Shown here one piece after another: positions 1 through 64,000 of a DNA stretch of 64,000 nt; position 1 is the stretch's first letter, and the number at the start of each line of letters is the position of its first letter. Position numbers and translations under genes: made by a program. The notes under the pieces were generated by a model. That model was given only the letters and a program-made list of their open reading frames with translations, ran no database searches and had not been told where the DNA came from. Origin of the DNA: Corallococcus coralloides DSM 2259. GTDB lineage: Bacteria > Myxococcota > Myxococcia > Myxococcales > Myxococcaceae. The stretch lies in the NCBI RefSeq assembly GCF_000255295.1, contig NC_017030.1, positions 6,230,328 to 6,294,327 on the forward strand, written 5' to 3'.

Positions 1-1510
1 CACGGCGCTGGCGATCTGCTCGCGGATGGCCTTCACCGGCAGCTCCATGCCGGACATGAGCACCATCGTCTCCAGCCGGGCAATCGCGTCGCGCGGCGTG
101 TTCGCGTGCAGCGTGGTGAGCGAACCGTCGTGGCCGGTGTTCATGGCCTGGAGCATGTCCAGCGTCTCACCGGAGCGGCACTCGCCCACGACGATGCGGT
201 CCGGCCGCATGCGCAGGCAGTTCTTCACCAGCTCGCGGATGGTGATGGCGCCCTTGCCTTCCAGGTTGGGCGGGCGGCTCTCCAGCTGCACCCAGTGGTC
301 CTGCGGCAGCTGAAGCTCCGCCGCGTCCTCCACCGTGATGATGCGCTCACCCTCCGGGATGAACGAGCTGATGATGTTCAGCGTCGTCGTCTTCCCGGAG
401 CCCGTGCCGCCGGAGATGACGATGTTGCGCCGGGCCGTCACGCACATCTCCAGGAACTCGGCCATCTGCGCGGTGACGGTCTTGTACTTGATGAGGTCCT
501 GGATCTTCAGCGCGTCCTTCTTGAACTTGCGGATGGTGATGCAGGGGCCCTTGAGCGCCAGCGGCGGGATGATGGCGTTCACGCGGCTGCCGTCCTTGAG
601 GCGCGCGTCCACCAGCGGGCTGGATTCGTCGATGCGGCGGCCAATGGGCGCCACGATGCGCTCGATGACGCCGAGCACCGCCTGGTTGGAGGAGAACGTC
701 TTCTCCGACAGGGTCAGCTTGCCCTTGCGCTCGATGTAGATCTGGTTGGCGTGGTTCACCATGATCTCGCTGATCTCTTCCGACGCGAGGAACGCTTCCA
801 GGGGCCCCAGGCCCAGCGCCTCGTTGATGACGTCGGTGAGCAGCTCCTCCCGGTCCACGTCCCCGGGAAGCTCCTGGTCCGCCTCCATCTGGTCGATGAT
901 GTCCCGGATGGCCTTCTCGGTGCGGCGCCAGAGCTCCTCGTCCCCGAGCCGGTCCATGTCCATGCGGCGCAGGTCCAGGTACTCGATGAGCCGGTCGTGG
1001 ATCTCCTTCTGGAGGCGCGAGTAGCGCTCCAACCGGGGGTCCACCTTGCGCTTGTTGCGGGCCATGGCCGCGGCCATGGACGCGGGCATGCGGCTGGGAG
1101 CGGCCTGGGCGGGGGCGGGAGCCTCCTCCTCCTCGTAGGCCTCCTCCTCTTCGTAGGCCTCTTCCTCGTAGGCCTCCTCGCCCTGCTCCTCGTCGTAGCC
1201 TTCGTCGACGGGCTCTTCCTCCAGCGGCTCCACGTTGAGGATGTAGTCGCCGATGGAGACCTGGTCGGTGGGCTTGAGCACCATGGGACCGGCGATCTTC
1301 TTGCCGTTCACGAAGGTGCCGTTCGTGGACTTCATGTCCACGATGATGAAGCGACCGTCCTTCTCGACGATGCGGGAGTGGGTCTTGGAGACGTTCCCCT
1401 TGGCGAGCACGATGTCGTTGCCAGCAATCCGGCCGATCGTGATCTCGTTCTTGGGGTACTCCCGCTGCTCCGAACCGCCGCCCTTCTCCGTCAGCGTGAT
1501 GAGAAACATG
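1..1510 (-). CDS. cpaF: Tad/Flp-type secretion ATPase (CpaF/TadA family) with an N-terminal FHA domain. Partial: the C-terminus runs off the window start.
   Basis: Minus-strand translation from the ATG at 1510 gives MFLITLTEKGGGSEQREYPKNEITIGRIAGNDIVLAKGNVSKTHSRIVEKDGRFIIVDMKSTNGTFVNGKK, an FHA fold. This is followed by an acidic (EAYEE)n linker and then a CpaF core with Walker A VISGGTGSGKTTTLN and the TIREL...GECRSGE...HDGSLTTLHANTP motifs. This frame is not in the ORF track because it has no in-window stop. Confidence 0.85.
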
Positions 1511-1658
1511 GGGCGGGATGCTACCAAGCCCTCCTACGACCTCAAAGACTCCTGCGACGCTCGCCCGCCTGCTGCCCGGAAACGGACGGGCCGGCACCCT
1601 CCCCCTCTGGAGCAGGGATGGGGCCGGCCCGGATCCGACGTGACGGCGAGGAAGGCCG

Positions 1659-3107
1659 TCAGTCGAAGATGTTGAAGTTCACCTCGGAGCGGGCCTGCTT
1701 GTAGCGGGTCTTCACGTCCTCGATGATGCTGCGGACCTTGTCCGAGTCCGGGTTCACGATGCGCGGGGTGACGAAGATCACCAGCTCGCGCTTGGTGGAG
1801 TCGAACGCGCGGTTCTTGAACAGCTCGCCCACGATGGGGATGTGACCCAGGCCGGGCAGCTTCGCGACGGCCTTCTGCTCGTCGTGGCTGAACACGCCGG
1901 ACAGCACGATGGTCTCACCGTGGCGCACGGTGACGTTCGTCTTGACCTTGCGGGTGCGGAAGCCGGGGATGGCGGACGAACCACCGAAGGACACGGACAC
2001 GGAGGTGTCGATTTCAGAGGCCTCGGCCTCCACTTCCGTCTGGATGTTGCCGTTGCGGTCCGCGGTGGGGCGGATGTTCAGGATGACGCCGTAGGGCTTG
2101 TACTCCACCGTGAACTGCGTGTTGGTGATGAGGGGGATGGGCACCTCGCCGCCGGCGAGGAACTCCGCCTTCTCACCGCTGGCGCACACCAGCTTGGGCT
2201 GCGCCAGCAGGCGGCCGTAACCGTCGTTGGCCTGGAAGCCGATGCTCAGGTCGGAGCCGCCCGTCGCGCCCATCACCAGGTTGGAGATGGCGTCGCCGGA
2301 GGGGATGAGCGCCTTGTTCAGCGTCGCGGTGGCGGTCAGCGTGCCGGTGATGTCCGTGGGGTACTTGATGCCGTAGCGGTCGCGGCTGTTGCGGCGGATT
2401 TCGACGAACTGGACCTCGGAGAGGATCATCCGCTTGATGCCGACGACGAGCAGGTTCTCCACCTTCTCACCGATGGCCTTGGTGATGAGCTCCGCCTTCT
2501 GGAGGTCCTGCTGGCTCTCCACGGAGCCCTCCAGGAAGATGGTCGCGCCCACCACGTTGGCCTGCACGTTCTTCAGGCCCGCCTTCTGGAAGGCCGCGTT
2601 CAGGTTCTGGGCGACCAGCTTCTTGGCGTTGGGGGCGATCTTCACGAACGACTTCACGTTCGGGTAGAGGCTCACCACCTGCTCGATGCGGTCCGCGTCC
2701 TGCGTGGTGTAGGCCTGACCGTCCAGGTAGATGCGGTCGCCCACCATGCGCACGGACACGCCTTCGATTTCACCCAGGAGGCGCTTGATCTCCGAGATGA
2801 CCTCGTTGGGGTCCTGCTTGCGGACCGTCACCAGGTAGCTGATGCGCTGACCGGAGGACTTCCAGACGAGCAGTGTCGTCTTGCCTTCGGCGTTACCGGT
2901 GACGAGCAGCTGGCCGGTGCCGAGCGTCTTCACCTCGGCGATGGACGGATCACCCAGCGCGACGCGGCTGAGGCCGGGAATGGTGAGCACCTTCTGGGTA
3001 CCCACACCCAGGCTGACGGAGCTGCCCTCCTGGGCCTGGGCAGGGGCGCTGGCCACCACCGTGACGACGGCGCCGAGCGCCAGGGCTTGCGTGAAGCGAG
3101 TGAACAT
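1659..3107 (-). CDS. cpaC: Outer-membrane secretin, CpaC/RcpA (type II/III secretin) family.
   Basis: 482 aa with signal peptide MFTRFTQALALGAVVTVVASAPAQA. N-terminal BON-like region, then a C-terminal secretin domain (LLAQPKLVCASGEKAEFLAGGEVP...VTPRIV). It lies directly upstream of the ATPase. Confidence 0.85.
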   Translation of the reverse strand: MFTRFTQALALGAVVTVVASAPAQAQEGSSVSLGVGTQKVLTIPGLSRVALGDPSIAEVKTLGTGQLLVTGNAEGKTTLLVWKSSGQRISYLVTVRKQDPNEVISEIKRLLGEIEGVSVRMVGDRIYLDGQAYTTQDADRIEQVVSLYPNVKSFVKIAPNAKKLVAQNLNAAFQKAGLKNVQANVVGATIFLEGSVESQQDLQKAELITKAIGEKVENLLVVGIKRMILSEVQFVEIRRNSRDRYGIKYPTDITGTLTATATLNKALIPSGDAISNLVMGATGGSDLSIGFQANDGYGRLLAQPKLVCASGEKAEFLAGGEVPIPLITNTQFTVEYKPYGVILNIRPTADRNGNIQTEVEAEASEIDTSVSVSFGGSSAIPGFRTRKVKTNVTVRHGETIVLSGVFSHDEQKAVAKLPGLGHIPIVGELFKNRAFDSTKRELVIFVTPRIVNPDSDKVRSIIEDVKTRYKQARSEVNFNIFD

Positions 3108-3153
3108 CGTGTGAATCCCCTTCTTGCGTGCGCGCGCCCGGCCTGACGGCGCG

Positions 3154-3690
3154 CTATCCCAGATGTTGTTGCTGCCACCACATGGCCCAGAAAGTCCCGA
3201 GCGCGATGGAGACGCCGTAGGGGATGTGTCGTACGGGAGCGGGCGAGGTTTCCTCGCGCATCCATTTCATCCGCACCGCCCAGCGACGGGCCACCGCCGC
3301 CAGCGTGTCCCAGACGGCCCCCTGCCACAGCAGCGTGACGATGGCTTGCAGCGCGCCCGTGAGCGAGATGAAGGCCGCCGCGGCGAGCACCGTGGGAAAG
3401 CCCAGCACGCAGCCCACGCCCGCCATCAGCTTGACGTCACCCCACCCCATGCGCCCGCGCAGCGCACCCGGCACCAGCAGCAGCGCGAGTCCCGCGCCCG
3501 CCAGAAGCCCGCTCACCACCCCCGACTCCAGCCCGCCCACCCCTTCGGACACACCGCGCAGCCCGAGCCCCAGCACGATGAGCGGATAGGTCACGGCGTT
3601 CGGGATGAGCCGGCGCAGTACGTCGGTCACCACCGCAATCACCAGGGCCACTCCCAGAATCGTCCACAGCGCGAGCTGAACAGGTGTCAT
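3154..3690 (-). CDS. cpaA: Prepilin peptidase, A24 family (CpaA/TadV-like).
   Basis: 178 aa polytopic membrane protein carrying the GWGDVKLMAGVG active-site motif typical of A24 peptidases. Confidence 0.8.
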   Translation of the reverse strand: MTPVQLALWTILGVALVIAVVTDVLRRLIPNAVTYPLIVLGLGLRGVSEGVGGLESGVVSGLLAGAGLALLLVPGALRGRMGWGDVKLMAGVGCVLGFPTVLAAAAFISLTGALQAIVTLLWQGAVWDTLAAVARRWAVRMKWMREETSPAPVRHIPYGVSIALGTFWAMWWQQQHLG

Positions 3691-3802
3691 TCGGCACCTG
3701 CTCCCATGGGGAGCAGGCGACCCCCATCAAACAATGGAGGCCCTGAGGCCGTCAATTCCTGAACAAGGCCATCGCACCGTGGGGCCCCGCGTCATGCCGG
3801 CT

Positions 3803-4660
3803 TCAGTGGATGACGAGGCGGATCTTCTCGCTGCAGATGAAGTACTCGTCCCCGTCTTCGACCTTGCGGCGCTTGATGCGCTGCTTGTTGAACCAGGTCC
3901 CGTTCGAGGAGCCGAGGTCCTCGATGTAGAAGTCGCCGCCGTCGCGGGCGATGACGGCGTGCTCACGCGACACCTTGCCGGAGTTGATGACGAAGTCGCA
4001 GTGCTTGCCGCGGCCGATGACGTAGCGGTCCTTGACGATCTTCTCCTGCTCGCCGTTCTCCGTGACGAGGTAGAGCGAGGCGCCCTCCTCCTCGTCCGGC
4101 TCCTCCATCGGCTCTTCTTCCTCGGCCTCCTCGGGAGGCTCGTCCTGCATGTCGTCGAGCGGCGGCTCCTCCTGCTCCGGCAGGGGCTCCTCCTCGTCCT
4201 CGATCATGTCGTCCGCGGAGGGCGGGGGCGGCTCGTTCTTGCCCTTGATGAGCCGCTCCAGCTCCGCGGCCGTCTCCAGGACGCGCTCGGCGACCTCACG
4301 GCGCACCGGATCATTGTCCAGCCCATTGGAGGACGGGCGCTCCTCCGCGTTGCGCGCGGCGGGACGCGCGGCTGGCGCGGGGGCGAGGACGGGTGGACTG
4401 CCCTTGGCGGCGGCGGCCGGGGGTGGCGCGGCGGCGGGACGCGCCGCCGGGGAGGGCGCGGGTGACGGCACCGCCGCCACGGCGGGCTCGCCCTTCGTCT
4501 TCACGTCGATGAAGCCGTTGAGACGCGCGAACATGAACAGCGCCTGGTTGATGAGCGCGTCGCGATCCGACCCCATCTGCAGGGCCATCTCTTCGTACGT
4601 CTCCCACAGGTGCTCGGCGATGCCGACCTTGCGTGCGGGACGGGAGTTCTGATCGATCAT
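3803..4660 (-). CDS. RHH (CopG/Arc-like) plus FHA domain protein; putative phosphothreonine-responsive regulator.
   Basis: 285 aa. The N-terminus RKVGIAEHLWETYEEMALQMGSDRDALINQALFMFARL has a beta-alpha-alpha RHH pattern. It is followed by a Pro/Ala-rich and then acidic linker, and a C-terminal FHA domain (KDRYVIGRGKHCDFVINSGKVSREHAVIARDGGDFYIEDLGSSNGTWFN). Confidence 0.7.
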   Translation of the reverse strand: MIDQNSRPARKVGIAEHLWETYEEMALQMGSDRDALINQALFMFARLNGFIDVKTKGEPAVAAVPSPAPSPAARPAAAPPPAAAAKGSPPVLAPAPAARPAARNAEERPSSNGLDNDPVRREVAERVLETAAELERLIKGKNEPPPPSADDMIEDEEEPLPEQEEPPLDDMQDEPPEEAEEEEPMEEPDEEEGASLYLVTENGEQEKIVKDRYVIGRGKHCDFVINSGKVSREHAVIARDGGDFYIEDLGSSNGTWFNKQRIKRRKVEDGDEYFICSEKIRLVIH

Positions 4661-4723
4661 CGGTCTTGGCTCGGGAAATGCTGGACGTGGGGAACGATAG
4701 CAGAGCCGGCTGGGCGCGCCCAG

Positions 4724-6895
4724 TTACTGGAACGCCCGGAGATACGTGAGGTTGTCCACGTTGTCGGTGATGGACTCCAGGGCCACCTGAAGCACGCCGT
4801 CCGCGGAAGGATAGGCGACGTAGGCCAGGCTGGCGCCGTCCACGTCCGTGGCCACCACGGAAGCAGGCAGGGTGTAGACCGCCAGGTTGCTCGACTGACT
4901 GGTGTCCACGCCGAAGACGTAGCGGCGGAAGCGCGGCAGCAGCGTCACCACATAGCGGTCACCCGCCGCCAGCCGGCTCCCCGCGCCAATGGTGGGCGTC
5001 AGCGTGAGCGTCAACGGCGCGGGCACGTAGGTGGTGGGCGACTTGGGCGGCTCCAGGCCCAGGTCGAAGCCGTTCGGGTGGTAGTAGTAGTCCAGGAAGC
5101 TGGAGACCGTGTACGCCTCGTCGACGTTGAGCCGCTGCAGGTACGTGTCGCGGGTCTCCGCGCCCGAATAGAGCACGAAGGGCTTCACGTTCGGGCCGGC
5201 GCGCACGGAGAACAACGGGTACGACGCGCAGGGCTCCGCCGCGGCGGCGACCGCCGGGTCGGACAGGTCCGGGAAGAGCCGCGTGAGGCCATTGCCCTGG
5301 TCCTCCAGGCGCAGGATGGGGATGACCGCCGCGCAGGCGCCCGCGTTGTTCGCCAGGATGATGGAGTCGCCGGGAATCACGCCGCGGGACGCCACCAGGG
5401 GCGTCTCGATGAGGAGCGCAGGGTCCTCCTGGGTCAGGTCGCGAGAGAGTCCGACCAGTCCGGGCAGCACGCCCTGGAAGACGAAGCGGTACGTCCCGTT
5501 GGGCACCGTGCCATTGCAGAGGAACGCCGTGGCGTTGGTCGCATCCGTCACCTGGGGGCAGCCGGGCTGGGTCACGGTGATGCCCGGGAACTGATCCGCG
5601 CGCGCCACCTCGTTGTTGTCCCGCAGCTCCGCGACCACCGACGAGTTCAGCGGATTGCCTTCGGCGTCGCGGTCCAGGTTGAACGGGCGCCGCTCGTCCG
5701 CGCGGAACAGGGTGATCCGCCCGTCGGACGACGGCATGAGGCCCAGGAGCGGAATGGGGGTGAGGTAGGCCACGGCGTCCGCCCGGAGCTCGCGGACCTC
5801 CAGGCCCGTGCGCAGCGTGAGGCCCGTGGGCAGACCCGCGGACGGCCGCAGGGTCAGCATGGCCGCGCCGGTGACGTCGCGGGCGAGCACCGGCGTCGCG
5901 GACGGCGCCAGCGGATCCGGCCCGTTGTCGAGCGCGATGACGCCCTCACAGTCAGACGAGTTGCACGTCAGCTCATCCAGCACCACGAACACATAGCGGC
6001 CCGCGGGCTCGGTCACCGTGTCCGACACCTTGTAGCTGGCGTGCGTGGCCACGAGCCGCGCCGGGATGTCCACCAGGTCCGCGTAGTCGGGCACCGCGTA
6101 GGGCGCCGGCCGCGGCCTCTTGTAGGGGATCTCCACGGAGGCCCCGTCCGCGACGACGCGCACGAGCCGGCTGGTGCCGGACACGTTGCGGATGGCGACC
6201 ACCAGCGAGTCCACCACGTTGGCCCGCGCGGGCAGCGTGATCATGGACATCACCGTGTCCGCCGGCTTGAGGCAGAAGACCGGCAGCGCGGGAGGCAGCG
6301 CGGCCGCGTCGAAGCCCTCCGGGCCAGGCAGGTCCTGGCGCATCACCACCCCGCCGCCGAAGGGGCCGCAGAGCTGCTCGGCGGCCTCCGGGCGCGTCTG
6401 GAGCGCGTAGTACAGGACGCTCGGCGCGCCCTCCGCCACCGGGGCGTGCGCGGCGAAGGCGGTGATGAGCTGGCCGGTCGCCAGGCGCGTCACCTCGTTG
6501 AGGCGCGCGCGGTCCGCGGCCACCACGGAGATGCCGCGGCCGCCGGAGCTGCGCGCGTAGATGTACGGGCCGGACACGTCCTCGCCCTTGTCGTTGTAGC
6601 CCACGTCGCGGGTGAGCGAGTCGGGCCGCGCGATGACGGGGATGGCCAGGGGCTCCAGCGGGTTCGGCGCGGGGATGAACTCACGCGGCGTGCGCGTCAG
6701 GTCCAGCACGCGCAGCTCATCCCGGTCCTGAGAGGTGACGAAGACGAGCTGGTTGGAGAGCACCACGTCGTACGTGCCGGACAGACCGGCGGCGCCCGCG
6801 GTGGAGGTGGTGTCGGAGCAGGCGAGCGCGAGGCTCGCGCCGCTCAGCAACAGGGCAGCAAGAAAGCCGCGCTTCAAGGTCAGTTCTCCTGGCAC
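4724..6895 (-). CDS. Large lipoprotein of unknown function (beta-rich, propeller-like).
   Basis: 723 aa with lipobox LALAC after the signal peptide MPGELTLKRGFLAALLLSGASLALAC. Overlaps the upstream lipoprotein gene by 16 nt. Same strand and operon context as the Tad-like genes. Confidence 0.65.
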   Translation of the reverse strand: MPGELTLKRGFLAALLLSGASLALACSDTTSTAGAAGLSGTYDVVLSNQLVFVTSQDRDELRVLDLTRTPREFIPAPNPLEPLAIPVIARPDSLTRDVGYNDKGEDVSGPYIYARSSGGRGISVVAADRARLNEVTRLATGQLITAFAAHAPVAEGAPSVLYYALQTRPEAAEQLCGPFGGGVVMRQDLPGPEGFDAAALPPALPVFCLKPADTVMSMITLPARANVVDSLVVAIRNVSGTSRLVRVVADGASVEIPYKRPRPAPYAVPDYADLVDIPARLVATHASYKVSDTVTEPAGRYVFVVLDELTCNSSDCEGVIALDNGPDPLAPSATPVLARDVTGAAMLTLRPSAGLPTGLTLRTGLEVRELRADAVAYLTPIPLLGLMPSSDGRITLFRADERRPFNLDRDAEGNPLNSSVVAELRDNNEVARADQFPGITVTQPGCPQVTDATNATAFLCNGTVPNGTYRFVFQGVLPGLVGLSRDLTQEDPALLIETPLVASRGVIPGDSIILANNAGACAAVIPILRLEDQGNGLTRLFPDLSDPAVAAAAEPCASYPLFSVRAGPNVKPFVLYSGAETRDTYLQRLNVDEAYTVSSFLDYYYHPNGFDLGLEPPKSPTTYVPAPLTLTLTPTIGAGSRLAAGDRYVVTLLPRFRRYVFGVDTSQSSNLAVYTLPASVVATDVDGASLAYVAYPSADGVLQVALESITDNVDNLTYLRAFQ

Positions 6896-8409
6896 ACGCT
6901 GGTGCCCTGGTTCGGATCGCGCTGCTGCTGGATGCCCAGCTTCGCCACCAGCCGCGCGTCCTGGGGACGCGTCAGGTCGGGGATGTCCACGATGGCCACC
7001 TGGCTGTCACCGAAGTTGGTCACGAACAGCCGCGCCGCGTTCACCCCGGCGGGGTTGTCCACCGTCAGCCCGAAGGCCTGCGACGGGTTGCTGGTCTGGT
7101 TGAGGTCGTTGACGAGCGGCACCTGCGCCACGACCTGCCCGAGCGCCTCGTCGTAGAGGGACAACGCGCTGTCGCCGGTGCTCGTCACCGCGATGATGTG
7201 GGTGTCCGCGTTGGACGTGCCCGGCGTCCGCGAGATGATCTGCATGTCGCTCACGCCGTCGGGCATGGGCACCGCGGAGACCACGCGGAAGAAGGGCTGG
7301 GTGGCGGCGGTGCCCGGCACCGCGTCGTATTCGAAGTCGAGGGTGAGCAGCGTGTCCGGGCCGCGCGCCAGCATGTACAGCCGCTCGCGCACGAGGTTCG
7401 GACGCGCCGCCAGCTCCTCCGCCGTCACCGGCCGGGGCACCACGCGCGCCGCGCGAGCCTCGCGGATGCGGTACTCCGCCTGCAGCGAGGGCTCCAGGAT
7501 GGTGCCGGGGTCGTTCTTGTCCACCAGCCGCAGCACGAAGTTGCCGCCCACCGTGCCGTTGATGCCGGCCACGAAGTTGCGGCCCGTCACGTAGAGGTAG
7601 CCCGCGCCCACGGTCACCGAATCCGAGCCGCCGTAGAGGTAGCCCTCGGGAGACAGCGAGATGAAGCCCAGCGTGTCGCGCGTGGGGTTGTCCAGCTTCA
7701 CCGTGGCCAGGTAGTTCTCGAAGTTGCTGCTGGACCTGGCGGGCGAGTCCGCCGCCTCCGAGTGCGTCACGTACAGGTTGCCGCTCGCGTCATCCACCGT
7801 CACGCCGATGGGCGACGGAGCGCGGGGCAGGCCCGCGCGGCCCTCGTCACTGAGGGACGACGGGATGTCTTCGGTGAGCGACAGCGCGCCGTTGCGGCAG
7901 TCCATGCCGCCCTGCACGCAGGTGAGCACCGGAGCGCCGCTGGCCTCCAAGCTCACGTCCACCGCATTCAGGTTGTTGCCCTCCGCGCGCGAGGGCACGA
8001 ACAGGCGCGGCAGCCCCGTGGCGGGGTTCACCCACAGGGCCAGCTCACCCGCGAAGCTGCGGATCTGCACGAGCGATTCCTCCGCGGACGACAGGTCCTC
8101 GAAGGCGAGCGTGGAGACCGGGAGCACGCCGCCCAGGTAGGGCACCGTGACGGACTGCCCGTCCACCTGCGTGCTCAGCGTGTTCAGGTTCAGCGCGACC
8201 ACCGAACCGGAGTCGTAGCAGTTGTCGAAGTTGGCGTTCGCGACGAAGAGATAGCCGTTGCTCGCCGAGGGGCCACCCGCCGACGGAGGGCGCCAGAACG
8301 CCACCCCGCTGGGGTACACGAAGCGGGTGGACGGAGGCGGGTTCGGATCGGATTCAATCGAACACGCCCCGAGGAGCAGCAGCGCGGGGGTCAGGAAGTG
8401 GAGGCGCAT
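6880..8409 (-). CDS. YVTN/NHL-like beta-propeller repeat lipoprotein.
   Basis: Start chosen at MRLHFLTPALLLLGACSIE (lipobox LGAC) rather than the track's 8643 extension, which would overlap the glyS stop. Repeated motifs GYLFVANANFDN, GNLYVTH, GYLYVTGRN and RLFVTNFGDSQVAIVDI are typical propeller blades. Confidence 0.65.
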   Translation of the reverse strand: MRLHFLTPALLLLGACSIESDPNPPPSTRFVYPSGVAFWRPPSAGGPSASNGYLFVANANFDNCYDSGSVVALNLNTLSTQVDGQSVTVPYLGGVLPVSTLAFEDLSSAEESLVQIRSFAGELALWVNPATGLPRLFVPSRAEGNNLNAVDVSLEASGAPVLTCVQGGMDCRNGALSLTEDIPSSLSDEGRAGLPRAPSPIGVTVDDASGNLYVTHSEAADSPARSSSNFENYLATVKLDNPTRDTLGFISLSPEGYLYGGSDSVTVGAGYLYVTGRNFVAGINGTVGGNFVLRLVDKNDPGTILEPSLQAEYRIREARAARVVPRPVTAEELAARPNLVRERLYMLARGPDTLLTLDFEYDAVPGTAATQPFFRVVSAVPMPDGVSDMQIISRTPGTSNADTHIIAVTSTGDSALSLYDEALGQVVAQVPLVNDLNQTSNPSQAFGLTVDNPAGVNAARLFVTNFGDSQVAIVDIPDLTRPQDARLVAKLGIQQQRDPNQGTSVCQEN

Positions 8410-8578
8410 CAGAGGGGGGCGGAGTGTAGGAACGCGGCCCTGCGCCGGGCAACTGAATAGGGCTGCCACTATTCCCGGCAGCCCTCCCGCCGACATCCGC
8501 CCCCTTCCACAGGGCGTGCCCCGCTCCCCTGGAGGGGGAACGGGCATGCTCCGGCGGCGGTGAAGCGGCGACCGGGCC

Positions 8579-10676
8579 TCAGGCCGCGGCGGTTTCGGCC
8601 TGGATCTTGGAAAAGTCCGCCACCTGGTTGAACAGGGCGCCAATCTCCGTGAGGAACCGGATGCGGTTCTCCCGCAGGTCCTTGTCCTCGGCCATCACCA
8701 TCACCTTGTCGAAGAAGGTGTCCACGGCGGGCTTCAGGCCGGTGATCTCCTTGAGCGCGCCGGCGAAGTCGTCCGCGCGCACGTGCTCGCCCACCCTGGC
8801 GCGCGCCTGGGTGAAGGCGGTGTGGAGGTTCTTCTCCGGCTCGTCGGTGAAGCGCTGCGGGTTGGTCTGTCCGCCCGCCACGTCCTTGCCCTGCTTCTCC
8901 ACGATGTTGACCACGCGCTTGAACGCCGCCGCCAGCGGCTGGAAGTCCGAGTGGCCCACGAGCACGCTCAGGGCCTCCAGGCGCTTCTTCGCCGCGACCA
9001 GGTCGTCGAAGCCCACGGCCAGCACCGCCTCCACGACGTCCGTGCGGTGCTGCTCGACCCACAGCGCCTTGAGGCGGCCGCGGAAGAACTCCATCACCTG
9101 CTCGCGCGGGGCCGCTTCACCCGGCTTGCGCTTCACGTTGGCCAGCTTGGGGGCCAGGAGGCGCAGCGCTTCATCCACCGCCGCGGACAGGCTGAAGCGG
9201 TACCCGCGCCCCAGCACGATGCGGATGATGGAGAGGCATGCGCGGCGCAGCGCGAACGGATCCGCCGCGCCGGACGGCGCCTTGCCGATGGCGAAGATGC
9301 CGCACAGCGAGTCCAGCCGGTCCGCCAGGCCGATGAGCGCGCCCGCGTCCTGGGACGGCAGCGCGTCCTCGGCGCCGCGGGGCAGGTAGTGCTCGAAGAT
9401 GGCCAGCGCCACCGCGTCGGGCTCGCCGCCCGCTCTCGCGTACTCGCGGCCCATCACGCCCTGGAGCTCCGGGAACTCGCCCACCATGCCGGTGACGAGG
9501 TCCGCCTTGGACAGCGTGGCGGCGCGCTCCACCGTGGCCGCCTCCCCTGCCCTGCCCGTGGCCTGGGCCAGCCAGCCCGCCAGCGCGCGGAAGCGCTCCA
9601 CCTTCTCCAGGTACGTGCCCAGCTGGCCCTGCCACACCACGCGGCCCAGCTTCTCCACGCGGTCCGCCAGCGGCGTGCGGCGGTCCTCATCGAAGAAGAA
9701 GCGCCCGTCCGCGAGCCGCGCCGCCAGCACGCGCTGGTAGCCGCGCAGGGACAGCTGCTCGTCGCGCACCGGCGTGTTGGACACGGCGATGAAGCGCGGC
9801 AGCAGCTTCCCCTTGGCGTCCGTCAGCGAGAAGTAGCGCTGGTGGCTCTTCATCTCCTGCACCAGGACTTCCGGCGGCAGGTCCAGGTGGCGCTCCTCGA
9901 AGCTGCCCACCACGGGGCTCGGCAGCTCCACCAGGTTCGTCACCTGGTCCACCAGTCCCTCGTCCTCCAGCAGCTGCGCGCCCGCCGCCTTCGCCGCGGC
10001 GTTCACCTTGCGCAGCAGCTCCGCGCGGCGCTTCGCGATGTCCGCCACCACGTGCGCCTTCTCCAGCGCGGCCTCGTAGTCCGCGGGCGCCTTCAGGGTG
10101 ATGGCGCCCGGCGCGAGGAAGCGGTGGCCATAGGTCGTCCGGCCCGCCTTCACGTCGCCCAGCACCACCGGCAGCTCCGTGTCGCCCAGGAGCGCCACCA
10201 GCCACTGCACCGGGCGCGCGAAGGCCGTGTCCACGTCGCCCCAGCGCATGGACTTCTTGAAGCTGATGCCGTGCACCGCCGCGTGCAGCGCGTCCTGGAG
10301 GATGGCCTCCGCCGGACGGCCCTTCTCCTCCACGCGCGCGGAGACGTACTCGCCCTTGGCCGTGGTGGTGCGCCCGAGCGCGTCCACGGACAGCTTGAGG
10401 CTTTCGGCGAACTTCTCCGCCGCCTTGGTGGGCTTGCCCTGCGCGTCGAAGGCGGCCTTGGCGCTGGGGCCCAGCACCTCCTTCGTGATGTCCTCGCCCG
10501 CGTCCGCCACGTCGCGGACCTGGACGGCCAGCCGGCGCGGCGTGCCGAACGTGCGCACCTCGCCGTGCTTCAGGCGGGCGTCGGCCATGCGCTCGGTGAG
10601 CACGCGCTTCAGGTCCTCCAGCGCGGGGATGATGAACGACGCCGGGATCTCCTCGGCACCGACCTCCAGCAGAAGA

Positions 10677-10687
<11 letters not shown>
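8579..10687 (-). CDS. glyS: Glycyl-tRNA synthetase beta subunit.
   Basis: 702 aa with the conserved GlyS N-terminus [19 protein letters not shown]. Overlaps glyQ by 11 nt. Confidence 0.93.
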
Positions 10688-11669
<982 letters not shown>

Positions 11670-11758
11670 GATGGCGAGTCCTTCTCGCAGTGCGTCGAAG
11701 GCGAAGGCGGAACGCGGCGGACCCTAGTGAGGGGGTCCAGGAGCGTCAAGGACGGCGG

Positions 11759-14020
11759 TCAGTTCGAGTAGGCCGGGAGGTCGGCCAGTCGAATCTGCAG
11801 CTTCGTCACTTCGCCGGGACGGATGGGAGCGGACAACAGCTTGCTCGTACCGCCGGGGTCCTGCGGGTCCACCACGCGCAAACGGTACGTCCCGATGGGC
11901 AGGGGGAACTTGATCAACGGGGACGTGCCCAGCTGCGTGGCGCCGTCGAACACGGCCGCGTTCTTCGGCACGGTGTAGAGCGTCAGCCACCCCAGGCCCG
12001 CCTTCGCCGCCCCCTTCGAGGTGGTCGTGTCGAGCACCTCCGGGTTCTCCACCTGCGTGACGGTGGTGACGGGCTCCGGGGGCTGCTCCGAGGGCTCGGG
12101 CTTCGCGGGGCGCGTTTCCACCTTCGCCACCGCGGGCGCGTCCGTCGTGGCGGCGGGCTTCGTCTTGCGTCCGCCCTTGCCGGCGGGGGCCTTCTTCGTG
12201 TCCGCGGCAGTCGCGACCACCACCGGTTCGGGCGCGGGCGGCTCCGCCACCGGCTCGGGCTCGGGGGTCGTCTTCTGGACGAAGCCCGGCGGAGGACCGG
12301 AGGGCTTCGGCGGCCACTGTCCGTTCGCGGCGGGGTCCACGGGCGGAGCCGGATCCAGCTCCGCCTTCACCCACTGCTTCGCGGAGTCGAACGCCGGCAT
12401 GAACACGCGGCGCACGGGTTCGAGCGTCGCCAGCCAGGCCACGCCGCCCAGGAGGAGGAGCAGGAACAACCGCATGCCCCAGCCGGAGCCCTCTCGGGCG
12501 GGCGGGGCCACGGGGGGCGCTTCAATGGACTCCTCTTCCTCCACCTGGCGTGAGGGCCGCGTCGTGCCGCGCACCGGACGGGTCTTGAAGCGCTGGGTCT
12601 GGAGCTCGCTGGGCGGATCCATCAGCCCATCGGACTCGGCCGCGTCGCGGGCCTCGGTGGGCTCGGGCCGCGCGCTGGGACGGGCCCGCGAGGGCCGCAC
12701 GGCGTCAGCGGGAGGACGGATGACCCGGGGAACGGGCGTCCCGTCCGGACCCGAGGGCCGCTGCGCTCGCGGCGTCACGGCGGGCGTGTTGAGGCGAGAG
12801 GCGCGGGCCTCCACGGCTTCATTGGCGGGACGCGGAGTCGCGCGGGGCGCGGGCGCCGAGGACTCGGCCGCGGCGCGACGGACGGGCGTGGGCTTGAAGG
12901 ACGCCGCGACGTCCGCGGGCGGGGCCTCCGCGTGCGGCGACTTCACCTGCGCGGTGGCCGCGGAGGCGGACTGATCACTGCCCTCCTCCACCTGGAGCGC
13001 CCCGGCGGCCTCGCTGACGCGGGCGTCCTCGGCGCGGCTGGCCAGCTCCAGGAGCGTGCGCGTCTTCTGGCGCTTCTCCTCGAAGAGCTCGCCCATGACG
13101 GCGGTCATCTGGTCTTCGTCGAACAGCTCGGAGCCCAGCGTGGCCTCGATGGCGCGCGCCATCTCCCGGCAGGTGCCGAAGCGCTGGGTGGTGTCGCGCG
13201 ACAGGGCCTTGAGCACCACGGCTTCCAGCGCCTCCGGCACGGCCGCGTTGAGCGAGCGCGGCGCGGGGATGTCCCCGTCCACGATCTGCATCATCACGGC
13301 GGCTTCGCCGGGGGCGTTGAACAGGCGCTGTCCGGCCAGCAGCTCGTGGAGCATCACGCCCGTGGAGAACTGGTCGCTGCGGCCATCCAGGTCCTTGTTG
13401 CGCACCTGCTCTGGGGACATGTACCCGCTGGTCCCCTTCACGGTGCCCACCTGCGTGCGGCCCAGCTTGCCGCGCGCCTTGGCGATGCCGAAATCGATCA
13501 CCTTCACGACGCCGTCGTAGGTGATCATCACGTTCTTCGGGGACACGTCGCGGTGCACCACCGCCACGGGGCGGCCCGACGGATCCATGAAGTGGTGGGC
13601 GTAGTGCAGACCCAGGCACGTGTCGCGAATCACGCGCGCGCTGAAGCCCAGCGGCAGCGCGTACTTGCGCCGCTCCGCCATCTTCACCACCTGCTCGAGG
13701 TTCTGGCCGGGCAGGAACTCCATGGCGAGGTACAGCTCGCCGTCCTCCTCCCCCAGGTCGAACACCTGTCCGATGTTCGCGTGCGAGAAGGCCGCGGTGA
13801 TGCGCGCCTCGTCGAGGAACATCTTGACGAACTGGTCGTCCTTCTTGATGTCGGGGAGGATCTGCTTCACCGCCACGAACTTGCGGAAGCCACCGGGGCC
13901 GGAGGTGTACGCGAGGAACAGCTCCGCCATCCCGCCCATCGAGAGTCGGGTGAGGATCTCGTACTTTCCAATGCGCCGCCCCCGGTCGGGATCGTCTCCG
14001 GCGACTCCCTGCGTGCTCAT
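11759..14020 (-). CDS. Membrane Ser/Thr protein kinase with a C-terminal PEGA-like domain.
   Basis: 753 aa. Hanks kinase motifs (VAVK, HRDVSPKNV, DFGIAK, SGYMSPE) are followed by a Pro/Ala-rich linker, a TM segment LFLLLLLGGVAWLA, and a C-terminal beta domain (YTVPKNAAVFDG...GTYRLRVV). Confidence 0.85.
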   Translation of the reverse strand: MSTQGVAGDDPDRGRRIGKYEILTRLSMGGMAELFLAYTSGPGGFRKFVAVKQILPDIKKDDQFVKMFLDEARITAAFSHANIGQVFDLGEEDGELYLAMEFLPGQNLEQVVKMAERRKYALPLGFSARVIRDTCLGLHYAHHFMDPSGRPVAVVHRDVSPKNVMITYDGVVKVIDFGIAKARGKLGRTQVGTVKGTSGYMSPEQVRNKDLDGRSDQFSTGVMLHELLAGQRLFNAPGEAAVMMQIVDGDIPAPRSLNAAVPEALEAVVLKALSRDTTQRFGTCREMARAIEATLGSELFDEDQMTAVMGELFEEKRQKTRTLLELASRAEDARVSEAAGALQVEEGSDQSASAATAQVKSPHAEAPPADVAASFKPTPVRRAAAESSAPAPRATPRPANEAVEARASRLNTPAVTPRAQRPSGPDGTPVPRVIRPPADAVRPSRARPSARPEPTEARDAAESDGLMDPPSELQTQRFKTRPVRGTTRPSRQVEEEESIEAPPVAPPAREGSGWGMRLFLLLLLGGVAWLATLEPVRRVFMPAFDSAKQWVKAELDPAPPVDPAANGQWPPKPSGPPPGFVQKTTPEPEPVAEPPAPEPVVVATAADTKKAPAGKGGRKTKPAATTDAPAVAKVETRPAKPEPSEQPPEPVTTVTQVENPEVLDTTTSKGAAKAGLGWLTLYTVPKNAAVFDGATQLGTSPLIKFPLPIGTYRLRVVDPQDPGGTSKLLSAPIRPGEVTKLQIRLADLPAYSN

Positions 14021-14110
14021 GCGGGGGCGGATGTTACCCGCCGAACCCTTCCAGGTCGATGACCGTCTTTCCAGACGGCCCCCCGGCCTTCGAAGTCCGG
14101 TGAAAGCGGA

Positions 14111-14899
14111 TTAGGCGCCGAACCGCCGTCGCCGCACGTCGAGCATCCAGCCCTCAAGCGCGGCCACGGCCGGCGGTTGTGGCTCCAGAGGCAACACGGA
14201 GGCCGCGTCCGCCGCGTCGAGCACCGAGAAGGCGCGCGTCACCTCCTGCCGCCACTGCTCGCTGAGTTCTTCGGTCAGCTCGATGCGCTCACCGCTCCGC
14301 TTGCGCTCCACCAGCGCACGGGCTTCGCCAAAGCCATACGGCTCCAGCAGGACGGTGACGTCCGTCTCCATCTCGCCCGTGCGCAGCGCATGCGTTCCGG
14401 TGAGCGTGGTGCGCAGCACGTACAGCAACTTCTTCACGGAGCGGAATCCGCTCTTCTCCCACTCGCGCAACTGCCCCTGCGCGAAGCCGCGGTAGTGCCG
14501 GTGGATGCGCCGCGACAGCACGGCCCGCACCAGCGGCCGCAGCGCCTCCAGCTCCGGCAGGGCCCGCACGGTGATGGCCCCCAGCACCCGCTCGATGTAG
14601 TTGCCGTTGCCCTGGAGGATGCCCAGCAGCACGGGCTGCAGCTCATTGGACGAGTAGTCCACCTCCACGCCCTCCAGCACCTCCAGCCGTTCCGCCGGCA
14701 CGTGCCGGGGCTGGAGGCCGAGGAGCGCGGCGGTGGGCGCGATGTGGATGGCCTTGAGGTCCAGGTCGCTGTCATGCGACGGGAAGCCGTACGCATGCGC
14801 GCCGGACAGCGAGATGACCAGGTGCTCGCGCTGGAGGGACTCCTCGTCCAGCACGCGGTCCACCATGCGCTCCTGATGCTCCGTCACCCTGCCCTTCAT
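14111..14899 (-). CDS. Predicted nucleotidyltransferase (Pol-beta superfamily, PF10127-like), short paralogue.
   Basis: 262 aa with the minimal NTase motif SLSGAHAYGFPSHDSDLDLKAIH (GS-x9-DxD). The C-terminal helical region is shared with the upstream paralogue. A 4-nt overlap with the upstream gene indicates translational coupling. Confidence 0.65.
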   Translation of the reverse strand: MKGRVTEHQERMVDRVLDEESLQREHLVISLSGAHAYGFPSHDSDLDLKAIHIAPTAALLGLQPRHVPAERLEVLEGVEVDYSSNELQPVLLGILQGNGNYIERVLGAITVRALPELEALRPLVRAVLSRRIHRHYRGFAQGQLREWEKSGFRSVKKLLYVLRTTLTGTHALRTGEMETDVTVLLEPYGFGEARALVERKRSGERIELTEELSEQWRQEVTRAFSVLDAADAASVLPLEPQPPAVAALEGWMLDVRRRRFGA

Positions 14900-16185
14900 T
14901 CCGTCCCTCCTTCCAGCGCCGGAGCCTCCGGCGCGTCACGGCCCAGCGGGCCGGGCGTCTTCAAGACCCAGCGCCGCGCCACCTCGTCACCCACGCGACG
15001 CAGCAGCCGGTCCGCGCGGGCGTAATCCGGATGCTCCGGCAACCGGCTCTCGCGGTGCGCGGCCTCCAACGCCGGAGCCATCGCCTCGGCGTCGCGCAGC
15101 ACGTCCTCCAGTGGCACCTGGCCACCCTTGATGTCGAGCAGCCGCGCCTTCAACGCCCCCGTCGCCTCGAAGCCAGGCACCCCGTCGCGCAGCCAGCCCG
15201 TGGCCAGCGCCACCAGCCGCAGCAGGTTGTACGCGTTCTTCGGCCGCAGCTCCCGAGCGGACGGAGGACGCTGACCGCCGCCGCGCGCATACGCCGTGAG
15301 CGCCGCGAAGTCGTTCGACGCGAGCAGCCCCTGGTCCCAGAGCGAGCGGTAGAGCTGCTTGACGTACGTCTTCGCCGCGAGCACCGCGTCCTCGGCCGTG
15401 GGCGCGGCGCGGGGCGACACTGCGGCCAGGCGGCGGGCGACCTCGTCCAGGTCCGGCGTGGGCTCCTCGCACAACCACGCGAGGAGCAGGTCGCGGTGCT
15501 CCGCCAGCCGCTGGCTGCGGGTGAGCTTGTCGAGCTGGCTCATGGCGTAGCGCCCGAAGCTGCCGAAGATGGCCTTGGAGACGAACGCCTCGCGCGCCTC
15601 CAGCACCCACGTGCCCAGCTCGTCCACCGCCGTCGCGCCGGGGACGAAGAGGGTCTCCAGCGTGTTCGGATCCGCGCGCAGCGCCTGCTCCACCGTCTTG
15701 CGGACCTCCCAGTACGTGGTGCTGCCATCCGCGCTCACCAGGTCCTGCGGCGGCTGCCCCAGGCCCAGCGTCCACGGAAGCGGCAGCGCGAACACACCGC
15801 GCACGTCCACGTCGGAGCGCTCATCCGCGAGCCCCCACGCATGACTGCCCACGCGCGTCTCCAGCACCACGCACGGCCGCAGCGCGCCCCAGGCCGCCTC
15901 GCGCCGCTGAGCGAACTGCACCTGTCCCGCGCGCCGGGGCACCAGCTCGTCGCGCGCGAACCACACCTCGCCCACGCCGACGATCTGCACGTCGAAGCCA
16001 CCGTCATGCGCGCGCACCACGCGGCCCACCACGCCCTGGGGGATGCGGCGTCCCCCGGACGCCACGCGTTCCACGCGGGTGGTGACCTCGGTGCCATGCG
16101 GCAGGGGCACCGACAGCCGGTCGATCTGCTCCAGCCCCCGGACGCGCGCCGGAGCGGAGGAAGAAGTCTCGCGGGTGTCACTCAT
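14896..16185 (-). CDS. Predicted nucleotidyltransferase (Pol-beta superfamily, PF10127-like), long paralogue with an extra N-terminal beta domain.
   Basis: Start chosen at MSDTRETSS (ATG at 16185, RBS GGAGGG). NTase motif VGSHAWGLADERSDVDVRGVF. The C-terminal region KNAYNLLRLVALATGWLRDG parallels the paralogue's KKLLYVLRTTLTGTHALRTG. Confidence 0.65.
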   Translation of the reverse strand: MSDTRETSSSAPARVRGLEQIDRLSVPLPHGTEVTTRVERVASGGRRIPQGVVGRVVRAHDGGFDVQIVGVGEVWFARDELVPRRAGQVQFAQRREAAWGALRPCVVLETRVGSHAWGLADERSDVDVRGVFALPLPWTLGLGQPPQDLVSADGSTTYWEVRKTVEQALRADPNTLETLFVPGATAVDELGTWVLEAREAFVSKAIFGSFGRYAMSQLDKLTRSQRLAEHRDLLLAWLCEEPTPDLDEVARRLAAVSPRAAPTAEDAVLAAKTYVKQLYRSLWDQGLLASNDFAALTAYARGGGQRPPSARELRPKNAYNLLRLVALATGWLRDGVPGFEATGALKARLLDIKGGQVPLEDVLRDAEAMAPALEAAHRESRLPEHPDYARADRLLRRVGDEVARRWVLKTPGPLGRDAPEAPALEGGTE

Positions 16186-16263
16186 CGGTCCCTCCTGGAT
16201 GGGATGGTGGGCCACGCAGGACGCAGCGAAGCACACGAGCCTGACCCGGCACGGGGCTTCCCG

Positions 16264-17277
16264 TCAGCGCGCGATGCGTCGCGTGGTGGGCCGAGCAGGC
16301 AGCAGCCCTTCCACTTCGGATGCCAGGGGGAGCGCCGCCACCGCGCCCAGCTTCGTCACCACCCGGGCCCCCACGCCCGCCGCGAAGGTCATCAGCGCGA
16401 CCAATTCCTCGCGGGTCGCGTCCTCCAGCGAGCGCGCGTCGCCGTACCAGCGCACCAGGCCGCTCAACATCGCGGACACGAAGCCGTCACCGGCCCCCGT
16501 CGTGTCCACCACCGCCACCTGGGGCGCGGGAACGGAGACGATTTCGCCCCGCCAGAGGAACACCGCACCGCGAGGGCCCAGCGTCACCACGGGCAGCCGC
16601 ACGCCCTGCACGGCCAGCACATGCAGGGCGGCCTCGGGCGAGTGCTCGCCGGTCGCGAAGTGGATCTCCTCCTCGGACAGCTTCACCACCGTGCACAGCG
16701 GGAGCATGCGCCCCAGGAGGACTCGCAGCTCCTCGGGCTGCGTCCACATGTGCAGCCGCAGGTTCGGATCACAGCTCACCAGCATCCCGGCCTCACGCGC
16801 CAGGGTGAGCATGCGCACCATCGCCTCGCGCGCCTCCGGCAGGAGCAGGGAGTTGGAGCCGCAGTGCAGCGCCTTCGCGCGCCGCACGAAGCCACCGTCC
16901 ACGTCGGAGTCGTCCAGCAGGAACTCCGCTGACCGCGTCCGGAAGTACGTGAAGCTGCGCTCGCCATGCGCGTCCAGCGAGACGAACAACAGGCCCGTGC
17001 GCGCATGGTCCACCTGGCGCAGGCGGCTTACGTCCACGCCGTCCGCCGCCAACCGGTCGCGCAGGAAGTGACCGAACTCGTCGGAGCCCACCACGCCCAC
17101 CATCGCCGAGCGCAGGCCCAACCGCGAGAGCCCCACGGAGACGTTGGCCGGTGAGCCCCCTGGCGATGGCTTCCAGGCCTCCACGTCCCGCACGCGAGTA
17201 GCGCCGCCGGCCACGGGAAGGAAGTCCACCAGCGTTTCGCCGACACACACCACGTCCAGCGGCCCGGCTTCGTACAT
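16264..17277 (-). CDS. PfkB-family carbohydrate kinase (ribokinase/fructokinase-like).
   Basis: 337 aa with a VVCVGETLVD N-terminus and the DTTGAGD anion-hole motif. Confidence 0.85.
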   Translation of the reverse strand: MYEAGPLDVVCVGETLVDFLPVAGGATRVRDVEAWKPSPGGSPANVSVGLSRLGLRSAMVGVVGSDEFGHFLRDRLAADGVDVSRLRQVDHARTGLLFVSLDAHGERSFTYFRTRSAEFLLDDSDVDGGFVRRAKALHCGSNSLLLPEAREAMVRMLTLAREAGMLVSCDPNLRLHMWTQPEELRVLLGRMLPLCTVVKLSEEEIHFATGEHSPEAALHVLAVQGVRLPVVTLGPRGAVFLWRGEIVSVPAPQVAVVDTTGAGDGFVSAMLSGLVRWYGDARSLEDATREELVALMTFAAGVGARVVTKLGAVAALPLASEVEGLLPARPTTRRIAR

Positions 17278-17309
17278 GACAGCTCCCCCTGGGGACCGCG
17301 TGCTGCCCG

Positions 17310-18044
17310 TCAGTCCAGGCCCACCTGCGCCATGAAGTCCACGCTCTTGAGCTTGCGGCCCACGTGGTGCGCGATGAAGACGTTGAGCAGGCCCCGAGCC
17401 CGCGCGCGGAGGTCCGCGGGCAGCGGCGTGCGCTGACCTTCCTGAAGCGAGCGCAGCCCGGCCAGCAACGCCACCGGCACCGGCACCGAGTCACGCGCGC
17501 GTCCGCCACACGGCTCGCACACCGCGCCACCGTGGCCCTGGTCGAACCGGGGCCGCTCGCCGGGCAGACCGCCACACAGCGCGCAGGAGTCGAACCGGGG
17601 CATCAACCCCGCCTGCGCCAGCGCCGCCAGCTCGAACGCGAGCAGCGACGTGGGCCCGGCCTCCTTCGCGTCCAGCCGGTGCAGGTAGCCCTCCACCAGC
17701 TCGAACAGCTCCGGGTGCGGTTCATGTTCGCGCGTGAGCTCGCGGCACAGCTCCACCGCGTACAGCGCCCGGGCAATCAGCGACAGGTCCTCGCGCGCGG
17801 CGTAGAAGCCCGCGACGATGTCCGCCGAATCGATCCGGACCGTGCTGCCGCGAGTCTCCACGAGCTGCACGCGCAACCGCATGAACGGCTCCAGCGCCCC
17901 CGCGAACCGGCGCTTGCTCTTGCGCGCACCCGCGGCGAACGCGGTCAGCTTGCCGTGCTCACGCGTGAGCAGCGTCACCAGCCGGTCGGACTCACCATAG
18001 TCGACCGTGGACAGCACGAACGCGTCGTCGGCGTACCGCTCCAT
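17310..18044 (-). CDS. recO: DNA repair protein RecO.
   Basis: 244 aa. An OB-fold N-terminus (AFVLSTVDYGESDRLVTLLTREHGKL) plus C-terminal Cys pairs CALCGG...CEPCGG (zinc motif). Confidence 0.85.
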   Translation of the reverse strand: MERYADDAFVLSTVDYGESDRLVTLLTREHGKLTAFAAGARKSKRRFAGALEPFMRLRVQLVETRGSTVRIDSADIVAGFYAAREDLSLIARALYAVELCRELTREHEPHPELFELVEGYLHRLDAKEAGPTSLLAFELAALAQAGLMPRFDSCALCGGLPGERPRFDQGHGGAVCEPCGGRARDSVPVPVALLAGLRSLQEGQRTPLPADLRARARGLLNVFIAHHVGRKLKSVDFMAQVGLD

Positions 18045-18053
18045 GATCCCTCT

Positions 18054-18440
18054 TCAACGCGCCGTGGGGGGCGGAAGCTTCCCGGACAGCACCAGGAACA
18101 GCCCCGCGCCCAGGAGCAGGACCGCCAGCAGCACGGCCAGGATGACGTACGCCCGCTTGCGCCGCGCCTTCTCGAGCTGCGCAGGCGAAGGCGCGGGCAC
18201 CGCCCGGTCCACCTCCTCGTAGCGCAGCGCCGCTTCCTCCGGCGACAGGCCGATGACCTGCGCGTACGCGCGGATGTAGTTCAGCACGAACACGCGCTCG
18301 GGCAGCCGCTCCACCTGCCCCGCCTCCAACGCCGCGACGAGGCTGGGGGGAATCTTCGTCTCCCGGGAGACGTCCTCGCGTGACAGGCCGCGAAGCTCGC
18401 GCTGCTGGCTGAGGTATTTGCCGAAGTCGACGTGGTCCAC
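18054..18440 (-). CDS. HTH (XRE-like) membrane-anchored protein, RodZ-like N-terminal module.
   Basis: 128 aa. HTH FGKYLSQQRELRGLSREDVSRETKIPPSLVAALE, then a single TM segment AYVILAVLLAVLLLGAGLFLVL. Confidence 0.65.
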   Translation of the reverse strand: MDHVDFGKYLSQQRELRGLSREDVSRETKIPPSLVAALEAGQVERLPERVFVLNYIRAYAQVIGLSPEEAALRYEEVDRAVPAPSPAQLEKARRKRAYVILAVLLAVLLLGAGLFLVLSGKLPPPTAR

Positions 18441-18461
18441 GGTCTTTCGGGGCCCCCGCGG

Positions 18462-19220
18462 CTAGAGGTGGTCCAGCAGTGAGCGGCAGTCGTCCTTGAG
18501 CACCTGCTCGTTGGGCTGGGCCTTGGCCTCGCAGCCCGCGAACGCCTTCTTCGCCTCGTCTACCCGCCCGAGCTTCGCCTGGCACACGCCTTCGCGGCGA
18601 TACGCATCCGCCACGTCCGGGCACTTCTCACGGTAATTCCCGAACTGCCGGCACGCCTCCTCCGTCTTGCCCGTCTCGTCGTAGATGATGCCCAGGTTCT
18701 TGTAGCCCAGGCAGAAGTCCGGGTTGGTGGTGACGGCGGCCTTGATGTTCTGCAGCGCGTTCGCCGTGTCGCCCTTCTTGTAGAGCGCCCAGCCCAGGTT
18801 CCCCTGCGCGGAGTAGCCGTGGCGGTACTGCATGTCGTTGAGCGACTCTTCGTACAGCTTGATGGCCTCGTCGTAGCGGCCCTGATCCAGGCGCAGGTTG
18901 CCCAGGTTGGTGCGCGCGTCGGAGAAGGACGGCCGCAGCGTCAGCGCCTTCTCGTAGTGGGACGCCGCCTCGTCGAGCCGACGGAAGGACAGGTGCAGCA
19001 GCACGCCCACCGCGTTGTGGGCCTCCGGGTTGTCCGGGTTCTGCTCCAGCGCCTTCTGGTACTCCTGGAGCGCGTCCTGCACGTGGCCGTGCTGCTGGGC
19101 CTGGATGCCCAGGTCGTAGTGGATCTCCGAGCTCTGGCGCTCTTTCTCCGTGGGGACGTGCGCACAGCCCGCCGACGCGAGCGCGAACGCGAGGAAGCAG
19201 GAGGAAGTGATGCGGGACAT
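18462..19220 (-). CDS. TPR-repeat lipoprotein.
   Basis: Start at MSRITSSCFLAFALASAGC (lipobox). Several TPR units (AHNAVGVLL, YEKALTLRP, AQGNLGWALYKKGD). Confidence 0.7.
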   Translation of the reverse strand: MSRITSSCFLAFALASAGCAHVPTEKERQSSEIHYDLGIQAQQHGHVQDALQEYQKALEQNPDNPEAHNAVGVLLHLSFRRLDEAASHYEKALTLRPSFSDARTNLGNLRLDQGRYDEAIKLYEESLNDMQYRHGYSAQGNLGWALYKKGDTANALQNIKAAVTTNPDFCLGYKNLGIIYDETGKTEEACRQFGNYREKCPDVADAYRREGVCQAKLGRVDEAKKAFAGCEAKAQPNEQVLKDDCRSLLDHL

Positions 19221-19243
19221 GGGTGCCAATCCAGGGTGGAGGG

Positions 19244-19708
19244 TCAGAACGCGGCCAGGAAGCGGCCCAGGGTGGTGGCGACGTTGCGCTTCTCTTCGGC
19301 CCGGGCCTTCACGGCGGGCACGAGCGTGGGCTCCCGGAAGAACACGGGCAGCGTCTTCAGCCACTCGTCCTGCTGCTCGGGGGCCGCGGCGCGCCAGTTC
19401 GCGTTGTCCATCATGAAGCCCAGCGACTCCACGAACGCGAGCGCGTCATCCTCGTCCTCGCGCAGCTCATCCGCGGACTGGATGCGCCGGCCGGACACGT
19501 ACACCGCGCAGTCCCCCGCCTCCACGAGGTACAGGTACACGAAGACGCCCGCGCCCTGCCCGCCGCGCAGCCCCACCACGAAGGCCTGCGCCGGCCCGGC
19601 CTGCTTGCCGGGGATGGCCACGTGCGGCGTGTTGAGGGCCAGGTGCAGCGCGAGCACCTGGTCGCGGTTGGCGGGAAGGCCCCGGTAGCGCTCGTCAATG
19701 GTGAACAC
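19244..19708 (-). CDS. Hypothetical protein.
   Basis: 154 aa ORF, protein-like and non-repetitive, co-oriented with its neighbours. The opposing plus-strand ORF is R/G/H-rich and looks spurious. Confidence 0.5.
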   Translation of the reverse strand: MFTIDERYRGLPANRDQVLALHLALNTPHVAIPGKQAGPAQAFVVGLRGGQGAGVFVYLYLVEAGDCAVYVSGRRIQSADELREDEDDALAFVESLGFMMDNANWRAAAPEQQDEWLKTLPVFFREPTLVPAVKARAEEKRNVATTLGRFLAAF

Positions 19709-19731
19709 CGTCGTCTCCCTTCCCGCGCACC

Positions 19732-20415
19732 CTAACGGGTGGTGAGCGTGAACTCCTCGGTCGCGTCCTGCACGTCCGCAGCCGTCTTCTGGAAGCGGAT
19801 GAGGGGCGTGTCAATCATCACGTTGCCGCCGCCCTCGTTCCCCTCACCGATGATCACCTTGAAGACGTTCCCGGGCGACGTGCTGCGGCGGCTGCCCGTG
19901 TTCTGCTTGCGGGCAATCAGCGTCACCGCGTTCGCGCCGGGACGCAACTGGCTGGTGATGTCCACCACCACCTGGTCCTCGTTGTTGCGCAAACGGCGCA
20001 GCCAGCGCGAGTTCACGTACACGTCGATGTCGAAGTCCGTCATGCCCGGCGTCGTCTGCTCCGTCACCAGCCAGTAGCGCTGGGTGATGCGTCCCGGCGC
20101 GGCCGGGGAAGCCGCGGGAGCGGCCGGCGCGGGCGCCTGCGCGACGACCCCCGCGTCCACCGGGGCGGCGGCCGGAGGCGTGGCGGTGGAAGGCGTCGCG
20201 GGCGTGGGCGTCACGTTCGTCACGCGGGCGGCGTACCCCGGCGCGTCGATGTGGACGTTCCCTTCCGCGTCGATGCGGACGGTGGCCTTCTCGAAGCGCG
20301 TGTTCGTCACGCCGTCGATCTTCACGCCGTTCAGGAAGACCGAGCCGGCCAGGGCCAGCATGGGGACGAGCGAGGCCGCGACGGTGATGGCAATGCGGGC
20401 GGACGGACGGGGCAT
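19732..20415 (-). CDS. Secreted hypothetical protein with a Pro/Ala/Thr-rich linker.
   Basis: 227 aa with signal peptide MPRPSARIAITVAASLVPMLALAGS. The GAGGAGG RBS sits inside a small hairpin just upstream. Confidence 0.55.
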   Translation of the reverse strand: MPRPSARIAITVAASLVPMLALAGSVFLNGVKIDGVTNTRFEKATVRIDAEGNVHIDAPGYAARVTNVTPTPATPSTATPPAAAPVDAGVVAQAPAPAAPAASPAAPGRITQRYWLVTEQTTPGMTDFDIDVYVNSRWLRRLRNNEDQVVVDITSQLRPGANAVTLIARKQNTGSRRSTSPGNVFKVIIGEGNEGGGNVMIDTPLIRFQKTAADVQDATEEFTLTTR

Positions 20416-20576
20416 GGGGGCATTCCTCCTCAGGAATCCTCAACAGTCCCGGGAGCTTGCGAACGACTTAGCGCACCCGGGGGAGCGGGACAAGGCGGGG
20501 ACGGCCCTCCTTGGAGCGCTCCGCCGCCCCGAACATTCACCCGGGGGCCCGTCTTCCAGTCCGGCCGCGAAGGCCC

Positions 20577-21338
20577 TCAGGGCGTCGCGGTCGGCGTCTC
20601 GTCGGGTGCCGGTGGCGGCAGCTCGCGCTGCGCGAGCGCCCAGTCCCCGCCCAGCCCATGGCCCTCGCGGAAGCGGCGGAAGTCGCGCCGCACGGCCCGG
20701 GGGTAGCGGCGGAACTTCTCCAGCTCCCCGGCCTTCATGGCGTCCCGGATGCGCGTGGGGCCCGCGTTGTAGGCCATCAGCGCCAGGTCCAGGTCGCCGC
20801 CGAAGCGGCCCTGCAGGTTGCGCAGGTAGCGGATGCCCAGGCGCACGCAGACGGCGGGATCCGCCACCACCTCCTCGCGCGACAGCTTCAGGCCTTCCTT
20901 CTCCGCCAGGAAGTGCAGCGTGCTGGGCTTGATCTGCATCAGGCCCCGGGCGCCCTTCTCGGAGACGGACTCCTCCTCGAAGTCGGACTCCACGTCGATG
21001 AGGGCCAGCACCAGCAGCGGGTCATACCCCGTGCGGCGCGACTCCTCGTCGATGGCCTGCCCCAGCCGCCGGCGCAGCGTGAGCCCCAGGTCCGGGGCGC
21101 GCTTGGCCAGCACGGCGTCGATGAGGGCCGCCTCCTCGGAGACGACCTCCTGCGCCACCATCTCGGGGACCACGGACTGGGGGGCGGACTCCTCCAGGAG
21201 GGGCACCACCCGAGCGGACACCACGAGCGCCACACCCGCGAGCAGCGGGAGCCGGGAGCACCCGCTGCTCAGGGCATGCAGCCCCGCGAAGAACCGCGTT
21301 CCCAACGACCTGCCGCCCGAGGCGGCGGGTCCACTCAC
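20577..21338 (-). CDS. Lytic transglycosylase (SLT domain).
   Basis: 253 aa with the ESDFEEESVSEKGARGLMQI and AYNAGP motifs. Its start overlaps the stop of the upstream phasin gene (ATGA). Confidence 0.8.
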   Translation of the reverse strand: MSGPAASGGRSLGTRFFAGLHALSSGCSRLPLLAGVALVVSARVVPLLEESAPQSVVPEMVAQEVVSEEAALIDAVLAKRAPDLGLTLRRRLGQAIDEESRRTGYDPLLVLALIDVESDFEEESVSEKGARGLMQIKPSTLHFLAEKEGLKLSREEVVADPAVCVRLGIRYLRNLQGRFGGDLDLALMAYNAGPTRIRDAMKAGELEKFRRYPRAVRRDFRRFREGHGLGGDWALAQRELPPPAPDETPTATP

Positions 21339-21685
21339 TTCCGGTGCTCCAGGGCCTGGATGCGTTCGTTCAGACGCTCCAGGCGGGCACCGAATGCCTG
21401 CAGCTCCTCGCGGCGCGGCAGCTTCAGGAGGCTCAGGGCCGTGCGGACCCGCTCCTCCACGTTGTGCTCCAGGTCCTTGCGGTGCCCCGTCAGCCGCTCC
21501 GCGAACTCACGGGCCTGGCGCTTCACCTCGTCCTGGCTCCAGCCCGCGACGGACGCCACGCGCTGCACGGCGCGGGAAGCCTCCTCCTCCGCCGTGTTCA
21601 CCGCCAGGAGCGCCTGGCTCCAGATCCGCTCGAATGCCTCCGCCACGGAGGTCTTCTCTCGGGGGGCCTCGGTGTTGTTGTCCAT
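21335..21685 (-). CDS. Phasin-like (PHA granule-associated) protein.
   Basis: Start at MDNNTEAPRE (GGAG RBS 10 nt upstream). The C-terminal LLKLPRREELQAFGARLERLNERIQALE matches the phasin / PHA-granule-associated family pattern. Confidence 0.6.
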   Translation of the reverse strand: MDNNTEAPREKTSVAEAFERIWSQALLAVNTAEEEASRAVQRVASVAGWSQDEVKRQAREFAERLTGHRKDLEHNVEERVRTALSLLKLPRREELQAFGARLERLNERIQALEHRK

Positions 21686-21789
21686 GAAGTCGCTCCGGGA
21701 GTTACCCCGGGCCCTTCCCGTGGAAGGAACCCTGGGCATTCAAAGGGGTTTGCGACCTAAGCACACCCCATGGGTGATGAAAACGCTGC

Positions 21790-22251
21790 TCAGGCCCGCG
21801 GAGAAGACGCCGCGCCGCCCGAATTCTTGGTCGACGGGTGGGCCCGGCGGGTGGGCTTCAGGAGCACATCCAGCTTCTTCGAAAGGCGGCTCAGCTCCCG
21901 GGTGATCTGCTCCACCTGGGACTGGCTGGCAACTCCCACCGCCTCCACGACCTTCGTCTGGAGCCCATCCAGCCGCTTGCGCAGCTCCACGCCTGCGGCG
22001 TCCACCTTCTTGCTCAGCTCCTGTACGCGAGGGTCGGCGCGCAGCTCACCGGCCTGCACCTTCGTCCACAGCTCCTGGACCTCCTTCGCCGCCACCTGGC
22101 CCCGCGTCTCCAGCGCACGGAAGGCCTTGTTCGCCTCCCCTTCCAGGCCCTGGAACCGCTTCTGCGCCTCGGAGAACCGCCCCTTCAAGTAGGCCTCCAC
22201 GTTCTGCGTCACGCCCGTCTTCGCGTCAGCCTTCTCAGTCGTCGTCGCCAT
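21790..22251 (-). CDS. Phasin-like (PHA granule-associated) protein, second copy.
   Basis: Start at MATTTEKAD with a GGGGGAG RBS 7 nt upstream. Coiled-coil protein with VEQITRELSRLSKKLDVLLK. Confidence 0.6.
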   Translation of the reverse strand: MATTTEKADAKTGVTQNVEAYLKGRFSEAQKRFQGLEGEANKAFRALETRGQVAAKEVQELWTKVQAGELRADPRVQELSKKVDAAGVELRKRLDGLQTKVVEAVGVASQSQVEQITRELSRLSKKLDVLLKPTRRAHPSTKNSGGAASSPRA

Positions 22252-22428
22252 GTCGCGCTCCCCCCCGGTGTTCCGGGTCTCACAACGTGATGCGTCAAAA
22301 TAACGCACCGCGACATACTGTCAAGCGAACAGGCAACGGAGTGTGCAAAACGAGAAAGCCGCCGCCCCGGCATGACACCAGGACGACGGCTGACTCAAGA
22401 AGCGTCAGGGACGCTTCTTACGCAAGCA

Positions 22429-26640
<4,212 letters not shown>

Positions 26641-26772
26641 GTTGCCTCCGAAAACTTATGAGCGCTCAGGGCGCCAAACGTTTCGGGCCCCCGCCCTGCG
26701 CCCGGCCAGCCGCTCCCTCCACGAGGAAGCAGCCAGCCGGTCAGGCGGGCGCACCGGCTTCTTTGAAAAGGC

Positions 26773-30998
<4,226 letters not shown>

Positions 30999-31134
30999 TT
31001 CGGTCTCCGGGGACGGCTGCTCGGGCGGGGCAAACTTCAGTAACGCGCGGCGGCGCCGGGAAATTTGGCAAATGTCAAATGGGCAAAGCCGGCGCCCCAG
31101 CAAAGGGAGCGCCGGCCTGCTCATCCGATCAGGC

Positions 31135-31169
31135 GGCTACCCGGGATTTCCCGGAAGAACAGGGTAGCC
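31135..31169 (-). terminator. rplL-rpoB intergenic hairpin (attenuator-like).
   Basis: Inverted repeat GGCTACCC...GGGTAGCC with an inner palindrome CCGGGATTTCCCGG, located between the rplL stop and the rpoB start. Confidence 0.4.
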
Positions 31170-31180
31170 CCTGTACAGAA

Positions 31181-31552
31181 CTACTTGATCTCGACGGTGG
31201 CGCCAGCCGCGGTGAGCTGGTCCTTGATCTTCTTGGCGTCGTCCTTGTTGACGCCTTCCTTGACCGTCTTGGGCGCGCCCTCGACCAGGTCCTTGGCCTC
31301 CTTCAGGCCCAGGCCGGTGATCGCGCGGATCTCCTTGATGACGTTGATCTTGTTGGCGCCGGCGTTCGCCAGCACCACGTTGAACTCCGTCTTCTCCTCA
31401 ACAGGAGCGGCGGCGGCGGCGGGGCCCGCAGAGGCAACGGCCACGGCGGCGGCGGAAACGCCCCACTTGTTCTCCAGCAGCTTCACGAGCTCGCCCGCCT
31501 CGAGGACGGTGAGCTTCGAGAGTTCTTCAGCAATCGCGTTCAAATCGGCCAT
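31181..31552 (-). CDS. rplL: Ribosomal protein L7/L12.
   Basis: 123 aa; [27 protein letters not shown]... Confidence 0.97.
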
Positions 31553-31641
31553 GGAACTGTTCCTTCTGGTTGACTAACGGCCGGCGACCCATTTGGGCGG
31601 CTCGGCCGAAGAGGTTGCGGTAGAAAAACTTCTCGGGACGA

Positions 31642-32163
31642 TTACTGCCCCTGCGCCTTGTCCGCGTGCGCCTGGATGACGCGCGCGAGCTGCGACCCGG
31701 GGGCCGCGATGGTCCGGACCAGCTTGCCTGCAGGCTGGTTGAGCATGCCGAGCAACATCCCGCGCAGCTCATTGAGGCCCGGCAGCTTCGCCAGTGCCTT
31801 CACGCCGTTGGCGTCGACCTTGTTACCGGCGACGACGGCGCTACGGACCTTGATGGTCTCCATGTCCTTGATGAAATCCATCAGGATCTTCGCAGGAGCC
31901 ACCTCGTCGTCGTAGCTGATGCACAGCGCCACGGGACCGGTGAAGTCATCCGAGATCGCGGAGACGGTCGTACCCTGAGCGGCACGGCGCGCCAGCGTGT
32001 TCTTGATGACCTTGTACTCGACCTTGCCCTCGCGGAACTTGCGACGCAGCTTGGTGACGGTCTCGACGTTCACCTTGGAGGACTCCACGAGCACCGCGGT
32101 CTTGGTCCGCGCAAACTTCTCGTGAAGCTCCTTGATCATCTCTTCCTTCTCGCTCTTCAGCAC
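31642..32163 (-). CDS. rplJ: Ribosomal protein L10.
   Basis: 173 aa; conserved L10. Confidence 0.95.
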   Translation of the reverse strand: MLKSEKEEMIKELHEKFARTKTAVLVESSKVNVETVTKLRRKFREGKVEYKVIKNTLARRAAQGTTVSAISDDFTGPVALCISYDDEVAPAKILMDFIKDMETIKVRSAVVAGNKVDANGVKALAKLPGLNELRGMLLGMLNQPAGKLVRTIAAPGSQLARVIQAHADKAQGQ

Positions 32164-32421
32164 CTTGACTCACCTCCTTCATGGCCCGACTTGACGGTCG
32201 GGCGTGATGCCTGGGCCAAAGTGGCAGAGCGAGAGAGGAGCCTCCGAGAGGCACCACACCGCACCTCCAGTCTCGGCAGGGCTGACCTTGCGGTCGTTTG
32301 AACCAGGAGCGGATGGACGGCCCGACCGGTTGCCCGGTTCCCAACGGACGCGTCTTCTCCCATCCAGGTCCCTGCTGTCATGAACCAGGTCGGAACGCCG
32401 CGTCTCTCGACATGGCGCCCC
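32164..32421 (-). promoter_or_regulatory. rplJ (L10) leader region.
   Basis: About 260 nt of untranslated leader upstream of rplJ and downstream of the rplA terminator. This is the position of the L10/L12 autoregulatory leader in other bacteria. Assigned by position only. Confidence 0.4.
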
Positions 32422-32453
32422 AATTGCAAAAGCCGGGGGCCTATACCCCCGGC
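32422..32453 (-). terminator. Intrinsic terminator downstream of rplA.
   Basis: On the minus strand, an 8-bp GC stem GCCGGGGG/CCCCCGGC with a 6-nt loop is followed by TTTTGCAATT. Confidence 0.5.
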
Positions 32454-32559
32454 TTTCGCAAAGATCCAGCACTTTCTAACGAACCGACGTTCGCGGGCGA
32501 CGGGACTGACGCTCCCCGTCAGGGAGCGCACCCTTCCCTGCCCGTCCTGGCAGCCGCGA

Positions 32560-33273
32560 TTAGCGGTGACGCGCCAGGATTTCCGTGGTGTCGAGCTTGA
32601 TGCCCGGCCCCATGGTCGTCGAGATGGCGATGCCCTTCAGGTACACGCCCTTGGCGGTGGCCGGCTTGAGCTTCATCACCAGGTCCACCAGCGCGTTGAA
32701 GTTCGCCTCGAGCTTGTCCGCGGCGAAGGAGGCCTTGCCCATCTTGGCGTGGACGATGCCCGCCTTCTCAGCGCGGAAGTCGACCTTACCGCCCTTGGAG
32801 TCGCGGATGGCCTTGGCAACGTCCATGGTCACCGTGCCGACCTTCGGGTTCGGCATGAGGCCACGGGGACCGAGCACCTTACCGAGGCGGCCGACGATAC
32901 CCATCATGTCCGGCGTCGCGATGACGGTGTCGAAGTCGAGGAAGCCCTCCTCGATGCGCTTCTGGAGGTCCTCGGCGCCGACGATGTCCGCGCCGGCGTT
33001 GGTGGCCTCGGTGGCGCGCTCGCCCTTGGCGAACACGGCCACGCGCACGGTGGCGCCGGTGCCGTGCGGGAGCACCACGGCGCCACGGACCATCTGGTCC
33101 GCGTGCTTCGGGTCCACGCCCAGGTTGATGGCGACGTCGACCGTCTGGTCGTACTTCGTCGCGCGGGCATCCACCGTCTTCTTCAGCAGCGCGAAGCCCT
33201 CGGCGACGGCGTAGCGCTTGTTGCGGTCCACCAGCTCGTTGGACGCGCGGAACTTCTTTCCATTGGTAGCCAT
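32560..33273 (-). CDS. rplA: Ribosomal protein L1.
   Basis: Start at [13 protein letters not shown] (ATG at 33273) rather than the longer track ORF. 237 aa. Confidence 0.95.
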
Positions 33274-33301
33274 GGCAGGAATCCTTGAGAGGTAGGGCGG
33301 G

Positions 33302-33748
33302 CTAGCCGACGACGTCGATGCCCATGGAGCGCGCGGTGCCGGCAATGGTGTTCATGCAGGCTTCGATGGACGCGGCGGTGGTGTCCTGGATCTTCTTCTT
33401 GGCGATCTCTTCCACCTGCTGGCGGGTGATCTGCCCCACCTTCTCCTTGCCCGGCTTCTTCGCGCCCGAACCCTTCTTCTTCTCCGTGTGGAGACCCGCG
33501 GCCTTCTTGATGAGGATCGCGGCGGGAGGGGTCTTCAGGATGAAGGTGAAGGAGCGGTCCTGATACACGGTGATGATCACCGGGATGATCAGACCCTCCT
33601 TGGCCTCCGCCTGCGTCTTGGCGTTGAACTGCTTGCAGAACTCCATGATGTTCACGCCCTGCTGACCGAGCGCGGGACCAATCGGCGGGGCGGGGTTCGC
33701 CTTGCCGGCGGGGATCTGCAACTTGACCTGACCTGTGACCTTCTTCAT
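33302..33748 (-). CDS. rplK: Ribosomal protein L11.
   Basis: 148 aa; [29 protein letters not shown]... Confidence 0.97.
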
Positions 33749-33782
33749 CGGCGGACTGCTGCCTTTCGAGAGGGTGGTTCCG

Positions 33783-33804
33783 ACGGGCCGCCAGACGGGG
33801 CGGC
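33783..33804 (-). terminator. nusG-rplK intergenic hairpin (L11 leader attenuator-like).
   Basis: Inverted repeat GGGCCGCC-agac-GGGGCGGCCC between nusG and rplK. Confidence 0.35.
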
Positions 33805-33856
33805 CCTCCCACCCGTTGATCCGCGCCCGTCACCCGGGCACGGAAGACTTGTGAAA

Positions 33857-34405
33857 CTAGCCGGTGGTCTTCTCCACCTGCATGAAGTCGAGCTCCACGG
33901 GGGTCGCACGACCGAAGATGCTGACGAGCACGCGCACGCGGCCCTTCTCCGGGTTGACCTCTTCCACGGTGCCATTGAAGTTGGCGAACGGGCCGTCGAT
34001 GACGCGCACCGTGTCGCTGGTCTCGAACTGGACCTTGGGCTTGGCCTTGTGGGCGCCCTCGGTGACCTGCGCGGTGAGGCGCTCGACCTCGCGGTCCGAC
34101 ATGGGCCGGGGCTGCTCGTTCTGGCCGACGCCCGGGAACCCCGTCACCTTGGAGGTGTTCTTCACCAGGTGGACGGTGGTGTCGCTGAGCTCCATCTGGA
34201 CGAAGATGTAGCCCGGAAACAGCTTGCGGCGGGTGGTCTTCTTCTCGCCGTTCACCATCTCCACGACCTGCTCCATGGGGATGAGGATCTCACCAATCAG
34301 ATCCTGGTCCTGCAGGCCCTTGAGGCGCACCTGCTCTTCCAGGTTCTTCTTCGCCTGGTTCTCGTAGTTCGAGTAGGTCTGGACCGTGAACCATTTCTTC
34401 GCCAT
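33857..34405 (-). CDS. nusG: Transcription antiterminator NusG.
   Basis: Start at MAKKWFTVQTYSNYENQ; KOW motif near the C-terminus. Overlaps the secE stop by 1 nt (TAATG). Confidence 0.95.
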   Translation of the reverse strand: MAKKWFTVQTYSNYENQAKKNLEEQVRLKGLQDQDLIGEILIPMEQVVEMVNGEKKTTRRKLFPGYIFVQMELSDTTVHLVKNTSKVTGFPGVGQNEQPRPMSDREVERLTAQVTEGAHKAKPKVQFETSDTVRVIDGPFANFNGTVEEVNPEKGRVRVLVSIFGRATPVELDFMQVEKTTG

Positions 34406-34848
34406 TACAGCTTCCCCCACAGGGCAGGCAGCCACTCCACCATCAAGTTGTAGGCGACGGTGTCGATGCAGAAGAGCAGAACGGCCGCCACCAGCGAGGC
34501 GACGACCACGGCCATGGTCGATGCGCGGGTCTCCGACCAGGTAGGCCAGGTGACCTTCATCAATTCGGCCGCCACGTCGATGGAGAGGGCGTGCGTGCGA
34601 GGGTGGAAGTAGGCCGTCAGCACCAGGGCCAGGGCGACCCCGTAGCCCGCGAGCGTCGACACGCGCCAGCCGAGGCCTTCGAAGAGCTCCACGTCGCTCC
34701 AGCCGAACCGGCTCCAGAGCAACCCGAAGACGTGCTCCAGGAAGAGGGCCAGGACGATGCCGGAGACGAGATAGAAGATGACCACGAGCCGCTTGGGGTC
34801 GATGCCCGAGCGGTTAGCCTGCTGGCTGGCCTCAGATGCCGTCGCCAT
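34405..34848 (-). CDS. secE: Preprotein translocase subunit SecE (long 3-TM form).
   Basis: 147 aa membrane protein in the canonical position upstream of nusG. Confidence 0.85.
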   Translation of the reverse strand: MATASEASQQANRSGIDPKRLVVIFYLVSGIVLALFLEHVFGLLWSRFGWSDVELFEGLGWRVSTLAGYGVALALVLTAYFHPRTHALSIDVAAELMKVTWPTWSETRASTMAVVVASLVAAVLLFCIDTVAYNLMVEWLPALWGKL

Positions 34849-34936
34849 GGTGCCTCACGAGGGACTGCGGAAGCGGGACTGCGAAAAGGCAGGGACCCCC
34901 GGCACCGCTCGGTACCGGGGGTCCCTGTACTGAAGC

Positions 34937-35012
34937 TGGCAGGCCAGGAGGGATTCGAACCCCCAACACGCGGATTTGGAGACCGCTGCTCTACCGTTGG
35001 AGCTACTGGCCT
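34937..35012 (-). tRNA. tRNA-Trp (CCA anticodon).
   Basis: The reverse complement folds as AGGCCAGTAGCTCCAACGGTAGAGCAGCGGTCTCCAAATCCGCGTGTTGGGGGTTCGAATCCCTCCTGGCCTGCCA, with a CTCCAAA anticodon loop and encoded 3' CCA. Confidence 0.9.
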
Positions 35013-35034
35013 AAACCTTCATGGAACCGACGAC

Positions 35035-35199
35035 CTAGACCTTGCCTTCCTTGTGGTCCGTGTGCTTGCGGCAGCGAGGGCAGAACTTGCTCAGCTCAAG
35101 CTTGTCCTGGCTCTTCCGCTTGTTCTTCGTGGTCGTGTAGTTCCGCTCTTTGCACGTGGTGCACTCGAGCGAGATGATGGAACGGTTACCCTTAGGCAT
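35035..35199 (-). CDS. rpmG: Ribosomal protein L33.
   Basis: 54 aa, [54 protein letters not shown]. Below the ORF-track length cutoff. Confidence 0.9.
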
Positions 35200-35293
35200 G
35201 GTTCATTTCACCAGATGCGAGAAGGGAAGGCTACAAAAGCAGCCCTCCCCTCCGCAACTCAGTGCCCGTGAAAGCCGGTCGGCGGGAAGCCGA

Positions 35294-36484
<1,191 letters not shown>

Positions 36485-36500
36485 GACACTCCTCGAAAAA

Positions 36501-36576
36501 TGGAGCCCTGAACCAGGATTGAACTGGTGACCTCATCCTTACCAAGGATGCGCTCTGCCAACTGAGCTATCAGGGC
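36501..36576 (-). tRNA. tRNA-Thr (GGT anticodon).
   Basis: The reverse complement is GCCCTGATAGCTCAGTTGGCAGAGCGCATCCTTGGTAAGGATGAGGTCACCAGTTCAATCCTGGTTCAGGGCTCCA. Confidence 0.9.
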
Positions 36577-36597
36577 TTGGCGATTCACTACAACGGT

Positions 36598-36673
<76 letters not shown>

Positions 36674-36682
36674 ATTGCCGAG

Positions 36683-36766
36683 TGGAGAGAGGTGGATTCG
36701 AACCACCGTAGGCGTAGAGCCGGCAGATTTACAGTCTGCTCCCTTTGGCCGCTCGGGCATCTCTCC
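36683..36766 (-). tRNA. tRNA-Tyr (GTA anticodon), long variable arm.
   Basis: The reverse complement is GGAGAGATGCCCGAGCGGCCAAAGGGAGCAGACTGTAAATCTGCCGGCTCTACGCCTACGGTGGTTCGAATCCACCTCTCTCCA. CCA is not encoded. Confidence 0.9.
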
Positions 36767-36847
36767 AGATATTCGCTTGTGGTGCTGCGCGCTGCTCTCT
36801 ACACCATCCTGCTGCGTCCCGGGCCCTTATCCGCGGCCCGTCCTACC

Positions 36848-36921
36848 TGGCCGGCGGCGGGATTTGAACCCGCGACCTACTGATTACAAATCAGTTGCTC
36901 TACCGACTGAGCTACACCGGC
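36848..36921 (-). tRNA. tRNA-Thr (TGT anticodon).
   Basis: The reverse complement is GCCGGTGTAGCTCAGTCGGTAGAGCAACTGATTTGTAATCAGTAGGTCGCGGGTTCAAATCCCGCCGCCGGCCA. Confidence 0.88.
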
Positions 36922-36939
36922 ATCCATCCAGCAACTGCC

Positions 36940-37030
36940 CCGCCCTACCTCATCCCGAGCGGACCGTCAACCCCTCGGCAGCGGCTTGAGAGGCGCGACC
37001 TTTTAAAAGCCCCCACTCTCCAAGTCAAGG
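36940..37030 (-). promoter_or_regulatory. Putative tandem sigma70-type promoters for the tRNA-tuf operon.
   Basis: On the minus strand: TTGACT, 17 nt, TAAAAG; then TTGACG, 17 nt, TAGGGC, 25-60 nt upstream of the first tRNA. The -10 elements are weak (GC-rich genome). Confidence 0.3.
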
Positions 37031-37047
37031 AGATTGATCCGGAGTCG

Positions 37048-37848
37048 TCAGCGGGAAGGACGGCCCCGCTGGCGGGCGACCTCGTATAGCAGAATCGCGG
37101 CGGAAACCGACGCATTCAATGAACCGACCTGACCGCCCATGGGAATCCGGAGGCGGAAGTCGCAGTGCTTGAGGACGCCTTCCCTCACGCCCGCCCCCTC
37201 GGCCCCCACCACCAGCGCCAGGGGCCCGTCCAGACGGGCGCTCCACAGAGGCTCGGCGCCCTCCACGTCCGCGGCCGCGACCCAGAGGCCCGCTTCCTTC
37301 AGCTGCTCCAGGGCGCGGGAGATGTTGGTGACGCGCGCGATGGGGCAGTACTCGACGGCGCCCGCGGAGGCCTTGGCCACCGTGCCCGTCACCTGTACGG
37401 CGCGGTCCTTGGCCAGGACGACGCCGTGAGCCCCGAGTGCGTGGGCCGAGCGGATGATGGCGCCCAGGTTGTGCGGATCCTGGATGCCGTCGAGCACGAC
37501 GACGAGCGCGGGCTGCTTCTTGGCCTTCGCCGCGTCCAGCACGTCCTCCAGTTCGACGTACTGGAAGCCGCGCAGTTCGGCGACGACGCCCTGGTGCACG
37601 CCGCCCTCGGCCATGGAGGTCAGCCGCTCGCGGCCGACCTTCTCCACCCGGACGCCCGCGTCACGCGCGCGGCTGAGCAGTTCGCCCGCGGCCTTGGCGC
37701 CGACCTGCCCGTCGACGATGAAGAGGCGCTCCACCGCGTCGGGATGGGCCCGCAGGGCCTCCAGCACGGGGTTGACGCCATGGACGTAGCGCGGGGCTTC
37801 GTGGCCGCCGCGTTCACCACTGGAAGGCTTGGAGGAGCGCTCGCGCAT
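37048..37848 (-). CDS. rlmB: 23S rRNA (guanosine-2'-O-)-methyltransferase, SpoU/TrmH family (RlmB-like).
   Basis: 266 aa with SpoU motifs LVVVLDGIQDPHNLGAIIRSA and IPMGGQVGSLNASVSAAILLYE. Confidence 0.85.
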   Translation of the reverse strand: MRERSSKPSSGERGGHEAPRYVHGVNPVLEALRAHPDAVERLFIVDGQVGAKAAGELLSRARDAGVRVEKVGRERLTSMAEGGVHQGVVAELRGFQYVELEDVLDAAKAKKQPALVVVLDGIQDPHNLGAIIRSAHALGAHGVVLAKDRAVQVTGTVAKASAGAVEYCPIARVTNISRALEQLKEAGLWVAAADVEGAEPLWSARLDGPLALVVGAEGAGVREGVLKHCDFRLRIPMGGQVGSLNASVSAAILLYEVARQRGRPSR

Positions 37849-37853
37849 GGGGG

Positions 37854-38300
37854 CTACTGGACCTCCACGGGCAGCGAGAAGGTCTTCTTCTGACGGGCGC
37901 AGATCTTCTCCGTGCAGATGAAGAAGGTCAGCGTCGCGTCCAGCGTGCCCTTGCCGGCGGACACCGCGGTGAAGGGGACCTCGAAGCGCGGATCCACGAA
38001 CTGCTGGCCGTCCGCCTTCTTCGCCACCGACTGTTCACGGGTCAGCGTCTTCTGGGCGGGCGTCAGCTGCTTGCCCGTCAGCTCCAGCTTCAGCGGGGCC
38101 TCGTCGGAGACGTGGGCGCCGGGCTTCGACTTGATGGCGAGCACGAACGTGCCCTGCCCTCCGGCCTTCACCTGCGTCGACGTCCCCTCGGTGGTGACTT
38201 CGTAGAGGGTGGCGGGATCCACGTCCTGGGCCAGCACCGGCGCGCCGACGAGCGTCAGCAGCAGGGGGGCTAGGGTCGGGAGGCGGCGGGTGCTGGGCAT
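37854..38300 (-). CDS. Secreted hypothetical protein with a C-x4-C motif.
   Basis: 148 aa with signal peptide LAPLLLTLVGAPVLAQD. The C-terminus is FFICTEKICARQKKTFSLPV. Confidence 0.55.
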   Translation of the reverse strand: MPSTRRLPTLAPLLLTLVGAPVLAQDVDPATLYEVTTEGTSTQVKAGGQGTFVLAIKSKPGAHVSDEAPLKLELTGKQLTPAQKTLTREQSVAKKADGQQFVDPRFEVPFTAVSAGKGTLDATLTFFICTEKICARQKKTFSLPVEVQ

Positions 38301-38365
38301 GGGTGTCTCCAGGAAGGCGGCGTTCGTATACCGGGGCTTCGGACGCTCGGGGAGCGCTTTCTCTT

Positions 38366-39343
38366 CTAACTCCGCGGCGCGTTCACCTTCACGGCGCCCT
38401 TGCGCCCCGGAGGCGGCGGGGGCAGGGCCTGGGGCGTCTCCAGGGCGGCGGTCCAGACGGGGGCGGCGCCGGCGACGAGGGCCTCCGCCCGCTGGATGAT
38501 GGGCGTGGCCAGGTCCAGGCCCGTCGCGGCCTCCATCTCCAGGAGCGCGGGCGAGCTGTTCACTTCGAAGACCTTGGGGTGCCCCTGGACGTCCAGGATG
38601 TCCACCGCGGCCACCTCCAGGCCCACGAGCCGGGCGACCTTCTCCGCCGTGGCGCGATGGCCGGGGGACAGCGGCAGGGCCTCCAGGCGGGCGCCCCGGT
38701 TCAGCGTGTGCGAGAGGCGCCCGGGGCGCGGCTTGCGCAGCACGCAGGCGATGGCCTCACCGCCCACCACGAGCACGCGCACGTCCTGGCCGGTGCTGCG
38801 CACGTACTCCTGCATGACGAGGTTGTGCCCCAGACCGAGCACCGCCTCGAGCGCGGCCTCCAGCGACTGGAGGCTCTCGCAGACCATCACGCCGTGCTTC
38901 TCCTGGCCCTGGAGGAGCTTCACCAGCACGGGCACCCCACCCACCAGGCCGACCATCTCCTTGAGGTGGGCCGCGTCCCGGGCCATCACCGTGGCGGGGA
39001 TGTCGATGCCGTGGGCGGACAAGAGCTGGAGCGCGCGCATCTTGTTGCGCGACTGCGCGATGGCCTGGGCGTGGTTCACCAGGGGCACGCGCGCCAGACC
39101 GAACTGGTTCACCACCGCGAGCCCGTAGGTGCTGATGGACAGGGCGATGCGCGGGATGACGACGTCGGTGGGCGTGAGCTTCTTGCGGTCGTAGAACAGG
39201 GTCGCCTGGCTGCCCCCGTCCAGATGCATCTGCACCCGGAGCGGGTTGAGCACGCGGACCCGGTGTCCTCTCGCGCGGCCTGCTTCGACGATCCGCCGCG
39301 TGGACGAGATGGAAGCGGAGCGCGAGAGGACAGTGATTTTCAT
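38366..39343 (-). CDS. rimK: RimK-family ATP-grasp alpha-L-glutamate ligase.
   Basis: 325 aa, near-colinear with E. coli RimK (MKI.ILSR...VIPRI...VVKL..G..G.GV...E...NASPGLE). Confidence 0.85.
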   Translation of the reverse strand: MKITVLSRSASISSTRRIVEAGRARGHRVRVLNPLRVQMHLDGGSQATLFYDRKKLTPTDVVIPRIALSISTYGLAVVNQFGLARVPLVNHAQAIAQSRNKMRALQLLSAHGIDIPATVMARDAAHLKEMVGLVGGVPVLVKLLQGQEKHGVMVCESLQSLEAALEAVLGLGHNLVMQEYVRSTGQDVRVLVVGGEAIACVLRKPRPGRLSHTLNRGARLEALPLSPGHRATAEKVARLVGLEVAAVDILDVQGHPKVFEVNSSPALLEMEAATGLDLATPIIQRAEALVAGAAPVWTAALETPQALPPPPPGRKGAVKVNAPRS

Positions 39344-39421
39344 GGCGGAGGCGACCGGCCCGGCGAGGACCCTATAATCCCCGCCTCCGCCCGCGTAAAG
39401 CCGCCTCCGCCTGCCTGCCAG

Positions 39422-40747
39422 CTACAGCTGGCGGATGGCGCGCACTTCGACGCTGACCGGGTCTTCCGGACGCGACGCTTCGAGCTTCGTGCAGGCGCTG
39501 CCCGTGAACCGCACGCCACCGCTCTCCAGCGACCAGGTGTCGGGGCCCGCGAGCGTGCGCTCGCCGTCGATGTAGACGACGATGAGCTTCTCGTCGGAGG
39601 GCAGCTGGCTCTGCTCGAGCGGCGTGAAGCACGGCTCGCCCGGCTGGATCGCCTCGCTGATCGACTTCAGCGCGGACGCCAGCTCTTCGCGGTTGCCCGC
39701 CTGGTAGAAGGAGCGGCCGCAGAAGCCGGTGCTGACGTCGCAGGTGTCACCCTCGCCGCAGTCGATGCTGGCCTTGCACGTGCGCGCGAACCCGCCCGCG
39801 CGAGCCATCTCATTGAGGACGCTGGGGCCGTCACCCGCCGACGTCTCCGCGCCAAAGCCGATGACGATGGTGGAGATCTTGTTCGCCTTCAGCGTCGACA
39901 CCGCGGTCACGGAGGCGTTCTTGTCGAGGCAGCCACGATGGAAGTAGGGGCTGAACTCATTCACGCACAGCGACGGCGTTTCGAGCGTGCAGCGGCACTC
40001 CGCGCTGGTGCCGTCGTACGGGTTGCCTTCGTTGCAGTTGGGGAGACCATCGGTCAGCAGGATGATGATCTGATCGCGATCTTCGGAGTTGGCCCTCAGC
40101 TGCGTGCCTACGAACTCCAGGCTCGCGCTCGTCGGCGTACCGCCCCGGGGCCGGTCAGCGCCGGCATTGGGGATGCCCTGAAGCTTGTCATTGACCAGGC
40201 TCGCGTAGTCCTGGAGCTCCGCGTCTGAATCCAGATCGAACGGAACAGCGGCTCGGACGCTCAGACTGCCAGGGGCGGCGCTGGCAGGCGCGCACAATTC
40301 GGGCACGGTGTTGTTCTGCGGCGGCGGCTTGATGGGAGGAGGCTCGGGGTAGGTCGTCAGGCCGAAACGGACCAGCTTGCCGCTCTCCGCGAGGAACGGG
40401 CCCATGGCGCCCTGGAGCTCCGACCAGCGCGTGGGGCACTTCGAGGTGTCGCAGGGATTGATGTCCTCACACGTGTAGAACTTGCCGTCAGGGCCCTGGA
40501 AGTCACACACGCGCGTGCCGTTGACGACCAGGTCGGCGTTGACCGGCTTCGTCATCGAGGCGGAGATGTCCACGAGGAGCATCACGTCCGGCTTGCTCTT
40601 GCGAGCAGTGATCACCGTCTCCTTCGTCGTCTGGGCGATCGCGAGCGGATCCACCGGCTCGAAGTCATAGGTCTGGCAGCCGGCCATCACGGCAACACCG
40701 AGGGTGCCGGCCAGCAGTGCGCTCAGGGGGGTCAACGTGGCGCGCAT
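39422..40747 (-). CDS. VWA-domain lipoprotein.
   Basis: Start at MRATLTPLSALLAGTLGVAVMAGC (lipobox). MIDAS motif DISASM. Cys-rich. Confidence 0.75.
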   Translation of the reverse strand: MRATLTPLSALLAGTLGVAVMAGCQTYDFEPVDPLAIAQTTKETVITARKSKPDVMLLVDISASMTKPVNADLVVNGTRVCDFQGPDGKFYTCEDINPCDTSKCPTRWSELQGAMGPFLAESGKLVRFGLTTYPEPPPIKPPPQNNTVPELCAPASAAPGSLSVRAAVPFDLDSDAELQDYASLVNDKLQGIPNAGADRPRGGTPTSASLEFVGTQLRANSEDRDQIIILLTDGLPNCNEGNPYDGTSAECRCTLETPSLCVNEFSPYFHRGCLDKNASVTAVSTLKANKISTIVIGFGAETSAGDGPSVLNEMARAGGFARTCKASIDCGEGDTCDVSTGFCGRSFYQAGNREELASALKSISEAIQPGEPCFTPLEQSQLPSDEKLIVVYIDGERTLAGPDTWSLESGGVRFTGSACTKLEASRPEDPVSVEVRAIRQL

Positions 40748-40964
40748 AGGCTTTGAGGGTTTCCTTCCAGGGGGGAACAACGAACTGCGAATGCCCCAGC
40801 GTAACGCGTGGACGCCCACCGAGGCTACAGCGACGCGCGGCAGGCAGGTTCCATTCAGGTAATGCTGCCAAGTTGCAACGACAGGCGATCCCCGAGGGCG
40901 GGTTCGGCTCTCCTGTCGGACATCCGCCTCCTTCCGGAGGGTGAGGCCCGGCTCGGGTGTCCGC

Positions 40965-41357
40965 TCAGAGCGTGAGGACGCGCGCGCCGTCGGTCAGCCT
41001 CCAGATGGAGGCCAGGCCCATGACCTCGTCCAGCGTGCCGTGCAGTTCCTGCGGAGAGAGACCACAGATGCGCACCGTGGTGTCGCAGGCCACGAGCTTC
41101 GCGCCCAGGGCGCGCGCCTCCTCCAGCATCCGGGCAGGTGGAGGGACATTGAGCCCCTCGGCCCGGGCCGCCTCGGTGCGCTCCCGCTCGCTGTGCGCCA
41201 GGCCGAAGCCGCCGCGGACCAGCTGGCGCAGGGCCTCGAAGGCGAAGACGAAGTAGACGTCGTCGCCCATCGCGGCGGCGGTGATGCCCATGGAGGCCGC
41301 CTGATAGGCGGGCTCGTACGTGGCGTGTTGGAGGAAGAAGAAGACGCGTCCGGCCAT
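40965..41357 (-). CDS. DsrE/DsrF-like family protein.
   Basis: 130 aa; MAGRVFFFLQHATYEPAYQAASMGITAAAMGDDVYFVFAFEA... typical DsrE/YchN fold. Confidence 0.65.
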   Translation of the reverse strand: MAGRVFFFLQHATYEPAYQAASMGITAAAMGDDVYFVFAFEALRQLVRGGFGLAHSERERTEAARAEGLNVPPPARMLEEARALGAKLVACDTTVRICGLSPQELHGTLDEVMGLASIWRLTDGARVLTL

Positions 41358-41438
41358 GGTGGGCCGACCTTAGCGTTATCGAGTCCGGACCGGCAGCCGT
41401 CGTATAACGGGGCTCCCCTTCCCCACCGGGAGCCCCGC

Positions 41439-42095
41439 ATGCCGAGCCAGCCGTCCCGCCCCCGCGGTGTTCGTCCCTCGCCGGTTCCGTTCCGTTCCGC
41501 CTCCTCGCGATGGATGGCGCTGGCCGGTCTCGCCTTGCTCGCGGGCGTGGGGCCCGTGTCCGAAGCGGCGCCTGTCCCCACGAAGGGTCCGACCGCGGCA
41601 TCCGTGTCCCCCGCCGCCGTCGTTCCCGGGCCGCTGCGCACGGAGGCCCTGGGATTGCTCTCTCAACCGACCGTGGCGCCCGAGGCAGCGTGGCGCAGGT
41701 TCGGGCCAGAGGTCGTGCCCGTGCTCGCGGCGCTGGCGGAGGACACGAGCGTCCCGGATGCGCAGCGGATGCGGGCCGTGACGGCGCTGGCTCGCGTGGA
41801 GTCGCCCGAGGCGGGACAGACGCTCCAGGCGATGCTGGAGGATCCGCACCGGCCTTTGGATGTCCGCTCCCAGGCCGCGGCGGCGCTGAGCCAGCGGCTG
41901 GGGTTCGAAGCAGTGAAGACGCTGCAGGCCCGGCTGGAGGACCGCGACCTGCGGTTGCGTGAGGCCGTCGCCCAGGCGCTTGGCCGGCTGGGCGGTCAGC
42001 GGGTGCGCGAGGTGCTGGAGGAGCGGCTCCCCCTGGAGGAGGTTCCCCAGGTGCGTGAAGCGCTCCAGCAGGGGCTCACGCTCGCGGAGCCCTGA
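41439..42095 (+). CDS. HEAT-repeat (PBS-lyase-like) protein, probably secreted.
   Basis: Repeated ...VRxxAAxALxxL... units (AVTALARVESPEA, VRSQAAAALSQRLG, LREAVAQALGRLGG). An N-terminal hydrophobic segment MALAGLALLAGVGPVSEA points to an alternative start at 41512. Confidence 0.6.
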   Translation: MPSQPSRPRGVRPSPVPFRSASSRWMALAGLALLAGVGPVSEAAPVPTKGPTAASVSPAAVVPGPLRTEALGLLSQPTVAPEAAWRRFGPEVVPVLAALAEDTSVPDAQRMRAVTALARVESPEAGQTLQAMLEDPHRPLDVRSQAAAALSQRLGFEAVKTLQARLEDRDLRLREAVAQALGRLGGQRVREVLEERLPLEEVPQVREALQQGLTLAEP

Positions 42096-42175
42096 GCCGG
42101 GCATGGCGGGGGCGGCCACCCTGGTGGACTGCTCGGGGCTCGCGTCGGGCGGGACCTTCCGTTAGATGGGAGGCC

Positions 42176-42871
42176 ATGCGCCCCACCGTCCTTCTTTTCG
42201 ATATCGATGGCACCCTCGTCACCACCGGCGGTGCCGGCCGCCGAGCCATGGGCCTGGCCTTCGAGCAGCTTCACCGGCGGCGCGACGCGTGCGACGGCTT
42301 CAGCATGTCCGGCATGACGGACCGGGCCATCGTCCGCAAGGGCCTGGGCATCATCGGTCAGCCCGATACCGAGGACACCATCAGCGCGGTCATCGACGCG
42401 TACGTCGCCCACCTGGGACTGGAGGTTCCCAAGGTCGATGAACGCGAGTACCGGCTGCACCCGGGCATGCGTGAGGCCGTGATGGAGGCTCGCTCGAGGA
42501 AGGGCTTCGCGGTGGGCCTGGGCACCGGCAACGTGCGCGCGGGCGCCAAGGTGAAGCTGGACCGCGTGAACATCCACGACCAGTTCGCCTTCGGTGGGTT
42601 TGGCTGCGACTTCGAGGACCGCGTGGCGCTCATCCGGCACGGCGCCCAGGCCGGAGCGGCGCAGCTGGGTCACCCCCTGGAGGCGTGCCGGGTGGTGATC
42701 ATCGGCGACACGCCGAAGGACGTCGCGGCCGCCAAGGGCATTGGCGCGGAGACGATTGGCGTGGGCACGGGCAACTTCACGCCCCAGGCGCTGCGCGACG
42801 CTGGCGCCGAGTGGGCCTTCGCGGATTTCGCCGCCCCCGGAGCCATGGAGGCCCTGCTCGTCGGACGGTGA
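42176..42871 (+). CDS. HAD-superfamily hydrolase (phosphoglycolate-phosphatase-like).
   Basis: 231 aa with motif I LLFDIDGTLV and C-terminal IIGDTPKDVAAAKGIG. Confidence 0.85.
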   Translation: MRPTVLLFDIDGTLVTTGGAGRRAMGLAFEQLHRRRDACDGFSMSGMTDRAIVRKGLGIIGQPDTEDTISAVIDAYVAHLGLEVPKVDEREYRLHPGMREAVMEARSRKGFAVGLGTGNVRAGAKVKLDRVNIHDQFAFGGFGCDFEDRVALIRHGAQAGAAQLGHPLEACRVVIIGDTPKDVAAAKGIGAETIGVGTGNFTPQALRDAGAEWAFADFAAPGAMEALLVGR

Positions 42872-42913
42872 AGGTGTGGTATCTCCGCCGCCCCTCCGAG
42901 GAGTCGTCCACCC

Positions 42914-44035
42914 ATGTCGTCCACGCTCGAATCCTATGAGCTGATCCGCTTCGCCGAGGCCTTCGAGGCCCGACTCGCCACGGCGGAGGAGATGGTCGTC
43001 GGCAGGCCGGGGTTGGAGGCCGAGAAGCAGTGGCTGGCCTCCGCGCTGGAGCGCCTGCGCGAGGCCCGTGAGCCCGCGGGTGGCCTGCTGGAACAGGTGA
43101 AGGACCTGCCGGAGCTCGACGAGGCCCGCGAGGAGTTCTCGTTCGATCAGCAGGGCCGCTGGGTGGATGCGCTGGAGAAGCTGCACGCCGGCATCACCTT
43201 CACCGCCAGCAGCCGCGCCCCCGTCATCGAGGCCCTCTTTCCCCACCTCAAGTTCCCGCAGCTGCGCCGGGCGCCCGTGGAGCTGGTCAACGAGTACGCC
43301 ACGTCGTACGAGCGGCGGCTCAAGAGCGCCTACGTCACGCGCATCTTCTCCCGCGACGACTTCGCCATGGTCCGCCCCGTCGTGGATCAGGTCGCCGCGA
43401 CGTTCGCCGCGTGGACCGCGAGCCTGTCCCCCACTCCCCTGCCCCCGGATCAGGAGGCGGCCCTGCGCGAGGCGCTGGTGTCCCTGGGACGGCGCCTGGA
43501 CGTGGCGCTGAGGCAGGGGCGGCTGCTCGCCGAGGCCGCGCTCGTTCCCGTACCCGGGGTCTTCGAGGCCGCGGGCCTCACCCTCAAGCCCCGGAAGCGC
43601 GCGGGCAAGTCGCTCGCGCTCTCCGCGGAGGACGGGGCTTCGGACCTCTTCGGTGAAGAGGGTGACTCCGGCCAGGTGGAGGAAGGATTCGAGGGGGCCG
43701 AGGAGGCTTCCGGGGACGACTCGCTGGAGGCGGCTCCCGACGAGTTGGAGGCCGAGGTTCCTCCGGACGAGACCGTGGCGGAGGCTGGCGGCTCCGAGCC
43801 CCAGGCTTCGGACAGTGGCTCCGAGGAGGTCACCGCCGCTTCCGAGCCCGTCGCCCCGGAGGCTCCCGTCGCGGCGCGTCCCGCTCGGCGGGGCCGGCCT
43901 CCGAAGAACGCCGCTCCGGCCGCCGAACCCGCGCAGGCCGATGCTCCTACGGACGCTCCGGCATCTGGTGCTCCGGAGGCCGTGCGCCCCAAGCGACGCA
44001 AGAAGAACGACCCGTCCGAGGCTGGCACGCCTTGA
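42914..44035 (+). CDS. Hypothetical protein with an acidic low-complexity tail and an AT-hook-like RGRP motif.
   Basis: 373 aa. A structured N-terminal 230 aa, then an E/D/S/A-rich region containing ARRGRPPKNAAP and a basic KRRKKND end. Confidence 0.6.
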   Translation: MSSTLESYELIRFAEAFEARLATAEEMVVGRPGLEAEKQWLASALERLREAREPAGGLLEQVKDLPELDEAREEFSFDQQGRWVDALEKLHAGITFTASSRAPVIEALFPHLKFPQLRRAPVELVNEYATSYERRLKSAYVTRIFSRDDFAMVRPVVDQVAATFAAWTASLSPTPLPPDQEAALREALVSLGRRLDVALRQGRLLAEAALVPVPGVFEAAGLTLKPRKRAGKSLALSAEDGASDLFGEEGDSGQVEEGFEGAEEASGDDSLEAAPDELEAEVPPDETVAEAGGSEPQASDSGSEEVTAASEPVAPEAPVAARPARRGRPPKNAAPAAEPAQADAPTDAPASGAPEAVRPKRRKKNDPSEAGTP

Positions 44036-44080
44036 GACCCGACGCGCGGTGAGCCTCCCGCCGTGAAGAGGAACCCGGAC

Positions 44081-46645
44081 ATGGCGGACGTCGCCCTTCC
44101 CATCGATCCCCTCCTGCCCGACATCGTCTCCACGCTCCGGAGCTCGCGGTCGCTCGTGCTGGAGGCGCCTCCTGGCGCGGGCAAGACGACCCGTGTTCCC
44201 CGTGCGCTGCTGGAGGCAGGGCTGGGCGCGGGCAAGGAGATCGTCGTCCTCCAGCCCCGGCGGCTGCCCACCCGGCTCGCCGCGCAGCGCGTGTCCGAGG
44301 AGATTGGCGAGCGCGTGGGCGAGACCGTCGGCTACCAGGTCCGATTCGAGGACGTCCGCGGTCCCAAGACGCGCATGTCCTTCGTCACCGAGGGCGTGCT
44401 CGGACGCCGCCTGCTCACCGACCCCACCCTGCGCGACGTGGGCATCGTCGTGCTCGACGAGTTCCATGAGCGGCACCTGTCCGCGGACATCTCGCTCGCG
44501 CTCCTGCGGCGGCTACAGGAGACGGCCCGCCCGGACCTCAAGCTCGTGGTGATGTCCGCGACCCTGGAGGCCGAGCCCGTCCGCGCGTACCTGGGCGGCG
44601 CCCCTTCCCTGCGCTCCGAGGGCCGCCGCTTCGACGTCAGCGTCGAATACCTTTCCGCCCCGGATGAGCGGCACCTGGATCAACAGGTGCTCTCCGCGCT
44701 CAAGCGCCTGTTCACCCAGGGCGTCGACGGCGACGTGCTCGTGTTCCTTCCCGGGGCCGGGGAGATCCGCCGCGCGCGCGACACCTGCGCGGAGTTCGCC
44801 GAGCGCCACGACGCCGACGTGCTCCCGCTCCATGGCGACCTCTCTCCCGCGGAACAGGACCGCGCCGTGCGCCGCAGCTCGCGCAGGAAGATCATCCTGT
44901 CCACCAACGTCGCGGAGACGTCCGTCACCATCGACGGCGTCGCGGTCGTCATCGACAGCGGGCTTGCTCGCGTGGCGTCCCACTCGCCCTGGTCCGGGCT
45001 GCCGCAGCTCAAGCTGGGCAAGGTGAGCCGGGCCTCCGCCGTCCAGCGCGCCGGCCGCGCGGGCCGCACCCGCGCCGGGCACTGCGTGCGCCTCTACACC
45101 CAGCACGACTTCGACGGCCGGCCTGATCAGGAGGCCCCGGAGATCCGCCGCACCGACCTGGCCGAGACGGTGCTCTCCCTGCGCGCGTCGGGCGTGAAGG
45201 ACGTGACGGCGTTCCCGTTCTTCGAGCCGCCCCCCACCCCTGCCCTGGAGGCCGCGGAGACGCTGCTGCGCCGGCTGGGCGCGGTGGACGCGAAGGGCCA
45301 GGTGACGGACGTGGGCCAGCGGCTCTTGCGCTTCCCCGTCCATCCGCGACAGGCGCGCGTCATCGTCGAGGGCGAGCGCCGGGGCGTGGGCGGGGATGCC
45401 GCCGTGCTCGCGGCCCTCATGGGCGAACGCGACATCCGCCGCGAGGCCCGCGCCAACCTGGGCGGTGGAGGCCGTGCGTCCGCGCTCGTCAGCGGGCCTT
45501 CCGACCTGCTGGAGCTCCTGGAGCGCTTCCGCGAGGCCGGCCGTTCAGGCTTCGCCTCCGGCCGCATGCAGTCGCTGTCTCTGGACACGGGCGCGGTGCA
45601 GTCCGTGGAGCGCGTGCAGAAGCAGCTTCGCCGCGCGGTCCGCGAACAGGGCGCTCGCCCCGGCCGCCCCGAGGACGTGGAGCAGGCGCTGATGCTCAGC
45701 GTGCTCGCGGGCTACCCGGACCGCGTGGCCCGCAGGCGGCGGCCCCGCTCCCCGGAGCTGCTCATGTTCGGCGGCGGCACCACCAGCCTGTCCGAGTTCA
45801 GCGTCGTCCAGGACGCGGAGCTGATGGTCGCCGTGGACGCGGAGGAGCGCCCCGGCCGCGGCGCCGTCGTGCGGCTCGCCAGCACCGTGGAGGCCGAGTG
45901 GCTGCTGGACCTCTACCCGGACGCGCTGGAGGAGGTGGACACCCTCCAGTGGAACGCGGACTCGCGCCGCGTGGAGCGCCTCACCCGGCTGGCCTACGGC
46001 AACCTCGTGCTGGAGGAGACGCGCACGCCCGCGCCACCGTCCGAGGAGGCCGCGCGCGTGCTGGCCGAGGCGGCGCTGGCCGCGGGCCCGGAGCGCTTCG
46101 CGGAACCCGAGGCGCTGGAGCAGTGGCGCACCCGCGTGGCGCTCCTGGGCAAGGCGTTCCCCGAGGCGGGCTTTCCCACCGTGGACGCGGGCTTCATGCG
46201 CGACGCGCTGGCGTCCCTGTGCGTGGGTGCGCGCAGCTTCTCCGACCTGGAGGGCGTGTCACTGCTGGACGCGCTCTACGCGCGGCTCACCTCCGAGCAG
46301 CAGCGGCTGCTGGCGAACCACGCCCCCGAGCGCGTCACCCTGCCTGGCGGGCGCGGCGTGAAGGTGCACTACGAGCCCAACAAGCCACCCTGGGTGGAGT
46401 CACGGCTGCAGGACTTCTTCGGGATGGCGCAGGGGCCCAGCGTGGGCGCGGGCCGCGTGCCGCTGGTGCTGCACCTGCTGGCCCCCAACATGCGCGCCGT
46501 GCAGGTGACAACCGACCTGGCGGGCTTCTGGGAGCGTCACTACCCGGCCATCCGCAAGGAGCTGTGCCGCAAGTACCCCCGGCACTCATGGCCGGAGGAT
46601 CCGCGCCACGCCGAGCCGCCCGCGCCCCGTCCTCCGAGGCGCTGA
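44081..46645 (+). CDS. hrpB: ATP-dependent DEAH-box helicase HrpB.
   Basis: Start at MADVALPIDP (AGAGGA RBS). Motifs PPGAGKTT, DEFHER, SAT, QRAGRAGR; about 854 aa with an HrpB-type C-terminal domain. Confidence 0.9.
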   Translation: MADVALPIDPLLPDIVSTLRSSRSLVLEAPPGAGKTTRVPRALLEAGLGAGKEIVVLQPRRLPTRLAAQRVSEEIGERVGETVGYQVRFEDVRGPKTRMSFVTEGVLGRRLLTDPTLRDVGIVVLDEFHERHLSADISLALLRRLQETARPDLKLVVMSATLEAEPVRAYLGGAPSLRSEGRRFDVSVEYLSAPDERHLDQQVLSALKRLFTQGVDGDVLVFLPGAGEIRRARDTCAEFAERHDADVLPLHGDLSPAEQDRAVRRSSRRKIILSTNVAETSVTIDGVAVVIDSGLARVASHSPWSGLPQLKLGKVSRASAVQRAGRAGRTRAGHCVRLYTQHDFDGRPDQEAPEIRRTDLAETVLSLRASGVKDVTAFPFFEPPPTPALEAAETLLRRLGAVDAKGQVTDVGQRLLRFPVHPRQARVIVEGERRGVGGDAAVLAALMGERDIRREARANLGGGGRASALVSGPSDLLELLERFREAGRSGFASGRMQSLSLDTGAVQSVERVQKQLRRAVREQGARPGRPEDVEQALMLSVLAGYPDRVARRRRPRSPELLMFGGGTTSLSEFSVVQDAELMVAVDAEERPGRGAVVRLASTVEAEWLLDLYPDALEEVDTLQWNADSRRVERLTRLAYGNLVLEETRTPAPPSEEAARVLAEAALAAGPERFAEPEALEQWRTRVALLGKAFPEAGFPTVDAGFMRDALASLCVGARSFSDLEGVSLLDALYARLTSEQQRLLANHAPERVTLPGGRGVKVHYEPNKPPWVESRLQDFFGMAQGPSVGAGRVPLVLHLLAPNMRAVQVTTDLAGFWERHYPAIRKELCRKYPRHSWPEDPRHAEPPAPRPPRR

Positions 46646-46661
46646 AGCGAGCGGCGCGGGA

Positions 46662-47141
46662 CTACAGCCGCTTGTGCATCTCCAGGTGGTCGATGCCGGC
46701 CTCGTCGAACACGGCGCCGACGGGCTGGTAGCCGTGCTTCTTGTAGAAGTCGAGCGCGTAGAGCTGGGCGTGCAGCATGATGCCGTTCACGTTGCGGCGG
46801 CGCGCCTCCTCCTCCAGCGACGTGAGGAGCAGCGAACCCACGCGGGCCTTGCGGTGCGCCTGGAGCACCGCCATGCGGCCAATCTGGCCCCACGTTCCGC
46901 TCTGCCCCGTGGGAGGCTCCGGCAGCTTCACCAGTCGGCCGGTGCCGATGGCGTGGCCGCCCTGGTAGGCGATGACGTGGTAGGCGTGGGCGTCCTCGGC
47001 GTCGCGCTCGATGCCCTCGGGCACGTGCTGCTCCTCGATGAACACCACCTCGCGGATGGCGAGGGCCTGCATGAGCTCCGCCTCGTCCTTGATGTGGGCG
47101 ATGGTGACGGGTGCCGGGGAAGTCTCTGGAGGCGTCGGCAT
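46662..47141 (-). CDS. GNAT-family N-acetyltransferase.
   Basis: Start at MPTPPETSP. Acetyl-CoA-binding motif QLYALDFYKKHGY and GRMAVLQAHRKARVGSLLL. Confidence 0.75.
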   Translation of the reverse strand: MPTPPETSPAPVTIAHIKDEAELMQALAIREVVFIEEQHVPEGIERDAEDAHAYHVIAYQGGHAIGTGRLVKLPEPPTGQSGTWGQIGRMAVLQAHRKARVGSLLLTSLEEEARRRNVNGIMLHAQLYALDFYKKHGYQPVGAVFDEAGIDHLEMHKRL

Positions 47142-47385
47142 GGCTGTGGGCAAGGTACACAAAAGCCCGCGCCGCCAACAGGCGGAAAAAACCACCGCCT
47201 GCCGACCCGGCATGCCTCCCGCGCGGTCGGCCCGTCCCCTGCCCCTGCCCTCGAAAGGGCTTGTCGCGAAAGCCCCGCCGCATCGGGTTATCCGGTTGCA
47301 ATTGCCCTCTCACGTTGGGACCTCCGCCGGGTTCCACTCCGCGCATGGGCGGGTCCGCACGGAGGAGGATCACCCCGGGGAGGGC

Positions 47386-48453
47386 ATGGTAGGGTTCAGG
47401 CCGATGCGTACCCGTGCCCTCTTCGCCCTGTCCGTGGGCCTGCTGTCGACGCCCGCGCTCGCCCAGAAGGAGTTCTTTTTTGGAACGGGAGAGCCGCCCG
47501 TGTTCCGCGAAGCGGACATGGACAAGCGGTTCCTCCGCTCCCGCGTCAATCAGGCCCTGGTCCAGGGGACGAGCGACGCGAACTGCGCGCAGCTCGTGGG
47601 CGCGCTGCTCACCATCGTGGGCGAGTCCGCGCCGTACCTGCACAAGCGTGACGAGAACTTCTACCTGGACCCCGTGCTGATCCAGGCGCTGGGCACGCAG
47701 CTGTCCACGCCGCGCTTCCCCGCCAACATGTACCTGGTGTCGATGATGCGCCGGGTGCTCATCGACAAGCGGCTGCCGCCCGAGTGGATGCAGACGGCGG
47801 TGGCGCTCGCGCCGTACTACCCGCCGTTGGATTTGAGCAAGCTGCGCTTCATCGCGGATGGCGTGAAGCCCGTGGACAGCTTCTTCTTCACGCTGCCCGC
47901 GATGATGGAGCGCTACGACCTGGAGGTCCTCAAGGCCAACACCACCGCGGCCAGCGTGGCGGACGCGAAGTTCCGCGACGACTACCTGGACAAGGAGGTG
48001 GCCTTCGCGGGGCTGGAGTTCATCGACGCGAAGCTGGAGAAGCCCAAGAAGAAGAGCAAGAAGGGCCCTCCGCCGGAGCCCCCCGCGCTGGTGGCCCGGC
48101 TCGTCTACTACCTGCCGGACCCGGGCAATGACGGCCTGCTCACGGGGCTCACCTACGGCAAGCCCAAGGTGCGCCCCGCCATCACCATCACGGCGCGCCT
48201 GAAGGACGACCAGTACACGCCGCTGACGCAGCTGCCGAAGGGCGCGCGCGTGCTGCTTCGCGGCCGCTTCTGGGAGTACCGCAAGCAGCTCAAGGAGCTG
48301 GAGGTGCGCGACGCGTACCTCTTCCAGGACCGCGACTGGGCCCAGAACCCCGCGCTCGCGGATCCCAACGCCGTGGCGTCCTGTCCGCTCGCGTTCAACG
48401 ACCTGACGGGCACCGCGCCCGTGCAGCCGGGCGGCTTCGGCGGCAAGCGCTGA
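47386..48453 (+). CDS. Secreted hypothetical protein.
   Basis: Signal peptide MVGFRPMRTRALFALSVGLLSTPALA; about 355 aa with no recognisable domain. Alternative start at 47404. Confidence 0.6.
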   Translation: MVGFRPMRTRALFALSVGLLSTPALAQKEFFFGTGEPPVFREADMDKRFLRSRVNQALVQGTSDANCAQLVGALLTIVGESAPYLHKRDENFYLDPVLIQALGTQLSTPRFPANMYLVSMMRRVLIDKRLPPEWMQTAVALAPYYPPLDLSKLRFIADGVKPVDSFFFTLPAMMERYDLEVLKANTTAASVADAKFRDDYLDKEVAFAGLEFIDAKLEKPKKKSKKGPPPEPPALVARLVYYLPDPGNDGLLTGLTYGKPKVRPAITITARLKDDQYTPLTQLPKGARVLLRGRFWEYRKQLKELEVRDAYLFQDRDWAQNPALADPNAVASCPLAFNDLTGTAPVQPGGFGGKR

Positions 48454-48487
48454 AACGCGCCGTCCCGCGTTCCGCACGCCCATCCCG

Positions 48488-48518
48488 GAGGCGGCACCCT
48501 GCCGTGCCGCCTCTGTTG
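48488..48518 (+). terminator. Putative terminator hairpin.
   Basis: GAGGCGGCAC-cctgcc-GTGCCGCCTC followed by TGTTG, 35 nt after the stop of the 47386..48453 gene. Confidence 0.4.
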
Positions 48519-48602
48519 CGAGCCCTCCTCCCGGGAGCGCGCCCCGCCTGACTGGCACGGCCGCTGCTCATGCCCGCGCATCCCTTGCGCGCGAGGCATG
48601 CC

Positions 48603-49427
48603 ATGAAGGTCGAAGGTCAGGACGCCCCTTCCGGAAACGAGAAGGTCCCCCCGGAGAAGGACGCGTTCAAACAGGTACTCCAGCGGACCTCCGAACGGCC
48701 CGACGCCCCACCCCGTCCCGGAGCCCGCCGCGAGCCGGTGGCTCCAGGGCCCCTTCCCAAACCCGGCCTGCTCCGTGCCGGTGGACAGGGGCTGGGGCCA
48801 GCGACGCGGGCCACTCCGGCGCTTCCCGGCGTCCGTGCGGCGGGAGCCATCTTCGCGACGACGCGCAGCGCACTGGGAAGCCCGGAGACGCTCCGCCAGG
48901 CCCGGCAGGGCATGCACGTGGAGGCGCAGCGGCTGGGGTCGGTGCGCCAGGAGGCGCTCGTGGAAGGCGGGACGCAGGCCTCCCACCGTGCGACGGAGCT
49001 GCTGGCCCGCGAGGTGGAGCGCTCCTACCGCGCGGAACCCCGTCCGGCGCCGGGTCCCCTCCCCTCGCCCACGCGTGAGGACCGTTCCTTGGAAGGCATG
49101 GCGCGCGGCTCCCCGCCCGAAGGTGCTCGCGCGGCGAGCGGCTCCACGGAGGGTGCCACACCGGCCGGCCCTCCCGTCGCGCAGGTCGAGTCCACCCTGG
49201 CGCTCATCGAGAAGATCGAGGTCTTCGTGAAGTCACAGCGGCCGGCGCTGGGCCTCAGCCTGCGCGGCCCGCTGGAGGCCACCGTGGAGGTGGAGCGCAC
49301 GGGGCCCCGGGAGGTGGCGCTGCGCATCCAGGGCCGCCATGGGCCCGTTCCCTCCGAGGACGTGGCGCGGTTGCGCGACGCGTTGGAGGCCCGGGGGCTG
49401 CGGCTCAGCGTCCTCCGGGCGGGGTGA
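48603..49427 (+). CDS. Hypothetical protein with a FliK-like (Flg_hook) C-terminal domain.
   Basis: Start at MKVEGQ. Pro-rich middle region. The C-terminus LSLRGPLEATVEVERTGPREVALRIQGRHGPVPSEDVARLRDALEARGLRLSVL fits the pattern of hook-length-control FliK/YscP C-terminal domains. Confidence 0.5.
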   Translation: MKVEGQDAPSGNEKVPPEKDAFKQVLQRTSERPDAPPRPGARREPVAPGPLPKPGLLRAGGQGLGPATRATPALPGVRAAGAIFATTRSALGSPETLRQARQGMHVEAQRLGSVRQEALVEGGTQASHRATELLAREVERSYRAEPRPAPGPLPSPTREDRSLEGMARGSPPEGARAASGSTEGATPAGPPVAQVESTLALIEKIEVFVKSQRPALGLSLRGPLEATVEVERTGPREVALRIQGRHGPVPSEDVARLRDALEARGLRLSVLRAG

Positions 49428-49539
49428 ACGTCCGACGATGCCCTACTCCCGCCTGACTCCCGGAACGACGAAGGCCCTCACGCCAGGGGGCGCGAGGGCC
49501 TGCATCACGACGGGCGCGCTCGGGGGATACGGCCCCCGG

Positions 49540-49875
49540 TTACTTCCCGGGCGCGGTGCTCAGCTCCCCGCGCTTGCCCTTCTTGTCCTTGTACTCCTCG
49601 GCCTCGGGCAGGGCGGCCTTCTTCTCCGCGATGTTGGGCCACTTGGAGGCGTAGTCGGTGTTGAGCTTCTTGTACTCCGACCACTCCGAGGGCAGCTCGG
49701 TCTCGGGGAAGATCGCCTTGGTCGGGCAGACGGGCTCGCAAGCGCCACAGTCGATGCACTCGTCCGGGTGGATCACGAGGAAGTTCGCGCCCTCGTAGAA
49801 GCAGTTGACCGGGCACACCTCGACACAGTCGGTGTACTTGCACTTGATGCAAGGCTCGGCGACGACGTAGGCCAT
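49540..49875 (-). CDS. fdxA: 7Fe ferredoxin (FdxA-like).
   Basis: Start at [29 protein letters not shown]...[12 protein letters not shown] with an AGAGGAGA RBS. Cys clusters for [3Fe-4S] and [4Fe-4S]. Confidence 0.88.
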
Positions 49876-49986
49876 GTGGATGTCTCCTCTGTGCGGATTT
49901 CCGCGCGTCCGTGGCCGCGCACAGTAGATGGTTGCGGCCAGGGTTGGCACCCTGAATTTAGGGACCCACCCGGCCCGCTTCCCCGG

Positions 49987-51075
49987 TCAGCCCAGCAAGC
50001 CCTGCGCCCGAAGCAGCTCGGCGACGAGGATGGCGCCCTTTGCAGCCCCCATCTTCGTGTTGTGGGAGACCAGCACGTACTTGAAGCCGTTCTCCAGCAC
50101 CCCGTCCTCGCGGATGCGGCCCACCGTGGTGGCCATGCCGCCGTGGGTGTCCCGGTCCATGCGGGGCTGGGGGCGGAACGGGTCGTCCAGCACTTCAATC
50201 CACCGGGGCGGAGCGGACGGCAGGTCCTTCGCCACCTGGGCGCCCTGCCACTCGCGCATCGCCTGGGCGACCTCCGCCACGGTGGCCTTCTTCCCGAGCG
50301 ACACGAAGACGGACTCGGTGTGGCCCTCCAGGACGGCGACGCGGGTGCAGGTGCAGGAGACGCGCACGTCGTGCGGGGTGAGCGCCGCGCCCGCGGGGTT
50401 GAGCGCCCCGAGGATCTTCTTCGTCTCCACCTCGACCTTGTGCTCCTCCTTGGGGATGTAGGGCACCACGTTGTCGAGGATGTCCAGGCCGATGACGCCG
50501 GGCGAACGTCCGGCGCCGGACATGGCCTGGAGGCTGGTCATCAGCACGGCCTTCACGCCGAAGCGCTCGGCCAGGGGGGCCAGCGTCACGGCGAGGCCGG
50601 TGGTGGTGCAGTTGGGGATGGGGACGATGAAGCCCTTCCACCCGCGCTGCCGGCGCTGCTCGTTGATGAGCGGGGCGTGGGCGGCGTTCACGGGGGGGAT
50701 GAGCAGGGGCACGTCCGCGTCGTAGCGGAAGGCGCTCGCGGCGGAGAACACCGGGATGTCCCGGGCCAGGCGCGGCTCGATTTCCCGGGCGACGTCCGCC
50801 TCCACGGCGGAGAAGGCGATGTCGTAGTCCTTCGCCTGGACGGCGTCGCCGCTGACCACCGTCATGCGGGCGATGGACTCCGGGAGCGGCTCCGGGACGA
50901 ACCAGGCCAGCATGCCGTTGGAGGCGCGCAGGGCGTCCGCGTACGTTTTTCCAGCGGAGCGGGGCGAAGCGGCGAGCCCGGTCAGCTCGATGAACGGGTG
51001 GTCCTTCAGGGCAGCGATGAACTGCTGGCCCGCGAGTCCGGTGGCGCCAATGAGTACGGCGCGAAGCTTGGCCAT
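49987..51075 (-). CDS. asd: Aspartate-semialdehyde dehydrogenase.
   Basis: 362 aa; N-terminal Rossmann motif VLIGATGLAGQQF, active site IPNCTTTG. Confidence 0.9.
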   Translation of the reverse strand: MAKLRAVLIGATGLAGQQFIAALKDHPFIELTGLAASPRSAGKTYADALRASNGMLAWFVPEPLPESIARMTVVSGDAVQAKDYDIAFSAVEADVAREIEPRLARDIPVFSAASAFRYDADVPLLIPPVNAAHAPLINEQRRQRGWKGFIVPIPNCTTTGLAVTLAPLAERFGVKAVLMTSLQAMSGAGRSPGVIGLDILDNVVPYIPKEEHKVEVETKKILGALNPAGAALTPHDVRVSCTCTRVAVLEGHTESVFVSLGKKATVAEVAQAMREWQGAQVAKDLPSAPPRWIEVLDDPFRPQPRMDRDTHGGMATTVGRIREDGVLENGFKYVLVSHNTKMGAAKGAILVAELLRAQGLLG

Positions 51076-51144
51076 CGTGGGGAATCTCCGGTGGGAGCGG
51101 CAGGGCGCTCCTTACACCGTTTCACGACGCGCTGCATCCGCCGC

Positions 51145-51531
51145 TCAACGGTGGGCGTGGGAGGGGGCGCGTGCGTGGCGCTCCGTGGGGTAGCCCCCCG
51201 TCACCCAGGCGTGGAGCCCCCCGGCGAGGCACACGGCGTTGCGCCCCCTCAGGCGCAACACGCGGCAGATGCGCCGGATGTCCGCGCAGTCCTGGGTGGT
51301 GCCGCACAGGACGATGAGCTCGTCGTCTGGAAGCATCCCCAGATCCCTCGCGATCTCCGAGGCTGTCATGCGCAGCGCGCCGGGGATGTGGATCTCGAAC
51401 CGCTCCCAGTCCATCGCGTCGCGGCAATCCAGGACGAGCACATCCTCATCCCCCAGACGCATGAACAGCTCATCACAGATGATGGTGGGCTCCACCGGGA
51501 CCTCCCCGAGGCGACGGGCTCCATCGAACAT
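51145..51531 (-). CDS. Rhodanese-domain protein.
   Basis: 128 aa with the active-site loop VLCGTTQDCAD. Confidence 0.7.
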   Translation of the reverse strand: MFDGARRLGEVPVEPTIICDELFMRLGDEDVLVLDCRDAMDWERFEIHIPGALRMTASEIARDLGMLPDDELIVLCGTTQDCADIRRICRVLRLRGRNAVCLAGGLHAWVTGGYPTERHARAPSHAHR

Positions 51532-51598
51532 GAACCGGAGGGCTTTTTCCCCTCTTCCCGCCTGCCTGCCCGCCTGCTTCCCGGAAGCCGCCGGGGCG

Positions 51599-52750
51599 TT
51601 AGAGCCCCAGCTGCTTGGCGATGATTTCGTTCATCACCTCACTGGTGCCGCCGCCGATGGGCCCCAGCCGCGCGTCGCGCCAGTGACGCTGGATGTCGTA
51701 CTCCATCATGTAGCCCGCGCCGCCGTGGAGCTGGAGGCACTCGTCGGCCACGCGGCAGCAGGTCTCCGTGGCGACCTTCTTGGCCATGGAGGTCTGCGCG
51801 ACGGCGTACTCGCCGGCCACGTGCAGGCGCAGCGCGTGGTAGGTGAGCTGCCGCGCACATTCGCGGGCGGTGTGCAGGTCCGCCAGCTTGTGGCGCACCA
51901 CCTGGAAGCCGGCCAGCGTCTGATTGAAGGCGCGGCGCTGCTTCACGTGCTCGAGCACGGTCTCCAGCATGTCGTCCATGGCGCCCACCGCCCCCAGCGC
52001 GAGCGACAGGCGCTCCCACTGGAAGTTGCCCATGATCTGCGAGAAGCCCTGATGCTCCACGCCCAGCAGGTTCTCCGCGGGCACGCGGCAGTCCTCGAAG
52101 AAGAGCTCCGCCGTGTCGGACGCGCGCCAGCCCACCTTCTGGAGCTTGCGCCCCACGCTGAAGCCCGGCGTGCCCCGCTCCACCACCAGCATGGACAGGC
52201 CCTTGTGGCCGCGCGACGGGTCGGTCTTCACCGCCAGCACCACGAAGTCCGCCCGCACCCCGTTGGTGATGTACGTCTTGGAGCCGTTGACGACGTAGTG
52301 GTCGCCGTCGCGGCGGGCGGTGGTGCGCAGCCCCGCCACGTCCGAGCCGGCGTCCGGTTCGGTGATGCCCAGGGCGCCAATCTTCTCCCCCCGGATGGCG
52401 GGGGCCAGCCAGCGCTGCTTCTGGGCCTCCGTGCCGAACAGGTGCAGGGGGCCGGTGGCGATGGTGAACTGCCCGCCCAGCCCCGCGGCCACGCCTCCGG
52501 AGCCGCAGCGGCCCAGCTCCTCCAGGAGCACCGCCTCGTACAGCTCCCCGGCCGCCGTGCCCCCGTAGGCCTCCGGGTACTTCAGGCCCAGGAAGCCCAG
52601 CTCGCCAAAGCGGGTGAAGAGCTCCCGGGGGAACTCCTCCCGGGCCTCCCAGTCCGCCGCGAACGGGCGCAGCTCCTTGTCCACCACCGCCCGGACGGTG
52701 CGGCGGAAGGCTTCGTGCTCCTCCTGGAAGACGCCATGACCGTGCAACAT
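51599..52750 (-). CDS. Acyl-CoA dehydrogenase.
   Basis: 383 aa; ACAD motifs GALGITEPDAGSD, TYITNG, QLHGGAGY. Confidence 0.9.
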   Translation of the reverse strand: MLHGHGVFQEEHEAFRRTVRAVVDKELRPFAADWEAREEFPRELFTRFGELGFLGLKYPEAYGGTAAGELYEAVLLEELGRCGSGGVAAGLGGQFTIATGPLHLFGTEAQKQRWLAPAIRGEKIGALGITEPDAGSDVAGLRTTARRDGDHYVVNGSKTYITNGVRADFVVLAVKTDPSRGHKGLSMLVVERGTPGFSVGRKLQKVGWRASDTAELFFEDCRVPAENLLGVEHQGFSQIMGNFQWERLSLALGAVGAMDDMLETVLEHVKQRRAFNQTLAGFQVVRHKLADLHTARECARQLTYHALRLHVAGEYAVAQTSMAKKVATETCCRVADECLQLHGGAGYMMEYDIQRHWRDARLGPIGGGTSEVMNEIIAKQLGL

Positions 52751-52883
52751 CGTTTGCTCCCTCGCTTGTCAGGGCCTGACACCCCGCGCCGTATGGTACC
52801 GGGACGAGAAGCGGGGCTGGATGGTGTTGCTTCCTTGACCGGCTCCTGCCGGGCTGCGTATAACCCCGGCCCCAATCGCTGCG

Positions 52884-52954
52884 GCGCCATAGCCAAGTGG
52901 TAAGGCAAAGGTCTGCAAAACCTTCATTCCCCGGTTCGAATCCGGGTGGCGCCT
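52884..52954 (+). tRNA. tRNA-Cys (GCA anticodon).
   Basis: GGCGCCATAGCCAAGTGGTAAGGCAAAGGTCTGCAAAACCTTCATTCCCCGGTTCGAATCCGGGTGGCGCCT, with anticodon loop CTGCAAA. Confidence 0.88.
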
Positions 52955-52965
52955 CATAGACAAAA

Positions 52966-53005
52966 GGCCCGATGCGGAAGTCTCCGCATCGGGCCTTCTG
53001 CTTTT
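52966..53005. terminator. Strong bidirectional intrinsic terminator.
   Basis: Perfect 13-bp stem GGCCCGATGCGGA/TCCGCATCGGGCC with a 4-nt loop. It is flanked by CAAAA on one side and TTCTGCTTTT on the other, between tRNA-Cys and the convergent lipoprotein gene. Confidence 0.7.
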
Positions 53006-53030
53006 CCGGGGGTGCCTTCCCGGGTGGGGC

Positions 53031-54710
53031 CTAGCAGCCCAGCTCCACCGCGCCGATGTCCGGGGCCGCGCCGCAGAAGGGCTGGCCCTGGTCCATGCCC
53101 TTGTCCTGGGCGGCCACGGACGGGGCGAAGGTGTCCGACACCGTCACGTCACCGCCGTTGGAGGTGGTGTCGTTCGTGGCGGCCTTGAAGGCGTCCAGGG
53201 CCTGGAGCTGGCCGTTGGTCTTGAACTGCGCGCCGGCCGGATAGAGGTTGTTGCTCATCTTGAGGCCGGGGGCCTGGCCGCCCACGTCCATGCTGACGGG
53301 CGCGTCCACGATGTTGTTCTCCACGCGCAGCGACTCCGTGGGGCCGCCCGTGCCGTGGCCCAGGATGATGCCGGACCTGGCCCGCGTGATGGTGTTGTTC
53401 ACCACCACGGTGCCCTTGGAGTTCTCCAGGCGGATGGCGGTGCCTTCGCCGCCGCCCGCGTCGGTGATGTCGTGCACGCGGTTGCGGCGCACGACGACGG
53501 ACTGGGGCACGGGGCCCTCGTGGTTGCCGCCCACGGAGATGCCCTTGGCGGCGTCATACACCTCGTTGTCCTCCACCAGCACGTTGTTGGCGGAGTAGTG
53601 GATGACGAGCGCATCGCCCTTCGCCGTCTCCGACGGCTGGAACTTGTGCATCCGGTTGTTGCGGATGATGACGTCGTGGCACGTCTTGATGTCCACGGCG
53701 TTCTCCCGGTTGTTGAAGAAGTGGTTGTTCTCCACCAGCAGGCCCGTGGCGGGCGGCAGTTCGCTGAAGCCCTCGGGCCCCAGGCACTGCACGGAGTCAC
53801 CCGAGTTGTCGTGGATGTCGTTGTTGCGCACCGTCACGTCGTAGGACGCGGGCTGCATCACGATGCCGTGCGAGTCCTTGTTGCCGGTGGTCCGCACGAA
53901 GTCGTGGATGTTGTTGTTCTCGATGGTGGCGCCCTTGGCGTTGTTGAACATGGTGACGCCCGCGCCGCCGGTGCCGTTGTGCAGGTCCGAGTTGGCCAGC
54001 ACCGTGCCCTGCACGTCGCCCTCGAAGGCGACGCCGAAGATGGGCTGCCCCTCCACGTCGATGTCGAACCCGTCGATGATCCAGTTCGCGCGGCGCACCT
54101 GCACCGCCGCGCCGGAGCCGCTGCCCGGGGTGAGCTTGGGACGGCCCTCGCCCTGGAGGGTGATCTTCGCTTCGGGCGTGCCGGCCTTGGCATTGTCGCC
54201 CAGCACCACGCGCTCGGCGTAGGTGCCCGCGAGCACGCGGATGCGGTCGCCGGGACCGGCCTTGCTCACCGCCATGGCGATGGTGCGCAGCGGCGCGGCC
54301 TCGGTGCCCTGGGCGCCGTCGTCGCCGTTGGGCGACACCACCCAATCATGGGCGGGCGTGGTGGCGGGGGTCTCCTGCATCGCCTGCGCGCTGACGGCGG
54401 GCTGGGGGCCGGGCTCCGCGATGGGCGCGTGGTCCGCGTGCTCCGGCATCTGCGCGGCGGGCGTGTTCTCCACCGGCTGCACGCCGATGGGGGGCGCCTT
54501 GCCTGGCGCGGTGGGGGTCTTCTCGACCTTGGGGGTGCTCCCCGTGTTCGTCGCGGGGGCCTGGGTACCGCCGCCCGAAGAACCGCCGGTGCCGCCGCCC
54601 GAACCACCGCCGCCGCCACAAGCGGTCAGTCCAAGAGCCAGGGTGCAGGCAGCCAGGGAGGCCACCAAGGTGTGTCGCGTCTTCAATCCGTTGCCTCCAA
54701 GAATTCGCAT
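53031..54710 (-). CDS. Right-handed parallel beta-helix repeat lipoprotein (pectate-lyase-like fold).
   Basis: Signal and lipobox LALGLTAC, then a GGGGGSGGGTGGSSGGG linker. Repeated NN..H/D motifs (IENNNIHD, VRNNDIHDN, VENNHFFNN, IRNNRMH, VEDNEVYD, NNTITR, VENNIVD). Confidence 0.75.
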   Translation of the reverse strand: MRILGGNGLKTRHTLVASLAACTLALGLTACGGGGGSGGGTGGSSGGGTQAPATNTGSTPKVEKTPTAPGKAPPIGVQPVENTPAAQMPEHADHAPIAEPGPQPAVSAQAMQETPATTPAHDWVVSPNGDDGAQGTEAAPLRTIAMAVSKAGPGDRIRVLAGTYAERVVLGDNAKAGTPEAKITLQGEGRPKLTPGSGSGAAVQVRRANWIIDGFDIDVEGQPIFGVAFEGDVQGTVLANSDLHNGTGGAGVTMFNNAKGATIENNNIHDFVRTTGNKDSHGIVMQPASYDVTVRNNDIHDNSGDSVQCLGPEGFSELPPATGLLVENNHFFNNRENAVDIKTCHDVIIRNNRMHKFQPSETAKGDALVIHYSANNVLVEDNEVYDAAKGISVGGNHEGPVPQSVVVRRNRVHDITDAGGGEGTAIRLENSKGTVVVNNTITRARSGIILGHGTGGPTESLRVENNIVDAPVSMDVGGQAPGLKMSNNLYPAGAQFKTNGQLQALDAFKAATNDTTSNGGDVTVSDTFAPSVAAQDKGMDQGQPFCGAAPDIGAVELGC

Positions 54711-54828
54711 GAGCAGGGGCAACGCGCGGCGTTGGGCGTTCTATTCACTGCCGGTCATCCAGGGCCAGACGCGCCGCAGCGGGAGGGAGAACCGTGACGC
54801 TCGGCCCCATGGCGGCTACGGTGCCGCC

Positions 54829-56574
54829 GCCGTGTCCAAAGCCGTCCTGCTCCTGACCGCCCTGCTGCTCGCCTCCTGCGCCACGCCGGCGCCCTCACCT
54901 GCCCCAGTGACCCGGGGCCTGGGCGAGCCGGAGGTCTCCGTCCCCACGAAGCCCGCTGACGCGGGCGTGACGCTCCCCGCCCCGAGTGGCCTGGAGGATC
55001 CGCTCACGTCGGGCCTGCCCGGGCCGCAGGACCTGAAGCGCCTGGACTTCCGCAACGGCGAGCCGCGCCTCCCCATCAAGCTGATGGAGGGGCGCGAGGT
55101 GGTGACGTTCTCGCCGCGCGCGCGGATGCGGCTGCGCTTCGGCGGGCCGGGCGACAAGGTGCTGGATGCGCCCGCGGGCTCGCGCTGGACGGTGCGGGTG
55201 ACGCAGGGCGAACCGGCCCAGTGGAGCGCGCGGGTGCAGCTGGGCGAGTTCCGCTTCGCGGACAAGGCGGGGCTCGCGGAGGCGCAGGAGACGTGGCGCG
55301 CGCGGGGGCTCGCGGTGCGCACGCACACGCTGGGCTCCGTGTACGGCATCGCGGGGAAGGTCATCGACAACCGGCGCTACCTCCTCCTGGGTGAGGAGGC
55401 GCTGACGCCCGAGGCCGCGGCGAAGCAGCAGACGGAGCTGCTGCGCCGCTACGGCCTGCGCACCACGCTCTTCGAGGAGGTCCGCAAGCCTTCCCGCGCC
55501 ATCCTGGAGCTGAAGGACGAGAACGACGCCGTCGTGGGCCTGGCGCAGGACCGGCTGGACGCGGAGACGCCGGACGGCAGCGGCTTCGACGTGCGGCAGG
55601 TGGAGTACGGCGTGGGCTACGACTTCCACGCCTTCGAGGACCGCAGCTTCCGGGGCGCGCTCCAGTTCGCGGTGGACCGGAGCGGCAAGCTCGCGGTGGT
55701 GAACGTGGTGGGCCTGGAGGACCTGCTCAAGGGGCTGGTGCCGTCTGAAATCTTCGCGCGCGCGCACCCGGAGGCGCTCAAGGCCCAGGCCGTGACGGCT
55801 CGGGGCGAGGTGCTGGCGAAGGTGGGCATCAAGCACCTGGCGGATCCGTACCTCCTCTGTTCGGAGCAGCACTGCGCGGTGTACCGGGGCCGCACCGGCG
55901 AGGCGGCCAGCACCACCGCCGCGGTGGAGGCCACCCGGGGCCAGGCCCTCTTCAGCCAGGACGGCCGGCTGGTGGACTCCGTCTACAGCGCCGTGTGCGG
56001 CGGCCACACCGAGGACAACGACGTGGTGTGGGGCGGCCCGCCGGACCCGAGCCTGCGCGGGCGGCCGGACCTGCTGGAGCCCGCGCCGGACGTGCCCGGG
56101 CCCTCGAACCTCAAGGCCTGGCTGGCGACGTCGGACGTGCCGGCCGCGTGCAAGCTGTCCAGCTTCGCGCAGCCCACGAAGTTCCGGTGGGAGAAGCGCT
56201 TCACGCAGGGCCAGGTGGACGCGCTCACGGAGAAGCTGGGCGTGGGCGCCATCCAGGGGCTCGCCCTGTCCGAGCGCGGCGTGTCCGGGCGTGCCCGGCT
56301 GCTCACCGTGTCGGGCACGAAGGGCGCCACCCAGGTGCGCGGGGAGCTGAACATCCGGCGGCTCTTCGGGATGCTCAACAGCAGCATGGCCACCGTGGAG
56401 GCCGAGCGGGACGCCGAGGGCCGGCTCACCGGATGGCTGTTCCGGGGCGGCGGCTGGGGCCACGGCGTGGGCATGTGTCAGACAGGCGCCATCGGCCGGG
56501 CGGAGGCCGGGCAGCGCTATCCGGAGATCCTGCGCTTCTACTTCAACGGGGCGGAGGTGGCCCCCATCTACTGA
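54829..56574 (+). CDS. SpoIID/LytB-domain protein (lipoprotein).
   Basis: C-terminal SpoIID signature DSVYSAVCGGHTEDNDVVWG and GWGHGVGMCQTGA. The N-terminal start is uncertain: GTG at 54829 gives VSKAVLLLTALLLASC. An upstream in-frame ATG at 54708 would overlap the divergent gene. Confidence 0.7.
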   Translation, partial: AVSKAVLLLTALLLASCATPAPSPAPVTRGLGEPEVSVPTKPADAGVTLPAPSGLEDPLTSGLPGPQDLKRLDFRNGEPRLPIKLMEGREVVTFSPRARMRLRFGGPGDKVLDAPAGSRWTVRVTQGEPAQWSARVQLGEFRFADKAGLAEAQETWRARGLAVRTHTLGSVYGIAGKVIDNRRYLLLGEEALTPEAAAKQQTELLRRYGLRTTLFEEVRKPSRAILELKDENDAVVGLAQDRLDAETPDGSGFDVRQVEYGVGYDFHAFEDRSFRGALQFAVDRSGKLAVVNVVGLEDLLKGLVPSEIFARAHPEALKAQAVTARGEVLAKVGIKHLADPYLLCSEQHCAVYRGRTGEAASTTAAVEATRGQALFSQDGRLVDSVYSAVCGGHTEDNDVVWGGPPDPSLRGRPDLLEPAPDVPGPSNLKAWLATSDVPAACKLSSFAQPTKFRWEKRFTQGQVDALTEKLGVGAIQGLALSERGVSGRARLLTVSGTKGATQVRGELNIRRLFGMLNSSMATVEAERDAEGRLTGWLFRGGGWGHGVGMCQTGAIGRAEAGQRYPEILRFYFNGAEVAPIY

Positions 56575-56693
56575 GATGAAGCGGACATTTCGAGCGCACC
56601 AACGCACGCGCTCGTGAATCTCTTCCATGTCCCGGCTGTTACGGGCCGCACGTTCGGGACTGTAGAAGCGGTCCGGAGGTTTATCATCAGGCC

Positions 56694-57941
56694 GTGGGCA
56701 CGGGTTCCTCGACAGACTGGCGTCAGCGGCGCGCGCGCAAGCAGCGTGCGCCCTTGCGCTACCTGGTGGCGGGCATCCTGGCGCTCCTGGCCCAGGCCGC
56801 CTTCGTGGGCTTCGTGCTCCTGGTGTCGTCCGTGCAGGCGAACCTGCCGCACGAGAAGCGCCCCGCGCGGCCCACGTCCGTGGCGGTGAGGCCGCTCACG
56901 TCGGACCAGTGGGCGAAGAACCGGGGGGCGGTGTCCCCGCAGCAGCAGACGAAGCCCCGCCCCACGGAGAAGCGCGAGCCGAAGGAAGAGAAGAAGCCGG
57001 ACGAGACGAAGCCCCAGGGCCAGGTGGTGGACGTGGCGCCGGGGAATGATCAGCAGTCCCCGGACGCGAAATACCTGGCCGAGCACAACAACACGGTGGA
57101 GAAGGAGACGCGCGCGCGCGACCAGACGGCCTTCTACCGCAACGCCATGCCCCAGAAGACCGCGCCCCAGAAGCAGGAGGGCGCGGCGCAAGAACAGGTG
57201 CAGCCCCCGCGCGTGTCCGGCAACAACGGCACGGGCGCGGACGACCGGGCCCAGTCCCAGGGTGGCAAGAAGCCCGTCTTCGAGATGCCGGAGACGCGCC
57301 GCAAGCAGGAGATCGCCATGAAGACGGATCCGCGCGAGCGCGGCCCGGGCATGGCGGTGAAGAACCAGTCGGAGAGCGACGCCACGCAGGGCAACGCGAA
57401 GCGCCTGCGCATCCAGCCCGGTCAGGGCGAGGAAAGCGAGCAGGAGGGCTCCACGGGCCGCGCGGGTTCTCCGGGCCTGGCCACGCTGATGCCGTCGCAG
57501 GCGGCCATGGACAAGGTGATAGGCGCGGCGCCCAACGACATGCTCCAGGACCAGGAGGAGGGCGACGGCACCTTCCTCAACACGCGCGAGTGGAAGTACG
57601 CCAGCTTCTTCAACCGCGTGAAGCAGAGCGTGGGCATGCACTGGAACCCCAACGAGCAGCTGCGCATGCGCGACCCGACGGGGAACATCTACTCCGGGCG
57701 CGACCGCCAGACGCTGCTGACCATCACCCTGGACGAGCGCGGCGCGGTGAAGGACATCCAGGTGGAGAAGAGCAGCGGCCTGGACTTCCTGGACATGGAG
57801 GCCGTGGCGTCCTTCAAGCGCGCGCAGCCCTTCCCCAACCCGCCGTCCGGCCTGTTGAGCCAGGACGCGACGGTGCGCTTCCAGTTCGGCTTCTTCCTGG
57901 AGATGGGCGGCGGCCCCCGGATGCGGCTGTTCCGACAGTAG
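56694..57941 (+). CDS. TonB-family protein (C-terminal TonB domain).
   Basis: An N-terminal TM anchor LVAGILALLAQAAFVGFVLLV, a long K/E/P/Q-rich periplasmic spacer, and a C-terminal TonB fold (RGAVKDIQVEKSSGLDFLDMEAVASFKRAQPFPNPP). Confidence 0.75.
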   Translation: MGTGSSTDWRQRRARKQRAPLRYLVAGILALLAQAAFVGFVLLVSSVQANLPHEKRPARPTSVAVRPLTSDQWAKNRGAVSPQQQTKPRPTEKREPKEEKKPDETKPQGQVVDVAPGNDQQSPDAKYLAEHNNTVEKETRARDQTAFYRNAMPQKTAPQKQEGAAQEQVQPPRVSGNNGTGADDRAQSQGGKKPVFEMPETRRKQEIAMKTDPRERGPGMAVKNQSESDATQGNAKRLRIQPGQGEESEQEGSTGRAGSPGLATLMPSQAAMDKVIGAAPNDMLQDQEEGDGTFLNTREWKYASFFNRVKQSVGMHWNPNEQLRMRDPTGNIYSGRDRQTLLTITLDERGAVKDIQVEKSSGLDFLDMEAVASFKRAQPFPNPPSGLLSQDATVRFQFGFFLEMGGGPRMRLFRQ

Positions 57942-57960
57942 GACCCACGGGGGCCTCGCG

Positions 57961-58893
57961 GTGGACGGCGCGGAGGCACTACCCTGCCCCGCCGTGGAAG
58001 CCTCTCTCGTCGACCGTGGCGCCGCGCTCCAGGAGCGCAACCGGAAGGTCCGCTTCGTCCTCCTGGCCATCCTCGTGGCCAACTGGGTGGTGGCCGCGGC
58101 CAAGCTCGTCTTCGGCCTCATGGCCCAGTCCGCGTCGGTGACGGCGGACGGGTTGCACTCGTTCATCGACGGCAGCTCCAACGTGCTGGGCCTGGTCGCC
58201 ATGGGCGTCGCGTCGCAGCCGGCGGACGCGGACCACCCCTATGGCCACGGCAAGTTCGAGGCGCTCGCCTCGCTGGGCATCGGCGCGATGATTGGCGTGG
58301 GCATGCTGGAGCTGGGGCGCATGGCGTTCGACTCGCTCGTGCACGACAAGCACCCCACGGTGTCGGTGACGATGGCGGCGGTGATGGTCTTCACCCTCGT
58401 CATCAACCTCATCGTCACCCGCGTGGAGCGGCACTACGGGCAGAAGTACAAGAGCTCCCTCCTGCTCGCGGACGCGCAGCACACGCTGTCGGACGTGTTC
58501 GTGACCATCGCGGTGCTCATCTCCATTGGACTGGTGGCGCTGGGCTTCCCTCGCGCGGACGGCCTGGTGGCCCTGGCCGTGATGGTCTTCGTCGCGCGGG
58601 TGGCCTACGGCATCGTCCGGCAGGCGGTGGGCATCCTCTCCGACACCGCGCGCCTGGACCCGGCGCAGGTGTCCCAGCACACGCTGGCGGTGGCCGGCGT
58701 GCGTTCCTGCCGCGACGTGCGCAGCCGGGGCATGGAGGAGAGCGTCTACGTGGACCTGAAGATTGAGGTCGACCCGCAGCTGACCACCGCGCAGGCCCAC
58801 GAAGTGGCCGACAAGGTGGAGGAGATCCTGCACGGCGCCTACCCGCAGGTGGTGGACGTGGTGGTCCACGTGGAGCCCGCCAGGGCCCGCTAG
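57961..58893 (+). CDS. Cation diffusion facilitator (CDF) family metal efflux transporter.
   Basis: 310 aa; 6 TM segments with HSFIDGSSN and HTLSDVFVTIAVL metal-site motifs and a C-terminal cytoplasmic domain. Confidence 0.85.
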   Translation: MDGAEALPCPAVEASLVDRGAALQERNRKVRFVLLAILVANWVVAAAKLVFGLMAQSASVTADGLHSFIDGSSNVLGLVAMGVASQPADADHPYGHGKFEALASLGIGAMIGVGMLELGRMAFDSLVHDKHPTVSVTMAAVMVFTLVINLIVTRVERHYGQKYKSSLLLADAQHTLSDVFVTIAVLISIGLVALGFPRADGLVALAVMVFVARVAYGIVRQAVGILSDTARLDPAQVSQHTLAVAGVRSCRDVRSRGMEESVYVDLKIEVDPQLTTAQAHEVADKVEEILHGAYPQVVDVVVHVEPARAR

Positions 58894-58959
58894 AAACACG
58901 AGGGCCGCCTTCCGATGCGCTGGAAGACGGCCCCGGTGACGGCTGCTGTCGAAGGCGGC

Positions 58960-61863
58960 TTACGCGACCTTCTGCGCGGGCGTGTCGTAGTCCTCGATGG
59001 GAGGGCACGAGCACACGAGCTTGCGGTCACCCAGCACGTTGTTCAGGCGTCCCACGGACGGCCAGAACTTGTTGTCGCGCACCCACGGCGTGGGGAACAC
59101 GGCCTGCTCGCGGGTGTACGGGCGGTTCCACTCCGGCGCGGTGAGCGTGCGCGCGGTGTGCGGCGCGTTCTTCAGGACGTTGTTGTCCTTGGGCGCGCGG
59201 CCCTCCTCCACGTCGCGGATCTCCTGGCGGATGGCGATCATCGCGTCGCAGAAGCGGTCCAGCTCCGCCTTGGACTCGGACTCCGTGGGCTCGATCATCA
59301 GCGTGCCCGCCACCGGGAACGACACGGTGGGCGCGTGGAAGCCGTAGTCCATGAGGCGCTTGGCCACGTCCTCCACCTCCACGCCCGCGGTCTTCTTGAG
59401 CGGACGCAGGTCCACGATGCACTCGTGGGCCACCCGGCCGCGCTTGCCCCGGTAGAGCACCGGGTAGTGCGGCTGGAGCCGCTCCGCGACGTAGTTGGCG
59501 TTGAGGATGGCCATCTTCGTGGCCTGCGTCAGGCCCTCGCCGCCCATCATCTGGATGTACATCCAGGAGATGAGCAGGATGCTCGCGCTGCCCCACGGCG
59601 CCGCGGAGATGGCGCCGATGGCGTCCGCCCCGCCCGTCTGGATGACGGGGTGTCCGGGGAGGAACTTCACCAGGTGGGACGCCACGCAGATGGGGCCCAT
59701 GCCCGGGCCGCCACCGCCGTGCGGGATGCAGAACGTCTTGTGCAGGTTGATGTGGCAGACGTCCGCGCCCACCAGGCCCGGCGCGGTGAGGCCCACCTGC
59801 GCGTTGAGGTTGGCGCCGTCCATGTACACCTGGCCGCCGCGCTCGTGGATGGCGGAGCAGATCTCGCGGATCTCCTCCTCGAACACGCCGTGCGTGGAGG
59901 GGTACGTCACCATCAGCGCGGCGAGCTTGTCCTTGTGCTCGTCCGCCTTGGCGCGCAGGTCGTTCAGGTCGATGTTGCCGTTCTCGTCGCACCTGGTGAC
60001 GACGACGCGGTAGCCGGCCATCACCGCGGAAGCCGGGTTGGTGCCGTGCGCGGAGGACGGGATGAGGCACACGTCGCGGTGCCCCTGCCCGCGCGCCTGG
60101 TGGTAGGCGCGAATCACGAGCAGACCCGCGTACTCACCCTGGCTGCCCGCGTTGGGCTGCAGCGAGCACCCGGCGAAGCCCGTCACCTGCGACAGCGCGT
60201 GCTCCAGCTGCTCGAAGATGACCTTGTAGCCGGCCGCCTGCGAGGTGGGCGCGAACGGGTGCAGCTTGCTGAACTGGGGCCACGTCACCGGGATCATCTC
60301 CGCGGTGGCGTTGAGCTTCATGGTGCAGCTGCCCAGCGGAATCATGGAGTGCGTGAGGGACAGGTCCTTCGCCTCCAGCCGGCGCACGTACCGCAGCATC
60401 TCCGTCTCGGAGTGGTAGCGGTTGAAGACCGGGTGCGTGAGGTACGCGCTCGTGCGGCGCAGCTCGGGGGCGAGCGGGCTCTCCAGGCCTTCGGCGACCT
60501 CGTCCAGGTTCACCGGGGACGCGGACTTGTTCGCGCCCTGGATGAAGGCCGCGAGGATGTCCTCCACGTCCTTGGCGCGCGTCGTCTCGTCCAGCGACAG
60601 GCCGAGCGTCTTCTCGTCGATGCGACGGAAGTTCATCTTCGCGGCTTCCGCGGAGGACAGCACGGCCCGCACCTGCGCGGGCAGCAGCTCCACGCGCAGC
60701 GTGTCGAAGAACTGCTCGTGCTTCGGCTTGAAGCCCAGCTTCGCCAGGCCCCGCGACAGCACCACCGTGAGCCCGTGCACGCGCTCCGCGATGGCCTTGA
60801 GCCCCTCCGGCCCGTGGTAGACGGCGTACATGCCGGCCATCACGGCCAGCAGCACCTGCGCGGTGCAGATGTTGCTCGTGGCCTTCTCACGGCGGATGTG
60901 CTGCTCGCGCGTCTGCAGCGCCATGCGCAGCGCGGGCCGGCCACCCGAGTCCTCGGACACGCCGATGAGGCGGCCCGGCATCACGCGGGTGTAGGCGTGC
61001 TTCGTGGCGAAGTAGGCGGCGTGCGGGCCGCCATAGCCCAGCGGCACGCCGAAGCGCTGCGCGCTGCCCACCACCGCGTCCGCGCCGAACTCGCCGGGCG
61101 CCGTGAGCAGCGTCAAGGACAGCAGGTCCGCCGCGACGACGAGCAGGCCGCCCGCCGCGTGCACCTTCTCACCGAAGGCGCGGTAGTCGTGCACCACGCC
61201 GTCCGTCGCCGGGTACTGCACCAGCGCGCCGAAGAACTTCTTCTGGGACAGGTCCACCGTGCGGTGGTCGCCCACGACGACCTCCACGCCCAGGGGGATC
61301 GCGCGCGTGCGCACCACGTCCACCGTCTGCGGGTGGCAGCCGTCGGAGACGAAGAACGCGCCCCCGTCCCCTTCTCCCTTGGCGTGCAGCGCGAGCGCCA
61401 TGGCCTCCGCCGCGGCGGTGCCTTCATCCAGCATGGAGGCGTTGGCCACCTCCATGCCGGTGAGGTCCGTCACCATCGTCTGGAAGTTGAGCAGCGCCTC
61501 CAACCGGCCCTGGGCGATCTCCGCCTGGTAGGGCGTGTACTGGGTGTACCAGCCCGGGTTCTGGAAGATGTTGCGCAGGATGACGTTGGGGACGTGGGTG
61601 TCGCTGTAGCCCATGCCGATGAAGGACCGGAACACCTGGTTCTTCGCGGCGATGGCCTCCAGCTGCGCCAGCACCTCGTTCTCGCCGCGGCCGGCGGGCA
61701 GGCGCAGGGGCTCCTGGGAGCGGATGGCGGGAGGCACGGCGCTCTCGATGAAGGCATCGAGCGAGGTGACGCCCAGAGAGGACAGCATCTGCTTCACTTC
61801 AGGGGTCTCCGGACCGATGTGACGGCCAGCGAAGGACTCCTGGTACTTCCAGTTGAGGGACAT
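58960..61863 (-). CDS. gcvP: Glycine dehydrogenase (decarboxylating), P protein.
   Basis: Start at [18 protein letters not shown]; about 967 aa, colinear with single-chain GcvP, including the PLP-lysine region [21 protein letters not shown]. Confidence 0.95.
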
Positions 61864-61975
61864 GGTCGGAAGAGCTCGCGTGAGGTGCGTCAAGAAGGTC
61901 GGCGTCCGAGCGGGCTCGGCGCCTCATGGAGCGTCACTAACAACCGGGGCGCCCGACTTCTTGCGCGCGCGGTGA

Positions 61976-62359
61976 CTACTTGGTGAGCGGCTCGTAGGCG
62001 GCGGCGTCCAGGAGCTTGCCCACCTGGCCTGCGTCCGAGGGTTCGATCTCCACGATCCACCCCTGCCCGTACGGGTCGGAGTTGATGAGCGCCGGGCTGT
62101 TCGTGAGCTCGTCGTTCACCTTCACCACGGTGCCGGAGATGGGCGCGAACAGGTCGGACACGGCCTTGGTGGACTCGATGACGCCGAAGTTCTTGCCCTC
62201 GGTGAGGGTGGCGCCCAGCTTCGGCAGCTCCACGTACACGACGTCGCCCAGCGACTCCTGGGCGTGGTGCGTGACGCCCACCACGACGGTCTTGCCCGTG
62301 ATGCGGGCCCACTCGTGTTCCTTCGTGTACTTCAGGTCCTGCGGGATGTTGTCAGACAT
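61976..62359 (-). CDS. gcvH: Glycine cleavage system H protein.
   Basis: Start at MSDNIPQDLKYTKEHEW (GAGGAG RBS). Lipoyl-lysine motif ESTKAVSD. Confidence 0.95.
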   Translation of the reverse strand: MSDNIPQDLKYTKEHEWARITGKTVVVGVTHHAQESLGDVVYVELPKLGATLTEGKNFGVIESTKAVSDLFAPISGTVVKVNDELTNSPALINSDPYGQGWIVEIEPSDAGQVGKLLDAAAYEPLTK

Positions 62360-62397
62360 GGAGGCGGCTCCTCGCAAAGGGTGCGAACGGGAGGGAT

Positions 62398-63483
62398 TCA
62401 GGACTTCTTGAGGAAGGGGGTCTTCACGACGACCGCGGGCACGGCGCGGCCGCGGATCTCCACGTCGAAGGTGGAGCCTTCGGTGGCCAGGTTCGCGGGC
62501 ACGTAGCCCATGCCAATGGGCTTCTTCACGGTGGGGCCCTGCGTGCCGCTGGTGACCTCACCCACGCGCGCGCCGTCCTTGAGGATGGGGTAGCCATGGC
62601 GCGGGATGCCGGCGCCGGTGAGCTCGAAGCCCACCAGCTTGCGAGGCACGCCCGCGGCCTTCTGCGCGGCGAGCGCGTCCTTGCCGATGAAGCCGCCCGC
62701 CTTGTCCAGCTTGACGATCCACCCCAGGCCCGCCTCCAGGGCGGTGTGCGCGTCGTCGATGTCGTTGCCGTACAGCGCGTACTTCATCTCCGTGCGCAGC
62801 GAGTCGCGAGCGCCCAGGCCGCAGGGCTTCACGCCGTCCGGCTGCCCGGCCTCCAGGAGCGCGTCCCAGAGCTTCACGGCGTCGCCGGCGGCGCAGTACA
62901 GCTCGAAGCCGTCCTCGCCGGTGTAGCCCGTGCGGGAGATGATGGCCTTCACGCCGGCCACCTCCCCTTCCGTGAAGCGGTAGGTGCCCACCTGGGACAG
63001 GTCGGACTTCGTCAGGCGCTGCACCAGACCCACGGCCTTGGGGCCCTGGACGGCGATCTGCGCGTAGTCGTCGCTCTTGTCCACGGGCTTGACGCCCTCG
63101 GCGCGCGCGCTCATCCAGGCGAAGTCCTTCTCGCGGTTGCTGGAGTTGACGCAGATGAGGATGCGCTCGGGGCTGAAGCGGTAGGCGACGACGTCATCCA
63201 CGAAGCCGCCCAGGTCGTTGAGCAGGCCCGCGTAGACGGCCTGGCCGTCCTGGATACGGGCGAGGTCGTTGGAGATGAGCCGGTTCACGGTCTCCAGGGC
63301 GCCCGGGCCGGTGAACTCGATCTCCCCCATGTGGGAGACGTCGAAGAGGCCGACGGCGGTGCGCACGGCCTCGTGCTCGCCGATGACGGACGAGTACTGC
63401 ACCGGCATGTCCCAGCCGGCGAAGTCGACCATGCGGGCCCCCAGCTTGCGGTGGGCCTCGTTGAGGGGCGTACGCCGGGTCAT
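62398..63483 (-). CDS. gcvT: Aminomethyltransferase, glycine cleavage T protein.
   Basis: 361 aa; conserved GcvT (LFDVSHMGE...). Confidence 0.95.
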
Positions 63484-63586
63484 TGACTTCTCCAGGGTGG
63501 CAAGGGGGTGGCGAAACGGCGCGGACTATAGCGGCGCACCTTCTTCAATCAAGGCCGACGCGGAAGGGACTAAACTCCTCCCGACA

Positions 63587-64000
63587 TGAAGATTCGCAAC
63601 TGCCTCAACCCCTCCAAGCCGAGCTTCTCCTTCGAGTTTTTTCCTCCCAAGACGGACGCGGGCGTGGCCTCGCTCCTGCGCACGGTGGAGGAGCTTGCGC
63701 CGCTGGAGCCGGGGTTCGTGTCGGTGACGTACGGGGCGGGCGGGAGCACGCGCGACCGGACGGTGGACCTGGTCACGCACATCAAGGAGAAGACCGGCAT
63801 CGAGGCGATGGCGCACCTGACGTGCGTGGGACACACCCGCGACGAGCTTCGTGACGTGCTGCGCCGGCTCGACGCGGCAGGCATCGAGAACGTGCTCCTC
63901 TTGCGCGGGGACCCGCCGCAGGGGCAGACGACGTTCGAGCCGGTGCCCGGGGGCTTCCGCTACGCGGAGGAGTTGGTCCGATTCGTCCGAGAAGAGGATT
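63587..64000 (+). CDS. metF: Methylenetetrahydrofolate reductase; partial, continues past the window end.
   Basis: MKIRNCLNPSKPSFSFEFFPPKTDAG...VTYGAGGSTR: MetF N-terminal signature. Not in the ORF track because it has no in-window stop. Confidence 0.85.

Follow-up and report, generated by a model that had tools for sequence, protein, structure and literature searches.

Contact-dependent killing of prey by Myxococcus xanthus involves Kil, a Tad-like apparatus known from deletion phenotypes and from the clusters that KilF, KilD and KilG form at contact sites (Seef 2021 eLife, PMC8460266). The KilP pilus, the Tips and the role of KilA were later described in the same organism (Herrou 2025 Nat Commun, PMC12075869). 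In M. xanthus, Kil assembles at the point where predator and prey touch, polymerises a KilP pilus with minor-pilin complexes at its tip, and is needed for contact-dependent killing. The products of kilA, kilC and kilF serve as the prepilin peptidase, outer-membrane secretin and CpaF-type motor ATPase of this machine, with CpaB, the pilins and the platform of the inner membrane encoded elsewhere in the genome. In M. xanthus, the platform, the pilins and the TadZ-type parts are encoded at other loci (Seef 2021, PMC8460266). Publications on Kil already cover the FHA domain fused to the ATPase, the surplus of FHA proteins, the division of the genes into two clusters and the idea of phosphorylation (Seef 2021, PMC8460266; Herrou 2025, PMC12075869); neither of these studies contains an experiment on Corallococcus or mentions it.

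The window analysed here is a 64,000-nucleotide (64-kb) stretch of the genome of Corallococcus coralloides DSM 2259. Its positions 1-8409 are very probably best explained as the C. coralloides orthologue of the M. xanthus kil gene cluster I (MXAN_3102-3107), with a Kil role assigned by orthology, an upstream trio of genes standing apart and probably no six-gene operon. Six minus-strand genes are present, coding for two lipoproteins (LP1 and LP2), an FHA protein, an A24 peptidase, a secretin and an FHA-ATPase, with gaps of -16 to 169 bp between neighbours (Table 1). The best match of the ATPase in M. xanthus DK1622 is P0011 (88% identity; CP000113.1 3631054-3652841, about 3.63-3.65 Mb), at a locus with the order glyQ-glyS-LP-LP-FHA-A24-secretin-FHA/ATPase-KilD-polA, to which all six window proteins are collinear. 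The same order and domain content are given for MXAN_3102-3108 in Supplementary file 1 of Seef 2021 (PMC8460266), and the DiscOperon preprint agrees as well in its order of RS tags. Identity to the DK1622 proteins amounts to 88% for KilF, 87% for KilC, 73% for KilA, 70% for MXAN_3104 and 42-47% for the lipoproteins. Whole-database searches with KilF, LP2 and the FHA protein each returned M. xanthus proteins of the expected length among the orthologues; for the peptidase, the secretin and LP1, the DK1622 comparison was restricted to the Kil cluster I locus.

Table 1. Features of the kil cluster I orthologue and its upstream flank, in window coordinates.
Feature	Position	Strand	Basis
kilF orthologue, partial, 503 aa	1-1509	-	Pfam FHA and T2SSE; CpaF as best PDB match
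Promoter-like block before kilF, TTTGAGG ... GCTTGGTAGCAT, 8-9 nt 5' of ATG	1516-1547	-	Conservation; candidate promoter
Conserved 19-bp GC-rich hairpin directly 3' of the kilC stop	1586-1632	-	RNAalifold covariation
kilC orthologue, CpaC/RcpA Tad-type secretin, 482 aa, signal peptide	1659-3107	-	Pfam, PDB, DK1622 identity
kilA orthologue, short A24 prepilin peptidase of CpaA/TadV/FppA type, 178 aa	3154-3690	-	Pfam, motifs, DK1622 identity
Promoter-like block before kilA, TTGACG-N18-TTTGAT	3724-3757	-	Cross-genus FHA-kilA intergenic alignment; candidate element
MXAN_3104 orthologue, 285 aa	3803-4660	-	Pfam FHA 1.1e-19; 70% identical to DK1622
Conserved block CTCTGCTATCGT 5' of the FHA gene, perhaps an extended -10	4691-4705	-	Cross-genus alignment; candidate element
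LP2 (MXAN_3103 orthologue), lipoprotein, 7-bladed beta-propeller core and extra beta domains	4724-6895	-	
LP1 (orthologue of MXAN_3102), 509-aa lipoprotein with beta-propeller repeats of YVTN type	6880-8409	-	16-orthologue profile
Promoter-like block before LP1, GGAAT ... GTTGCCC-N17-TACACT ... ATG	8412-8476	-	Conservation; function inferred
glyS, conserved upstream neighbour	8579-10687	-	86% identical to DK1622 protein, order kept
glyQ, conserved upstream neighbour	10677-11669	-	92% identical to DK1622 protein, order kept

The initial annotation had compared the gene order with Kil cluster 1 (about MXAN_3102-3108). This holds gene for gene, the glyQS flank included, and the best DK1622 matches do fall in the MXAN_3102-3107 region; its wording of a Myxococcus cluster has to be corrected, the host genus being Corallococcus. 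Its description of Kil as a Tad-like apparatus for contact-dependent prey killing likewise agrees with the loss of predation in M. xanthus deletions (PMC8460266). The finding is already known, Kil having been described for M. xanthus (Seef 2021; Herrou 2025). Beyond position 1, where the initial annotation had advised looking for tadB/tadC, sister strains show the rest of kilF, kilD and polA, with no tadB/tadC there. A contig with 100% identity to the window, L086, likewise stops inside kilF. In the sister Corallococcus strains (L007, L008, L015 and L018) kilF is followed by kilD, the gene for an FHA-FHA-TPR protein, and then polA; nucleotide identity to the window is 94-95% over the compared 12 kb in L008 and L015, and 93-96% over about half of the compared 12 kb in L007 and L018.

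The three core proteins carry the assignment to the Tad families. KilF consists of an N-terminal FHA domain (Pfam 2.4e-17, residues 23-87), an acidic linker and a CpaF/TadA-type ATPase (T2SSE 2e-63, residues 232-487), with Walker A (GGTGSGKT), Asp box and Walker B all present. The gene runs off the window start, leaving the protein about 80-90 C-terminal residues short of its 585-595 aa homologues. Against PDB it scores 371 bits with CpaF (9e24, residues 123-502), 139 with FlaI, 106 with VirB11 and 47 with PilT; among NCBIfam models the TadA family gives 312 bits, below the cut-off of 373 for a query lacking the C-terminal 80-90 residues, and PilT, GspE and PilB give 59, 56 and 54. The ATPase is thus of the CpaF type, neither PilT nor GspE, and bears a fused FHA domain, as annotated. 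Fusions of this kind are no rarity among CpaF relatives, FHA-CpaF proteins making up 65 of the best 150 cluster representatives. An ORF at 347-1597 in the mechanical list was rejected as lying in the wrong frame. KilC, equal in length to its DK1622 counterpart, matches three Pfam families only (T2SS-T3SS_pil_N, BON and Secretin, the last at 5e-42); its best PDB matches are 8jvb and RcpA 8odn, and it is a short secretin without an N0 domain, the absence of N0 being read from Pfam alone. KilA has Peptidase_A24 (6.6e-16) as its sole family match, with the motif aspartates D23 (TDVLRRLIPN) and D85 (GWGDVKL). The annotated classes of A24 prepilin peptidase and CpaC-family secretin are borne out by these matches.

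Other Tad parts were sought throughout the window. Comparison of about 45 ORFs of at least 80 aa with Pfam revealed no TadB/C, CpaB, CpaE or Flp-like protein in the 64 kb, a few ORFs without Pfam match and three short ORFs at 53248-54222 not being settled, and a six-frame scan of the window for the Flp motif gave 0 matches. The two scans concur with the initial annotation in placing no Flp pilin, TadB/TadC or TadZ/CpaE in the window, from which kilB, kilG, kilH, the minor pilins and kilP are absent too. Rfam models detected six tRNAs and nothing else in the whole window.

The three upstream genes are less readily assigned. The N-terminus of LP1 reads MRLHFLTPALLLLGAC|S, and its Cys16 is invariant. 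A profile of 16 orthologues matches the YVTN propeller 1l0q (3.8e-9, 4 stretches) and, weakly, YncE and hydrazine synthase beta; LP1 is 47% identical to the DK1622 protein. For LP2, a GTG start at 6895 gives 723 aa; where databases have called the gene in the identical sequence it has 717 aa, a length that fits a TTG at 6877, 2 nt past the LP1 stop. Neither lipoprotein has any Pfam match, and no relatedness between the two was detectable (hhalign probability 2%). As initially annotated, the two are large propeller lipoproteins (509 and 723 aa). Because they are just 42-47% identical to the M. xanthus proteins, their function, if any, may not be conserved with that species.

The 285-aa FHA protein matches P0229 of C. 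coralloides DSM 2259 with 100% identity. It comprises an N-terminal domain, a disordered Pro/Ala linker, a helix (117-143), an acidic linker and a C-terminal FHA domain (213-272) whose best solved-structure match is EmbR; in the alignment residues 1-53 are nearly invariant and helix 117-143 is invariant. AlphaFold predicts helices 14-29, 33-47 and 118-140 in addition to the FHA sandwich, the first two with pLDDT 55-68 in a monomer without strand. Pfam detects no RHH domain in residues 1-53 even at E<=10, where the sub-threshold DUF4167 stands alone. A profile of this region against the whole PDB retrieves CopG only (2cpg, 1b01; E=0.17), in register from helix A through the GSD turn to helix B, and hhalign gives P=6e-6 against an approximate CopG sequence. 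Of the annotated RHH+FHA architecture, the FHA part therefore stands (Pfam 1.1e-19), and the RHH part is suggestive, with no Pfam match and a CopG E of 0.17. The pThr-binding residues are kept both here (G216-R217, S231..H234, N253-G254) and in the FHA domain of KilF (G26-R27, S41..H44, N63-G64), which makes recruitment or gating by Ser/Thr phosphorylation via the FHA domains plausible.

How these three genes relate to kilA, kilC, kilF and kilD (kilACFD) is best judged from their distribution. All six could constitute one Kil module, in which the lipoproteins would be outer-membrane parts (pilotin-like or prey-sensing) and the RHH-FHA protein a regulator, co-expressed with kilACF; we regard this as tentative, and rather improbable on balance. 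Co-orientation and short gaps speak for it, as does the conservation of the ten-gene order of DK1622, with LP1-LP2-FHA-kilA-kilC-kilF-kilD, in 38 of the 50 assessable species genomes, including L057 and L066, which branch off deepest among those with glyS data. The genes are also placed in cluster 1 by Seef 2021 (PMC8460266), who note that the canonical TadD and RcpB are missing. Two further points in its favour are that L069 has an RHH-FHA gene adjoining kilACFD with the lipoproteins absent, and that the central helix of the FHA protein, otherwise invariant, is missing in exactly the kilACFD-less clade, which keeps both lipoproteins as well as the RHH part and FHA domain of that protein. Examples of this clade are CAWCKH010000003, CAVZMH010000015 and DATIWB010000099. 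A version of the L069 FHA protein devoid of the RHH part was rejected, that part lying in another frame owing to a frameshift in this MAG. The central helix tracks adjacent kil genes in Myxococcaceae-type lineages; the link is imperfect, since L067, L083 and L058 have the helix and no kil gene in the sequence examined, which in L058 stops some 1 kb beyond the FHA gene.

Against a single module, 10 species genomes keep glyQS-LP1-LP2-FHA-polA without kilACFD, and the trio occurs in unrelated neighbourhoods in two others. The DiscOperon preprint regards the FHA gene as monocistronic, and deletions of MXAN_3102-3104 are absent from the supplements of Seef 2021 (PMC8460266); neither recent papers nor a full-text search returned functional data on these three genes. 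LP1, kilA, kilF and the gene for the FHA protein are each preceded by a conserved promoter-like block (Table 1), which also counts against a single module. The block before LP1 is the sole conserved part of the glyS-LP1 intergenic DNA in 13 sequences from different genera, and that before kilF is kept in 13 sequences from different genera, with flanking intergenic DNA not conserved. A sigma-70 scan called no promoter, the kilF block included, and the three terminator-like sites in the scan are no more than expected by chance. The hairpin behind kilC folds at -38 kcal/mol in RNAalifold with compensatory changes at 9 pairs; 93.9% of its cells are paired, against 41-56% in slid controls, and none of 500 shuffles did as well. 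Lying between kilC and kilF, it probably serves to terminate or attenuate transcription or to affect mRNA stability. Together, the promoter-like blocks and the hairpin render a single six-gene operon unlikely and speak against the one operon initially annotated; the six genes probably fall into several transcription units and, in evolutionary terms, into two or more modules.

LP1, LP2 and the FHA gene form a separately conserved module with a putative functional tie to Kil. A more specific proposal, which we consider slightly more doubtful still than the single module, is that the trio is an autonomous envelope-to-DNA signalling module, running from the propeller lipoproteins to a pThr-reading RHH factor and coupled to Kil in Myxococcaceae via the central helix of the FHA protein. 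If it were true, MXAN_3102-3104 would supply the arm still missing from Kil, one for regulation or for sensing contact with prey. As to the surroundings of the trio, a Ser/Thr kinase gene, at 11759-14020 in the window, lies upstream of glyQ in most kil-containing loci; the kil-less clade lacks it, and so do Cystobacter fuscus, Archangium minus and several further Archangium, where recO-pfkB-glyQ follow one another directly.

Apart from the standing of the trio, the locus might encode an ordinary adhesive Tad/Flp pilus for attachment or biofilm formation, with no part in Corallococcus predation. Its core proteins do come from Tad families (CpaF, CpaC/RcpA and CpaA), and Tad pili are generally adhesins (Seef 2021, PMC8460266). 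This is nevertheless very improbable in view of the 87-88% identity and full synteny with M. xanthus genes whose deletion abolishes predation, and of the Kil-specific traits present, namely an FHA-fused ATPase, neighbouring FHA proteins and the absence of platform and pilin genes from the locus. Moreover, Corallococcus belongs to the predatory myxobacteria. The fallback of the initial annotation, a Tad variant other than Kil that is FHA-regulated and uncharacterised, which the domain architecture alone would allow, is hardly credible and is refuted by the identity, gene order and both flanks shared with MXAN_3102-3107. For the kil cluster I orthologue, we infer from these correspondences a Kil role in Corallococcus that would be the same as in M. 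xanthus.

Several known systems resemble parts of this locus. M. tuberculosis EmbR, a transcription factor with an FHA domain, resembles the 285-aa protein in that domain; its DNA-binding part is a winged helix, in place of which the 285-aa protein would have a putative RHH domain. The P. aeruginosa T6SS Fha1/PpkA pair offers a likeness in FHA domains with intact pThr residues beside a secretion ATPase, an analogy to T6SS threonine phosphorylation already made in Seef 2021 (PMC8460266); here any kinase-substrate pair would be putative, and linkage to the Ser/Thr kinase gene nearby is not universal. With the Caulobacter crescentus Cpa and canonical Tad (type IVc) systems the locus shares a CpaF-type ATPase, a secretin near P. 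aeruginosa RcpA and a short TadV/CpaA peptidase, but it differs in its FHA-fused ATPase, its flanking FHA proteins and the absence of TadB/C, CpaB, CpaE/TadZ and Flp. That the platform, pilin and TadZ-type genes lie apart from the ATPase gene is an established trait of Kil, which in M. xanthus is split over several loci and serves contact-dependent killing, not adhesion (PMC8460266).

The closest system is Kil cluster I of M. xanthus, with the same genes, order, flanks (the kilD/polA side taken from sister strains) and domain architectures. The differences are the genus, lipoproteins that are 42-47% identical, a pair of RlaP-family genes that Corallococcus, unlike M. xanthus, has between pfkB and the kinase gene upstream, and a Corallococcus copy known from sequence alone. 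The main finding adds little to what has been published for M. xanthus on Kil, its split clusters, the FHA-ATPase fusion and the phospho-signalling idea, and Kil has already been reported from other Myxococcales. What the comparison sharpens is the question of the prey-contact trigger of Kil assembly and of the role of the uncharacterised cluster-I genes, on which the trio as an evolutionary unit of its own, the tracking of kil genes by the central helix, the internal promoter-like blocks and the structured element between kilC and kilF may all bear.

The six co-oriented genes at the start of the window, which the initial annotation had read as a Tad-like secretion module, probably cluster I (about MXAN_3102-3108) of the Myxococcus xanthus Kil system, a Tad-like pilus apparatus for contact-dependent prey killing, correspond to that cluster gene by gene. 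In M. xanthus DK1622 the ATPase is closest to the KilF protein P0011, which is 88% identical and lies at 3.63-3.65 Mb in CP000113.1, where the gene order is glyQ, glyS, two proteins lacking Pfam matches, FHA, Peptidase_A24, secretin, FHA-T2SSE, FHA-FHA-TPR and polA. Protein alignments showed that the window proteins are all collinear with this locus. The same series was described as MXAN_3102 (cytochrome cd1-like propeller), MXAN_3103 (YWTD propeller), MXAN_3104 (FHA), MXAN_3105 (KilA), MXAN_3106 (KilC), MXAN_3107 (KilF, FHA plus P-loop) and MXAN_3108 (KilD) (Seef 2021 Supplementary file 1, PMC8460266), and the DiscOperon preprint (2026) gives an identical order by RS tags from glyQ through polA. 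The identification as Kil cluster I is correct. The ATPase is of the CpaF type and not a member of another family, as its comparison with solved structures returned 371 bits for CpaF, 139 for FlaI, 106 for VirB11 and 47 for PilT. The best solved relatives of the secretin include the Tad secretin RcpA. The closest ATPase relative overall comes from Corallococcus sp. AB030 (98% identity). The 285-aa FHA protein matches its C. coralloides DSM 2259 counterpart at 100% identity, as does a public contig of 11,145 bp to window positions 133-11277.

Features of the window, with Pfam/NCBIfam domains and protein identity to M. xanthus DK1622 (LP1 and LP2, beta-propeller lipoproteins)
Feature	Position	Strand	Size	Domains or remarks	Identity
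LP1	6880-8409	-	509 aa		47%
LP2	4724-6895	-	723 aa	from GTG start	42%
FHA protein	3803-4660	-	285 aa	FHA	70%
A24 peptidase (kilA)	3154-3690	-	178 aa	Peptidase_A24	73%
Secretin (kilC)	1659-3107	-	482 aa	pil_N, BON, Secretin	87%
FHA-ATPase (kilF)	1-1509	-		FHA, T2SSE; cut by window start	88%
glyQ					92%
glyS					86%
Ser/Thr protein kinase	11759-14020	-	753 aa	directly upstream of glyQ	
Two adjacent RlaP-family genes	14111-16236	-		between pfkB and kinase	
Housekeeping genes	22429-36921	-		rpoC, rpoB, rplJ, rplA, rplK, nusG, secE, tuf; tRNA genes	
GC-rich hairpin	1586-1632	-	19 bp	directly after kilC stop; nine covarying pairs, 94% pairing	
Block before LP1		-		TTGCCC-N17-TACACT	
Block before FHA gene		-		CTCTGCTATCGT	
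Block before kilA		-		TTGACG-N18-TTTGAT	
Block before kilF		-		TTTGAGG...GCTTGGTAGCAT; 8-9 nt from ATG	

All six minus-strand genes at 1-8409 are present, with their domains confirmed by Pfam and NCBIfam and with spacings of -16 to 169 bp, in a window of 63-74% G+C (2-kb windows). In database records of an identical sequence LP2 is called with 717 aa, matching a TTG at 6877. A mechanically called ORF at 347-1597 is an out-of-frame artefact, the true ATPase frame being 1-1509. The Walker A, Asp box and Walker B motifs of the ATPase and the two motif aspartates of the peptidase are intact, and both FHA domains, in the ATPase and in the 285-aa protein, keep the GR...SxxH...NG binding motif. Long, strongly acidic low-complexity linkers occur in KilF (residues 95-130, EEAYEEEAYEEEEAYEEEE) and in the 285-aa protein (residues 150-195, EDEEEPLPEQEEPP...EEAEEEEPMEEPDEEE), those of the latter being predicted as disordered by AlphaFold.

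The ribbon-helix-helix (RHH) domain proposed for the 285-aa protein had no Pfam match, but its N-terminus forms two helices of modest confidence in the AlphaFold monomer, and a profile of this nearly invariant region searched against the whole PDB returned solely CopG, the RHH archetype, in register (E=0.17). An hhalign comparison with CopG gave P=6e-6. The assignment is only suggestive. Phosphorylation control of a secretion ATPase through FHA modules had been called unusual for Tad systems, which needs qualification: the FHA fusion is common, and when KilF was compared with representatives of 50%-identity clusters, 65 of the top 150 had an FHA domain N-terminal to a CpaF-like ATPase. Many other representatives have 700-730 aa and a different N-terminal extension of about 280-300 residues. 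As annotated, the window holds no other Tad gene among the ORFs scanned, nor a Flp motif in a six-frame motif scan; the remaining content comprises the Ser/Thr kinase, recO, pfkB, rpoBC, ribosomal protein genes, nusG, secE, tuf, tRNAs, glycine-cleavage genes and similar. The genes do continue past position 1, but not into tadB/tadC: Corallococcus strains with a locus 93-96% nucleotide-identical to the window have kilD and polA after the remainder of kilF.

Intergenic alignments across genera revealed sharply conserved blocks before LP1, the FHA gene, kilA and kilF, which by their conservation are putative promoters, and the position of the last might indicate a leaderless or very-short-leader mRNA. 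A consensus promoter scan of the window called none. For the hairpin after kilC, none of 500 shuffles reached the observed values and slid controls gave 41-56% pairing; the U-tract after it is weak, and the kilF promoter-like block comes next. Because of these conserved blocks and the hairpin, the sequence argues against a single six-gene operon. Both agree only in part with the transcription units predicted in the preprint (glyQS-LP-LP, FHA alone and kilA-to-polA).

Alignments show the lipoproteins evolving far more rapidly than the core and the neighbouring genes: between Corallococcus and Myxococcus they share 42-47% identity, whereas the secretin, the ATPase and glyS share 86-88%. LP2 identity is 68-98% inside the genus Corallococcus and falls to about 40% from one genus to another, against 78-98% for KilF among its 120 best database relatives. 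Exposed or interaction-driven proteins typically diverge in this way. A scan with the RHH-FHA gene, using one genome per species and neighbours mapped by tblastn, yielded 79 loci, 50 of them long enough to judge. The order glyQ-glyS-LP1-LP2-FHA-kilA-kilC-kilF-kilD-polA, or a close variant, was found in 38 (among them Corallococcus, Myxococcus, Pyxidicoccus, Citreicoccus, Hyalangium, Archangium, Cystobacter and Vitiosangium), counting L057 (no peptidase match), L066 (no peptidase or LP2 match) and L069, a frameshifted MAG with the RHH-FHA gene and kilACFD-polA, without lipoproteins or glyQS upstream. Ten loci from uncultured 'Myxococcaceae' have the FHA gene directly followed by polA, with kilA, kilC, kilF and kilD absent between them, and contigs reaching far enough upstream read glyQ-glyS-LP1-LP2-FHA-polA; the metagenome contig L006 has the same arrangement (kil-less MAG loci: L006, L059-L065, L068, L070, L077; absence judged at the locus). 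In the last two, L067 (6154-10459) and L083 (6381-11131), from distant Myxococcota MAGs, a gene for an LP1-like lipoprotein is grouped with a second ORF and an RHH-helix-FHA gene in unrelated neighbourhoods (hemD/methylase or truB upstream, an LptD-like or Ig-like protein downstream), with no glyQS, kil or polA around them.

In a single-gene, midpoint-rooted neighbour-joining tree built from glyS, the kil-less genomes group together as the sister clade of the kil-containing genera, and two kil-containing lineages branch deeper, so that loss or relocation of kilACFD in this clade is the simplest reading. Conservation in the aligned FHA proteins is concentrated in the N-terminal domain, the FHA domain and, between them, a helix (117-143) that is invariant. 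None of the 10 kil-less loci examined (L006 and nine of the ten counted above) has this helix. It is present in 10/10 kil-containing loci examined as well as in L057 and L069, with a weak match in the kil-containing L066; L067, L083 and L058, whose available sequence has no kil gene, have it too. The modular behaviour of MXAN_3102-3104 and a helix that appears to track the kil genes constitute a modest new lead.

Homology and the literature show that KilA processes a subset of prepilins, that KilC is the outer-membrane channel and that KilF powers the polymerisation of the pilus where prey is contacted. Through their FHA domains, KilF and the 285-aa protein, the latter a possible DNA-binding regulator, may bind phosphothreonine, which would make the machine or its expression responsive to a Ser/Thr kinase; the lipoproteins are probably envelope proteins not strictly tied to Kil. 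Of the Ser/Thr-phosphorylation control initially proposed, the binding motifs are intact in both proteins, but the control itself is only inferred. The kinase upstream of glyQ is a candidate partner for the FHA proteins: it occupies that place in most genomes with kilACFD adjoining the FHA gene, although Cystobacter fuscus, Archangium minus, some other Archangium and the kil-less clade lack it. The neighbouring RlaP-family genes (RNA-repair, DNA polymerase beta-like nucleotidyltransferase) are found in Corallococcus loci and look like a genus-specific insertion; the other genera lack them and have pfkB right next to the kinase. Further along, the housekeeping segment is ordinary, with one tRNA gene between secE and tuf plus a cluster of four.

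In M. xanthus, the Kil genes are split between clusters I and II; KilC, KilF, KilG, KilH and KilB are essential, and clusters of KilF, KilG and KilD appear where the cell contacts prey (Seef 2021, PMC8460266). The apparatus has a major pilin, KilP, and four minor-pilin Tips, with KilA maturing Tips 2-4 (Herrou 2025, PMC12075869). It had already been noted that the secretin is short and lacks N0, that KilF carries a fused FHA domain and that FHA proteins are over-represented; a possible phosphorylation cascade had been proposed by analogy with the Pseudomonas T6SS, and Kil-like systems were described from further Myxococcales as well as from Bradymonadales and Bdellovibrionales (Seef 2021, PMC8460266). 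The feature is an already known system, correctly identified in a sister genus.

Follow-up and report, generated by a model that had tools for sequence, protein, structure and literature searches.

The gene at the left end of the window - the whole stretch of 64,000 nucleotides from Corallococcus coralloides DSM 2259 that was analysed - is very probably the kilF of Corallococcus, orthologous to M. xanthus mxan_3107 and coding for the ATPase that drives the Tad-like Kil pilus, and its product a class III CpaF for which we infer a docking role for the FHA domain and a supporting one for the linker that follows it. A fusion of FHA and CpaF through an acidic flexible linker is an already known design, neither new nor slippage-variable. 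Myxobacteria assemble the Kil pilus at sites of prey contact, with KilF as its single motor ATPase (PMC8460266; PMC12075869). In M. xanthus, KilF is mxan_3107 (PMC12075869); predation depends on it, and it forms clusters where prey is contacted (PMC8460266), sites at which KilD and KilF co-localise (PMC8460266; PMC12075869), and its motor role there is known by genetics and imaging only (PMC8460266; PMC12075869).

The reading frame occupies window positions 1-1509 on the minus strand and translates into 503 aa with zero internal stops, about 82 C-terminal codons falling past the left end of the window (Table 1). As originally predicted, an FHA domain and a Tad-type CpaF ATPase share one frame, with an acidic repeat linker of Glu, Ala and Tyr between them: the ORF is continuous, and Pfam recognises both FHA and T2SSE in its translation. 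The product is 98% identical to a 585-aa protein of Corallococcus sp. AB030 (WP_121755911.1). It matches the TadA family TIGR03819 with E 6e-93, at a score of 311.7 that lies below the cut-off of 373, the protein being clipped by the window edge. Among solved structures its closest relative is CpaF of C. crescentus (9e24, E 6.9e-110). The predicted FHA beta-sandwich spans aa 1-95 (window 1225-1509), with strands predicted over aa 2-95, and aa 160-231 align with the part of C. crescentus CpaF that precedes NTD2, the domains being named as in PMC12019362 and PMC11300603. With an N-terminal FHA domain, a disordered linker, and a three-helix bundle followed by an NTD and a catalytic ATPase domain carrying Walker A, the protein is, judged from its sequence, a class III CpaF. 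At the end of the linker and just beyond it, M141, P142, A143, S144, D157, P158 and R159 show no variation among 51 orthologues.

Table 1. Features of kilF and of the neighbouring kil cluster 1 genes, in window coordinates
Feature	Position	Strand	Details
kilF/cpaF CDS, N-terminal 503 codons	1..1509	-	ATG at 1509; continuous translation; GC3 0.95
FHA domain	1249..1443	-	PF00498, aa 23-87, E 2.4e-17, full profile length (Pfam)
Linker acidic core	1123..1230	-	aa 94-129, 22 D/E in 36 residues, four Tyr
Degenerate fourth unit GYDEEQ	1183..1200	-	aa 104-109, includes Tyr105
Three good repeat units EEAYEE / EAYEEE / EAYEEEE	1123..1179	-	aa 111-129
Pro/Ala-rich linker end and conserved segment MPASMAAAMARNKRKVDPR	1033..1122	-	aa 130-159, includes basic KNKRK patch
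Three-helix bundle (3HB/NTD1 of CpaF)	817..1032	-	aa 160-231; predicted helices 158-185, 190-210, 220-231
T2SSE ATPase core (NTD and catalytic domain)	49..816	-	aa 232-487, PF00437, E 2e-63
Walker A GGTGSGKTT	385..411	-	aa 367-375, read from sequence; invariant in 51 orthologues
kilC secretin	1659..3107	-	immediately upstream of kilF; Secretin, T2SS-T3SS_pil_N and BON domains
kilA prepilin peptidase	3154..3690	-	Peptidase_A24, E 6.6e-16; M. xanthus synteny
FHA-domain protein, kil cluster 1	3803..4660	-	FHA aa 213-272, E 1.1e-19; M. xanthus synteny
Two kil cluster 1 genes, 723 aa and 587 aa	4724..8643	-	overlap 6880-6895

The assignment to kilF is supported in two ways. First, the protein is 88% identical to its M. 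xanthus DK1622 counterpart over the 503 residues seen. Second, the locus is syntenic with kil cluster 1. The order in DK1622 is glyQ, glyS, genes for proteins of 538 and 694 aa, an FHA gene (288 aa), an A24 peptidase, a secretin, the FHA/T2SSE gene, an FHA-FHA-TPR gene and polA, and from glyQS to kilF the order in the window, on the minus strand, is identical. The secretin gene kilC matches M. xanthus in position and length (482 aa); the FHA gene upstream of kilA takes the place of the 288-aa M. xanthus gene and would, by gene count, correspond to mxan_3104; and the 723- and 587-aa genes are placed as the 694- and 538-aa genes of M. xanthus, between glyS and the FHA gene, with Pfam and NCBIfam searches of their two products returning no matches. 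The gene for KilD lies outside the window. The locus thus resembles M. xanthus kilF in its FHA-linker-CpaF build and in having the FHA protein, KilA and KilC as neighbours downstream of glyQS; it differs in genus, the host being Corallococcus and not Myxococcus. Over 4.5 kb the window is 97.5% identical at the nucleotide level to C. coralloides KYC2213.

Could separate FHA and ATPase genes have been wrongly joined by an error of sequencing or assembly within the repeat? A frame error of this sort, which was to count against the fusion, has a negligible probability: the frame is continuous with GC3 uniform at 0.95, an in-frame linker can be read in 64 of 70 related loci, and FHA and T2SSE lie in a single ORF in 120 of 120 cases among the matches listed, from independent assemblies that include complete genomes. 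With more than 100 orthologues of this architecture we exclude a frameshift or assembly artefact.

The fusion had been thought unrecorded for a Tad CpaF, and this does not hold. Seef et al. 2021 stated that KilF is fused to an N-terminal FHA domain (PMC8460266), and FHA-IDR-CpaF proteins form the "class III" CpaF, mostly from betaproteobacteria (PMC12019362). The proposed search for the same architecture outside myxobacteria gives a positive answer, one that in its breadth across lineages leans partly on PMC12019362: in our own homologue search 57 of the best 150 representatives of clusters at 50% identity have an N-terminal FHA domain, with Kiritimatiellia and Candidatus Raymondbacteria as named cases outside Myxococcota. 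The linkers of these proteins range from 8 to 256 aa and vary widely in sequence. The parallel that had been drawn with T6SS and T3SS is a loose one, in that FHA proteins do occur there but Fha1/TagH and YscD are not known to be ATPase fusions. Closer in build is the class III protein of Achromobacter xylosoxidans (E3HIW0; PMC12019362), which shares with KilF the domain order and a disordered region joining FHA to the three-helix bundle.

Between the FHA and T2SSE domains the protein reads EPLEEEPVDEGYDEEQGEEAYEEEAYEEEEAYEEEE (aa 94-129, window 1123-1230), and the full linker, aa 94-140, comprises 47 aa with a net charge of -21. An AlphaFold2 model built from a 51-sequence alignment is of low confidence overall (mean pLDDT 55.8, pTM 0.41), probably a consequence of the shallow alignment (86-99% identity to the query), and serves solely for the pattern of order and disorder; in it aa 98-142 have pLDDT 25-37 and no secondary structure, and pLDDT stays below 50 over aa 98-156. 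The linker would accordingly be flexible, a reading suggested mainly by its composition and by analogy. Tyrosine is about 6-fold enriched, with 4 residues in the 47 of the linker against 6 in the 456 elsewhere in KilF (binomial P 0.003).

The original prediction described four to five near-perfect 15-nt copies at 1130-1210. The array is less regular than that. The unit CTCCTCGTAGGCCTC is found three times with 0-1 mismatch (1129-1143, 1147-1161 and 1162-1176), spaced by 18 and then 15 nt, and a degenerate fourth copy at about 1185-1206 is merely 77% alike; TRF reports 3.4-3.5 copies with 81-84% matches and 11-13% indels. Shuffling the whole window gives an expectation of 0.19 matches, so the observed cluster is far above chance. 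However, shuffling codons within the acidic tract reaches the observed periodicity in 587 of 5000 trials (12%), and the favoured codons are GAG, GCC and TAC (GC3 0.95). Because the codon shuffle reproduces the periodicity, the DNA repeat is mostly the expression of a Glu-rich peptide under strong codon bias - a by-product of repetitive peptide in strongly biased codons, and no slippage switch. The same shuffle rate and favoured codons rule out the nucleotide repeat as a sign of recent duplication.

Variation among relatives bears directly on the idea that the repeat expands and contracts by slippage between strains, tuning the distance from FHA to motor or providing contingency. We compared linkers from 13 Corallococcus loci, 11 further Corallococcus cluster proteins and about 20 Myxococcus variants. 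Single Glu codons do differ among close relatives: the window has EEAYEEEAY where two related loci (L001 and L005) have EEAYEEEEAY, two C. exiguus proteins (P0271 and P0279) are one Glu apart, and the last Glu run of M. xanthus variants holds 6 or 7 residues. These differences of one or two Glu codons, together with Ala/Pro swaps, make up the variation among these linkers and lend slippage minimal support. No whole unit has been gained or lost in any member of the set, the four Tyr positions are kept in every Corallococcus and Myxococcus sequence examined, and the copy number, which was to be compared across Myxococcus strains, is constant. Moreover, the tract consists of three imperfect copies with a mixed 15/18-nt period, unlike the long near-perfect array, varying in copy number among close relatives, of a slippage-prone contingency locus; its periodicity does not exceed that of the codon shuffle; one residue more or less is negligible for the reach of a linker of some 60 residues; and the bigger length differences between genera sit outside the repeat, for example in the segment containing MTRA. 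A slippage-variable tether is thus very improbable, and at the species level largely refuted.

What is conserved is the arrangement of the tyrosines. Across 65 linkers their modal number is 4. Of 249 tyrosines in the linkers, 241 have at least two acidic residues within the next three positions, and the residue before is mostly A, P or G; Y105 and Y119 are kept in at least 90% of orthologues, all counts being made on related sequences and hence on non-independent observations. At every locus where it can be read the linker is acidic, with a net charge of -11 to -23. As in M. xanthus, the four Tyr positions are laid out within the acidic tract, in units that are more uniform here (AYEEE three times) than in M. 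xanthus (PYEDEE, AYEEDE and PYEEEEEE), and the clade of the window lacks the GPxMTRAGxP segment with which Myxococcus, Pyxidicoccus and Archangium linkers start. In contrast, FHA-CpaF linkers from other lineages are mostly Pro/Ala-rich, 4-36% acidic and usually without Tyr, so that the Glu/Tyr array sets the window KilF apart from the non-myxobacterial linkers examined. The nearest relatives outside Myxococcaceae (P0126, P0127 and P0132) still have P-[AP]-Y-x-[DE]-E motifs, within longer Pro-rich linkers. On these comparisons the [A/P/G]-Y-acidic array is conserved and appears specific to the KilF of Myxococcaceae and Archangiaceae.

One possibility is that the linker is purely a spacer, an entropic, charge-repelled tether in which neither the tyrosines nor the periodicity has a specific function. 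The great variability of FHA-CpaF linkers in length and sequence is consistent with this, as is the finding that composition accounts for the nucleotide periodicity. C. crescentus CpaF (class II; PDB 9e24, 8rjf), which like KilF is a Tad motor with three-helix bundle, NTD and CAD, offers a comparison, although it is without FHA and its disordered region is N-terminal and not interdomain. This bifunctional motor carries a 79-residue N-terminal disordered region, truncation of which reduces pilus extension and retraction and leaves ATPase activity unaffected (PMC12019362); in one study the disordered N-terminus was not required for phage-reported pilus extension (PMC11300603), and by analogy linkers of the KilF type can be dispensable. 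Nevertheless, Tyr is enriched here although disordered acidic spacers are as a rule poor in aromatic residues, and its positions are conserved over two families. We consider a pure spacer possible, if rather unlikely.

Alternatively, the Tyr-acidic motifs may form an array of short linear motifs - either sites of Tyr phosphorylation or points of multivalent contact with a basic partner, for instance the linker between the FHA domains of KilD - that aids clustering of KilF at prey contacts. This would refine the docking explanation without excluding it. The number and context of the tyrosines are kept in a linker that otherwise changes fast, the tract is similar to poly(Glu,Tyr), a classical kinase substrate, and the scarcity of Tyr in linkers from other lineages and the retention of Tyr-acidic motifs in the three nearest relatives point the same way. 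The KilD linker provides a possible partner: its net charge is positive in all 45 loci (+6 to +12) where that of KilF is negative, and the two proteins meet at prey contacts. An acidic Tyr-containing linker, sought in KilD itself, is absent. Against such an array, FHA domains read pThr and not pTyr; the charge complementarity and motif counts are drawn from phylogenetically related genomes; and the literature searched on mxan_3107 has nothing on phosphorylation or the linker. On balance we regard the motif array as unlikely.

The FHA domain itself is informative on what KilF might bind. Phosphothreonine is bound in FHA domains by Gly-Arg (β3-β4), Ser-x-x-His (β4-β5) and Asn (β6-β7). The corresponding G26, R27, S41, H44 and N63 are all there and do not vary among 51 KilF orthologues, which points to an intact set of phosphothreonine-binding residues. 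A ligand in cis was sought in the linker of the window protein: its acidic core is without Ser or Thr, and ahead of the conserved MPAS segment S139 is the sole Ser. The MTR[AT] segment found in Myxococcus and Archangium linkers was rejected as a ligand, being missing here and having G, A or P at +3, a poor match. Glu as a phosphomimetic pseudo-ligand was likewise rejected, on the general ground that FHA domains require the methyl group of pThr. Since the linker offers no good ligand in cis, a partner in trans is favoured. The KilD linker carries a conserved T-x-x-[M/L/I]-P motif, as in the linker peptide GTRAMPSIR, which agrees with the pattern of FHA ligands and may be a candidate ligand of the KilF FHA domain.

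Under the preferred reading, in which KilF is a class III CpaF with a docking FHA domain, a Ser/Thr kinase active after prey contact would produce a phosphothreonine on which the FHA domain docks in trans, binding, partner and kinase in this scheme all being presumed; one candidate kinase is the Ser/Thr kinase encoded at window 11759-14020. Docking would bring the hexameric motor to the contact site or license it there, the polyanionic linker of about 60 residues would keep the FHA domain mobile around the hexamer, and the conserved Tyr-acidic motifs would be probable contact points for a basic partner and not mere filler. By analogy with the N-terminal region of C. crescentus CpaF, the linker may tune the dynamics of the pilus and not ATP hydrolysis. 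KilF with NeonGreen fused to its N-terminus is functional (PMC8460266), and therefore the FHA N-terminus tolerates a large tag, a result that is silent on whether the FHA domain is required. A comparable layout is found in another predator: the Tad motor TadZA of Bdellovibrio bacteriovorus has the order TadZ-linker-TadA, and its N-terminal module and linker mediate recruitment to RomR (bioRxiv 10.64898/2026.07.08.737194). In both cases a flexible linker joins the motor to an N-terminal module for localisation or regulation; that of TadZA is the ParA/MinD-like TadZ and is recruited by polarity proteins, whereas KilF has FHA and its recruitment presumably proceeds via phosphothreonine signalling.

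A more specific and quite speculative version, to which we give a low probability, has the [A/P/G]-YEEE array as a functional motif array of the Kil motor acting with KilD: prey contact would lead to phosphorylation of a KilD Thr, the KilF FHA domain would dock there, the polyanionic linker would zip onto the polycationic KilD linker, and a motor cluster would be nucleated. Phosphorylation of the tyrosines would be a second, less likely version of such a functional array. The Tyr-acidic array and the charge and motif of the KilD linker appear undescribed in the literature searched, and are offered as leads, not findings.

The FHA-CpaF fusion has been published for Kil since 2021, and as a general class of CpaF since 2025, and as it stands matters little. 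On the question of how the signal of prey contact reaches the Kil motor, reviews point at the FHA proteins of the cluster, and here the comparative data name residues for mutation: R27, S41, H44 and N63 of the FHA domain, the four tyrosines of the linker, and the conserved Thr of the KilD linker.

The ATPase gene leaving the window at its left end counts as already known, since both the protein of which it is the orthologue and that protein's architecture have been published. Its product is 98% identical to a protein from Corallococcus sp. AB030 and 88% identical to that of Myxococcus xanthus DK1622, and the DNA is 97.5% identical to that of C. coralloides KYC2213 over 4.5 kb, which places the host in Corallococcus, not in Myxococcus. 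The DK1622 order is glyQ, glyS, two domain-less genes (538 and 694 aa), an FHA protein (288 aa), an A24 prepilin peptidase, a secretin, the FHA-T2SSE ATPase, an FHA-FHA-TPR protein and polA; from glyQ to the ATPase, the minus strand of the window carries the same order. By count of genes, mxan_3103 and mxan_3102 would be the M. xanthus genes of 694 and 538 aa. The locus is kil gene cluster 1 (mxan_3102-3108), with KilF (mxan_3107; PMC12075869) as its ATPase. Killing of prey on contact depends on KilF, which gathers in clusters where the cells touch prey (Seef et al. 2021, PMC8460266).

Features of the kil locus and of the KilF reading frame
Feature	Position	Strand	Remark
glyQ	10677-11669	-	order as in DK1622
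glyS	8579-10687	-	order as in DK1622
Domain-less kil gene, 587 aa	6880-8643	-	no Pfam or NCBIfam match; position of 538-aa M. xanthus gene
Domain-less kil gene, 723 aa	4724-6895	-	no Pfam or NCBIfam match; position of 694-aa M. xanthus gene
FHA protein, 285 aa	3803-4660	-	order as in DK1622
Prepilin peptidase	3154-3690	-	order as in DK1622
Secretin	1659-3107	-	order as in DK1622
kilF/cpaF ORF, 503 codons within window	1-1509	-	ATG 1509-1507, no stop to position 1; gene extends past window
FHA domain	residues 23-87 of ATPase ORF		Pfam E 2.4e-17, whole profile covered
T2SSE secretion ATPase domain	residues 232-487 of ATPase ORF		Pfam E 2e-63
KilD, FHA-FHA-TPR protein	directly downstream of kilF, past left window end; e.g. 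11796-14027 in related locus L072		seen in related loci L001-L072

The two domain-less kil ORFs overlap by 16 nt. In the 285-aa FHA protein, a strongly acidic tract, DDMIEDEEEPLPEQEEPPLDDMQDEPPEEAEEEEPMEEPDEEE, lies directly N-terminal of the FHA domain and is preceded by a Pro/Ala-rich region; Tandem Repeats Finder (TRF) also reports GC-rich repeats within this gene (4406-4478). Just upstream of glyQS, ~3 kb from the first gene of the kil cluster, is a 753-aa Ser/Thr protein kinase (11759-14020, minus strand; Pkinase E 3.2e-35). The kinase is a candidate source of FHA ligands, though its nearness to the cluster may be chance, since such kinases are numerous in myxobacteria. Two adjacent minus-strand genes that overlap each other (14111-14899 and 14896-16236) both match RlaP (PF10127, RNA repair pathway DNA polymerase beta family nucleotidyltransferase).

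As originally observed, the FHA domain is joined in frame to the CpaF core through an acidic Glu/Ala/Tyr repeat: a single stop-free ORF yields both the FHA and the T2SSE matches, and the stretch between them reads EPLEEEPVDEGYDEEQGEEAYEEEAYEEEEAYEEEE-APAPAQAAPSR-MPASMAAAMARNKRKVDPR. The top NCBIfam match is TIGR03819 (TadA family ATPase, E 6e-93), the closest solved structure is Caulobacter crescentus CpaF (9e24, E 6.9e-110), and GC3 is 0.95 (window 69% G+C), typical of a real gene. An alternative in-frame TTG start (1527-1525, minus strand) lies six codons upstream of the ATG and just past an in-frame stop (1536-1534), with an AGGAGG-like sequence at 1535-1530 (minus strand); the same alternative start accounts for the 601-aa and 595-aa database versions of the M. 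xanthus protein.

The fusion of an FHA domain to a Tad CpaF is on record twice, for KilF itself (PMC8460266) and in a 2025 structural study that divides CpaF orthologues into three classes, of which class III (FHA-IDR-3HB-NTD-CAD) is reported mostly from betaproteobacteria and exemplified by Achromobacter E3HIW0 (PMC12019362). With the window's FHA as query, an N-terminal FHA domain was detected in 57 of the best 150 50%-identity cluster representatives from a library of 1.84 billion proteins, and named carriers outside myxobacteria include Kiritimatiellia and Candidatus Raymondbacteria. The top-scoring representatives are proteins of 800-1600 aa in which the CpaF ATPase core stands two to four times in tandem (P0121-P0125, P0128, P0131, P0133 and P0134); these could be genuine tandem fusions or errors of gene calling.

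The nucleotide repeat is weaker than the four to five near-perfect 15-nt copies initially described. Three copies of the 15-mer CTCCTCGTAGGCCTC, each with 0-1 mismatch, lie at 1129, 1147 and 1162 (period 18 nt, then 15 nt), a fourth copy (~1185-1206, coding for GYDEEQ) is 77% alike, and TRF assigns the acidic tract 3.4-3.5 copies with 81-84% matches and 11-13% indels. Whole-window shuffles give 0.19 expected matches, placing the observed cluster far above chance in a test that mostly gauges unusual composition; when shuffling was confined to the acidic tract (36 codons), the observed periodicity was reached in 587 of 5000 cases. Because codon shuffles so often match the periodicity, the DNA repeat does not support recent unit duplication; it is the appearance of a Glu-rich peptide coded almost solely by GAG, GCC and TAC. 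A separate 12-nt tandem repeat, GGCCATGGACGC (2.6 copies, 1060-1090), codes for SMAAAMA of the conserved MPASMAAAMA segment.

Comparison of linkers from 64 related genomic loci and ~140 proteins revealed no gain or loss of a whole repeat unit in any Corallococcus or Myxococcus sequence. In Corallococcus, 13 loci that each represent a species and 11 additional cluster proteins all have four Tyr positions, made up of a single [G/A]Y-D-E-E-Q unit plus three of the form [A/P]Y-E-E-E(E); only one Glu codon and one Ala/Pro change separate the window from its nearest relatives (e.g. locus L003, EEAYEEEAYEEEEPYEEE). Single GAG codons do vary within named species (C. exiguus proteins P0271 vs P0279; M. 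xanthus variants with six or seven terminal Glu), which amounts to minimal slippage. Larger length differences between genera fall outside the repeat: an extra, conserved GPxMTR[AT]xxP segment at the linker start is present in Myxococcus, Pyxidicoccus and Archangium (loci L010-L060), Citreicoccus inhibens (L049) and Corallococcus sp. H22C18031201 (P0043), and absent from the window's Corallococcus clade (cf. 1200-1230). The proposed slippage-variable tether therefore finds no support beyond changes of ±1-2 residues in a ~60-residue linker. The repeat observation is thus partly confirmed and its interpretation partly supported, the architecture having been read correctly and the organism, the novelty and slippage wrongly.

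The modal linker Tyr count is four (65 linkers), 241 of 249 linker Tyr have at least two acidic residues within the next three positions, and most follow A, P or G; in the window's linker Tyr is enriched about six-fold (4 in 47 residues vs 6 in 456 elsewhere; binomial P 0.003). Across 51 aligned orthologues, Y105 and Y119 are at least 90% conserved, and MPAS (141-144) and D157-P158-R159 are invariant, as are FHA residues G26, R27, S41, H44 and N63, which are the canonical phosphothreonine-binding set. FHA-CpaF linkers of other lineages span 8-256 residues, are mostly Pro/Ala-rich and 4-36% acidic, and usually lack Tyr, although the nearest outgroup representatives (P0126, P0127 and P0132) have P-[AP]-Y-x-[DE]-E motifs within longer Pro-rich linkers. 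Judged from these comparisons, the Glu/Tyr array of KilF appears specific to its clade and maintained by selection, and no description of it was found in the literature searched. An AlphaFold2 model built from the 51-sequence alignment is weak (mean pLDDT 55.8) and serves solely as support for a disordered linker; it has beta strands within residues 2-95, no secondary structure at 98-142 (pLDDT 25-37), a short low-confidence helix at 143-151 and long helices at 158-185, 190-210 and 220-231 before the ATPase core, a predicted pattern that fits the class III layout.

As a class III CpaF motor, the protein has all FHA binding residues and a ~60-residue polyanionic linker (net charge -21, residues 94-140). 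Its orthologue is recruited to prey contacts, and neither pilus polymerisation nor killing proceeds without it (PMC8460266, PMC12075869). In C. crescentus, truncation of the disordered N-terminus of CpaF makes both extension and retraction less frequent without lowering ATPase activity (PMC12019362); in a separate study, phage-reported extension was unaffected (PMC11300603). Since the acidic linker core contains no Ser or Thr, the FHA domain would bind phosphothreonine in trans, and might thereby make the recruitment or licensing of the motor respond to a Ser/Thr kinase signal that contact sets off. The linker could hold the six FHA domains of the hexamer extended and mobile, and its Tyr-acidic motifs may touch a basic surface.

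The inter-FHA linker of KilD has a net positive charge (+6 to +12) in all 45 loci, and the KilF linker is acidic wherever readable (net -11 to -23). Within the KilD linker, a T-[RQ]-[AS]-[MLI]-P-[SA] motif is conserved (GTRAMPSIRAK in Corallococcus, for example) and fits the classic FHA ligand pattern of Thr with a hydrophobic +3 residue. KilD clusters appear first, without need of a functional Tad machine (PMC8460266). That phosphorylated KilD docks on the FHA domain of KilF, with the opposite charges of the two linkers strengthening the contact, is a speculative and rather improbable reading of sequence patterns in related genomes. Together, the conserved Tyr-acidic array and the charge complementarity of KilD and KilF offer modest new leads for research on Kil signalling.

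What the first reader, a model, noticed from the sequence alone, without database searches (positions are those of the whole stretch)
14111..16185. Translationally coupled pair of paralogous Pol-beta nucleotidyltransferases of unknown function.
Two adjacent genes overlap by 4 nt. Both carry the minimal NTase signature (GSHAWG...SDVDV and GAHAYG...SDLDL) and share a C-terminal helical region. The longer one (429 aa) has an extra roughly 90-aa N-terminal beta-rich domain. There is no HEPN, effector or antitoxin-like partner, so this is not a classical MNT-HEPN toxin-antitoxin pair. The size (262 and 429 aa) and GS-x9-DxD spacing resemble the PF10127 predicted nucleotidyltransferase family and, more distantly, CD-NTases. 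Neighbours are a PfkB sugar kinase upstream and an STPK downstream, all co-oriented. The pair could be a heterodimeric nucleotide-modifying or signal-nucleotide-synthesising enzyme. I am not aware of a characterised function.
Basis: partly seen in the sequence, partly recalled or inferred. Interest (0 to 1): 0.6.

Follow-up and report, generated by a model that had tools for sequence, protein, structure and literature searches.

The report
Two-subunit RlaP RNA nucleotidyltransferase pair
Two overlapping genes in this myxobacterial chromosome encode different members of the RlaP family of enzymes that add nucleotides to RNA ends; they almost certainly work as one two-part enzyme, because many related bacteria carry the same two proteins fused into a single chain.

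Summary
On the minus strand, a 429-aa gene (14896-16185) and a 262-aa gene (14111-14899) overlap by ATGA, and each has its own GGAGG ribosome-binding site. [quoted passage not shown] Both keep an invariant catalytic triad and are under purifying selection.

New evidence:
- The pair, always in the order long then short, is the conserved unit across Myxococcota. It was found in 139 of about 153 loci with enough sequence downstream of the long gene, spread over at least 34 unrelated genomic contexts. 71 of 107 split pairs have exactly a 4-nt overlap.
- Hundreds of 640-725-aa proteins are long-short fusions in the same order, with both active sites invariant.
- The PfkB and Ser/Thr kinase neighbours are synteny within Corallococcus only.
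- The extra N-terminal domain is an SH3-like barrel of KOW/Tudor type. The long subunit also carries an 86-aa helical insertion.
- In two otherwise unrelated contexts the module lies beside RtcR or rtcR-rtcBA.

Best reading: a heterodimeric RlaP enzyme with two active sites that extends RNA 3' ends, probably damaged tRNA or rRNA, ahead of ligation. A 2025 preprint shows this chemistry for single-subunit Pseudomonas RlaP. This is a new architectural variant of a known family. Activity, substrate and the physical complex are all untested.

The parts
14896..16185 (-). rlaP-A: long subunit, 429 aa. It comprises an N-terminal SH3-like domain, the NTase core, an 86-aa helical insertion and a C-terminal helical domain.
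   Evidence: ORF. Pfam PF10127 at 73.3 bits. 63-98% identical orthologues across Myxococcota. dN/dS 0.07-0.21.
16190..16196 (-). Ribosome-binding site AGGAGGG of rlaP-A, 4 nt upstream of the ATG at 16185.
   Evidence: Sequence read.
15931..16125 (-). N-terminal five-stranded SH3-like barrel of KOW/Tudor type (aa 21-85). It is a putative nucleic-acid-binding domain with many invariant Arg and Gly residues.
15514..15888 (-). NTase core of subunit A (aa 100-224). Contains the G113-S114 ... D125-x-D127 motif (15805-15849) and the third carboxylate E160 (15706-15708).
   Evidence: D125, D127 and E160 are invariant in the 98-sequence alignment A5.
15256..15513 (-). 86-aa helical insertion (aa 225-310), present in the long subunit but absent from the 301-aa representative of the ~300-aa N-domain-RlaP relatives.
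   Evidence: BLASTP against P0343 aligns aa 26-224 and 311-397 and skips 225-310. Translation. This explains why Pfam matches only the first half of the model.
14959..15255 (-). C-terminal helical domain of subunit A (aa 311-409), including the invariant RPKNAYNLLRL motif.
14896..14899 (-). ATGA overlap: the stop codon of A (TGA) shares bases with the start codon of B (ATG). This is the translational coupling point.
   Evidence: The same 4-nt overlap occurs in 71 of 107 split pairs.
14905..14910 (-). Ribosome-binding site GGAGGG of rlaP-B, located inside the 3' end of rlaP-A.
14111..14899 (-). rlaP-B: short subunit, 262 aa, covering the whole RlaP model (NTase plus helical domain). The motif G33-A34 ... 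D45-x-D47 lies at 14759-14803 and the third carboxylate D81 at 14657-14659.
   Evidence: Pfam PF10127 at 93.4 bits over model positions 21-248 of 249. Alignment A2. D45, D47 and D81 are invariant in A5. Translation. dN/dS 0.24-0.41.

Best explanation
The two genes encode the A (long) and B (short) subunits of one two-subunit enzyme of the RlaP (PF10127) family of Pol-beta nucleotidyltransferases. Coupled translation through the ATGA overlap delivers them in matched amounts. They assemble into a heterodimer, which in other lineages is a single fused chain. The heterodimer has two different but both catalytically competent active sites. The A subunit adds an SH3-like (KOW/Tudor-type) N-terminal domain that probably holds the nucleic-acid substrate.

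By analogy with the characterised single-subunit Pseudomonas RlaP, the enzyme most likely transfers one or two NMPs from NTPs to the 3'-OH of RNA, probably in a Mn2+-dependent reaction. The likely substrates are nuclease-trimmed tRNA or rRNA ends, rebuilt so that an RNA ligase encoded elsewhere (such as RtcB) can reseal them.

Shown here: family membership, intact active sites, purifying selection, conserved pairing and coupling, fusions, and the fold of the N-terminal domain. Inferred: the physical heterodimer (strong), the RNA 3'-end substrate (moderate) and the RNA-repair role (weaker).
For: Family: both proteins exceed the Pfam PF10127 gathering threshold.

Active sites: long D125/D127/E160 and short D45/D47/D81 are invariant in 98 sequences, namely the window pair plus 97 fusions at 32-40% identity. 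They are also invariant within each orthologue set.

Selection: dN/dS is 0.07-0.21 for the long gene and 0.24-0.41 for the short.

The pair is the unit:
- Of 169 loci examined, 109 are split and adjacent and 30 are fused; the order is long then short in all 139.
- 71 of 107 split pairs overlap by exactly 4 nt.
- 74 paired loci with at least 3 kb on both flanks fall into at least 34 unrelated contexts, and no third gene is conserved.
- The recO-pfkB...STPK-glyQS flanks are found only in Corallococcus.

Fusions: many 640-725-aa proteins match both halves. About 400 relatives of one such fusion (most of the listed ones 640-725 aa) were found in MAGs labelled Myxococcota, Deltaproteobacteria and Vicinamibacteria.

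Older pairing: a 301-aa N-domain-RlaP lacking the insertion is also followed at once by a B-type RlaP.

N-terminal domain: SH3-like barrel of KOW/Tudor type, with RNA/DNA-binding structural neighbours.

Chemistry of the family: PfRlaP and PaRlaP add 1-2 NMP to RNA 3'-OH, prefer Mn2+, and do not act on DNA or protein (PMC12776372).

RNA-repair link: a fused version is transcribed divergently from a full-length RtcR (56% identical to E. coli RtcR). A split pair lies 2.6 kb from rtcR-rtcBA, which has a sigma-54 promoter. These two contexts share no other gene. A 77-aa RtcB fragment lies about 600 nt upstream of another fusion.
Against: - No RNA ligase, RtcR or other repair gene lies in this window, nor in the great majority of contexts. 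The association that named the family is therefore absent here.
- No biochemical data exist for this clade. The characterised RlaPs are single-subunit enzymes, and their similarity to these proteins was not measured.
- The AF2 model of the concatenated pair has confident domains (mean pLDDT 89) but pTM of only 0.59. No interface could be inspected, so the dimer geometry is not established.
- 14 loci, from a Hyalangium-like clade, carry the long gene with no short gene within 10 kb. A may therefore function alone, or B may be encoded elsewhere.
- The putative sigma-54 element upstream of the RtcR-adjacent fusion has a perfect -24 (TGGCAC) but a poor -12 (TTTTC).
Confidence: 0.6

Rival explanations
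1. Two independent RlaP enzymes that are adjacent only because of an old tandem duplication. Each acts alone on its own substrate and no complex forms.
For: Characterised RlaPs were studied as single polypeptides (PMC12776372). 14 loci have the long gene without an adjacent short gene, and one N-domain-RlaP relative is solitary (L171). The AF2 pTM of 0.59 does not establish an interface.
Against: Natural fusions occur in the same order, with both active sites invariant. The 4-nt coupling is conserved in 71 of 107 pairs. The pair moves as a unit through at least 34 contexts. The paralogues are very divergent (39% over 33 aa), so adjacency has been kept for a long time rather than left over from a recent duplication.
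Confidence: 0.12
2. A conflict or defence module. One possibility is an NTase toxin that modifies tRNA 3' ends (MenT/AbiEii-like), paired with a cognate partner. Another is a signal-oligonucleotide synthase like Hailong HalB or a CD-NTase.
Against: There are no PADLOC hits. No effector, channel, HEPN RNase motif or mobile-element gene is conserved next to the pair. Both genes are under purifying selection and are found in most myxococcal genera sampled. In this window they sit in a core region with recO, glyQS and rpoBC. Fusing a toxin to its antitoxin with both active sites kept invariant would be unusual.
Confidence: 0.1
3. A small-molecule nucleotidyltransferase that acts as a dimer with composite active sites, like the kanamycin or lincosamide NTases. 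Its role would be antibiotic or metabolite modification in antibiotic-rich myxobacteria.
Against: The sequence profile places both proteins in RlaP. No ANT, Lnu or other resistance model matches in Pfam or NCBIfam. The N-terminal KOW/Tudor-like barrel and the RtcR/rtcBA neighbours point to RNA. Pseudomonas RlaP labelled only RNA among the E. coli RNA, genomic DNA and protein fractions tested.
Confidence: 0.06
4. One subunit is a catalytically dead scaffold or regulator of the other, making a pseudoenzyme-enzyme pair.
For: The short subunit has G-A (or G-G) instead of the usual G-S in the first motif. It also evolves two to three times faster than the long subunit.
Against: All three carboxylates are invariant in both modules across 98 sequences, down to 32% identity. 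G-[GS] tolerates Gly, and G-G occurs in some orthologues.
Confidence: 0.07

Closest known systems
RlaP (PF10127), the RNA-ligase-associating Pol-beta NTases. Examples are Pseudomonas fluorescens and P. aeruginosa RlaP (PMC12776372) and phage T4 NrdC.11.
   Same: Both subunits match the family's Pfam model above threshold. Both have an NTase domain followed by a helical domain and an invariant carboxylate triad. A minority of contexts lie beside RtcR or rtcBA, as in Pseudomonas.
   Different: Here there are two divergent paralogues, obligatorily paired or fused, rather than one polypeptide. The A subunit has an extra SH3-like N-terminal domain and an 86-aa helical insertion. The pair usually has no linked RNA ligase. 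It is chromosomal and found across Myxococcota. Phage relatives are only 23-41% identical in the core. Activity is untested.
Split CCA-adding system: separate CC-adding and A-adding tRNA nucleotidyltransferases, as in Aquifex and Deinococcus (from established knowledge; analogy only).
   Same: Two paralogous Pol-beta-superfamily NTases, each with an intact active site, that could divide consecutive template-independent additions to an RNA 3' end between them.
   Different: Those enzymes belong to a different family (class II CCA enzymes, not PF10127). To my knowledge they are not overlapping or fused genes. No ordered two-step addition has been shown for this pair.
Kanamycin nucleotidyltransferase ANT(4') and related aminoglycoside or lincosamide NTases.
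   Different: There is no sequence-profile match. Those enzymes are homodimers that act on small molecules and are usually resistance genes.
HalB, the nucleotidyltransferase of the Hailong anti-phage system (PDB 9dbh, 9dbj).
   Different: HalB is about 220 aa. It makes oligodeoxyadenylate signals and works with a partner effector (HalA). No such partner is conserved here, identity is only 12-15%, and there is no defence-island context.
MNT-HEPN toxin-antitoxin pairs.
   Different: In this pair each protein carries its own NTase and helical domain in cis. The proteins are 262 and 429 aa, compared with roughly 100-150 aa. There is no conserved Rx4-6H motif and no PADLOC hit, and natural fusions exist.

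Membership tests
RlaP / PF10127 | Match to the Pfam PF10127 model above its gathering score (23 bits). | tested here: met
   Short: 93.4 bits over model positions 21-248 of 249. Long: 73.3 bits over positions 20-144. The rest of the model is displaced in the long protein by the 86-aa insertion.
RlaP / PF10127 | Pol-beta catalytic signature hG[GS]-x9-13-DxD plus a third carboxylate on the next strand. | tested here: met
   Long: G113-S114, D125, D127, E160. Short: G33-[A/G]34, D45, D47, D81. All carboxylates are invariant. Strand positions come from AF2.
RlaP / PF10127 | An N-terminal NTase domain plus a C-terminal helical domain forming a cleft, as in the PfRlaP crystal structure. | tested here: inconclusive
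   AF2 predicts an NTase domain followed by a helical domain in both modules. The PfRlaP coordinates are not in the PDB copy searched, so no direct superposition was possible.
RlaP / PF10127 | Gene neighbourhood with an RNA ligase or repair operon, the feature that named the family. | tested here: not met
   There are no Rtc genes in the window. Among about 165 loci, only L004 (RtcR), L082 (rtcR-rtcBA) and L100 (an RtcB fragment) show it. This is a contextual feature rather than a sequence-defining one.
RlaP / PF10127 | Transfer of 1-2 NMP to RNA 3'-OH, with Mn2+ preferred. | not testable with these tools
   Known only for the Pseudomonas enzymes (PMC12776372).
MNT-HEPN toxin-antitoxin | A small MNT antitoxin plus a separate HEPN RNase with an Rx4-6H motif, recognised by defence/TA models. 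| tested here: not met
   No PADLOC or NCBIfam hits. Each protein has its own NTase and helical domains. The conserved helical-domain motif in the short subunit is LSxRxxxHYRGF, with R-x3-H spacing and an Arg that is not invariant.
CD-NTase / CBASS | A match to a CD-NTase (SMODS) profile, with an adjacent effector. | tested here: not met
   No such hit in Pfam or PADLOC. No conserved neighbour.
Hailong (HalB-HalA) | A HalB-type NTase with an adjacent HalA effector. | tested here: not met
   Only fold-level similarity to HalB. No third gene is conserved next to the pair in at least 34 contexts. PADLOC v2.0.0 may predate Hailong, so a profile test was not possible.
Aminoglycoside/lincosamide nucleotidyltransferases (ANT, Lnu) | A match to ANT/Lnu family or resistance models. 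| tested here: not met

The most novel reading that the evidence does not exclude
The A-B pair is an obligate hetero-bifunctional RNA-end-rebuilding enzyme. Its two non-equivalent active sites would carry out distinct, ordered additions, for example restoring the two nucleotides removed from a tRNA anticodon loop or 3' end by 'smart' ribotoxins. The KOW/Tudor-like domain would position the RNA. This would be a previously unrecognised, ligase-independent branch of bacterial RNA repair, conserved across Myxococcota and controlled by RtcR in some lineages.
Probability: 0.2. Interest if true: 0.7.

Novelty: new variant of a known kind. Interest (0 to 1): 0.45.

Why it matters
RlaP enzymes have only just received a biochemical activity, and that work treated them as single polypeptides encoded next to RNA ligases. 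This locus points to a widespread sub-architecture: two different RlaP modules kept together by coupled translation or by fusion, with an added SH3-like domain, and usually separate from any ligase.

If the two active sites divide the work of rebuilding trimmed RNA ends, that would bear on an open question in the RlaP preprint, namely how addition is limited to one or two nucleotides. It would also give myxobacteria, whose model species M. xanthus has several characterised RtcB ligase paralogues, a dedicated end-healing enzyme.

On the practical side, the natural fusions offer ready-made single-chain constructs for biochemistry and structural work. The finding also corrects a database annotation applied to many orthologues ('UDP-phosphate N-acetylglucosaminyl 1-phosphate transferase').

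Tried and rejected
- Neighbourhood hypothesis (PfkB kinase and STPK as functional partners): rejected. tblastn of the window's neighbours against 88 loci and all-against-all clustering of flanking ORFs in 165 loci show that this synteny exists only in Corallococcus. An STPK lies within 7 kb in 36 loci, but STPKs are abundant paralogues in myxobacteria and much of the count comes from shared synteny.
- Defence or TA systems: no hits in PADLOC or NCBIfam.
- Solved structures by sequence: nothing for either protein or for the fusion profile. The PfRlaP structure is not in the PDB copy.
- Profile-profile comparison of the two orthologue sets recovers only the NTase core, at low probability, because the alignments are shallow.
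- First AF2 run with 34 close orthologues left the N-terminal domain unmodelled (pLDDT below 50). This was solved by using the window's long and short proteins joined end to end as the query, aligned with 97 natural fusions.
- Sigma-54 promoter upstream of the RtcR-adjacent fusion: only a -24 TGGCAC with a poor -12, so not claimed. No sigma-54-like site is visible upstream of the window's long gene (by eye).
- Sigma-70 promoter, terminator and Rfam scans around the pair found nothing.
- Phage collection: only distant RlaP relatives, and no match covering most of the long protein.
- Apparent DTW-RlaP fusion (P0265) and a 592-aa relative (P0262): their sequences look garbled by frameshifts, so they were disregarded.
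- Long upstream intergenic regions of two fusion loci contain no convincing ORF.
- The founding paper (Burroughs and Aravind 2016, PMC5062991) is not held. I could not check whether RlaP-RlaP pairs are mentioned there.
Full report
**What is in the window.**
The region has about 70% G+C. The long protein is 98% identical to proteins of Corallococcus exiguus and close relatives. All genes discussed are on the minus strand, in this order:
- recO (17310-18044)
- a PfkB-family kinase (16264-17277)
- the long NTase gene (14896-16185)
- the short NTase gene (14111-14899)
- a Ser/Thr protein kinase (11759-14020)
- glyQ and glyS

rpoB and rpoC lie about 8 kb to the other side, so this is core chromosome.

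The long gene's ATG at 16185 follows AGGAGGG and a 4-nt spacer. The short gene's ATG overlaps the long gene's TGA as ATGA, with GGAGGG 5 nt upstream.

**Family.**
Both proteins exceed the Pfam gathering score for PF10127, now named RlaP ('RNA repair pathway DNA polymerase beta family'). The short protein covers the whole model. The long one matches only the first half.

The reason is an insertion. BLASTP against a 301-aa relative (P0343) aligns residues 26-224 and 311-397 of the long protein and skips 225-310, so the long subunit carries an 86-aa helical insertion.

NCBIfam and PADLOC give nothing. No PDB chain is related by sequence, even when searching with a profile.

The two proteins resemble each other directly only around the NTase core (39% over 33 aa; 69 columns by hhalign). 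They are therefore old paralogues, not a recent duplication.

**Both copies are functional.**
Orthologues of each are 63-98% identical across Myxococcaceae, Archangiaceae and related MAGs. The carboxylate triads are invariant within the orthologue sets, in 41 fusion proteins, and in a 98-sequence alignment down to 32% identity. The triads are D125/D127/E160 in the long protein and D45/D47/D81 in the short.

Nei-Gojobori dN/dS against eight orthologous loci is 0.07-0.21 for the long gene and 0.24-0.41 for the short.

**The pair is the unit; the neighbours are not.**
I collected 169 loci from species-representative genomes, metagenomes and contig look-ups. The two scans alone confirmed 375 and 412 relatives, of which the best 80 each were kept. 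The results:
- 109 loci have the long gene immediately followed by the short gene.
- 30 loci have them in one ORF.
- 4 loci fall outside the adjacency criterion: one has the short gene 7 kb downstream, and the other three look like overlapping or interrupted reading frames.
- 14 loci have the long gene with no short gene despite at least 900 bases of sequence downstream; seven of these (the Hyalangium-like clade) have a full 10 kb.
- The remaining loci are truncated.

The order is long then short in all 139 paired loci. In 71 of 107 split pairs the overlap is exactly 4 nt, and most of the rest are within 10 nt.

The recO-pfkB ... STPK-glyQS flanks occur only in Corallococcus. Clustering all flanking ORFs found no third family that follows the pair. 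The 74 paired loci with at least 3 kb on both flanks fall into at least 34 unrelated contexts. The only widely recurring neighbour is a Ser/Thr kinase (36 loci). That family is very large in myxobacteria, and much of the count is shared synteny, so I treat it as chance.

**Fusions.**
An exhaustive HMMER search of cluster representatives returned many 640-725-aa proteins that match the long protein in two stretches. Their sequences contain the N-terminal domain, the long-type NTase and helical domain (RPKNAYNLLRL), a variable linker, and then the short-type module (GAHAYGFPSPDSDLDLK ... GNGN ... HYRGF ... LLYAYRVALTG).

A search with one of these fusions found about 398 relatives, most of the listed ones 640-725 aa. 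They come mostly from MAGs labelled Myxococcota, Deltaproteobacteria or Vicinamibacteria.

A fusion in the same order as the genes, with both active sites kept, is the classic sign that two proteins act as one physical unit. Together with the conserved coupling, it is the main reason I commit to a heterodimer.

The pairing predates the insertion. A 301-aa N-domain-RlaP (L172) is followed, with a 1-nt overlap, by a 249-aa protein 36% identical to the short subunit. Another relative of this type is solitary.

**Structure.**
With only close orthologues in the alignment, AF2 modelled the NTase and helical parts but not residues 1-84. I then used the window's long and short proteins joined end to end as the query, aligned with 97 natural fusions. 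This gave mean pLDDT 89, and the N-terminal domain (aa 21-85) reached 80-94 as five beta strands.

The pTM is 0.59 and I could not inspect the PAE or coordinates. The relative placement of the modules is therefore not established.

The N-terminal domain is thus an SH3-like barrel of the KOW/Tudor kind. Many members of that group bind nucleic acids. Pfam does not recognise it.

**What the family does.**
Burroughs and Aravind named RlaP for its linkage to RNA ligases and predicted that it restores nucleotides lost from cleaved RNAs. This is as cited in PMC7824862 and PMC12776372; the original paper is not held.

The December 2025 preprint by Carruthers, Fatma and Huang reports the following for P. 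fluorescens and P. aeruginosa RlaP, which are encoded between rtcB and rtcA:
- They add one or two NMPs (or dNMPs) to RNA 3'-OH ends.
- They do not act on DNA or protein.
- They prefer Mn2+.
- They favour a nicked-tRNA mimic.
- They can partly restore aminoacylation of a tRNA that has lost one anticodon-loop nucleotide.

The authors note that the mechanism limiting addition to one or two nucleotides is unknown.

**Link to RNA repair for this clade.**
The window has no Rtc genes, and neither do most contexts. There are three exceptions:
- In L004 a fused gene is transcribed divergently from a full-length RtcR that is 56% identical to E. coli RtcR over 534 residues. No rtcBA lies beside it.
- In L082 a split pair lies about 2.6 kb from rtcR, which is divergent from rtcBA. 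A good sigma-54 promoter (TGGCACGCCGGCTGCT) precedes rtcB; the E. coli equivalent is TGGCACGACGGTTGCA.
- In L100 a 77-aa RtcB fragment lies about 600 nt upstream of a fusion.

L004 and L082 share no other neighbour. Three Rtc-linked cases among about 34 independent contexts is more than my rough expectation of well under one. That estimate is informal, and the sigma-54 element upstream of the L004 fusion is only half convincing. M. xanthus is known to carry several RtcB paralogues (Maughan and Shuman 2015, cited in PMC10630183), so ligases acting in trans are plausible.

**Mechanism proposed.**
The steps below are marked as shown or inferred.
- Shown: two catalytically intact RlaP modules are co-translated or fused.
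- Strongly inferred: they form a heterodimer.
- Inferred: the KOW/Tudor-like domain and the HEPN-like helical domains bind RNA.
- Inferred from the family: each site transfers NMPs to an RNA 3'-OH.
- Speculative: the two sites differ in the step or nucleotide they add, by analogy with split CC-adding and A-adding enzymes, or each cleft is completed by the partner's helical domain as in dimeric kanamycin NTase.
- Weakly inferred: the biological role is rebuilding nuclease-trimmed tRNA or rRNA ends before ligation.

**Rivals.**
- Independent tandem enzymes: argued against by the fusions and the conserved coupling.
- A toxin-antitoxin, Hailong-like or CBASS-like module: there is fold similarity only. 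There are no profile hits, no partner gene and no mobile-element genes among the conserved neighbours, and both genes are under purifying selection across most myxococcal genera sampled.
- A small-molecule NTase: again fold similarity only.
- A pseudoenzyme partner: both triads are invariant.

**Novelty and score.**
Family membership is clear, so this is not a new kind of system. As far as I could check, the literature available to me describes no obligatory A-B pairing or fusion, no SH3-like N-terminal domain, no insertion, and no habitual separation from ligases. I rate it a new variant of a known kind, with interest about 0.45. It makes a specific question testable, namely why two active sites are needed, and the natural fusions supply ready reagents. 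It would not overturn current views.

Noticed in passing
L004:6022-10046: A fused RlaP-RlaP gene (681 aa) is transcribed divergently from a full-length RtcR (56% identical to E. coli RtcR). No rtcBA lies beside it. TGGCAC-N5-TTTTC sits about 125 nt upstream of the fusion's ATG, giving a good -24 but a poor -12.
   Followed up: partly
L082:10001-17826: A split pair lies about 2.6 kb from rtcR, which is divergent from rtcB-rtcA. A sigma-54 promoter TGGCACGCCGGCTGCT precedes rtcB. The short gene matches over only 93 aa here, so it may be frameshifted in this MAG. L082 shares no neighbour with L004 other than RtcR.
   Followed up: partly
L100:2307-2534: A 77-aa fragment 42% identical to the C-terminus of E. 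coli RtcB lies about 600 nt upstream of a fusion gene, on the opposite strand. It is not inside any ORF of 120 aa or more, so it may be a pseudogene remnant.
   Followed up: partly
L050-L056, L058, L073 and five metagenome loci (L115, L141, L154, L156, L166): 14 loci carry the long gene but no detectable short gene downstream although at least 900 bases are available; seven of them (L051-L056, L058; Hyalangium-like clade) have a full 10 kb. In three of them a convergent 241-aa gene follows the long gene directly. Whether the short gene is lost or located elsewhere could not be checked.
   Followed up: partly
L172:6001-7655: A shorter version of the pair: a 301-aa N-domain-RlaP lacking the 86-aa insertion, followed with a 1-nt overlap by a 249-aa RlaP that is 36% identical to the window's short subunit. 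The pairing therefore predates the insertion.
   Followed up: yes
window 14896-16185 (database names of orthologues): Many NCBI and UniRef records name the 429-aa protein 'UDP-phosphate N-acetylglucosaminyl 1-phosphate transferase' or 'Undecaprenyl-phosphate ...'. Only PF10127 matches, so this looks like a propagated misannotation.
   Followed up: partly
L024 (BNCN01000014.1): A record titled 'Comamonas sp. KCTC 72670' carries a locus 87% identical at protein level and syntenic with Myxococcus loci. The assembly is probably mislabelled or contaminated.
   Followed up: no
L170:5485-7414: An AHH-nuclease toxin gene and an Imm11 immunity gene lie about 1.5 kb downstream of one RlaP pair. This was seen once only.
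   Followed up: no
P0265 (671 aa, representative library): A DTW domain (the tRNA aminocarboxypropyltransferase family) appears N-terminal to a long-type RlaP. The sequence is arginine-rich and looks garbled by frameshifts, so this is probably two merged neighbouring genes rather than a true fusion.
   Followed up: partly
window 19732-20415 (-): A 227-aa ORF with a signal-peptide-like N-terminus and an Ala/Pro-rich linker has no Pfam match.
   Followed up: no
L007:7376-8000 and L008:7225-8000: Two fusion genes are preceded by unusually long (625-777 nt) regions with no called gene. No convincing ORF was found in them, and they were not searched for RNA families.
   Followed up: partly
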